Shown in pieces: positions 1-43,890 of a stretch of DNA of 43,890 nucleotides. The notes beneath the pieces are model-generated. The model searched no databases. It saw only the letters and a list, made by a program, of their open reading frames with translations, and was not told the DNA's origin. The stretch lies in NCBI GenBank assembly GCA_002256025.1, contig NKIB01014396.1, positions 1 through 43,890 on the forward strand, given 5' to 3'. Positions within the stretch are counted from its first letter, which is position 1, and the number at the start of each line of letters is the position of its first letter. The DNA is from Asterionella formosa. Its lineage: Eukaryota. A program made the position numbers and the translations under genes.

Positions 1-182
1 GTTGACAGTACAAAATCACTAAATTGCTATGATGCGAACTACCGGTAGTGTGCATGTTTATATTGGGATGTCGCACACAATCGCGCCGTAATTATAATCC
101 ACCTCAAGAAAAGCGTTAAAGGAAGCTGTATTAATTTGGAGTATAAAACATTATATAATATCGTATATGAATATAACATGTC

Positions 183-403
183 GGCCCAGCTAAACGGGGT
201 AATTTTTTTTTCTTCCGATGTGCCTCACTCAACATTTTCGAAGTCGTTCATATCACCAACTGGAACACAACATCGATCGGGCGTTAAGACATCCTATATG
301 TAGATGCGTGAAACAGATGACTTGTTCATAGTAAATATTGTCGAATTGTGAAAATTGAAAAAGTTTGTAGTACAAAATGTAAGATTACCCCGTTATAGTG
401 GTC
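183..403. mobile_element. Possible ~220 bp MITE (non-autonomous inverted-repeat element)
   Basis: Imperfect inverted ends: GGCCCAGCTAAACGGGGTAAT (183-203) vs ATTACCCCGTTATAGTGGTC (384-403), with a perfect 11 bp core AACGGGGTAAT. Non-coding interior. The right end is followed by TAA and a local duplication of ATAGTGGTCT(T)AAGCAGTT. Confidence 0.35.
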
Positions 404-1256
404 TAAGCAGTTCATAGTGGTCTTAAGCAGTTTTTGACTGGTACCTGGTACTCCAAGTTGCAGTAATTTTGATCAAGTAAAGAAGATTTAGCTTTCTTTA
501 TCCCACATTAGATTGTTTATTTAAGCAAAATGGCGGCATCTGGCTAGGACCGGTACTCCTGCCTCGTCAGCACAGAAAGAAAGAATGAAAACTATTTTTC
601 AGCTATTCATGAACCTCCTTGTCATCACTCGCGCTGCTATTATTTTCTAGACCACACGCCACCACCATCACGCATCCTCTCGCCTCCTGACAACATCCGG
701 GTTTGCCGGACATACTGGACGGGGAAGAAATAGGCAGACGGCGACACGGCCGAGAGACGAGATCTTGCCTTCTTCAAACTAAACAGCACAGCAAGTAGGT
801 ACCTGGTACCAGGTAGCAATGATTTGATTTGATTTTGGTTGATTTTGATGTACATCCATCCATACAAATATATTTATGTATAAATACATCATGGTAGATA
901 TGACCAAAGTGAGTGGTAGAGCAGTACAGTTGGTTGTATAGCGATGATTACTATGTACCACCTTCAAATCAAACTAAAAATCACATGTGGGTATGTACCT
1001 GGTATCAGGTCTAGCGGTAATATAATAGTGTTTTGCAGCCTCGAAAATTGTTCAGAAATGAGCCAAACTGAACAATTCTTGTTACTATATTCCGAGTACG
1101 GTATAGTACATCGAAAAATCAGACTTCACATCATACCGGTATCTAGAATCATAGGTTACGAGTATCACCGTCAATATCCTATTCCTTCGACTCTCTTGAA
1201 CACAATCTCATTGTCCACCCAACAAGCAACAAACAAACACAGAGAGAGCGTTCTGA

Positions 1257-4200
1257 ATGAAGTATTCCTTGACCACAGCAATGATAATCGTAGCATCTAC
1301 GAGTTTGCTATTGTTAGTATCCAAGGCAACGTCCTTTTCCATCCTTCCAAAGTCATTGCATGCTGCTCTATTGAATCTATTACCCAATAAGGCAGCATCT
1401 ATTGATGAAGATGCCACACTTCCTTTCTTTCTTAGAAACAAAAATGAATCAGAGCTTGTTTCGAAGAATTTTGAACCACATGCCCCAAATTTTCTTCCAT
1501 CGACTTCCATTCTACTGACTGACAGTAATACTTTACAGCAAGAAGAACAATATGCTTCAGCATTTCCACCAGAACTTGAACAAGAACATACTCCACCACC
1601 ACATCATCGTCGTGACCCCATTGTAAGCGAAGAAATGATGGAAGAAATGATGCACGCTGCAGATCAACTTAAAGAGACTGTCATGACAGAAGTTGTGGTA
1701 AGATATATATATAAATATTTCTTTACATTTATGCAAGCAATTGAATTGAATCGACCATGTACCATTTTATGTTTCACACACTCACACACCTTCTGAATTC
1801 CTACTACTTTTTCGAAACTTTTTTTATTTTCGCCACTATTTATATTGATAGACACCACTTCTCTTTCAAGAAGACATCGAAAAGGGTGTCGCTGCCGATG
1901 TCATTAAAGGAGCAGTTATTTCTGGAGTATCCTTGGGAATATTGGCATCACAGGGTGCAATTTCTGCCGCCATTGGTTCTGGATTGGGAGCTGCCTACTT
2001 GTGTATCACTCCTGGAAAGATGGGAGATATTGTACGTAACGTGGGGGGATTTTCATGGAATGTATGCCAACAAGTAATGGATGCATTTGACAAGTACGAA
2101 ACATCACAAAAGGTGACGGCAGTGACAGTGGCCATGGCAAAAGGGATTATTGATAATGTGGTTTCATTGAAACATTCTATGGATGATAATAACAACAAGT
2201 GGAATGAGGTGGAATTGAACGTTCAGCAGGTTTTGGAGGCGAGTGATGAGGCCCTGAAGCGTGCAGATCAAAGAGCGAAATCAGAACTAGCTGCCAGGGG
2301 TCTGCTTGCTGCAAGGTTAGAACTGGAAGCGAAATCCAAAGCGCAAAAGTCAAAGGCTAGATCTGAATCAACTGCTAGGAGCTTGCTAGTAGCAAGGCTA
2401 GAACTGGAAGCGAAATCCAAGGCGCAGAAGTCAAAGGCTAGATCTGAATTAACTGCAAGGAGGTTGTTAGTAGCAAGGCTGGAGCTGGAGAAGAAATCCA
2501 AAACTAGGGCAAAGGACGAAGTCAAAGTATTGGGTGAAGCTAGATTGACAGAAAGTCGGGCCAAGACAAAGGCATTTGCCAAACTTGTTGCTGATCAAAA
2601 AATTAGACTCGCAGAAAAGGCTGCGGAATTGCGTGAGGCGCAGGAAGCCGCTGCTACACATGCAAAGGCAACGCTCCTTGCAGAGGAAGCAAAACAGGAC
2701 GCTCGACTTGTTTCTGAACAAGCGCTACTGGTAGAGGAGGAGCGAATTGCGGTTGCTGCCCGTCTCGCTGTTGAAAAAGCAGAAGCGGAAAGGGAAGAGG
2801 CGAGGCTTGCAGCTGAGAAAGCTGAAGAGGAGGCAATCGAAGCGGAGCAAGCAAGACAGTTGGCGGAGGAGGAGCGAATTGCGGTTGCTGCCCGTCTCGC
2901 TGTTGAAAAAGCAGAAGCGGAAAGGGAAGATGCAAGGCTTGCAGCTTTGAAAGCTGAAGAGGAAGCTGGAATTGCGGAAGCAGCTCTCCTGGCTTTGGAA
3001 ATGGAGAAAGATGCGATGTACTTTGATGAAGACGATTGGGAAGCATCCATTCAACTTGCCACCCAGGATATTGAAGGGAAAATTGTCGGGCTCGATAGCG
3101 TCCCAGTCTTGGATAATGAAAAAGACGACTGGAACAAGGCTAGCCAATTTGCCCAGGACCTTGCTGGTGATGCCCAGTCAACAAAAGAAGACTTGGAAGC
3201 TCAGGCCAAGGCAGCCCAAGCCGCAGTGGACTTGTTTGAAGCCGAACGAAAAGCCGCCGCTGCCAAGCACAAAACTGCAGCCGCCAAGCGCAGGAAGCAA
3301 GAGGAGCAATGGATCCAAGACATGGTCTCGGAAAATTCATTTGGTCTTGCTGAGGATTTAGAGACGATTAAAGCTGCCGTTAACGAATTAGATGTGGATA
3401 ACGAGTTTCCCGAGTTGGATATGGCTGCTTTGGGTGCTGCCGCTAGAGCTGCAGTGGAAAAGATGGAGCGCTCCAAGGCCGCTAGAAGCACAGTAGTAGA
3501 AGAAGACGAAGAGGATCTCTACGACGCTTTTGACCCAGAAGAATTAGAAGCTGTGGGTGCTGCCGCCCGAGCAGCCGTCGAGCAGATGGATGTACCACAA
3601 GGCAATGAATTCGACGATGAATTGGAAGCCTTTGACTCTGTTGATCTTGAAGCCCTTGGTAATGCCGCCCGTGCAGCTGTTGAAAAAATGAATGAACAAA
3701 ATGTTTTGGTCGACAAAGACTTTGCCGAGTACGAAGAATTCGACGATGTGGATACAGAAATCGACATGATGCAATCATCTGACGAGGACGACACGCTTGA
3801 CGAATTTGATATCGATGCGCTCGGAGCATCGGCACGACGAGCTGTGGACATGTTCAATGCACGAACTGCCATACCGTCGAAGAACTGGTCCACAATGACA
3901 GTTGCCGATCTTAAGAGCGCACTAGTTGCTCGAGGAATCAAGGCGACTGGCAAGAAGGCCGAGCTTATTGCTTTGTTGGAAAGGGCATCTTTGGTTACAT
4001 CGCCGATTGAAGAAGATTTTGGAGCTTTTGCTGTGGATGACATCGACTTTGATGCAGACGAGCCTTCAGAAGCAGAGCTTATGCAGCTGGAGGAAAATCC
4101 AGTCTCATTTGACGATGATGACGATGATGAAACAGTGGGGCTTACTGCTACAGTCATCAATGTGGATGGTTTGACAATGCCACAACTCAAGGCAGAACTA

Positions 4201-4269
4201 AAAATGCGAGGGCTCGCAACTGGAGGCCGAAAGGCAGATTTGGTGAAGCGACTGAAGGCTAACCTGTGA
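1257..4269 (+). CDS. Two-exon gene (1257-1697, 1852-4269; ~952 aa): presequence, hydrophobic segment, long coiled coil/acidic repeats, two C-terminal SAP DNA-binding domains
   Basis: A phase-0 intron GTAAGA(1698)...TTGATAG(1851) joins ORF 1257 (...MTEVV) in frame to TPLLFQED... of ORF 1933. N-terminal signal peptide ends ATS-F. SAP motifs: WSTMTVADLKSALVARGIKATGKKAELIALLE and VDGLTMPQLKAELKMRGLATGGRKADLVKRLKANL. Confidence 0.85.
2272..2514 (+). repeat. Intragenic tandem repeat, 81 bp (27 aa) x3
   Basis: RAKSELAARGLLAARLELEAKSKAQKS / KARSESTARSLLVARLELEAKSKAQKS / KARSELTARRLLVARLELEKKSK. GAACTGGAAGCGAAATCCAA occurs at 2320 and 2401. Confidence 0.9.
2734..2966 (+). repeat. Intragenic duplication, 132 bp (44 aa) period x2
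   Basis: GAGGAGGAGCGAATTGCGGTTGCTGCCCGTCTCGCTGTTGAAAAAGCAGAAGCGGAAAGGGAAGA is identical at 2734 and 2866. Confidence 0.9.
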
Positions 4270-4492
4270 GAGTAGTAAGAGATAGCCTAGAAAGTAGGTA
4301 ATCATATCAATTGCATGAGAGAGGATCAAATCGGAATGGGAGCAGGAATACAATTAAAATTGTCGCCCTTCTAAGATATACAGTTTTAACACATTCTATC
4401 CAAGCTGTGTACCGGTATATAATGATGATTATGAATGATCCTACCGCCAGCGATAAACAGTTCCATCTACAGATAGTGTCACAGTTATTTAT

Positions 4493-5390
4493 TTATACCC
4501 AACTTTCCGAGCTCACTTCACTGCACGAACTACTGCTCCCCTCTTCCAAGTCAATACTCCGGGTCTGTCTTCGTCGGCAACTGAACGGATTTCGAGCCCC
4601 AAAAAATACATACGAAACTATGGCGAACGACATGCTACAGCCAAATATGGCCGAAATAACGATCCACAATTTCCTATCCAAGCCCATGTACAAAATCCGG
4701 GGAACATATTCTTCGACATTGTTGTTTGCCCGGATTTCAAAGTCTATTGTCTCTTGTTTTTTGTTCGACCTGTAGGTCGCAATCTCATCCGACATATCCA
4801 CTGAAATTCTCCCTTGAATGTTCCCGAAATGCATCGTTTCGTCTTGATCGGGGATCTCAGTAATTTCTACAATAGCATTCCTGTGTTCCAAAGTGATTGA
4901 AACAGAATTTTGCAGTGCTGATCCATTTTCAAGAACGATATTTGACGCTTCTGTCCCCATGGCATAGGATTCTTGTTTGAGCGTCAAATAGTCCACACTG
5001 ACAACTGGATATGGCGATGTAATGCAAATGGAAATGCTTGTCCTCATGATCGTTTCCTCTAGACAGTCGTGGTTGGCATTGCATAGACATGCATTGACAT
5101 GGGGTGTTTTTGATTTCATCGCTGTTGTTGGCATTCTTAAGCGGTCCATGGCCTGAATTTGCAAACGCAAGAATTGCAATTTTTTCTCAGTTCATGATTT
5201 TTCAACCACAGATCAAACAGCAAGCAACCACAGGACACATTGAAACGACTGAAATGTCATTCACAAGAAGGGACGTTAACGTTGCACTGACCTTGGCAAT
5301 AAACAGCATTTTGATGTCGTTGTTGGCTTGGACAACAGGACTCATCGTTCCGAGGGCAGCCAATGCAATGTACGCGATGGTGGGTGCCAT
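4493..5390 (-). CDS. Two-exon gene (5390-5292, 5152-4493; ~252 aa): uncharacterised type-I membrane protein
   Basis: Signal peptide MAPTIAYIALAALGTMSPVVQA. Phase-0 intron GTCAGT(5291)...TTCAG(5153). Cys motif NACLCNANHDC...SICI. C-terminal TM helix LWIVISAIFGCSMSFAIVSYVFF followed by RRRQ and an acidic tail. Confidence 0.7.
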
Positions 5391-7519
5391 GATTGGTTCT
5401 TGGAACGCGACGGAATTAAATAGCGAGAATTATTAGCAATTGATTGAAGGAGACATTGAACGACGAGACTGTGGCTGAGTCCCAACGACAAGTATATACA
5501 GGTAGTCTATCCTTTTGTTCGTGAAGCAAGTCGGTGTGCGTTGTCGTGACAGTGCACTGTGTTACCGCTAATAGTATTATACGAATGGATACAATTACCG
5601 GTACGCACATGTTCCCACCGGTATGTATAACGTTGAGCGAGGACGATTGGAATTTTCTTAGCGAATCGTGCATCATCCTCGCTATAATAATAGCACGACG
5701 GTAAACAGTATCCCAGTAGAACTTCACTATGTAACCCCCGTCGTCTGCTCCTGTACTAACTGTGGTACGAGGTAACCGCACCGGTATTTATAAAAAATAT
5801 GTCATGCATGCTCGCTGGCCTCTTTGGATCCCATACACATTCGGTCGAAAAACCGGCTAACGCCTGTCCGAACTTTTCTACGAAAATGACTTGGAAGTGA
5901 AGTTCAGACTTTGTTCGAAAAACTGGCCTACCGGTACTGTCGTCCGAACATTTTCTACAAAAATGAGCGTAATTTCCTGGTACTGTCGACGTCTGATGAT
6001 GACAAATGTAGTGAAAGGATCATTTCGAGTCATGTCATGTGAGTGACTGCTGCAACTGTGATCCTGCTCCAACTATTATGTTACAGTGATGTGGCTGGTG
6101 TTCAGGACCACTTTATATTATTTTGGAAGTAATAATGATGAGATGAATGAAGTAGCTAGAAGATGAATAGATCAAATTGGATCTAAGAAGGATGCAACCA
6201 AATAACTTTATGACTTGGCTGATCATGAAGCGCAAGCTCCAATAATTCTCCAGATAACAGCCTCTTCTTTTTAAAAATTATTCCGAATCAAATAGTGCAT
6301 ATAATATTTGTTCTAAGTACTAGTCTAAAAGTAGGTGAAACTGACCTCAATTTTTTTATTGTCCCTTTCTCGTAGAATTATGCTCCAATTGGAATGTTTG
6401 CTCCAGTCCCCCTTTTTCCTTGACCTTTCATTAGTCAATAGAAGTTATATGAATAAGGATTTAACACCAGAACAGCAACAATACATCGCCAATTGCTCGT
6501 TTGCAACCTCAAATCGGAGACTGGTGAGACCATGATTGACATGGATGGCCAGCTAATGATCATAAATCCAGGCATGCACAATACTTGAGCTATTTAATTG
6601 GAAGTCTGTATAATGAAATATTTTCTGCCCAGAAATGCATGCTCATTAGCTTATTTAATCACATATTTTTGGGCAGTAATTGCCAATATTACGCACATTT
6701 ATACAGGTCAGCATGCTGGCCAATCGAAATCAATAACCCTAATTGATCCACATGTATACCCGGTAGGTATTTGGCTTTATACTCGCTTAATTACCCTAAT
6801 CTAACTGACACCACACTTGTCGCTTGCATCGTCAACAAACAAAAAATTGATATCATGTCAAATTTTTAAGAGATGTTTTTGTACTGGCTGTGAAGGTCTA
6901 AATGATTTCTATTGACCTCACATCCCTGTGAATGATGGCTACAGGTATTTGAATTGGCTGGTTGGTGCATGGTAGGATGAAAGTACAAATCAGAGTAAAC
7001 ACAGTATGAATCTAGTAGTAGTATGTATATATGTATATACTGGTAGTACCTGGTATGTAAAAATTGATGATGCGTCTTCCTTGCGCGCTCTAGTACTATG
7101 TACTATACATCAAGGCCCCCTTGGATTACCATTAATCCATTTTGTAATTTAAATACGATCCGTATACTACCGATAAATATCTTAGAGCTAATAAAAATAA
7201 ATTTTCCTGATAAAGTTTCTGATAAGACATGTTATGACATAAGACGTTTTATCACCTTTTTCTGTTGGTTCCCTTAGGGCGCCTATTTTTATCATGAATT
7301 TGTGCATAATCCGTGAATGCATCAGTACGGTTTTTGCGATAATTTCATGCATTTTATTGGACGTTGGTTTGTTGCTCCCAGCAGTTCAAAGTTATTCTGT
7401 GATATCGGGGAGCAGCATTAAAGTGCATAATGTATCAAGCGTCATCGTCAATGGACAACTTCAGCCAAGAATTGTTGCGATTTTGGGATATGCCGCCCTT
7501 GACACAATAACAGCTGAAC

Positions 7520-8640
7520 ATGAAAGGGACGAAGAAGCAGAAGAAAGTAAGAAGGAAAAGATCAGAAACTATCGCCACAGAAGGGGTCAACTTTATTGCT
7601 TTTTCTGCGAATAATTCATGCTTAAGTTCCAAATGCTTGATGCTTTCATTTCCTGTGCAAGCAATGTTTCGAATGTCTCGATATTCTTATGAATCATTGA
7701 GAAACCTCATTTGTCTAGGAATTGCTTCAAAACTTTTTAAGCTTTTTTGAAGAACAAGCAACAGGTGGGCATTTACCTTTGATGAAATCATGTGTTTGTT
7801 GCCTCTCATTTTCGGGAACTACTTCTGTATACAGGATACTTGGGAAGTTTATAGCTGCTGTAATTACATCAATATCTGGAGAAACTAAATTCCTAGAGAG
7901 CCTTGCCTAGCTGCAATGTACTTCTCATAAAATGGATTTAGTTGGAACAAATCATCATGAATTCCATGGTTCTTGTATTGGGCTGATGAGGATGCTGATT
8001 ATGCCATTTGAATTTGGCAACCCAGAAAAGGCAAACTTGCATCACCATTATCAGATAGAAACTGAAAGTATTTGCATCTATTGACTTAGTACAGGCCATT
8101 GCTGGTGGTGATCGCCTCTTCCTTTGGATTTCTATGGAGTCGTCTCCTGGCAGCAGTATACATGATTCAAATGCATTTCACATTGGTTGTTCGAACAGTC
8201 AAAGGTGATAAAAGAGGTAGACAATTTTGTTTAGCAGGGGATGAGACAGATGGGTCATATTCAAGATTAGTTTCACCATGGTCTGGTCAGTTCTTATGTC
8301 AAGAGCTCTATTCAATGAGTCATTCAATTATTTTTTTCTGGGGAAAACGAAATATTATTGAACGGCTTTTCGGCAAAGTGTATGCAAGATAGGGAGTGTT
8401 GTGGAGGCCTCCAATGTTTAAGCTTGACTTGATACCTGTTGTCATGTATTGCATTTGCAATCTTCACAATTTTCTAAATGATGCAGATGACATAGCCAAC
8501 ATCCCAATTATTGGTCCTAGAATGGGATATTCCGGAAGTGGAAACAGTCAAACTCGAGTGGAAAGATTGAGAACCGCACAGCATATTGGTGGGTATGGTG
8601 ATATAATCCTCTATCAGTATGAAGTACACACATTTTGAAC
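7520..8640 (+). pseudogene. Harbinger/IS5-type (DDE_Tnp_4-like) transposase pseudogene
   Basis: Motifs across broken frames: MFRMSRYSYESL; VQAIAGGDRLFLWISMESSPGSSIHDSNAF; FCLAGDE...LVSPWSG; RNIIERLFGKVYAR*GVLWRP; CNLHNFL. These match the Harbinger consensus FRM..., VQA..D..F...PGS.HD, GD..Y..L.TP, R..IE.AFG.L..RW.IL, C..LHNF. Confidence 0.8.
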
Positions 8641-8899
8641 AGCATATAAATTTATCCATTCCAGAAGGTATTTTGGAACGCCATTATTGCTGTATTAGTA
8701 CTGAAATCTCTACTGCCCTTGAAGTGTTGTGCCCTCAGCAATCTTTCGGGCGCTTGCAGGTCCAAGCACCAACAAGGCAAATTATGGCAGTATAAACTTA
8801 TTTATAAAATTTTACTTATCTTTAATTACTATCATAATCACTTTCTTTACTATCATCATTCCTGTTGTCATCAATTGATTCAGGAATATCATCAGCAGT

Positions 8900-9994
8900 A
8901 GTAATTCTCAAACATACTTAATTTGAACGCTCCAGTTTCTTATTCATTTCTCATAGTATTAAACAAACCTTGCCGCCTTGCTTCTTTCTTTTGACATTTA
9001 AAGAATCAGTTTTTTTAATATTTAGTGCTCTTGATTTCCTCAGATACAAAGGCTAACTCTTGTTCAAATTCCTTGCTGAGAAAGAACATTTTTGTAAGTT
9101 CATCAATTGCACTTGCTGTCTACATTGGTATCATTGATGGACCCAGCACCTGGAGCCCCATAAATCTCTCCTCGGACAGCAGGTTAGTTGAGTAAAGCAT
9201 CTTTGGTTGCAACAACATAGCATCAATCATAATTTCTATAAGCCAGGTGTTTCTGCACTGCTCCAGACATGGGAGAGCGAAATAGGGTGGATGCCATTCA
9301 CTTTCACCTGATCTTGCATGTATCTGATATGAAACCATGTAACCAACTGTTTTATAATGGAAACTTTCGAACCAGAACTTGATATACTTTTCGTCATGTG
9401 GTTGCCTCGTTAATTTCAAGTATCATGCCATAGAGACTTGACCATCGTTTGTGCTTCATCCTCTTTATCGGATTTCGGCAACTCATAACATCTGCATGCT
9501 GTTTGGTAGAGACCATACTGACATTACAACATTTCAAAAAGCAGGGTCATAGATGTCTGATGGAAGTGTTTCCAGAGAGGCAGGAGGCAGGAATGTACCG
9601 TTTTCTGTACCTGCCTGGCCTGTTGCAGATCACTGTCAAGTGAGGGAAGAAGGAGGAGGTGCGCGCCTTGCAACAGATTCATCAGACTCTGTGTTCGCTG
9701 GGAGGTGCTTGATTATGTGGAAGACTTGAGCTTTGCGATCCAGCCACTAGCCGATGATCCTTTGCTGCCGGGAGACAGAGGAGGAGCAAGTGTTGTTGTT
9801 CCATCTTGTAACCACCATGGAAGGAAGGAAGAGTGGCTGGCTGCTGGAAGTAGCCAGCAACATTGATGACTGTTCACTGATGGTGAGAATATGGTAATAG
9901 TACAAATTATTTTATATAAATATGATATGTGATAATCACCAAACACTCCAGAAAAGGCCAACCAACATGCCAGCCATGAAACAGCAATGATCAT
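8900..9994 (-). pseudogene. Possible remnant of the second (Myb/SANT-like) Harbinger ORF
   Basis: Fragmented minus-strand ORFs inside the TIRs, convergent with the transposase as in typical two-gene Harbingers. SGESEWHPPYF is only weakly reminiscent of the family. Mostly positional inference. Confidence 0.3.
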
Positions 9995-10493
9995 CCGCCC
10001 TCAACCAAAACTATGATTGGCTATGCAAATAGCACATCACGGTTTAACAGCAAAATCAAGATTTTCAAATCTTGATTTGCTCAGTTTAAAATTCGCCTCT
10101 TTTATAGGTTCATTTATCAGAAAAAAGATGCTTGGATACTTTTTGACATCATGACACCGGATTGTTTATCAGAACGTGCTGTGTTTATCAGAAAGATTTT
10201 ATTTTAGCCACCCTAAGATAACATGATGAATCCTCGGAAAAGTGAAAATTTTATCGGTCTAGTGAAAAGACAAAAAAGTACCGGTATCATTGACGGAGTA
10301 CAGTACTACCTAAGTGTTTCGCCCAATTCTTATTACTGCTGGAATGGTACCAGGTACCGCACGCATCTACAGTGCCCCACTGGAATTCAAGATATGGCTG
10401 ACGATGCTTTGTACCGGTAAAAGACAATTGATAAAAGACATGATGTTCAAATCGGTGATTGCATTCCTATCGTCTCTTCTATCGGACCGAACT

Positions 10494-11912
10494 ATGTTGC
10501 CCATCACTCCACCGTCTTCTAAGAAAAGTAAGCGTAAGAGAGAGCAGACATTGTCTCCAGCAGCTCCAGGACGAAAAAGGGAACGAGACGCAACAACAAC
10601 AGAAACAGAAATTGATGGAGAGGAACGACACGAACAGCAGCAACCATCAGCATCATTGATGTTGCCATCGGCACTCCTTGCCAAAGAAACTCCATTTGTC
10701 CATATGCGTCTTGAAATATTAGATACGGATAACATTTGGTCTCCTGGTCATCTTGTAGAAGTAGTAGTCCAGAAGGTGCGAGGGAATCGCCACCAAAAGA
10801 AACTGACCACAACATTCATTGTTACCGTTGCGTTTGATGGGTGGGGCCGACAATGGGAGGAACAGCTGGAATGGGGCCATGAACGATTGGCACCACTGTT
10901 TACTTACACAAAACGCGCCAAATGTATGGTGGAAATGATCTCATTGAAGAGTCGGAAACTATCCAAAAAGGGACGAACCTCGTCATCCTTTTCAGTGTGG
11001 CCATGTATTGTGTCGATTCGAATGCCACATCCTGCCTCACCAGAACAGGGGGAGTTGGGTTTACGGTTGGAACAAAAGATATTTTGTCAACCGTACCATT
11101 CAGAATTACTACCACCTGCCATTCGTGATACCTTGAAAGAAGATAATGGATGCTGGTATCCTTTCGGGCGTTTGCGGAGTTTCAAGGCGGATCCAAATGT
11201 CAATGGAACTTTGTCACAAGGATTTATGGTGGCATTGGAAAAGGCACAGCAGGACACTGATGTGGATGTGCTTTGCAAAAATGCATTTGAAAAGGGCACA
11301 TCACTGTTAAATCCTCACCTGAGAGTGATTCAAATGGATGGAGCAAAGATTAGGGATGGGAGATTGGTCAGCTTGTTGCCCCCGGCCAAACTGCCACTGG
11401 CAAAAATTCAACGAGTCAGATCACCACCACCTGCTATTGTCAAGATCCCAAAGGAAATTTCTCAAGCTCCTCCAATTTACCACCCGCCACCAACGTTGCC
11501 ACAGGGTATTTCAATAAATGAACCTCTCTACCCAGGAGTTACTAAATGTGGGAACGAATGGACTGCCAGTTTGGCTGCCAGTGGCAATTATATGTTCTTG
11601 GGAAACTTTCCGACTCAAACACAAGCCCATCAAGCGCTAATCAAGGCAACGGGAGGATCTGATACTTCTGTCGAGACCGATCTGGACAAGGCCATGTGTA
11701 TGGATTTGGTGTCGATTCCAATGGAAGATATCATTTCAGCTTTTGAGGAACAGTACAATCCATTGACTCATTCTTTTTCTATTCATAAGTGGACCTTGGA
11801 CAAGGTCAGCCATTATTGTTATCTAAGAGAAAAGGAACGATACGAAGGAAGATCGAGTACGCCTAAGAAGCAAACAAAAGCAGAGGCGACCCTCGAAGGT
11901 ATTCTAAAGTAG
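10494..11912 (+). CDS. Nuclear protein with Royal-family (Tudor/MBT/chromo-barrel-like) domain and C-terminal AP2/ERF-like DNA-binding domain
   Basis: Likely ATG at 10494 (alternatives 10440/10443). Basic NLS SKKSKRKRE. MRLEILDTDNIWSPGHLVEV...VAFDGWGRQWEEQLEWGHERLAP is Royal-family-like. YPGVTKCGNEWTASL...MFLGNFPTQTQAHQA matches AP2 Y.GV...W.A.I...LG.F.T..EA..A. Confidence 0.75.
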   Translation: MLPITPPSSKKSKRKREQTLSPAAPGRKRERDATTTETEIDGEERHEQQQPSASLMLPSALLAKETPFVHMRLEILDTDNIWSPGHLVEVVVQKVRGNRHQKKLTTTFIVTVAFDGWGRQWEEQLEWGHERLAPLFTYTKRAKCMVEMISLKSRKLSKKGRTSSSFSVWPCIVSIRMPHPASPEQGELGLRLEQKIFCQPYHSELLPPAIRDTLKEDNGCWYPFGRLRSFKADPNVNGTLSQGFMVALEKAQQDTDVDVLCKNAFEKGTSLLNPHLRVIQMDGAKIRDGRLVSLLPPAKLPLAKIQRVRSPPPAIVKIPKEISQAPPIYHPPPTLPQGISINEPLYPGVTKCGNEWTASLAASGNYMFLGNFPTQTQAHQALIKATGGSDTSVETDLDKAMCMDLVSIPMEDIISAFEEQYNPLTHSFSIHKWTLDKVSHYCYLREKERYEGRSSTPKKQTKAEATLEGILK

Positions 11913-12558
11913 ACCTACAGTAGGAGATCCCATCATTTCTATGCTGCTCAGTATTTGTATCGGATGGAGCCAAGCAGGATACAATTGTCAACCTGCAACT
12001 AACCTAACATAGTAGTGGTGAATTTTTTTAATCTTTTGCTTTTGTGTATAATATAATTTTTTTTAAAATCTCAAGTCCTGCGTTTTAGGTTAATCTGTTG
12101 GCAAATTATTATCAGCAGATCTTAATTCATACCAAAGTTATAATACCAGAGTATGAACGCAAGCAACATCAACCTAGTTAATTTGTATGAAGTTGTAGCT
12201 CTACATCGGAAATATAAAGTTGAAGCCTTTTGACAAAATCATAGAGTTGCTAATTTGCAAAAAGTTACGTATCTCTCTCACTTTCGATGAGGCCATCACA
12301 CCACTGCTGCATAGGGTCATTCTTTTTTTGGGTCACTCACTTTGACGACCATCGTACTGCAATAGTTCACGTAGCATGTTGTGAGTCAGTTTCAATAGCA
12401 GCCAGTTGTATTACAAAAAAAGCCAAGTTGCATCAAAATGATGCCATATCAAGAGATGTACACCACAATCTCCCCATGTATTACCCCAATAGTAATTCAG
12501 TGGCAAATTTTCCCAACTAGTGCAACTGCAACGATCACATCACCCGTCGTGATTGTTG

Positions 12559-13956
12559 CTATATCTCCATCATGTCATTGCTCAAAAAATCACTTCCGGT
12601 TACGACACTACTATTCCCTTCTTCATAAAGCAATCTCCAATCTCTGTCTTTATGCACATAATCCAATAAAACACTAAAACAGCTCACCAGCGCATCTCGT
12701 TCCAACATTGAATTCGTTTGTAGGTCAAGAGATCCATTTTGAGTCAAAAGTGAAAAGCACACGGAATCAGGAATAGCCATTGTTTCTCGTCGTTGCAATG
12801 CATTGGTACGTTTCCCAACATCAATGTATAAAACATTGGGTAGGGCAATGTTATGACTCGTACCTCGCATCAACACAATGGACATTTGACCATTGGCACC
12901 TGCAACACGCCTAGGAAATTCGGTTTGCCATGATAGATTCATGGTTTCTTCGTCAATGCGTATCCATACTCGTTTGGGTTCGCACTGGACTCCATGTGCG
13001 ACAAGTCGAATGCCTCTGTCTGCAAGTCTCATCATGGTTTCGGATAGTATGGAATTGTTCGGAACGCGAGAAATACTGGGATGCTTTGGGGATGGTGGTG
13101 TCTTCGTTGATGATGACTCTCCAATGCTGGGCATGGTAAACGTCGTTGCTCCTTCTTCTTGTTGTGGTTTTGATCTGCTTTTTCGGGAATTTTTAAAATC
13201 CGCCCAACCACTACCAATCGACGAATCAGCTCTTGTCCCTGTGTCATATCGATCTCGACCAAAGTTGTTACTAATAGACGATGAAGTGATGGAGTCTCTA
13301 ACCAGCGATGGATGTTGCTGTCTACTTCCGGTACAGGTCGTGCCGCTTGACATCCCGAAGATTGATTCCTCGCGTGTGGATGACTCCTCTCTACTGTCTT
13401 GCTGTAGGGACTTCAATTGCAGTTTGCGAGCACGAGCATGTTCGGCCAAGTACTTTTCGGTAACACTTCCAGAAAACATGGACGATGTAATTGTCGCTCG
13501 AGTGTTGCTACAACTGCTGTCAAAATCATCAGTATTAGTACTTGTCGGGAAGATCCACTGGCCAACTCCTTGCTTCCTTGCTTCTGCTGTTGATTTTGCA
13601 TACCGTCGGGGATGCGCTCTAAAGTATTCCTTACGCACTCCCCGTGGCAACAGTAGATACAGAACCCATATAATTAGCGAGCCTAGTAAGAAAATACTGT
13701 ATCTCCACGGGTGTAGGCCCAGGATGGATGTGGCACTAACACTGCTGTTGCGATTGCTGTTGTTGACGGTCGCAGCAGCAGCAGCAGCAGCTGAACCTTC
13801 TTGCGCAGCAGAGATCCAATCTGAAATGTTGGCGACAGGAATCAACTTGATGATAGTAGGATTGAATATTTCGGAATCATGTGCAACAAGTGAGTCTCGT
13901 CGTGGTCGTTTTCTGCGCTGGATCTGTGTCGTCCCGACAACCGCCGTCATACTCAT
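12559..13956 (-). CDS. Single-pass membrane protein with Ser/Thr-rich linker and C-terminal PH-like domain (PLC-delta/Num1-type)
   Basis: Long ORF with probable ATG at 13956. TM helix YSIFLLGSLIIWVLYLLLP. C-terminal LADRGIRLVAHG..PKRVWIRIDEE..LSW...IDVGKRT..L.R...CFSLLTQNGSLDLQTNSMLERDALV resembles a PH domain. Confidence 0.75.
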   Translation of the reverse strand: MSMTAVVGTTQIQRRKRPRRDSLVAHDSEIFNPTIIKLIPVANISDWISAAQEGSAAAAAAATVNNSNRNSSVSATSILGLHPWRYSIFLLGSLIIWVLYLLLPRGVRKEYFRAHPRRYAKSTAEARKQGVGQWIFPTSTNTDDFDSSCSNTRATITSSMFSGSVTEKYLAEHARARKLQLKSLQQDSREESSTREESIFGMSSGTTCTGSRQQHPSLVRDSITSSSISNNFGRDRYDTGTRADSSIGSGWADFKNSRKSRSKPQQEEGATTFTMPSIGESSSTKTPPSPKHPSISRVPNNSILSETMMRLADRGIRLVAHGVQCEPKRVWIRIDEETMNLSWQTEFPRRVAGANGQMSIVLMRGTSHNIALPNVLYIDVGKRTNALQRRETMAIPDSVCFSLLTQNGSLDLQTNSMLERDALVSCFSVLLDYVHKDRDWRLLYEEGNSSVVTGSDFLSNDMMEI

Positions 13957-16900
13957 GGTGGCGTCGGTAGTTTTTCTTGTTTTTATTTGATCCAATAACA
14001 AATGATGTGTGGTGACGATACTATGATACACACATGAAAAATAGGTATGCCCCTTTATTTTTATGTACATTCAATATATAAAACCCTGAATATAGAGAAT
14101 GCAGTCTTCCATACACGATCCAGCAAGCCTTTTTCACAGGGTGCGTTACCGTCTGGCGAAACAGTCCGTTCCTCTTTCGATAAATTCGACCGACAATGCA
14201 TTTATTATTCGTGCTGGATATGTATAGAATCGCTCTTTCGACTACGGGTGTTCCACGGCAGCCATGTACGGCACACACAAAACCCACCTGCTTCTACTGG
14301 TGTAATACATACAAATGCATGGTATGCCAGCGATTCTCACTCGAGCTACCGTATCGTCTTGCCATTCGGTCAAGTAATTTTTGGGCTATAAGTAATATTT
14401 CTAAAGGAATTTTTATTAAGGGGCAATATGGGCCACATCGAATTTTTCGGGAATAAATTGCAAATTTTGGCATGACAGCCGCCAGAATAACGGTAACATC
14501 GGTACGTATTGAACTACGGGTACATACCGGTACTTATATTGTGTCGGTGATGGTATGGAAAGCATCAAACAACACATGAGAATGATTGTATCATGATCAT
14601 TCAAATCAATAAAAACAGAACATGATTGTTGTTTGCAGCAACTAAAGTATGATATGCAAGGTAATAAATAAGTAGAGTCATGAGAGAAATAAACGAAATT
14701 GTTTTGGGTTAGCTAGAAATGAAGTAAAAATTATCAGTTTCTGTGGAGATAGATGCATGTAGTACTATGCATTGTATGCACTAGTACTTCCACAACAGGA
14801 AGCATTGACATTCCATCACACAATCGAAGGATGAAATGACACAGCAATGAAATAGAAAACCTGAACCCAATTGAGATCTGTATCATTCTATAGTGTAGCT
14901 GATCTGGTTGTTGGAACCAGCCAGCCATGCATGAACATAGCTGTTGCCTGATGGTACTAGAATACAGCCAGGTAGGCAGCAGTCTTCCCAAACAGCCATC
15001 CTGATCAGTCCATGCTGTGTGATTGCCAGGCTCCTCCTATATTGATTCCCTCTCTATGATCAGAGATTATTGCTGAATATTGAAATGAAGCTTACACTAC
15101 AAACTCGGTGAAGAAAGACAGCAAACTGTGTTCTTAGTAAACAAAAAAAGCATTGCTTGGCAGCAATATTGAAGATATCATGGTCAATAACTATGCAAAT
15201 CAAAAAATAATTTCAGAAACAATATATCTTCAAAGAGTAGGCACTAATACAAACATCGAAGCATATACAAATAGATACAATCAAAACAAAGTGATGGTAT
15301 CAAATCACAAAAAATGACGGAAGCAATCAAAACAGTAAATAGTAGTAGAAGCAGCCTGCAATCAAATGGCAAATTGGACAAAAAAATCAATCACATACCA
15401 CATTCTGTGTTTCAGTATTAAACTTACCGATCTGCTCTAACTAGCATAACAAGCAACTGACAATGATGGGATCAATCAGAAGTTGAAAGGGCCCTGTTGC
15501 AAGCCCGAATTGAGCAATGGCAGGCAGGATATAGGAGTGAGAAATAGTTGAGACAAAATTGGGCATGAATAAAATCAATGAATATTTGAAGTATATACCG
15601 GTAATTTAACACACTGGTCTCTTAAAAAGGATACTGAGTCTACAGCATAATAAATATGATAAATGCGTCTAAATTAAGAGTGAAAGTTTAGCATAAACAA
15701 TGGTGCAAGGTTGTTTTTAGTACCATTTAGCTACATACTACGTAGGCTGCATGAAAGGAATAGCCATTACACACAAGCTGCCGATTTCAGATATACAAGG
15801 ATTGTCATTAGTTTAAAGAAATATTTATGATACAAATACATGAATCCCACTAGAAGACAAGCAATCCAACAACCAACCGCATCCGTTTGATGACAAATCG
15901 CCAATTGCGTCATTAATGAACTCATTTCGCCTCAGACTGGGCGTGGTGGATGATGATCGGCACGGTGAAAAGTGAATTGCCGCAGTCACTTTTCAGGAGA
16001 CAAAGAAAAACAAGGTGAATATTATTTATATTTTAATCAAATCTACAATATTGTTGTCAAGACACCCAAATATGTAAACAAAAGAAACTAAGCTAGTACT
16101 ATCACAGCGATACTACTAGCACTGGTAACCATTCCCTCTCACCATGGAGGGCGATGTATATTTGCATCCACAAAATCAAATCAGAACACTCTTGCTACCA
16201 AACCACTAAACTGCATGCAATGAGCGACAGCAGATGAAAGAATGACAAGAACCAACCGGAAATTCAAGGAGCTTGACGAAAATGAATCGAATGAGGATGC
16301 AAGATGCATTATTCAATTGAATAGAGTTTCTCAATGGAAGAGAGCATTAGTTGATATCATTGAATCAAATACAGGTCTGCATTACCATGCTTTTAATAGT
16401 TCACAATAGCAATATTGTATGCGATGAGCTACAAAGATGTGAAAGAATCACAAGAAACAACCAGAAATTCAAGGAGGTCTACAAGAATCAGTGCCTTGAA
16501 CAAGATACCGCCATTTTTTATTTAAGATACTCCTATAAAAGGGATTGCCTACCCATATCCACTGCCCCACCTTAAATGGGCCATGGATTGCAATGCCGAC
16601 AAGCCTAGAAATAGACCAGTAATCATGCGCTATAAAAATGATTAACATATATTTTCATCAGATCTGTTGAGTATATAAAATGGCTTCCTTAAGAAGTAGA
16701 CCCCTTTCCAATTTCAACAATCGCAGGGACGGTTAACCGAGGGGCAACTGGGGTGGATTGTACTGCTGAAATGGTAGCATATCAAATGTTCAAAACATTT
16801 TAATGATGGGCAATATCGGACCCTTGGCAATTTTTGATGAGAATATAGGAAATATACAAAATATATTTTATACTATGTTGAGCATAGCAATTTTAAAACG

Positions 16901-17615
16901 GCATTTATGCAAAATTTATGTTCAGTAGCTAGTAGTTAGTAAGCGAATGGTGTGACAATAGCTAGTTTGTGACTTGCCACAACAAGAATCCCCGCCTTCT
17001 CGGCGGCTACTACTTGCCTTCTTGTACTCATGTGTACTTGAAGGGCAAGAGACCAATTCGGGCGTGTCTTGCCTTTATCATGTAAATATGCGCGGAAAAG
17101 TATAAAATTATTAGTCCAAATCATCCTCACCAGAAACTTCGCAGCCTCTCGTCATATTTATGAATAGTCTAGTACTTGTATAGAGTATGAATATATGGTT
17201 CAACAAACTTCTTATAGATATTTTTCGAATTCATGGTTTAGTCAATGCATCATACGACATACATTGTTTTGCAGTAATTGTAGCTTGGCGCAGCCAAAAA
17301 GCAACCCTTCTTACGATACATAATACACACATATATAGTACAATACATACATCTTCAATACATAGCGGGTTCTTTCCGGCTCATTAGACTGATTTCAGTC
17401 TCTCTGTGAGGCTCAACATGAAAAGCTTTTTTTCACCTTTAACTTTAGATTCATTGTTGGATAGTCCTTTCTCTCCTGATTAAAAGGGCTATACATGTTA
17501 AGGACAAAGAATTGGAATTTGAACTAGACTACTACCTGGCTGGTACTAATATTTAGTCGTGTGCCAGCAGTCACAGCATGAAACATTCTAGAGGCACATA
17601 TCAGTCTGGAAGGAC

Positions 17616-18265
17616 TCAATACTCAATGGAATGATTAAAATAACAATCAACACATCGAAGCACACTAATGGAGCATACATAACATGTCCAAGTCATCATT
17701 TTCCAGTCTACATCATTACATGTACTCCTTTGGAGGTGGGAACTGTCAGCATTCACAACCTCTGTCCAGAAATTTTGTGTGCCTTTGGGCAACCCAAAAA
17801 CTTTATGTTCAGCATTTTTTGTCAATCTTGACAACCTTTTTGGCGATTCTTATTTTTCTTTGTAATAAGAATTATATACCAATGCCCCTGCAAAGACGAG
17901 CTTGCGAAAACCGAGCATGCCATCAACCTCCTCCTTACAGAAGTGTTGATATGCAAGCATGATATCTTCTGCCAGGACTGAAAGGAACAATTCGAACACT
18001 CTATTTCTTAACCACCACTTTGTCACTCATATTACCTGCAAACTGATTCAGGAATGCCTCTTTGCATCATGGACATTAATGGCTGAGCATGTAGAATTTT
18101 GAAGTGTCTGTTGAAAACCACTGTATATGTTATCTGCTTTTGGCAGACTTCTCTGGAAAATTTTAAAGCTAGAAACTTGTCATTCATACCTCCAGAAACC
18201 TGCAGCTCTGTAGATATCGATTTACTTTTCAGAAATGAAATACTGGTATCCATTGAATTGAGCAA
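17616..18265 (-). pseudogene. piggyBac-like transposase remnant (C-terminal part)
   Basis: Minus-strand broken frames give ITYTVVFNRHFKILHA; VTKWWLRNRVFELFLSVLAEDIMLAYQHF...MLGFRKLVFAGALVYNSY*; and a terminal Cys-rich TC...TCYVCSISVLRCVDCYFNH. This resembles the piggyBac C-terminus (W..RVF...L.....N..LAY, FR..LA..L, Cys-rich domain). No termini were confidently found. Confidence 0.6.
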
Positions 18266-18457
18266 CGGTTCCGGTATACTGGCAAGGGATTGAGAACCAA
18301 GACTGAATGCAGTCCAGCCTCAAACAATCCTAGTGTGTGAGCGAGTATACTGGTACCTGGTACCAGTCCCGAACCATCGGTAATCATAATCATGTCAAAC
18401 AATGATGTCTCTAATTGTTTTCCTCGTTTGTGTATCATCGTCACCTCCCTCTTTCCA

Positions 18458-19741
18458 ATGACAATTGCACCAGTCCGTCCCATCGTCTTCTGGGCTCTTG
18501 GTCTGTTAAATAATGTATCATACGTGATCATGCTGGCGTCGGCCAAACAGATTTCGGAAGGAGGAACGGCGCTTGTTTTTCTAGCCAACGTGATTCCATC
18601 CCTCTTTGTGAAGCTTTCTGCTCCCTACTGGTTTGATCGGATATCCTATGATACCAGGTTGTCAGTTGCCACTGCATTCATGGGAGCGTCGTTTTTGGTT
18701 GTGGCCCTCTTTCAGGCATCCACGTCCCCATTGGCATTGTATTTCCAGCTACTGGGAGTTGCACTAGCAAGTGCTCAAAGCGGATTGGGGGAAGCATCCT
18801 TACTGGCATTGGCAGGAGCGTGCGACGCATCTAGAGCGAAGCCAGCGTGCCTCTCTTGCTTCTCCTCTGGAACTGGAGTCGCTGGAGTCTTTGGATTTTT
18901 CTATACATTCCTATTGAATGATTTGTTGGGGCTGTCACTGCCGATTACCTTGGTTTTGGCAACATTGCTGGCCGCCATGTATTTCGGTGTCTACAATAGG
19001 TATTTATGGGGATACAAGGGCATGAATTGCAGAGTCATACGCATGTCAAACCTTGGTGAATATATACGAACTACAAGTAGCCCTCTCGAGGATGATGACC
19101 AGCTGATGGATGAGTCGGACCACCCAGAGGGAATTGATGTCTTTCACGACGAATCAATGCCACCATTACTCAAGATTCATGAAATGACTACATTCCAGCG
19201 TCTCATTCTAACATTTTCACTGTATCCATATATGATTCCATTGTTTGTTGTATATGCTGCCGAATATACAATGCAATCTGGGACATGGACTGCCATTGGC
19301 TTTCCCATCACCTCGGAAACAGCCAGAAGTGACTTTTATTTCGCCGCCAATTGGGCCTACCAAGCAGGAGTATTTGTCTCGCGCTCGTCAGGGACACTCT
19401 TTACAGCTCCATTGTGGTTTATCTGGCTCATGCCCGCCCTACAGGTTTTGAATGTGGCCATCTTTTGGGTTGTAGCTGTACATCACGTGTTGTACTCATG
19501 GTGGTTGTTGGTGGGATGCTTTTATGTAGGATTGTTGGGAGGGGCTGTATATGTACACGTATTTACAAGGATATGTGTTGATGTGCCTGCCTATACAGAA
19601 TTTGCCCTGTCTGCAACGAGTGTCGCCGCAGATATTGGCGTTGTGGCAGCGGATGTGATGGGTGTGTTCATTCAGTCATGTCTGTATGCCATTAATGGAT
19701 TGCAAGGGGCTGCTGTCACTTGTCCCATCAAGTTTGGATAA
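18458..19741 (+). CDS. CLN3: Battenin / CLN3-BTN1 family lysosomal-vacuolar MFS-like transporter, copy 1
   Basis: FWALGLLNNVSYVIMLASA, LGEASLLAL, FSSGTGVAG, PLFVVYAAEY, YQAGVFVSRSS, GLLGGAVYV are all CLN3 signature blocks. Multiple TM helices. Start chosen by alignment with the paralogues (ORF extends to 18392). Confidence 0.92.
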   Translation: MTIAPVRPIVFWALGLLNNVSYVIMLASAKQISEGGTALVFLANVIPSLFVKLSAPYWFDRISYDTRLSVATAFMGASFLVVALFQASTSPLALYFQLLGVALASAQSGLGEASLLALAGACDASRAKPACLSCFSSGTGVAGVFGFFYTFLLNDLLGLSLPITLVLATLLAAMYFGVYNRYLWGYKGMNCRVIRMSNLGEYIRTTSSPLEDDDQLMDESDHPEGIDVFHDESMPPLLKIHEMTTFQRLILTFSLYPYMIPLFVVYAAEYTMQSGTWTAIGFPITSETARSDFYFAANWAYQAGVFVSRSSGTLFTAPLWFIWLMPALQVLNVAIFWVVAVHHVLYSWWLLVGCFYVGLLGGAVYVHVFTRICVDVPAYTEFALSATSVAADIGVVAADVMGVFIQSCLYAINGLQGAAVTCPIKFG

Positions 19742-19897
19742 CACAAATGAACACACATGCGTATGGATATTCAGTCTTAACCATGAGAGGAGTCCTCAAC
19801 ACGAACGATGGCTACAACGACAAAATGCTGACAACTATGATAGCCAGAGAATCTAAATGGAGATGAACTACCTAAGTTTCCCCCAAAACTCTTCCAT

Positions 19898-22800
19898 TTA
19901 ATTGCCATCTGTCATGAATAAGAGATCTTTGGCCATGAGGTCGCATTCCCATCCCCGGGTTCTTGAGGCTTCACGAAAGAGTTTCTTGTCCACAAGCAAG
20001 TAAAGTTCTTTGCGTACCCGGGAAAGTGCTACATTGAGACGATTCTTGTTGAGGAAACTAGTTGGCTTGCGGACTAAGCTAAGAATGACAATGTCTGCTT
20101 CTTTTCCTTGGCACTGATCAATGGTCAAAACTGGGAACGTTTCCAGGTTGTTCCTATTGAGTTGGTACTGGATCTCTCGTTGCTGGTTTTTGTACTAGAA
20201 AGCGCACGCAACATTAGTGAGCTCCTGAAAATTCCTAAAAAGGATCAGGTAATCCGTTTTTACTTACCGGAGTCAGAATCATAATGCTTTCTTGTCTGCC
20301 TTTAATGCTCTGATTTACCAATTGAATTACATTTTCAACTTCATTGTCATTCACATACTTTCTTTTCTTGTTTTCCATATAAGGAACATGGATGAAGTGG
20401 AATCCCTGGATGGGAACATTGGCAGCCACTGGGGTATTATACTGGCCGTTATAAATTCTCGCGTTCAGTAATTGTGCGATATCACGTGGGACTCGATATT
20501 GAATGCTTAGTTGAATTTTTGCGTGGTCAATAGTCAATTTACTGACCGAAAGAAGGCTCTTGACGTTCTCCTTCTGATGCTGCCACGAGGATCCCTTTTC
20601 CTTGCTTCCTCTCGTTTTGCTCTGTCCTGAACTGGGGTCATAAGGGGGAAGCTGGTGGACATCGCCAACAAGAACGAGGCTCTTGACTTGAGAAGTGAGA
20701 CGAGAAATTCCTAAGAGTTCATATGCTGGAATACAACCAGCCTCATCGAAAATCACAACAGTTTCCCGATCGTTTGGATCTTCCTTCAGTGAAAGTGCAG
20801 AAAACATATCCAACGGTTCGGGCTCATCATTTTTTTCATTTTTCATGATGAGTTGGTGTGAAGATCCAATTGTAGACATTCGCAATGTAGCTTGATTAAC
20901 AAGGGCGTCTCGGATGAGAGCTTCACGACGCTTGAATTCAAGGCCAGACTCTCTCCAGTCCATCAACAGTTTTTCAGCATCCAAAACACTGAAAAGAGAA
21001 TTTTCAAGGACGATTTTAAATCGTAGCAGAATTTCTTTGCATTTTGCTTCCATCCCTCCTTTGAATTCGTTCCAACTGTGTGGTTTCGCTTGTTTATTTT
21101 CGTTCTTGGTTCTGGTTGGGAAGATGTGTCCAATCAAAGGATTGAGTTCTAAAACTACACTTTCAAAGTGTTCTTCAGTGATTGATAGCAACTGTGGCAT
21201 CAGACGAATCGCATTTTGTACGCAAGCTATGACATCCATCGGCCTACCGAGGGCTTTGCTGTTATTCATGTCAATATCTTGTGCTTGCCTTTCTGCATTC
21301 ATTTTATCGTTTCGATAAACGTCTCCAAAGGAAAGCACCGTCCCCGACAACAATTTGCGTTGCTTCTTGGCAAGTATGTCAAGAGCCATGGCGAAATCTC
21401 TTTGTTTTTCTCGAAGCTGAACGAGTTCAGGATGTTGTCTGTTGAAAGAATTATAGCTCATGGGAATTAGACCATTGCACGCATGCCGAAGCAAGATTCT
21501 TACTGTTTTACTTACTTCATTTTCTCTTCAAGAGTGAACATCTTTGTGTACTTTCCAACACTGGACGCTCCAAATGTCAAGACATTCATCCACAGAGCAA
21601 AGTCAGTAAAACCCATAAATTTGTCAGCATGTAGCAACATACAATTGGATGCAAACTTTTCTGCGATAGCATCAATGGCACCATTTCTCTCGGACAGCAC
21701 GATGATATTGTAATTGGTGCAAGCCAAAAGAGAGCGTGTGAGCTCTGTGATAGTTTTTGTCTTCCCAGTTCCTGGAGGACCGCCAACTTCCACTGCAGAC
21801 TTGAAGTAGAGCGGATGAGCGAGTTTCTTCTGTTGTTCGTTCAAGTCTTCGATTGTGTCAGGAACAGCCGCTTTCAATTCGTCCAGTAAAGGAAGTGATC
21901 TGCCCGCCCCGATAAGGTGCTTGATTGGTTCAGACACAAGCACGGCGTCATCTGTTGAGTGGACATGTGCCATCATGAGGTTAATGCGAAGATTCGCGTT
22001 AAACCCGATGATTTCGAGATCGCCATAGATGGCATTGTCTTCTTCTTTCTCTGCATCACCATCGGAATTAATGCGAAAAAATTTGACAGAAATGTTGTCC
22101 TCCGATGGTTGACCCCCGTCATTTCCTTTACAGGTGAATTTGACGTTTCTGGTTTGATACAAAACACATTTTCCCTTGATGGCAACAACCGCACATTTCA
22201 ATGCATATTTCAGGTTCACCAGAACATCGGGACGTGGCTTTTTGCCCTCTGATGTTGTGTTCTCCTTCTCATCAATTGGCACGCTTACCCATTTGCCTTC
22301 CTCGTCTTCCATTTTCAATGATATCTCGAAAACATTGTTGTCCTTTTTCTTCAAGAGTTTCAAGCAATAGATGTCAGGAACAGAGAATCGAGGCGAGATA
22401 TCATCATCCAGGATTCTCTGTATGCGTGCCGAGGGGTCTCGCAGCAAGCTAAGTCTATCAGCCCGAAGAGCAAAAATAAGACTCTTCTTTGCTTCGCGGA
22501 GGAACGTATTGGTTCGGTTTTCGGCTACTTTGGCATCAATTTCCTGAACAAGAATGCCAGCTTTCTCAAGATGATTTTTAATCAGCTGTTTCAATCCATC
22601 GGGCTCAGCATCTATCCTTTTACGCCACTCATGAACCACACTCTTTTCACGATCTCTTTTAGAAGACTCAAACTTCGCCGTGTCGAACAAGTTTCCGTGA
22701 TTTGCTCGAACATGTGGGTGTGCGTCGCCGCCGCAATCTTGGAGACAAATAGCGCAAAATTTGCAACCACATCGGCAATAAAGCGCATTGCAGCCAGTGT

Positions 22801-23203
22801 AATCGAGAAACGCAGCATTGCACTTGGGACATTTGAGAATCATTTCCTCCATCATTTCATTAAAAATGCGCCTTGCCTTTTCACTCAGAGCACCTAGCTC
22901 GACAGACCTGACCTTTTGAATCTCCAGACGAGTGTTGACGTCAAATTCAACAAAAGACCGCAACTCGTTTTCTACTGCCTTGACTGCGACAGATCCAACA
23001 ACAGCTGCCACCATCTTGACAGCATTTCCTTTCTTATGGCAAGAAGGGCATCTTGCGCTGTTCTCCCCAGTACCGTCTTCAAAAGCAAACTTGATGCACT
23101 CCGCACACATGCTGTACTCACAGGCTAGAGTCATGCAGGAAAAAACCACCTTGCTCTCCTCATCGCAACAGACAACACATGTCAAGCCATCATGGGAAGG
23201 CAT
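19898..23203 (-). CDS. Three-exon gene (23203-21516, 21438-20268, 20194-19898; ~1051 aa): RING + Rcat(RING2)-like zinc fingers fused to a UPF1/SEN1-like SF1 helicase
   Basis: Introns GTAAGT(21515)..CAACAG(21439) and GTAAGT(20267)..TTCTAG(20195) restore the frame and rebuild motif LTP|YKNQ. RING: CVVC...C....C...CAEC...CPSC. Rcat: CPKC..F.DYTGCNALYC.CGCKFCAICL..CGGDAH.H. Helicase: LNEQQ, GPPGTGKT, IFDEAG, LVGDVHQLPP, QYR, TIDQCQGKEAD, RLNVALSR. Confidence 0.9.
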
Positions 23204-23322
23204 ATCTACTTGTTGTATATATTCTTATTTTGCTGCTTCTGTTTGCAGTTGAAGGCAAGCAAAAACTGAGATTCACTGCAATTGCTGCAATCGGATGAGG
23301 TTGCTTGGAAATCACGATATGC

Positions 23323-23539
23323 TAAATTGAAAATTTCAAACTTCTGTTGATTTGGATATTACATTGTTCTGTTGTACCAAGATATAGAAATAATCTAGTA
23401 GATCTACATGTTTCTTCATCGTAAATTGAAATTTTCATTCCTGGTAGTTTGGATACAGCGATGAAGTGGTCACAACTTACATTGTTATGTTGCACCAAGA
23501 TATGGGAGTAATCTTGTAGATTTTCATGTTTCTTCATCG
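23323..23539. repeat. Imperfect tandem duplication (99 bp + 118 bp units) upstream of the helicase gene
   Basis: TAAATTGAAAATTTC...TTACATTGTTCTGTTGTACCAAGATAT...CATGTTTCTTCATCG is repeated as TAAATTGAAATTTTC...TTACATTGTTATGTTGCACCAAGATAT...CATGTTTCTTCATCG. Confidence 0.8.
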
Positions 23540-24045
23540 TCGACGTTATATGGAAAGGACACCGTATGCCTACGTTAAGGCATTTGGCAATGTATAAACA
23601 ACTTCAACATGGATACGTCGCTTCTAATGGTTTGCTTCTTCCATTTGGCGATGACGCAGTAATCATTTGTTTATGTTCCTTGTTGACTTTGCCTAAAGAG
23701 AATCATCATTATCTTCAGTGGCGAGGGTTGACGTCCATCTGTACAGACTCTTGAAACATTTTGAATAGGTTTCCTTCGCTCGATTAATCAGCATGCACAG
23801 GAGCTAGCTCAAATTCGAATTATTTTTTCTCGTATGCTAGAAAAGAAATCTTCCAATATGCTTCATTTCGTTTTCCATGCGCAGATCACAACCAATATGA
23901 TTTGACCAACCCACCATTGGAGTATTTTTGATTTCGGAATATTTCGACACCCCTTCATTGGCTACATAGTCAATCGTTGTTGGATATTATAAACTATTAC
24001 TATCTCGGCGAAATAGCTGTATTTTTGATAAAAGGTTGCGTACCA

Positions 24046-25194
24046 TTACTCCCGTCTTATCTCACCGGTCCTATCAAGGTCCAGAATGCCTAACGGAGGG
24101 TTGATGTGAAGGACTTGTACTTTCTTTTCCTTCCACCCCAAGGCTTCACACTTTACTTCCGTTCTAGTCCATATCAAGTCTGCCTTACTAATATCCAAAA
24201 CTCTCGAAAGTTCCTTTTCAAAGAGTTCACGTCCGTTTTCCCGCTGACCAGTATCATCATCACTGACAATAATCCATGCACCATGCGACAACGCTTCCGC
24301 AATTCGTCCTGCCAATGCTTGTGCCAGTTTTGCTTCATACATCATGGCACCTGCAACAACAATGGGTTGAAGAATCGATAATGCATCATCCTGATGACTA
24401 TCAGTCGTAATTTTTTGTACTTGCCAAGGGATTGGTACAGAACTTGTCAAATCAAAGTTGGTAGTGGACAATGTCCCCCGTGGGACACTACATAACAAGT
24501 CATGTGATTTGGAATTTTCTTTAATGGCACATGTTTCCTTCCAGCCTTGTTTGGTTAACAACAATGCCACTTTAGAAATATCGGTGGCCAATACTGTGGC
24601 TCCACATTGAGCCGCTACTATGGATACCAGTCCATTCCCGCAACCAAGCTCCACAACAGTGCGTCCCGACATTGTGGACGCTGGTAGTTGAGCTAAAAAC
24701 TGTGCAATCGCCAATGAACTTGGCCAGCATTTTCCTCCATATGGATTTATTGTCGTTTCCCACCATGTTTCGTCATGAACTTGAGACACGAATACCGGTA
24801 CATCAAGGGCATAATGATAGCTACTACTACCATGTCGTGGTGACAGTTGTTGTCGTTTCTCATGTCGAACAAGTGAAATAGGTATTCGCCTTGTGCTAGA
24901 TGGCATGAGTTCTACGGAGCAGTATTCCAAGGGTGTTGATTCATGGTCGACTTGTTGTTGTTGCTGCTCGTCATTGGAAAAAGCATCTGTTTTTGCTTTT
25001 CCTCGTCCTCCTTTTTTGCGTTTCTTGGCAGTCAAAACAGAAACATGAGATTTATATGTTGGCGCAAATGATGCTGATGGTGGCAGGTTTAAACTACCGG
25101 TACCGGTACTAATAAAGCAACCGGTCGGCAAACATTGAAATGCGTTTCCAATTACCCCAATGCTCATTATGAATAAAACCAAACGCCGTGACAT
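24046..25194 (-). CDS. Seven-beta-strand protein lysine methyltransferase (METTL21/EFM, Methyltransf_16-like) with N-terminal presequence
   Basis: YGGKCWPSSLAIAQFL; motif I VVELGCGNGLVSIVAA; post-I VLATD; motif II IVVAGAMMYE. Signal peptide MSRRLVLFIMSIGVIGNA-F followed by a Ser/Thr-rich then basic stretch. Confidence 0.85.
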   Translation of the reverse strand: MSRRLVLFIMSIGVIGNAFQCLPTGCFISTGTGSLNLPPSASFAPTYKSHVSVLTAKKRKKGGRGKAKTDAFSNDEQQQQQVDHESTPLEYCSVELMPSSTRRIPISLVRHEKRQQLSPRHGSSSYHYALDVPVFVSQVHDETWWETTINPYGGKCWPSSLAIAQFLAQLPASTMSGRTVVELGCGNGLVSIVAAQCGATVLATDISKVALLLTKQGWKETCAIKENSKSHDLLCSVPRGTLSTTNFDLTSSVPIPWQVQKITTDSHQDDALSILQPIVVAGAMMYEAKLAQALAGRIAEALSHGAWIIVSDDDTGQRENGRELFEKELSRVLDISKADLIWTRTEVKCEALGWKEKKVQVLHINPPLGILDLDRTGEIRRE

Positions 25195-25998
25195 TATAAG
25201 AAACAGGAATTGTAATTATATACCGGTACCGGTAGTATTATTTATTTTATTCAAGACGAGGATGGCGAATCAAACAAAATGCCGATATGATGATGTATGA
25301 TAGTTCCATCTCTAAATGAAGAAAAAACAGTGAAATACCTACTAGTCTCTACCGTGAAAAAAGGAAGATAAATAGTAAGTAGTACACTGTATGATATGTA
25401 TATAGAAAAGTCGCTGATTGATAGTTGCTGAAATGCAATACCGGTAATGATATACCGGTAGCTACTATGTACTGTGTATGTTCCGGTTGAATGTGTACGA
25501 TACGGGTAGGAAAATTTATCCATGATCGCATCACCATCATTTCCCCCAAAACGAAGTGATTGTTCACGACCCTTTCTTGTGTTCAAGCATTTATCAAATC
25601 ACACAACGACATATAAGAAACCTTAAATATGACAATGTGTTCTCTTTTGACTCTTGTTCGTTGACATAACCACGGTGATGCAGAAGTCGAAGAACAAAGC
25701 TGTCAACAATAAGAAACGCCGCAAGGCTTTTTTAGGCGTCCGATATGACACCAATACATTCCCCGTTGGCGTCAAGTGAACAATATGATTCTCTACTGAC
25801 AAGGAATCAGCAACGAGGCCACTTTTCTGGGATTAGAATGAAGAAAAGCGAACCCCTTGAGATTTGCAAACGCAAGTTGTCAATCGTTAAAAGCTGATGG
25901 ATCATCGGCCCATTTTGCTTGACTTTACACAACTTTGCAAACTCGTCCTCATCGACTAACTGTAAAACCATCTTCTTACGATATCATTGAATGATAAA

Positions 25999-27666
25999 AT
26001 GAAGTTACTTGACAATTTTCGTATTCTTGTCCTTGCTTTTGTGTTTGCTGCTGCTAGTGAGGCACGCATTCTGACGAACCCATCACCTTCTGCTTGCGCA
26101 GAAAAACCAGGATACTACATCAGCAAGACCACAGGAACATGCGTGAAGGCATGCGATGCAACTAACCATGTTGCTTTGTTTGGAACTACAATTTCTTGCA
26201 GCGTTAAATCATTTACATCAAAATATCAAGTGACGTACACAACAATTCCACAATCCATTGTAGGACTTACTCAGTTAACCCTTTTGGATCTGAGTGGAGA
26301 ATTCAGACGCACAATTCCTAGTGAAGTAGGAAAACTCAAAGCCCTGAGGCATTTGGACTTGAGCTACACTAGCCTCTCAGGAATGATTCCGAGTGAATTG
26401 GGAAAACTCACCCTTCTAACAAATTTGGCCTTTTCCAATTGTGGTTTAACTGGTACTATTCCTCATGAGTTGGGTAAGCTCCAACAATTGACTTCCATTG
26501 ATTTGTCATACAACTCTATCAGAGGAACCATTCCTAGTGAATTAAGCATGCTGACAAAGATGCAATCAGTCACTTTGAATGACAATGCTCTCAGAGGATC
26601 CATTCCTCCTAAATTGAGTAAAGCATTGACTTCTCTGGCATTTCATTCAAATCATCTATCTGGAACGATTCCTTCAGAATTGGGCCAACTCAGCCTTCTA
26701 ACCTACCTTGACCTTGTAGGGAATAATCTTGGTGGAAAAATTCCTTCTGAATTGGGGAAACTCACTCGTTTGATAACCATGGGTTTGTCAAGAAATTTGG
26801 ACCTGTCAGGACCAATTCCTAGTACACTGGGAAAACTGAGCCTTCTAAACTTTCTGGATCTTTCCTTCAACAATCTCAATGGAGCGATTCCTAGTACATT
26901 TGGAAATCTCAATATATTTGGTTTGTATCTTACATCCAACAATCTTGATGGAACCATTCCTCATGCATTGACCAGAGCTAGTCACCTGCAATACATGTTT
27001 TTGAGCTCCAACAATCTCAATGGAGCCATTCCTAGTGTATTGGGCCAGATGAAGCAATTGTTAGTGCTGGATTTGAGTTTCAACAATTTCAATGGAACTA
27101 TTCCACCCTCATTAGGCCAACTCAGCAATCTGAATGACTTGGAATTGGGTTCCAACAAACTCAAAGGAAAAATTCCTCCCTCTCTGGGCCAATTGAAGGA
27201 TATGTATCGGTTGGATTTGAGTTCAAACCAACTCAATGGACCTATTCCTGCTTCATTAGGACAACTCAGTCAGATGGGTTATATGGATTTGAGTTCCAAC
27301 AAACTCAATGGAACTATTCCTATCATATTGGGCAAGATGCAGTCATTGTACCAGTTGTATTTGAGTTCCAACAAGCTCAATGGAACCATTCCGCCTGTAT
27401 TGGGTCAACTTAGCAGTATGTGGAAATTGGATTTGAGTTCCAACAAGCTCAAAGGAACTATTCCAAGTGCATTGGGCAAGTTGAAAGGGTTGCAATATTT
27501 GTTTCTTGACACTAATGATTTGAAAGGCTCCATGCCAACTGCCATTTGCAGTTTGAAAGGAAGTGATCCTGAGATGAGTGGTCTCAGTACCCTCACTGCT
27601 GATTGTAAAGGGCCCACTCCTGAAGTGACATGCACTTGTTGCACATCTTGCTTTATGGATCCTTGA
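25999..27666 (+). CDS. Secreted leucine-rich-repeat protein (~18 plant-type 24-aa LRRs, diatom-type Cys C-cap)
   Basis: Signal peptide MKLLDNFRILVLAFVFAAASEA. Repeats LxxLxLSxNxLxGxIPxxLGx. C-cap LTADC....EVTCTCCTSC. No TM or kinase domain. Confidence 0.9.
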   Translation: MKLLDNFRILVLAFVFAAASEARILTNPSPSACAEKPGYYISKTTGTCVKACDATNHVALFGTTISCSVKSFTSKYQVTYTTIPQSIVGLTQLTLLDLSGEFRRTIPSEVGKLKALRHLDLSYTSLSGMIPSELGKLTLLTNLAFSNCGLTGTIPHELGKLQQLTSIDLSYNSIRGTIPSELSMLTKMQSVTLNDNALRGSIPPKLSKALTSLAFHSNHLSGTIPSELGQLSLLTYLDLVGNNLGGKIPSELGKLTRLITMGLSRNLDLSGPIPSTLGKLSLLNFLDLSFNNLNGAIPSTFGNLNIFGLYLTSNNLDGTIPHALTRASHLQYMFLSSNNLNGAIPSVLGQMKQLLVLDLSFNNFNGTIPPSLGQLSNLNDLELGSNKLKGKIPPSLGQLKDMYRLDLSSNQLNGPIPASLGQLSQMGYMDLSSNKLNGTIPIILGKMQSLYQLYLSSNKLNGTIPPVLGQLSSMWKLDLSSNKLKGTIPSALGKLKGLQYLFLDTNDLKGSMPTAICSLKGSDPEMSGLSTLTADCKGPTPEVTCTCCTSCFMDP

Positions 27667-28844
27667 ATGTGGATATCGCTAGTAAGGTCAAGTCAAGCCA
27701 TTGGTCATACTTCTTGTCCTCAAAAGCGACATCTTCTTGCATCTTCATCACCATTACACTTTTTCATGTTGTATTTCCTAAAACTTGTATGGTACCCTCC
27801 AAGCATCAGCCATCAATAGCGGAGCATACTTGAAATTTCGATTTGTTTATTTGTAGTTCTAGTTGTAGTTGTCGCAGTAGTTTGCTACCCTCATCTGCAA
27901 GCATATTTTATAAATATCTAGAAATTTCACGAGAAGTTATCACTAGTAGAACATAATAATTTAGTTTTTTCTGATCTTTCGAAAGATATGACAATGACTA
28001 GCTTTACAGTCAATACCTGGCATGACTCATGGGATGTAGAGAATATGCACAACAGGGAGGTGGTGTGTATTGCTGTGCATCCACAAATCCACAAAATCCT
28101 CCAAAGAGCAAATAACAGATTCATATTGCATTCACATGCCAGCCCAAACTATAGTAGACATGAATTTTTCTAACTGTTTATCATGCCAGTGTTTTGCATT
28201 TTAAAAGCGCATTGTACAGCATTTTTTGGTTGAGAAATATTAAACTAGGATCTAATCTCAGAAGCATGCTTGCTGGCTCCATTGTACAAGCAGACAATAT
28301 GTGCTTTTGGGATTTGAATTCCTTTCAGTAACAAAGTCAAGGACCACAATGTGCGAAAAAAGTATAAGTAACAACAACTGATCCAATAACCTCAACGGGA
28401 TAGAAAATGTAAGAAACCATAACTGACCATCACTATTGTACACTATGAAGTATATGAAGCGAGCTAACCCCAGCCATTATTTAGAGATTCTTCGTATAAC
28501 ATCATATCGTCACTATGATGATCCTGATTTTGATTCTGAATATGTGCGTATGTTTATACATACGCGGTCGGAAACTGACGGAAGAACGTACTTGGAAGGT
28601 CCGGTAAAACGCGGGTTGTACTTAGAAAACAATTAAGCTAAATATCTCAATTACCGGACCTGCACTTGGAGCACAGTATATTGCCAAGTACCAGGTACCT
28701 GGTACCAGGTACCAGGTGCCAGTAGTAAGTACAGATTCCGGTCCTTATCTGAATGCTTTTCCATTTTCTAGCACAGTAAAAACAGAAATACAATTGAGAA
28801 TTTGGTAAAGGAATGTGTGCGACTTACTAGCATCAATTCTCACC

Positions 28845-30119
28845 ATGGCAGGTCCAGTCCACCCGCTCGTCTTTTGGACCCTGGGCTTACTAAACACTTC
28901 CTCCTACGCCATAATGTTAGCCTCAGCGAAGAATATCTCTGAAGGAGGTACTGCGTTGGTCTTTATTGCCAATATTCTCCCGGCGCTGGCCATTAAACTT
29001 TCCGCTCCCTATTGGTTCGATAAAGTTTCGTACGACATGAGACTTACAACGGGCTCCATCCTGATGGCAAGTGCGTTTTGCACGGTGGCATTCTTCCAGG
29101 GGTCTCAGTCAGAGAATGCCCTGTACTTTCAGCTTGTCGGTGTGGCATTTGCGAGTGCCCAGACTGGCATGGGCGAAGCCAGTCTCCTGGCACTGGCAGG
29201 GGCGTCGGATGCGTCCCGGGCGAAGCCACAGTGCTTAACGTGCTTTGCATCTGGGACGGGCTTGGCGGGAGTCTTTGGGTTCTTGTTTAAATATATGCTC
29301 AATTCGGTGTTGGGTTTGAGTATGAGAATGACTTTGATTTGCGCGACTTCCCTGGCTGTCATGTATTTCAGTATCTATCAGGAATTCTTATGGGGACGGA
29401 AAAAGGCCAGAAGTGAACTCACGGCATATAATTCTGCCAAAGGTTTGAACGAGCATGAACCATTGGAATCGTTCTCGCCAGCCGAGATCGCTCCGTTTTG
29501 TGACGATGGCGACGTGAAGGCGTCGAAGCCAAAGATAATGAGAATTAGAGATATGAACACGTACCTACGGCTCCAACTTACACTGTCACTTTATCCATAT
29601 ATGATTCCCCTCTTTGTTGTCTACGCCGCTGAATACAGCATGCAAGCAGGCACATGGACTGCCATTGGGTTTCCAATTACCGACCAGAAAGCTAGGAACG
29701 ATTTCTACTTTGCAGCCAATTGGACCTACTATGCTGGTGTCTTTGTATCCAAAAGTTCCGGTACTCTCTTTACTGCACCAATGTGGCTACTATGGCTCAT
29801 GTCGGGTCTACAATGTGTCAATGTCGGATTCTTTTGGACCGTTGCAGCACATCATATATTTTACAATTGGTGGTTATTAATTGGGTGCTTTTTCACTGGA
29901 TTGTTGGGTGGTGGCGTCTATGTCCATGGATTCACAAGAATATGCATAGACTTACCCAAGGAGCATACCGAATTTGCTCTCTCCGCCACGAGTGTAGCAG
30001 AATGTTTTGGTATATTTGTGGCAGATGTTTGCGGACTCTTTTTGCAATCGTGTTTATATGCTATTAATGGAATATCGGGAGCAGTAGTCCCATGTCCTTT
30101 TGTGGATACTGTAACGTAA
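28845..30119 (+). CDS. CLN3: Battenin / CLN3 family transporter, copy 2
   Basis: Same CLN3 blocks (FWTLGLLNTSSYAIMLASA, GEASLLAL, GTGLAG, YAAEY, YYAGVFVSKSS, GLLGGGVYV). Intact single-exon ORF; ATG at 28845. Confidence 0.92.
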   Translation: MAGPVHPLVFWTLGLLNTSSYAIMLASAKNISEGGTALVFIANILPALAIKLSAPYWFDKVSYDMRLTTGSILMASAFCTVAFFQGSQSENALYFQLVGVAFASAQTGMGEASLLALAGASDASRAKPQCLTCFASGTGLAGVFGFLFKYMLNSVLGLSMRMTLICATSLAVMYFSIYQEFLWGRKKARSELTAYNSAKGLNEHEPLESFSPAEIAPFCDDGDVKASKPKIMRIRDMNTYLRLQLTLSLYPYMIPLFVVYAAEYSMQAGTWTAIGFPITDQKARNDFYFAANWTYYAGVFVSKSSGTLFTAPMWLLWLMSGLQCVNVGFFWTVAAHHIFYNWWLLIGCFFTGLLGGGVYVHGFTRICIDLPKEHTEFALSATSVAECFGIFVADVCGLFLQSCLYAINGISGAVVPCPFVDTVT

Positions 30120-31342
30120 ATGATGAACTATTTTGTTTTGGTCATTGCATAATGTCTATCTTTACATTTATTCTTATGCTTCTATGACACTGGGTAGAAG
30201 TGTCATTCTGAGACAAAAGGGTTTACCCTCTCTAAAAGTAACCACTGTCCGCCCTATCCATGTTAGCAGCTTGGTTTAACTTGCTAGAGTGCGTATAGAT
30301 ATTGTACACCCGAATGCAATACTCTGCTACTATGTTGTTGAACTACATATGTTAATATTCTCTGAATTCATCATGTACTTATTAGCTACTTATAGGTACT
30401 ATTCGCATTCGATTTAGTCTATATTTCCAAGAACATGGACAATGATGCAGGATAGTCCTAGTCTACTAGATGGAATCACTAGGTGGTATAATCGCAATGT
30501 GTAAATATATATGTATAATAATTTTGTCGTCTACGGTACTGTAGTACAGTGGGAACTATGCATTTACTGTACTATAATTTTTGAAATTATAGCTTAACGG
30601 TAAAACTACATTACCGGGAGATAACATCCAAGTGGTGGGGATAAACTACATGTAAATGATATACAGAATCAGTCTACCCGATCATGAGATTGTAATCGGC
30701 CCAGGAGTGCAAATATTTACCACCCCTCCTCCATTGCTAGCTAAGCAAAGTATTCTCCATGCATGCTGAAATAGTATGCATGTAACACCACCATTCGTGC
30801 ATGCGATGAACAATGATCCTGGTGATTTGGCGTTGCATGCATGTGTTGATCCTCTCGCATCAACGGATCGATTCTTCGTGATAAGTTATAACACCCGGTA
30901 CCAGTACTCCTGTACTCCTGGTACCAGGTCCTGGTGTGACGATTCAAATTTTAACACAGTTGTTTCGCACGGCTTATAGAATATGCAATGCGACGTTCAC
31001 AAAAGAATTATTTCATATTTATATTAAAATATGAATATAACTGATGTATAAATGATTAAAAACTGGATATAACTGATGCTTGAATGGTGAGCATTTCTGT
31101 ACTGTATATATAAATTGTCAGGCAGCGCTAGGGGACAAAATAGGAACCCTACCAGTATTCTACGTAGAGTACGTCCTGGTACCAAGACCCGCTGCTAAGA
31201 AAGGAGACGAGAAAACAAATACCGGGGGGTACCTATTTTGCACTAGTGTTGCTATGCTGCCTTTCAAGTCCATTGCATTTAGTGTCTACACGCATGCATG
31301 TCGTATGGGTCTTTATCAATCGAACCACCATCCCGCATCACC

Positions 31343-32617
31343 ATGGTGGCTCCAGTGAACCCGCTCGTCTTCTGGATCCTCGGCTTGCTAAACAACGCAG
31401 CGTATGTCATCATGCTGGCATCAGCGAAGAGCATTTCCGAAGGAGGCACAGCGCTGGTCTTCATTGCAAACATTATTCCCGCCGTCACCATTAAGCTATC
31501 CGCTCCCTACTGGTTCGACAAGGTTTCGTACGATACGAGACTAACGATGGGTTCCATCCTGATGGCGAGCTCCTTTCTTACCGTGGCCTTCTTCCAAGGG
31601 TCCCATTCAAAGTACTCCTTGTACTTTGAGCTCCTCGGAGTTTCGCTCGCCAGTGCGCAGACGGGCATGGGCGAAGCTAGTCTCCTGGCGCTGGCAGGAG
31701 CGTCTGATGCGCCGAGACCGAAACCGGAATGCCTCACGTGCTTTGCCTCTGGGACTGGGCTGGCAGGAATCTTTGGTTTCTTTTTTAAATATATGCTCAA
31801 TTCAGTCTTGGGTCTGAGTATGAGATTGACATTGGTTTGCGCCACATCGCTTTCAGTCATGTACTTTAGCGTCTATCGCAAGTACCTATGGGGTAGGAAG
31901 AAGGCCAGGAGCCTTCTCACTGAACATCCCACTGGTGATGCCGATGCATGCCTGCATGGATATCATCAACCTGCGACGATTGTTCCATTAACGGACGCAC
32001 CCCTTCCTGACGAAGCCTTTGAGGACGAAACTCAATTATCACCAGTCCCAAAGGTCCATGAGATGGATGCGTCTCAACGCTTCAAGCTGACGTTGTCACT
32101 ATACCCCTACATTATCCCTTTATTCCTAGTTTTCGCTGCCGAGTACACCATGCAAGCAGGGACGTGGACGGCAATCGGTTTCCCCATCACTGACGTGAAA
32201 GCCAGAAATGATTTCTACTTTGCCGCCAATTGGACGTATTATGCTGGGGTCTTTGTGTCCAGAAGTTCCGGTACTCTCTTTACCGCTCCAAGGTGGCTGC
32301 TATGGCTCATGCCTATCTTACAATGCATCAATGTGGCATTCTTTTGGATCGTGGCGGCACACCATGTATTTTACAATTGGTGGTTATTAATTGGATGCTT
32401 TTATACTGGGTTACTTGGTGGGGCTGTCTATGTGCATGGGTTCACCAGAATCTGTATAGACTTGCCGAAGGAGCATACGGAGTTTGCCCTGTCGGCCACA
32501 AGTGTGGGGGAGTGCTTTGGGATCCTCGCTGCTGACGTTTGTGGACTCTTTTTGCAATCTTGTCTCTATGCTATAAATGGATTATCAGGAGCAGCAGTAG
32601 TGTGTCCTGTATACTAA
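31343..32617 (+). CDS. CLN3: Battenin / CLN3 family transporter, copy 3
   Basis: Same CLN3 blocks; very similar to copy 2 (long identical nucleotide runs). ATG at 31343 (alternative 31298). Ends CPVY*. Confidence 0.92.
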   Translation: MVAPVNPLVFWILGLLNNAAYVIMLASAKSISEGGTALVFIANIIPAVTIKLSAPYWFDKVSYDTRLTMGSILMASSFLTVAFFQGSHSKYSLYFELLGVSLASAQTGMGEASLLALAGASDAPRPKPECLTCFASGTGLAGIFGFFFKYMLNSVLGLSMRLTLVCATSLSVMYFSVYRKYLWGRKKARSLLTEHPTGDADACLHGYHQPATIVPLTDAPLPDEAFEDETQLSPVPKVHEMDASQRFKLTLSLYPYIIPLFLVFAAEYTMQAGTWTAIGFPITDVKARNDFYFAANWTYYAGVFVSRSSGTLFTAPRWLLWLMPILQCINVAFFWIVAAHHVFYNWWLLIGCFYTGLLGGAVYVHGFTRICIDLPKEHTEFALSATSVGECFGILAADVCGLFLQSCLYAINGLSGAAVVCPVY

Positions 32618-33995
32618 TATTTTTAAACTCACGCGTAATCTCGGAAATTTGCGCTTGATTATTACATCATTGTGCTGTTCATAATGTGTCCATACATTAT
32701 GTTGAACGACCGTGACAGTCGAATATAACTGTGACAAACGTGCTATTTTCAATTCTTCAATAGTCGTACTCTTGCTTAGAGGGAAGTAACTCTACCGTAC
32801 GTAGTAAATCCTTTCTAGCCTTCCCAGACTCTCGTCGTCGTCCTATGTACCTCTACACGTACATATCATTAGACTTCATACTACGGTACTTCGCTCCTTG
32901 CAAAACGACCGACAGCCTAATAGGAACTGTGGTCAACGAATTTGATTAGTACTACCGGTATTTTAGTTCAGTGTAGACTGCCAGTATATAGAATACATTC
33001 CTATACTAGTGTACCGGTATGCAATTGGTCTAGTAAGGAGTACTATGTTGGGGGGGGAGAAACGATTTTGCCTTGGAACGAATCCCACGACGAATTAAAA
33101 AACACCTTCACGGTGCGCACAGCATCGCTCGGATCTTAATCGTGGTCGTACTCGGGAGTATTACCTGGTAGCTACCGGTATTGTTAGTTAGTATGATATC
33201 TAACACTGCATCGGTCTAGACTAATATCGCTCGGTACCAGGTACTTTTATAGAGGAGCGAAGGGGCATTTTATTCTATGTATTGCATATGTCGACCCTTA
33301 TACTACCGATATGTATATTTGAGGAATCTACCGTACTATTGTGATGAGCAATCGGAGCAATAGACAGTTACTTAAACTACCACCGGTGTACTATAATAGA
33401 GAAACTTTCCAATGGAGATACCGGTAGTTTTCTTATCCCACGGCACCGAATACATTATATCAAATGACGAGGTCGTTACAGCTATTTACGTTGGATATGG
33501 ACGTCTACCGGTAGTAATGTCGCTTATGTCCGATATATAAATTTATCCACGTAAAACCTGGTCGTTTTCTCTGAGAGGACTCCTCCTGTTAGGCGACGAG
33601 CAATTCGTGGGACAATTGTGCCGCAGTCGTGATGCGGTCGTGCACACCTCACAACTTCCCGCCATCACAAAGCTTAAATAGATATTAACAAATTGGTAGA
33701 GTGAAAGAGATGTCATAAATTTCATTCCTTTCAGCTTTAAATTCGGTAAGTGACTTGGTGGCAGCAATATCGAGAACCGTGCGACCCTGTACATATTGTG
33801 ACCCATGATCTGTCAGATGTGGCTGCAAGATGCTAAAGCAAGTCTCATATGGTTACAAATAAATCATACCAGAATGGTGGAATAGCTTTCAAAACATCGT
33901 GATTAATATTGCTTGTTTCGTCAACACACTATTTTCTAAGCGACTCTATGCAATCAAATCTCCTTCAATTCACAGACCAGCATTCCAACGTAACA

Positions 33996-35141
33996 ATGTT
34001 GTATCGGCTTACAATTTGTGCTCTTTGTTTCGTTGCAATTGCAGCGGAGAAAAATTCAGCGTCATTGCCTTCACCTATCACCCATACTAGCTACAATGAG
34101 GCTGAAGCGAAATTTACTTCTACTGAGGACGCTTTCGTCGGACAGGTCCGGGTCGCTGCTCCGGTCACTTCAACTCCAATTGTCATTGGCACCTCAGTTC
34201 CCGTCTGCATCGAAACTGCCCCATTTTCTGGTGCAACCATTTCTAAAACACCTATTTCCGGTGCCCCTGTAACTGGTGAGGTAGTCACTGCTGCTCCGAT
34301 ATCTCCTGGTAGTAAGGATTGCGACAGGCCTAGTCGTGCTTCGTCCAGTGGACCTGTAACTTCAGTTCCAGTATTCATCGAGGCTACCATGATACCTGAC
34401 CCAAATATTACCAATACCCCGTTTTCTGGTGTACCCATTTCTAGCGCCCCCATTTCTGGGGCCCCTGTAGCTGGGGAGGCAATCACTACTGCTCCGAGAT
34501 CACCTGGTAGTAAGAATGGCGGCAAGCCGCCAAGTGTCCCTTTTTCTTCAGTTCCAATCGGAATTGGTACCTCAGTGCCAGTGTTCATCGAAACTCATTT
34601 CCCTGACCCAAATATTTCTTCTGTCCCGTTTTCTGGTTTACCCATTTCTGTTCCCCCTTTTTCTGATGCCCCTGTTACTAATGGCATCATCAGTGCTGCC
34701 CCCGTGGTTGTAAAGCCTGGTAAAAATGATGGAGGAAAGCCTGCAAACAAGACTGGTGGTGATAGCAGGTCTACTGGCAAAACTGGTAGCAACGCCATTC
34801 CAATTGTTACGTATGGAGGACCTGTCACTTCAGCTCCAGTGGTCATTCGCACCTCAGCTCCAGACTCCATCCAGACTATCGCTGGCCCAAAAATCAACTC
34901 CACTGCTTCTTCTGGTACACCCATTTCAAATGCCCCCATTTCTGATTCGAATGTTAGTAATGCTACTACTACCATGATGAATCCTCCTTATACCCCGACA
35001 GCACATGGCCGCAACAATGGCAAGGCTGGTAACAAGTCCAAATCGAAGAAGGGATCAAAGAAAGCGATCAAACACAAAGGTGCAAACAGCAAAAAGATGA
35101 AGAAGCTGGGAAAGGAATCAAACCACACCAATACTAACTAA
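33996..35141 (+). CDS. Secreted Pro/Ser/Thr-rich repeat protein with Lys-rich C-terminal tail
   Basis: Signal peptide MLYRLTICALCFVAIAA. About 4 degenerate ~60-aa repeats (TSVPVFIET..PDPNI...PFSG.PIS.APISGAPV.GE.IT.AP.SPGSK). Tail GKAGNKSKSKKGSKKAIKHKGANSKKMKKLGK. Confidence 0.8.
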   Translation: MLYRLTICALCFVAIAAEKNSASLPSPITHTSYNEAEAKFTSTEDAFVGQVRVAAPVTSTPIVIGTSVPVCIETAPFSGATISKTPISGAPVTGEVVTAAPISPGSKDCDRPSRASSSGPVTSVPVFIEATMIPDPNITNTPFSGVPISSAPISGAPVAGEAITTAPRSPGSKNGGKPPSVPFSSVPIGIGTSVPVFIETHFPDPNISSVPFSGLPISVPPFSDAPVTNGIISAAPVVVKPGKNDGGKPANKTGGDSRSTGKTGSNAIPIVTYGGPVTSAPVVIRTSAPDSIQTIAGPKINSTASSGTPISNAPISDSNVSNATTTMMNPPYTPTAHGRNNGKAGNKSKSKKGSKKAIKHKGANSKKMKKLGKESNHTNTN

Positions 35142-35459
35142 GGCACACACGAGACCGACATCTAGAATGAATTGCTTTTAAAGAAATGATAGTGCACCAA
35201 GTGTAGAGTATTCTGAGAACGCTACGCTTCAACCTTACGTGCACTCTAAGCACTACATTCGAGATGACGGTGAGAAAATCTAATGGTAGGTTTGTAATTT
35301 ATTATAGGGGGAAGATTCCCTAGTCTAGAAAGTATCTCCTGCTCCTATAGCTAAAGATTTTTGGAGGGCATAGAGCTAAGCAACAAAACGCACACCGACA
35401 CTGTACGCCTGTGGCATGTTGCAATTCCATTCTCCATCCTAACCATGAGTGTCATGGCT

Positions 35460-36005
35460 TCAAAGGAATCCGGCAGCAACACTCATTGAAATAAATGAAA
35501 AATATAGTGACCTTCTTGTATCTTCTTCCAAAAGTTTGGGATTCTTCTGATACTCCTTGATACGCTTCGGTTCAATCATTCCTTCTTTCTCCATTTCCTT
35601 GAGCGCCCTTGCTGGGTCCGCAAACAGAATATCTAACAATTTTATTTCCTCTAGGGCTGTGTGGAGATGAAAAATAAGTTGTTCATCGGGAGTCTCGGCA
35701 ACAAGTGCGGAGAGTGCTTGCTCCTCTTCTCTCTTCATCTTCTCCACCATTTGAAGCGTTTTGGGATCCTTATTGGCAGTTTCAAGTAGGAATGCGATAT
35801 TTGTAGCATCCTCAACGGATATTTTCCCTCGCCCCCTTTTCAGTAATGTCTGGACCAACGCTTCTCTTGGATGTAATCCATCAAACTCGTCGCTGCTAGT
35901 TTCCTTCTGTGCTGTGTGCTTTTTGTTGGCAACCCCAAACTGCGCCACTGTTTGGACTGCACATTGAGCTATCAACCATACTAGTATTAGGAGGATAGTT
36001 TGCAT
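35460..36005 (-). CDS. Small (181 aa) signal-peptide-bearing helical protein of unknown function
   Basis: ATG at 36005 starts signal peptide MQTILLILVWLIAQCAVQTVAQFG. Charged helical body and hydrophobic C-terminus LYFSFISMSVAAGFL. The upstream ORF extension (to 36395) reads through GTAC-rich intergenic sequence and is probably non-coding. Confidence 0.75.
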   Translation of the reverse strand: MQTILLILVWLIAQCAVQTVAQFGVANKKHTAQKETSSDEFDGLHPREALVQTLLKRGRGKISVEDATNIAFLLETANKDPKTLQMVEKMKREEEQALSALVAETPDEQLIFHLHTALEEIKLLDILFADPARALKEMEKEGMIEPKRIKEYQKNPKLLEEDTRRSLYFSFISMSVAAGFL

Positions 36006-36500
36006 GTTATCTAACACATATGTGTAAGTTGTTGGATTGAGAGATAATGATGGGAGCAAGGATTTTGCAGTCTCAAATGATCTTTCATGAACGATATATA
36101 ACCCGGAGAATGATTGATGAACGCTGCACGGAAGAGCGCTGGAATGGGCGGTACCTGGTAGGGGAACCGCATGAAAATATCTACCGGTGGTCGTATGTAG
36201 TGAAAACGAGCAGTCCGGTTCAGAGCCAGTGCCCTGGTACCGGTACCAGGGTATACAGTACTGGTACCGTGTATTAATAATATTGATGAACCCACCCAAC
36301 ACGCATATTGAAAATGAGCTAGTAACCCTAACTGTAGACATCATTTCTATCATCAACGATACACATGCACCGCGGTAACTACAATCTAACCCCATTTCTA
36401 TTCCCTAAAAATTTGGGCGCGAGATTTGTCTCTTCATGTACCGGTAGGATTCGGTCGATGTGGTGATGGTGGAAAAAAAAATTAAATTTCGACCGCAAAA

Positions 36501-36567
36501 GGTACCTGGTACCAGGTACCACCAGCCTGGTACCAGGTACCAGCCTGGTACCAGGTACCAGGGTACC
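36501..36567. repeat. Self-complementary GGTACC(A/T) minisatellite between divergent genes
   Basis: GGTACCTGGTACCAGGTACCACCAGCCTGGTACCAGGTACCAGCCTGGTACCAGGTACCAGGGTACC, containing an 18-bp unit CCAGCCTGGTACCAGGTA x2. Confidence 0.9.
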
Positions 36568-36718
36568 ATGATTAAAATTTCGTCGACCAAGTGAACTTTA
36601 ATTCCCTTGGGTATTTGGTCGATGCGGTGGCAATGCTCTAATAATAGCGAATTCCCGATCATTTCCTTTGTTTTTGCTTCCATTCCTTCACTCGAATAGA
36701 TCACGAGATCATTACAAA

Positions 36719-38311
36719 ATGAAATGCAACCCTAGTATCACCAAGATGCAAAGATCAGTGCTGAATAATAAACAACGATTCTTCTGGTGCATCGGGGTGA
36801 TTTGTGTGTTCGAAATGATTCACATACCAGGATTTGTTATCTTTTCCGACCCCAGCACTACAGCACATCCTACTGAACAAATCAATGAAGCGGTGGAGAA
36901 ACCTGAGCAGCAGCAGCTCTTTGTTGCTGTTCAGGACGATGATTTGTTATTCGGCAAGAGCTGCTTGCGTTCCAAAAATAGCATTACTATGCAGTGGGAC
37001 TGCCGAGATTGTGGACTAAAAGGGCTTTACAACGCCCGAACTGACTGTCCTCCAATGGAAGCAAATGGTGTTTGTCACCCTATTCGGAATTCCACTTGGG
37101 ATGACCCACCTCGCCAAGCATCCACTTTCTCTGCCACTTCTAGTACCACCTCTCATCACCATCTTATCACGCATTATGGAATGCGTGAAGAATTTCAACA
37201 GATTCAATGTGATTCACTACATGATTGTTTCAATGTGACCAAGTGCAAACCAACAAGCACTACCAAAACGTCTATGAAACTCTTTGCTCACGGGGACAAC
37301 ACAAGTCTAGCCAATGAATTGGTCACATTAGCAGTGCAGAACTATCCTACAATGTGGGAACGCACTTTGGATGCATCCGAGGCTTGTCTCTTGGTTGTTA
37401 CATGTGACTCATATTCCAATGTGTCACAATTTTTGGATCATTTTTACCATGATGGTAAGAATCACTTTATATGGGATTCTCCTGAGTGTTTTGGTTCACA
37501 TGGAGATCGGCCCTTTAATACAGCGGTTGATTTCAAATATGCCGCTTTGTCAACAAGTACATTGACGGATGCCAACATTCGACGTGGGTATGATATTCCC
37601 GTAACTCGCGTCAGAGGGTTTACTATAGGCGAATTTTGTACTTCGGTCTTGCCACAAACTTTTAATGAGGATAACAGTAATTATGAGCCTAGAAAGTACT
37701 TACTTTCATTCAAGGGAAATATATTCAATTGGGAACAAGTATGGTGGCAGCATCGATGGTTGGCAGCAGAATATTGGAACTCAACAAATGATGATGAATC
37801 AGATGTGATTGTAGATGTCAAATGTGGAGGGTTAGAAGATTATAGGCTTCCTCATTCCAGCTTTAATCAACTTCTACTGCAATCCACCTTTGGATTTTCA
37901 CCTGGTGGAGGATCAGTGGGTAGCTATCGATTTGCTGAAATACTTGGGTTGGGTGGGATCCCTGTGGTAGTGTCTGATTTTATTCCACCCATGTGGCCAG
38001 AACTGGATTGGTCCGGATGCCTAGTAAGAGTGAGTGAAACCAGAATTGTAGATTTACCAGACAGGTTAAGGAACATGACAAAAAAGGAGATAAGTGATAG
38101 ACAACAAAGATGCAAGATCTTATTTCAGCTTACAATTGGATGGAAGCAAGTTAATACATCATGGTGGGAAATTGATTCTGGAGAACAAGCATTCTTGACA
38201 TCCATGAGGATTTGGTATGTCAGAATGCAGGAGTACTTTTTGAAACAACAACAACAATTCGCATTTGAAAATGAATTGATAGCAGAGTTTATACGGTTTA
38301 AGAAAGAGTGA
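36719..38311 (+). CDS. Exostosin-family (GT47) glycosyltransferase, type II membrane protein
   Basis: N-terminal TM FFWCIGVICVFEMIHIPGFVIF. CFNVTKC; EACLLV; GKNHFIWD; IRRGYDIP; RKYLLSFKG; LLQSTFGFSPGG..VGSYRFAEILGLGGIPVVVSD...P...LDWS are exostosin motifs. Confidence 0.9.
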   Translation: MKCNPSITKMQRSVLNNKQRFFWCIGVICVFEMIHIPGFVIFSDPSTTAHPTEQINEAVEKPEQQQLFVAVQDDDLLFGKSCLRSKNSITMQWDCRDCGLKGLYNARTDCPPMEANGVCHPIRNSTWDDPPRQASTFSATSSTTSHHHLITHYGMREEFQQIQCDSLHDCFNVTKCKPTSTTKTSMKLFAHGDNTSLANELVTLAVQNYPTMWERTLDASEACLLVVTCDSYSNVSQFLDHFYHDGKNHFIWDSPECFGSHGDRPFNTAVDFKYAALSTSTLTDANIRRGYDIPVTRVRGFTIGEFCTSVLPQTFNEDNSNYEPRKYLLSFKGNIFNWEQVWWQHRWLAAEYWNSTNDDESDVIVDVKCGGLEDYRLPHSSFNQLLLQSTFGFSPGGGSVGSYRFAEILGLGGIPVVVSDFIPPMWPELDWSGCLVRVSETRIVDLPDRLRNMTKKEISDRQQRCKILFQLTIGWKQVNTSWWEIDSGEQAFLTSMRIWYVRMQEYFLKQQQQFAFENELIAEFIRFKKE

Positions 38312-38873
38312 GTCGTGATTTGCAACAGGCGCTCAGTGCATTTGTGCCTTCACATAGGGCCTAAATGTGAAAAGTTAAGGAGTTGCTGAAGAGGCATAGT
38401 AATATGAATTTGATATTGAATTTGATAAAATTGGTGTTTCATCCGTTCAGACAATATCCCCAAATGCAAGTTAGAATAGACACGTGTGTGTGTTGGGAGT
38501 ATCCAGGACAGAAGTATATATTATGTTGACTGATCAAATTTAAGAAAGGTCTATGTATTCAGCAGAAAAAAATTGTGCAATAACTTCTCCTTCTTTTTGT
38601 TAATCGTTTGATACATCCATGCCAGTAATTTTCAATACAACTGAATGTCACAAAAAATACATGTGCGGCTTGCTACATGACCTATAGTAAAATGTGTACT
38701 TTGAGTCAAATGACTATGATTTGTTACTACACTGGCTGATCACATTGAATGAGAATGTTGGACGTAGCTCAAAACACGCCGAAAATGCCAAGATTAAGAT
38801 AGATTATTCACACAAATCGATGGTACACAGAAATATGAACATAATAAACACGAATGCAAGAGCACTACAATTA

Positions 38874-40175
38874 TCAGAGGGCAATGGAGCTCATCAATTG
38901 ACTCAAATCCGACAGTTCATCACGTTTAGAAGCCCCTCTGGTTCGCATGACCGATGTGGATGTTTCTTTCCTTCTCGATTTCTTTGGTGTCCTGGTCATG
39001 TCGATTCGTCGAAAGACAAATTCCATCCCGCCCTTTTCCAAAGCATCCATGGTTGCGTGAATATTCATCACGGCAGATCGAGCCAGTCGTGGGTGCTGGT
39101 CTTCATAACTCCAGTAACTTCTCAAACTCTCACGAGCTGATGACAGACCCCCTAAACAAGAGTCGGTCGATTCATGTTTCACCATGCTGTTTGTAATCTC
39201 ATGCATACACTGACAAATGACCTGAATGTTGTAGCCCCCTTCCAAGGCCACCACAAGTGGTATATTAAGCTGTAAGAGTGAGGCTGTCATGGACCCGTAA
39301 AATTCAGGGGTCAAGTGGCAGTCCCCAATCAAATCATTCTTCGCAGCATCCAGTCCGCATGAAACAATAATCAATTCCGGGGTGTGTGCACCAATCATTG
39401 GTAGCACAATCTCTGACATGGCTGCCGCATACTCTGCATTGCCCATAGACCCCTTGGTCCAGGCAATGTTGATATTTTTTCCGTCATTTGTTTCCTGTGG
39501 CGAACCAGTTCCAGGAAAAAAATACTGTTTGTTCAATCCAAAACGATGCATGGAGATATACATAATGTTGTCACATCCCCACACCAGCTCTTGTGTTCCA
39601 TTGCCATGGTGTATGTCCCAATCCAAAATAACTGTTCGTCTTCCCGCCCACTTGGCTGCCACAGCTACAGAATTGAATATACAAAAGCCCATTTCATGAG
39701 CTTGACATGCGTGATGACCAGGTGGTCGAACCAAGGCGATGGAGGTTGAGTTTGTATTCGTCATGACCGCGTGACAAGCAGCAATGACACCCCCACACGC
39801 AAGCTTTGCGGCATTAAACGAGTGTTCATTGTAGTACATATCGTCGTCTAGATTTGACTTATCTTCAAGTTCCGCTGCAGTCAGGGCGGCCGTGGCTTGC
39901 ATCGATTCGTAGTGATACGCCGAATGGACACTGACGATCTGTTCTTTCGTTGCCATGGGGCAGTCGATTCGAAGCAAGGATGATTCTCCGAATGCTTGCA
40001 TTAGGTGAGAGTAGATGGAGGTGAGCCGTTCAGGTCGCTCAAAGACGTAAGTAGCAAGGCTAGATTTGATGTCAGCGCGACATGATGGTGGAGAATCTTC
40101 ATTCTCGTTGTTTTCTTGGTACGAAACGGGTCTATGAAGTGCCATGCGCTCATCATAGACGAGATGAACTAACAT
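38874..40175 (-). CDS. Class II zinc-dependent histone deacetylase (HDA1/HDAC6-like, single domain)
   Basis: ERPERL; RPPGHHA; GFCIFNSVAVAA; LDWDIHHGNGTQ; SMHR..FFPGTG; NINIAW; SCGLDAA; LEGGY. Confidence 0.93.
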   Translation of the reverse strand: MLVHLVYDERMALHRPVSYQENNENEDSPPSCRADIKSSLATYVFERPERLTSIYSHLMQAFGESSLLRIDCPMATKEQIVSVHSAYHYESMQATAALTAAELEDKSNLDDDMYYNEHSFNAAKLACGGVIAACHAVMTNTNSTSIALVRPPGHHACQAHEMGFCIFNSVAVAAKWAGRRTVILDWDIHHGNGTQELVWGCDNIMYISMHRFGLNKQYFFPGTGSPQETNDGKNINIAWTKGSMGNAEYAAAMSEIVLPMIGAHTPELIIVSCGLDAAKNDLIGDCHLTPEFYGSMTASLLQLNIPLVVALEGGYNIQVICQCMHEITNSMVKHESTDSCLGGLSSARESLRSYWSYEDQHPRLARSAVMNIHATMDALEKGGMEFVFRRIDMTRTPKKSRRKETSTSVMRTRGASKRDELSDLSQLMSSIAL

Positions 40176-40678
40176 CTCGGTAAGCTGCTGTATTCTAAAA
40201 TGTCAAATCGAGTTCGATGGAGGGGTGTGTCCTTGTTCGCCAGTGTGTGCTTGTCTCCCTGTCGTCAACGCAGAATGTGATGGACAACAACAAAATGATG
40301 AACAAGGAACGAGAAAAGCCCTACATAAGTCAGTTTGAATCCTCCCTTTTCATATGTATCTTCATTCACGAATATATGTCGAATGAACCGAAACATTTAG
40401 CGGGTATATAGATATACCGATGAATTTTTTACTGTCTTGATTATGTATTTATACCGGAACATAGACACTAGGAGATAGCTTCCTCAAAGTCCTCGTTTGC
40501 TTGGTTTTTTGGTTCTCTGTCTATTGACAACATACCACACCGTAATTGGTAAAATTAAACCCAAGTTGTATTTTCCTGTAGGCCTCTCCTATGTGTCTAC
40601 TTGGTCATTTTAATACTGGCACGGTATTGATCTGAAAATACAAGTGGAAGGACCGTGTTGCAACAGTATGTAGGTATG

Positions 40679-40717
40679 GAAAAATTAAACCCGCTTTCAC
40701 TGCGGGTTTAATTTTTC
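40679..40717. repeat. Perfect 16-bp-stem inverted repeat
   Basis: GAAAAATTAAACCCGC-TTTCACT-GCGGGTTTAATTTTTC, followed by the palindrome GGTTTAATTAAACC (40718-40731). A related AAAATTAAACCC lies at ~40551. Confidence 0.9.
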
Positions 40718-41293
40718 GGTTTAATTAAACCATAACAGTACGCATGATCATCGTAGGAATACACACTGTACGAGTACATTTTAGCTATTACAGGGAACCA
40801 GGTACCAGCCACGAAACTTCTTAACCATAAATAGAGAACAAGGTGCTTGTGACTCGGAGTTTCCATCACAACATTGAGATCGTTTTGAATTTTCTCAGGA
40901 ATGAAACAGCAACTTCATTATTTTATCATGATTGTGGTGCACTGTGTCCGGTCTTCATGTACATCATGGTGTTAATATCTGCATATGATGCTCCATACAT
41001 GCGCCGTATGAACCATACCGGCGCAGCCACCAGATTAGGTACATGCATGAGTGCTAACAACGATGTACTTGGAACAGCAATAGAATAGTCATAATATTGT
41101 AGTTCACCTTTATTCACGATAAGGTTCCCCTCAACAGAACTACAATATCTGTTCTCTTTCTCTTGTCCGCAACTGCGAAGTTGCGGCTCTTGTCGACAGT
41201 GCAAACCAGCACTGGTCTCAACAATCAACCGTCCAGCACCGTCCAGCACCGCTTGCCCGTTAGCTGTTCCTGTCTCTCAGGCCTTCTTCCACC

Positions 41294-42395
41294 ATGACGA
41301 CTCCAATCGTTTCCGCTGTTTTCCCATTCCCTCATCCGCTCTTGACGCCGATTGAGGGCAAACCTACAGCCTTCACTGTAACCCGCCTTCGCAAGGAACT
41401 CTTTGCCAACGCTCGCTCTGTCCACTGTACCAGTGGTGGTGGTGCCAACGGTTTCCTTGGTATTGTCATGGCTGCTGCTCCTTATCTTTTACGTGCCGGT
41501 GAACCCTTTGTACTGCCCGAACATCCCGGTATCCAGCCGCCACACAGTGCTACTGCAACACAGTCCCAAATCACTGCTGCCAACCGTCTCTTTGACACCT
41601 CCCTTGACGCATTCCGCCGTTTCTCCCAAATCCGTGAAATTCTCTGACAACAAATTCTAACAGCCATTGACCCAACCTACTACAACGTTCTGGAAGATGC
41701 TACATTTGGATATGCAGACATCACTGTTCTGACCTTGCTTGCTCACTTAGAATCTACAAATGCAACATTGAGTGCGGATGATTTGGAACTCAATCGCATG
41801 CGCTTGGCCGATGCTTGGACACCAGAGGAACCTATTGAGCATTTATGGATCCGCATCAAACATCTTCGTGCCATTGCTGATGCTGGTGGGGAACCTTTCT
41901 CTGACAGTACTGTCATGCGATTGACTCTTTCTGCTTTAGAACAGGCTGGTGTACATTCTCATAGCATTCAAACTTGGCGTGATGGCGCTGAGCTGGACCG
42001 TACATGGGTTAATTTTTGCCCGCATTTTTTGCCCGCATTTCATGCATGCTGATAAGGAACGATTGCGCCTTGCCACCACCACCACTGCCGGTTATCATAG
42101 TGCCCATGCTGCCATTCAAACCAATGGCCCTCCCCCATTGCCAGCTATTGCTGCTGCTGCTCGTGCTGTCCCTTCTGGATACACTTACAACAATGTCCAA
42201 TTAGGCTATTGCTGGACTCATGGTCTTACCAAAATCCCTGACCATACCAGTGCAACTTGCAATCATCCAGCTTCTGGCCATCAAATCAATGCCACCCTTG
42301 ATCGACGTTTGGGTGGCAGCGTCCGTCTTTTCAGTGATGGTCCCCGTCCTACTCGGCCACCCCGTGTTTCACCACCACCTTCACCACTTGCTTGA
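41294..42395 (+). pseudogene. copia gag, disrupted
   Basis: FPHPLLTPIEGKPT...LFANARSV...GGGANGFLG; WTPEEPIEHLW; knuckle YCWTHG...HTSATC...H. In-frame TGA at 41645 and a 13-bp duplication (TTTTGCCCGCATT, 42014-42039) causing a frameshift. Confidence 0.88.
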
Positions 42396-43890
42396 TGTGG
42401 AGGGGAGCAAGTTGCTGTCGATAATACTATTAACACAAACTTATCTCCCATCACTTGTCCCCCCGTCACACTCTTTGCTGATTTTGGTAGTTCTGGCAAT
42501 TACGCCACTGTTGATTTACCTGTCATCAACAAATGACCTACCACCAACCCTATCACCATTCAACTTCCTAACGGCAACCATGTTAAATCTACACATGAGG
42601 CCGAATTATCTTTACCTATGCTATTACCTGCTTCTCGTCATGTACACATTGTCCCTGGTCTACACAATTGCTGTTTATTGAGCATTGGACAACTATGTGA
42701 TTCTGGCTACGAGGTACTCTTCACCAAACTACACATGTCTGTGTTATCCGATGGTCATTGCATCCTTCAGGGCCATTGCTCCACCACCACTCGATTATGG
42801 CATGTCACCGCCGCCACGATTGATCCACCATTGCCTACTCCTACCCACTACGCTGCTACCGCCATTGGCAGTCCCAATGCACCAGCACTTGTTGCTTTTG
42901 CCCATGCGGCCCTCTTTTCTCCTGTTCTCTCCACTTTGGAAAGCGCATTACTCCATGGGTATCTTGTCAATTTTCCAGGTCTAATCTTAGCTACACTACG
43001 CAAACATCCCCCTCATTTCATTGCAACCATCAAAGGCCACCTCGATCAAACACGTCAAAACGTACGATCCACACGTGTGCCCCCAACTATCCTTGAGCCT
43101 GAACTTGCATCCATTCCTACTACCAATGTGCTGGGTGATGCTGATTTCCACCCTGAGGGTCTTGCAACCCCTACCCATATGTGTTTTGCGTCCATTATTG
43201 CACCCACAGGCCAAATTTACACTGATCAAACCGGAAAATTCATACTCCCCTCCAGCACTGGAAACAACTACATTATGATTTTATATGATTATGACAGCAA
43301 CTACATTTTCGTTCAGCCCTTTCATAACCGAACCGCTTCCTGCCTCCTTGCAGCATATAAAACATTACATCAACGTTTGTGCAAAGCTGGCCTACGTCCC
43401 AAACTTCAACGCCTTGACAATGAGTGTTCTACACTCCTCAAAGAATTCTTGGACGAAGAAGCTATTGACTTCCAGTTGGTCCCGCCGGCTGTCCATCGTC
43501 GCAATGCCGCTGAACGTGCAATTCGCACCTTTCAAAATCATTTCATTGCCGGTCTATGCAGTGTCGGCAAACACTTTCCTCTCCACTTGTGGGACCAACT
43601 ATTAGTTCAAGCTGAACTTACTCTTAACCTCCTCTGTGGCTCACGCATCAACCCCAAACTGTCTGCTTGGGCACAGATCAATGGAACCTATGATTACAAC
43701 TGTGTCCCCCTTGCTCCACCTGGCTGTCGGGTCCTTGTTCATGCCAAGCCCCAACACCGCACAACATGGGCTCCGCATGCTCTCGATGATTGGTATGTCG
43801 GCCCTGCTGTGGATTCCTATCGCTGCTACCGCATCTGGATGTGGGACACACGTTCAATCAGAATCTGCGATACTGTCTCGTGGTTTCCAA
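42396..43890 (+). pseudogene. copia pol (protease, GAG-pre-integrase, integrase), partial
   Basis: Same frame as the gag end. LFADFGSSGNY (protease, D-S/T-G mutated), TGA at 42534, LLSIGQLCDSGY, HAALFSP..ST, KGHLDQTRQN, integrase YTDQTG...YDYDSN...LDNE...HRRNAAERAIRTFQNH. Open from 42537 to the window end. Confidence 0.9.

Follow-up and report, generated by a model that had tools for sequence, protein, structure and literature searches.

The recognition of NTPase-coupled transthiolating E3 ligases, represented by ZNFX1 and RNF213, as effectors of animal cell-autonomous immunity is recent. Among UPF1-like helicases, UPF1 itself is regulated by a Cys/His-rich CH domain, which binds UPF2 and is placed upstream of the stalk and 1B elements. 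According to a recent report, ZNFX1 is an SF1 helicase and a transthiolating E3 stimulated by RNA and nucleotide, in agreement with the premise of the first-pass annotation of the present locus that this protein couples an SF1 helicase with ubiquitin ligation (bioRxiv 10.1101/2025.09.05.674436). The same report places its RZ catalytic finger and a one-zinc "Z-RING" that binds the E2 both C-terminal to the helicase, describes a linchpin position, and has allosteric and transthiolating routes coexisting (bioRxiv 10.1101/2025.09.05.674436). The protein has also been reported to ubiquitylate RNA (PMC13710534). The RBR ligases include a "Helicase" (Plant I) subfamily in which a complete RBR supradomain is combined with a DEAD/DEAH (SF2) domain (PMC2904391); this accords with the earlier statement that the plant RBR-helicases are not of the SF1 type. 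An IBR is among the defining features of RBR ligases, and in RNF216 a ubiquitin-binding allosteric site is formed at the RING1-IBR interface (PMC9834252). According to the same source, the active site of RNF216 is C688, I672 and I683 are two of four positions at which mutations disrupt E2~Ub discharge, the enzyme ubiquitylates maltose, a sugar, in vitro, and a catalytic triad with His is not kept in all active RBRs, RNF216 having Arg and HOIL-1 Trp at that position (PMC9834252).

The locus described here lies in the window, namely the entire stretch of 43,890 nucleotides of contig NKIB01014396.1 from the diatom Asterionella formosa, and unites a RING, a helical linker, an RNF216-type Rcat finger and a UPF1-like helicase in a single predicted protein (Table 1). 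The coding sequence coincides exactly with the span given in the first-pass annotation, which had assembled three ORF fragments into one spliced gene of ~1051 aa. The ORF pieces at 21512-23224, 20235-21527 and 19898-20194, joined via two introns, yield 3156 nt and 1051 aa; an in-frame stop is found 7 codons 5' of the ATG, and both introns have GTAAGT at the 5' end and AG at the 3' end. An RNA check of the two introns, as proposed earlier, recovered the spliced joints in contigs of lake metatranscriptomes, with the 77-nt skip seen in two of four runs (X2 and X5) and the 73-nt skip in one of the four (X5), each with CT..AC ends on the plus strand and with flanks of 29-30 letters a side, slightly short of the 31-letter rule used for calling joints. 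Contig ends in these metatranscriptomes also coincide exactly with exon borders (record 12 of X5 covers 20268-21438). Unspliced RNA contigs, colinear with the window, occur over the locus as well; run X1, which contributed a single unspliced contig identical to the window and maybe represents source material or DNA, was excluded from the support. At the protein level, the Pfam AAA_12 profile crosses intron 2 unbroken, its position 117 ending exon 2 and 118 opening exon 3, and both exon junctions are ungapped in the alignment with four full-length diatom orthologues. Together, the RNA joints and the ungapped alignment uphold the single spliced gene. The gene model and its transcription are established by these data, as are domain order, residue conservation and fold similarity by those described below.

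Table 1. Positions of the gene, its exons and introns, and the domains and motifs of the encoded protein within the window
Feature	Position	Strand	Details
CDS, 1051-aa protein	19898..23203	minus	ATG 23203-23201, TAA 19900-19898
Exon 1	21516..23203	minus	aa 1-562 and two bases of codon 563; ORF, ATG; RNA contigs begin at 21516
Intron 1, 77 nt, GTAAGT..CAG	21439..21515	minus	sequence; spliced joint in X2 and X5 with 30-letter flanks
Exon 2	20268..21438	minus	aa 563-953; X5 contig record 12; Pfam AAA_11 and AAA_12
Intron 2, 73 nt, GTAAGT..TAG	20195..20267	minus	sequence; joint in X5, shorter side 29 letters
Exon 3	19898..20194	minus	aa 954-1051 and TAA stop; ORF; AAA_12 E 2e-14
RING1, aa 9-55	23039..23179	minus	eight Cys: C9, C12, C23, C28, C33, C36, C52, C55
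Helical linker, aa 61-121 (H61-69, H71-121)	22841..23023	minus	replaces RING1-IBR-RING2 linker; without Cys; AF2 pLDDT >90
Rcat/RING2 finger, RNF216 type, aa 122-170	22694..22840	minus	phmmer, PF26200, fold match
Cys138, predicted catalytic position of Rcat finger	22790-22792	minus	aligns with RNF216 C688
Helical extension past Rcat, aa 175-214	22562..22681	minus	AF2 helices H175-196, H202-214
Probable stalk helix and 1B beta-barrel, ~aa 225-445	21869..22531	minus	from orthologue model via alignment
Motif I, Walker A GPPGTGKT, aa 475-482	21758..21781	minus	AAA_11 E 2.8e-8
Motif II, DEAG, aa 794-797	20736..20747	minus	sequence and orthologue alignment
Motif III, GDVHQLPP, aa 821-828	20643..20666	minus	sequence and orthologue alignment
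Motif V, aa 977-985	20099..20125	minus	sequence and orthologue alignment
Motif VI, aa 1005-1014	20012..20041	minus	sequence and orthologue alignment

The Zn-ligand Cys are invariant or nearly so in 33 aligned relatives (at least 90% for the RING Cys), a degree of conservation that places the zinc-finger Cys pattern beyond chance. In the AF2 model RING1 has fold matches to the RINGs of FANCL (4ccg_Y, Z 6.0), Slx1 (Z 5.3) and parkin (RING1, Z 3.2-3.7), and phmmer returned weak matches to RNF4 and RING1B (E 0.04-0.1). By sequence and model the region contains the cross-brace, two-zinc RING typical of RBR ligases, with a predicted role in binding the E2. The hydrophobic residue ahead of the second RING Cys, a position with a role in E2 contact, is V11 in the window protein and Ile in most orthologues, while the usual linchpin position, directly behind the final RING Cys, differs among orthologues (H, K, R or G). 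Counting against a ligase are the unusual spacing, with four residues between ligands 3 and 4 and likewise between 4 and 5, and the local Pfam match of the region to zf-RING_4 (E 0.016), which falls under the curated cut-off. The segment between RING1 and the Rcat finger (aa 56-124), in which an IBR (BRcat) was sought, has no Cys and a single His and is helical in the model, and the last 20 residues of the linker align with the helix preceding RNF216 RING2. The IBR of the RBR family is hence lacking here by both sequence and model, which likewise counts against a ligase.

The finger bearing the GCNAL motif occupies aa 125-164, and its best PDB sequence match is RNF216 RING2 (phmmer, 7m4n, E 5.8e-5). 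The family PF26200 (Rcat_RNF216, the name being taken from the Atlas listing) is precomputed for the exon-1 protein of the window (P0156); a full-text literature search for PF26200 found no mention of it. In the phmmer alignment, C138 falls on the position that carries the C688A substitution in mutant RNF216 chains, and I122 and L133 align with I672 and I683 (numbering derived from C688). The AF2 model of aa 1-230 has a pLDDT of 92.8, and when compared with 48,161 representative chains, a fold check of the N-terminal module that had been proposed earlier, RNF216 took ranks 1 and 2 (Z 7.3 and 7.0, ~100 residues, 20-22% identity; Z 7.3-7.6 across comparisons). This match, to RNF216 residues 652-772, takes in the helical extension past the finger, which is also kept together with the finger in other architectures. 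A Foldseek search of the cassette against the PDB gave RNF216 in the top four rows and mostly RBR ligases in the other leading rows, and three matches at E <= 0.001 were obtained in a viral library, among them giant-virus proteins named RNF216 and triad3. Set against a ligase are the facts that the Z of 7.3 is just ~1 above that of an unrelated helical chain (Z 6.3), that none of the 174 Foldseek rows reaches E <= 0.001 (best 0.01), and that the local Pfam match of the Rcat region to IBR_1 (E 0.002) is under the curated cut-off.

Of 126 aligned rows, 117 have Cys at position 138 and 4 have a gap there; at the Rcat Zn-ligand positions, Cys or His is present in 117-122 of the rows. The sequence and model point to a RING2/Rcat finger with a Cys at the catalytic position and a predicted catalytic role. 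The canonical catalytic His of RBR ligases is absent from the sequence, its position being Ala in 116 of the 126 rows, which counts against a ligase; it is nevertheless no defect, because RNF216 also lacks the His. The replacement of His by Ala recorded in the first-pass annotation therefore stands as an observation, but it is no deviation from the closest relative. The other elements proposed there for this half, namely an N-terminal RING, a helical linker devoid of an IBR and a finger with Cys at the RBR catalytic position, are all recovered.

The C-terminal half contains the full set of helicase motifs (Q, I, Ia, II, III, IV, V and VI) and the Pfam domains AAA_11 and AAA_12, confirming that the SF1 UPF1/SEN1 motifs are intact, as initially proposed; this sequence signature is that of a UPF1-like SF1B protein with predicted helicase activity. 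Foldseek with an orthologue structure model (pLDDT 87.6, pTM 0.81) placed SETX on top (E 1.9e-23) of 147 matches at E <= 0.001, and the comparison with UPF1 (2xzo) gave Z 22.9 and rmsd 4.7 over 473 residues. The alignments of UPF1, IGHMBP2, Sen1, DNA2 and nsp13 to this model begin at residue 224-231, and that of UvrD at 439; the model shows a long helix, then seven strands, then helices. The stretch of ~250 aa that had been left unassigned is thus most likely part of the helicase, namely its stalk and 1B barrel, and, when transferred by alignment, these elements probably precede domain 1A in the window protein as well. The model also has a long helical insertion (~190 aa) within domain 1A. The nearest helicases by sequence are SETX/Sen1, UPF1 and Aquarius, with the orthologue P0002 matching SETX at E 3.3e-12 as against 2.1e-5 for ZNFX1, and an Atlas search with P0004 led to generic UPF1-like helicase clusters. 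Since similarity to all UPF1-like relatives is low (best E 3e-12), no helicase subfamily can be assigned.

The features that define the ZNFX1 family, namely NFX1-type fingers with a C-terminal RZ and a helicase core closest to ZNFX1, appear to be lacking in the sequence. At E <= 1, Pfam matched neither zf-NF-X1 nor zf-RZ in the three exon translations, four orthologues likewise had no such match at E <= 0.1, and the protein ends directly after motif VI. Full-length orthologues with colinear architecture, sharing 39-43% identity with the window protein, occur in centric and pennate diatoms, and a word-index search with the window Rcat region returned 11 orthologue fragments out of 54 candidates. 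The locus is steadily present in polyA and total-RNA lake metatranscriptomes with no known infection context, and its neighbours, CLN3 and a methyltransferase, are unrelated. A full-text literature search found no description of the fusion architecture, which the first-pass annotation had likewise not recognised as described.

Beyond the diatom protein, the RNF216-type Rcat finger is also present in protein kinases, in ZNFX1 homologues, where it is C-terminal, and in a homologue of RNF213. The ZNFX1 homologues P0126 (E 4e-61 to PDB 9q9z) and P0137 (E 7e-98) have a C-terminal Rcat finger, and a third (P0150, E 3e-29) carries the entire RING-helix-Rcat cassette at its C-terminus. The RNF213 homologue (P0139, 4703 aa, E 6e-64) contains the finger at residues 3850-3929. 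None of these four proteins gave a zf-RZ Pfam match at E <= 1. No copy of this RING was detectable in 37 of the 51 rows with room upstream of the finger, as counted by phmmer; this count, which omits proteins whose N-terminus is shorter than that of the query, replaced a regular expression that had missed the true orthologue P0002. Thus, the Rcat finger may do without a RING1 in cis, or it may serve another role. With or without the RING, its distribution across sequences is that of a shuffled cassette. A word-index search with the kinase Rcat region gave 13 of 160 candidates. When IMG/VR was scanned with the module alignment, 22 pattern matches emerged, and a single weak one (18 residues, E 2e-4) passed tblastn. 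The ESM Atlas leads for aa 1-220 (scores 0.83-0.87, below 0.9) comprise haptophyte hypothetical proteins, RBR/IBR clusters and a Nucleocytoviricota cluster.

On balance, we consider it somewhat probable that this single expressed, spliced gene encodes a transthiolating E3 coupled to nucleic acid and nucleotide, in which an IBR-less, RBR-derived ligase cassette is joined to a UPF1-like helicase. RING1 would dock E2~ubiquitin, the donor ubiquitin would be gripped by the last part of the long helix (~aa 100-121) together with the initial Rcat strands, and ubiquitin would pass to a thioester on Cys138 and then to substrate. The helical extension after the finger appears to continue into a complete SF1B helicase, entering it at the stalk and 1B barrel; this helicase is presumed to hydrolyse ATP and to bind RNA or DNA in single-stranded form. 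By analogy with ZNFX1, binding of nucleic acid and nucleotide might switch or target the ligase. Within this scheme we infer E2 binding, the Cys138 thioester, helicase activity, their coupling and the substrate. That the two halves are separate genes, or their fusion an assembly artefact, is scarcely credible: we found nothing in its favour, the unspliced contigs being colinear with the window, and RING, Rcat finger and Walker A all lie inside the unbroken ORF of exon 1, the same domain order recurs in four full-length orthologues of 1045-1137 aa, and spliced joints are seen in RNA contigs.

It is unlikely, though a genuine alternative, that the two zinc fingers form a regulatory or adaptor domain gating the helicase through a partner protein or nucleic acid, with no ligase activity. 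The absence of both the catalytic His and the IBR, the sub-threshold Pfam scores, the non-canonical RING spacing and the location of the fingers directly upstream of the stalk/1B region, in the place of UPF1's regulator, would all fit such a domain; yet Cys138, which by homology with RNF216 is not a zinc ligand, is conserved to an extent hard to explain if its role were purely structural, the closest relative in sequence and fold is a proven catalytic domain, and the finger is also found in homologues of two proven transthiolating E3s. The same conservation of Cys138 argues against an ordinary allosteric RING ligase in which activation of E2~Ub falls to RING1 by itself and the Rcat-like finger merely binds ubiquitin or substrate. 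The variable linchpin position adds to this, and we regard that reading as very improbable despite the presence of all eight ligands and of the hydrophobic residue before the second Cys, and despite the ZNFX1 precedent for allosteric and transthiolating routes side by side. Whatever the chemistry, the protein could well, at not quite even chances, have a housekeeping role in RNA quality control, transcription termination or DNA replication and repair rather than in sensing viruses or transposons. Its colinear orthologues in centric and pennate diatoms, its steady metatranscriptomic presence outside any known infection context, its unrelated neighbours and the housekeeping nature of SETX/Sen1, UPF1 and Aquarius all favour this role, whereas the orthologue identity is low for a core housekeeping helicase and homologues of two immune E3s, ZNFX1 and RNF213, are among the other proteins that carry the cassette, neither point being decisive. 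An antiviral role is speculation. A bolder extension of the transthiolating reading, which we rate as distinctly unlikely, holds that the Rcat finger, together with the helices on either side of it, forms a mobile cassette for transthiolation, replacing RZ in ZNFX1 and RNF213 homologues of microbial eukaryotes and also wired to kinases. The diatom protein would then be its minimal version, an IBR-less "mini-ZNFX1" with its helicase replacing ubiquitin as allosteric activator, marking or entrapping foreign RNA such as that of diatom RNA viruses or transposon transcripts. Because RNF216 modifies maltose and ZNFX1 is reported to modify RNA, it might, by analogy, even ubiquitylate nucleic acid itself.

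The sharing of the Rcat finger among protein kinases, the C-termini of ZNFX1 homologues and an RNF213 homologue is, at the level of sequence, newly seen here. This occurrence, taken together with the compact, conserved diatom fusion, suggests that a helicase- or ATPase-switched, Cys-dependent ligase is an old and repeatedly assembled eukaryotic design, that an RBR-type module can dispense with the IBR, and that the catalytic fingers RZ and Rcat are interchangeable. A protein of this size would be a tractable experimental model for nucleic-acid gating of ubiquitin transfer, and it is a candidate factor in diatom-virus interactions, which influence bloom dynamics.

Among known systems, human RNF216/TRIAD3 (7m4m, 7m4n, 7m4o, 8eb0) comes closest to aa 102-220 in both sequence and fold, sharing the pre-RING2 helix, a finger with identical C-R-C-G-x3-C-x2-C spacing, the following helix and the aligned active-site Cys, with neither protein having a His two residues later. 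In contrast to RNF216, which has a full RING1-IBR-RING2 and no helicase, the diatom protein has one helix in place of the IBR and a fused SF1 helicase, at the low identity given above. The RBR "Helicase" (Plant I) proteins resemble it in uniting an RBR-type module with a helicase, but the diatom protein lacks the IBR and its helicase is of the UPF1-like SF1B type. UPF1, SETX-Sen1, IGHMBP2, Aquarius and DNA2 share motifs I-VI, AAA_11/AAA_12 and the stalk and 1B elements (Z 18-23); none has an RBR-type RING1-Rcat cassette, and the diatom protein differs from them further in the helical insertion in 1A. RNF213, a giant AAA E3 with an RZ finger, is likewise an NTPase-coupled transthiolating E3, as predicted for the diatom protein, and its homologue P0139 has the same finger; RNF213 is however built not on an SF1 helicase but on a dynein-like AAA core, and no overall homology extends beyond the Rcat finger between this homologue and the window protein. 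ZNFX1 combines, as is predicted of the diatom protein, a UPF1-like core, a RING-like domain that binds the E2 and a finger for Cys-dependent transthiolation in a single polypeptide, whereas the diatom fingers are an RBR-type RING1 and Rcat located N-terminally, and the two helicases are not especially close (E 2e-5, against 3e-12 for SETX). By analogy, the likeness to ZNFX1 is one of function and not of family membership.

The gene is carried by three consecutive minus-strand stop-free stretches (21512-23224, 20235-21527 and 19898-20194), and its ATG (23203-23201) is preceded seven codons upstream by an in-frame stop. Removal of two short introns (see table) leaves 3156 nt, i.e. 1051 codons and a TAA, exactly reproducing the gene of about 1051 residues that the first-pass annotation had spliced from three ORF fragments, a model that has four lines of support. 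The AAA_12 profile of Pfam crosses the second junction without interruption, exon 2 closing at profile position 117 and exon 3 opening at 118, and both junctions are gap-free in an alignment of the spliced protein with four full-length relatives of 39.2-42.9% identity. Four RNA runs were compared with 19600-23500; run X1, which consists of one unspliced contig with the same sequence as the window and may be source material, was excluded from support. Contigs skipping exactly 21439-21515 are present in two of the four runs (the lake-water metatranscriptomes X2 and X5) and one skipping exactly 20195-20267 in one of them (X5, polyA), both with CT..AC ends on the plus strand. These joint contigs measure 59-60 nt with 29-30 letters on each side, slightly below the 31-letter threshold. 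Contig edges also coincide with exon borders (X5 record 12 covers 20268-21438, and records 9 and 16 start at 21516), and RNA is the recorded type of 11 of the 12 dataset rows containing the locus, with nine studies represented. The gene is transcribed in nature, with splicing that matches the prediction.

Spliced and intron-retaining contigs occur side by side within a metatranscriptome (X2 record 2; X5 records 11 and 14), and those unspliced at 20195-20267 and 21439-21515 reflect either intron retention or DNA carry-over. Upstream of the ATG, contigs of X2 and X5 differ from the window by several substitutions (23255-23349) and by 21 nt inserted behind 23358, which points to strain polymorphism, and they extend beyond 23500 toward the upstream gene.

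Positions of introns, helicase motifs, fingers in related helicases and neighbouring genes
Feature	Position	Strand	Detail
Intron 1	21515-21439	-	77 nt; GTAAGT start, AG end
Intron 2	20267-20195	-	73 nt; GTAAGT start, AG end
Helicase motif Q-like	starts aa 454
Helicase motif I	starts aa 475		GPPGTGKT
Helicase motif Ia	starts aa 504
Helicase motif II	starts aa 794		DEAG
Helicase motif III	starts aa 821
Helicase motif IV	starts aa 876		QYR
Helicase motif V	starts aa 977
Helicase motif VI	starts aa 1005
Finger in P0126	aa 1729-1818		of 1844
Finger in P0137	aa 1397-1565		of 1575
Finger in P0150	aa 2145-2355		of 2368
SAP/HeH-domain protein	1852-4269	+
CLN3 (battenin) paralogue	18341-19741	+	near full-length Pfam CLN3, E 1.9e-73 to 3.5e-77 across the three
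CLN3 (battenin) paralogue	28809-30119	+	as above
CLN3 (battenin) paralogue	31283-32617	+	as above
Methyltransf_16 lysine-methyltransferase-like gene	24046-25215	-	directly upstream of the ligase-helicase gene
Leucine-rich-repeat protein	25966-27666	+
Exostosin GT47-like gene	36602-38311	+
Histone deacetylase	38874-40202	-

The neighbouring genes are unrelated to the ligase-helicase gene; three of them are CLN3 paralogues within 14 kb, and the other five have no evident functional link to it.

The N-terminal RING1 (aa 9-55) has eight cysteines spaced C-x2-C-x10-C-x4-C-x4-C-x2-C-x15-C-x2-C, each of them either invariant or conserved to 90% or more among 33 aligned sequences. The succeeding segment (aa 56-124) contains no Cys and a single His, implying the absence of an IBR. 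It is followed by a finger with the pattern C-x2-C-x9-C-x4-C-x-C-x-C-x2-C-x2-C-x3-C-x4-H-x-H (aa 125-164). Local Pfam searches gave sub-threshold matches only (zf-RING_4, E 0.016; IBR_1, E 0.002-0.03), and the precomputed annotation of P0156, the database protein of exon 1, includes PF26200, a family named Rcat_RNF216 in the Atlas. Compared with PDB sequences, aa 1-200 are closest to RNF216 RING2 (E 5.8e-5, residues 113-162), followed by ARIH1 RING2 (E 0.025) and the RINGs of RNF4 and RING1B (0.04-0.1, residues 4-61). The finger and RNF216 share C-R-C-G-x3-C-x2-C spacing in this alignment, and Cys138 aligns with the residue that is Ala in mutant RNF216 chains, namely C688, identified as the active site in PMC9834252.

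An AlphaFold model of aa 1-230 from 33 sequences (pLDDT 92.8; values >= 90 for 203 of the 230 residues) displays a small RING-like fold, helices at 61-69 and 71-121, and a two-hairpin finger followed by further helices (162-168, 175-196 and 202-214). None of 174 Foldseek matches of this model to the PDB reached E <= 0.001; the top four are all RNF216 (E 0.01-0.03, probability >= 0.98), and the other leading ones are mostly parkin, HHARI, HOIP and RINGs. A search of 48,161 representative chains that did not rely on Foldseek yielded no chain at Z 8 or above, with RNF216 in ranks 1 and 2 (Z 7.3, rmsd 3.7 over 100 residues, and Z 7.0; model 102-220 against chain 652-772), ahead of an unrelated helical transporter (Z 6.3) and a FANCL RING (Z 6.0, residues 5-69). 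The RNF216 margin is modest by itself; what makes the case is that sequence, precomputed Pfam annotation and fold all agree. The RING, the IBR-less helical linker and the Rcat finger with a Cys at the catalytic position, all proposed earlier, are upheld.

In a viral structure library, three giant-virus proteins match the cassette at E <= 0.001, and two bear the names RNF216 and triad3. The best viral matches are BFVD entries A0A7M3UPC4, A0A3G5AC41 and A0A3G4ZV30 (E 4e-6 to 8e-4), RNF216/TRIAD3-like proteins of Pyramimonas orientalis virus, Hyperionvirus and Dasosvirus. In a Nucleocytoviricota Atlas cluster Rcat_RNF216 occurs in 40% of members.

Within a 126-row phmmer alignment, 117-122 rows have Cys or His at each of the finger's eight ligand sites, and 117 have Cys at the catalytic position. 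Because its counterpart in the homologous structure of RNF216 does not coordinate metal, the conservation of this Cys furnishes the best sequence argument for catalysis. Two residues further, Ala is found in 116 rows, with His absent among the categories printed. The first-pass annotation had regarded this His-to-Ala change as a deviation, which does not hold, given that RNF216 itself has Arg there. Of the RBR triad, PMC9834252 describes the catalytic Cys as essential and the remaining residues as not fully conserved; in HOIL-1, with Trp at the His position, a distant C-terminal His acts instead. Of His162, His164 and His169 (conserved in 117, 117 and 97 rows), two probably bind zinc, and one could act as a base. 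The absence of the IBR matters more than that of the His. Like RNF216, the window protein retains the helix immediately before the finger, and I122 and L133 align with I672 and I683 of RNF216, two of the four positions at which mutation disrupts E2~Ub discharge (PMC9834252; numbers derived from C688). Unlike RNF216, it has no allosteric site, suggesting that either another input sets ligase activity or the activity is constitutive.

In the helicase half, Pfam matches AAA_11 to exon 1 residues 454-519 (E 2.8e-8), with its terminal part in exon 2, and divides AAA_12 between exon 2 (first half) and exon 3 (second half, E 2e-14). All the SF1 UPF1/SEN1 motifs initially described as intact are found. 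As a stand-in for the window protein, P0002 (1058 aa), its closest orthologue of full length, was folded from a 27-row alignment including the three window exon translations (pLDDT 87.6, pTM 0.81). Of the model's 147 Foldseek matches to the PDB at E <= 0.001, senataxin is the best (1.9e-23), followed by Aquarius, Sen1, IGHMBP2, UPF1, DNA2, ZNFX1 and coronavirus nsp13, and a second aligner placed UPF1 (2xzo_A) at Z 22.9 (rmsd 4.7, 473 residues). Alignments with UPF1-like chains start at model residues 224-231, as against only 439 for SF1A UvrD chains, and residues 224-440 comprise one long helix, seven strands and three short helices, the modelled layout being that of the stalk and 1B barrel ahead of domain 1A in UPF1-like helicases. 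These ranges and secondary structure, rather than a domain-only search, suggest that the region of about 250 residues previously left unassigned is most likely the helicase's own stalk and 1B barrel. Compared with solved helicases by sequence, SETX is best at E 3.3e-12 and ZNFX1 reaches only 2.1e-5; at this level the helicase is remote from every solved relative, without subfamily assignment.

A search limited to proteins of 985-2810 aa recovered four full-length relatives among 8000 scored candidates (1045-1137 aa, 39-42% identical), all of which keep the GCNAL motif. These include proteins of Chaetoceros tenuissimus (annotated "hypothetical protein"; UniRef "RING-type domain-containing") and Nitzschia inconspicua ("AAA domain containing protein"), and a EukProt model with the prefix CCRYP, presumably Cyclotella cryptica. 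The family hence spans centric and pennate diatoms, and its publicly annotated members bear no functional name. An exhaustive profile-free search found 1569 proteins at E <= 1e-3, 439 at <= 1e-10 and 57 at <= 1e-30, many top matches being fragments of about 550 aa that terminate at the end of exon 1.

Residues ~100-215 (helix, finger, helices) match many differently built proteins at E 1e-15 to 1e-18. A Pfam scan of 26 of these identified a protein kinase in 11 (10 above cut-off), AAA_11 and/or AAA_12 in nine, AAA_5 in one protein of 4703 aa, Bles03 alone in one, IBR_1 alone in one, and nothing in three. RING1 is included in the alignment for 14 of the 51 rows with upstream room and not for the other 37, implying that the finger often stands without this RING. 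At least 10 kinases bear the helix-Rcat-helix module C-terminally (P0099, P0101, P0104, P0114, P0128, P0134, P0135, P0142, P0146 and P0147). Bles03 occurs in P0114 and P0107, one of which is a kinase. Tandem double fingers occur in P0091 (135-215, 320-423) and P0143 (176-286, 332-418), the second copy having Ser for the catalytic-position Cys in P0091 and several ligand residues lost in P0143.

The finger also lies at the extreme C-terminus of four long helicases (P0126, P0133, P0137 and P0150), the match in P0150 covering query residues 9-212, i.e. RING1, helix and Rcat. In a PDB comparison of P0126, P0137 and P0150, ZNFX1 is by far the best match (4.1e-61, 6.8e-98 and 3.1e-29, respectively; next family 1e-28, 7e-35 and 1e-17); P0133 has the same layout. 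The 4703-aa AAA_5 protein, P0139, is homologous to RNF213 (E 6e-64) and has the finger at 3850-3929. With a Pfam model lacking a positive control, zf-RZ had no match at E <= 1 in these five proteins. Homologues of both known RZ-finger ligases carry this Rcat finger, seemingly in place of RZ, as if one catalytic finger had been exchanged for another.

According to bioRxiv 10.1101/2025.09.05.674436, ZNFX1 unites a UPF1-like helicase, a RING-like domain that binds E2 and an RZ finger that acts through a Cys; its E3 activity is stimulated by nucleotide-dependent RNA binding, a response that is lost on mutation of Walker A or of RNA binding, in keeping with the earlier statement that it couples an SF1 helicase to ubiquitin ligation. 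By analogy, RING1 would dock E2~Ub, the helix and finger would hold the donor ubiquitin, Cys138 would accept the thioester, and the helicase may provide a switch or an address. The cassette is connected to the helicase by a short helical extension only, and the pTM of the full-length model suggests that the two are held in a defined arrangement. We regard the architecture as described as practically certain. The predicted Cys-dependent ligase activity is moderately probable, the putative coupling of the ligase to nucleic acid is a tentative proposal, and a possible antiviral or anti-transposon role is speculation that we consider rather unlikely.

The cassette clearly derives from the RBR family and probably works in an RBR-like manner; membership in that family as defined is ruled out by the IBR, which was tested for and is absent. 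The RBR-helicase subfamily is likewise excluded: according to PMC2904391 it unites a full RBR with a DEAD/DEAH domain, neither of which the window protein has, and this agrees with the first-pass view that plant RBR-helicases are not SF1. Nor does the protein belong to the ZNFX1 family: NFX1 and RZ fingers are both missing, and ZNFX1 is not the nearest relative of its helicase. The architecture, not recognised as described at the outset, was not found in the full-text literature, subscription-only papers being outside that scope. Its main interest lies in linking an RBR-type finger to the ZNFX1/RNF213 class of NTPase-coupled ligases.
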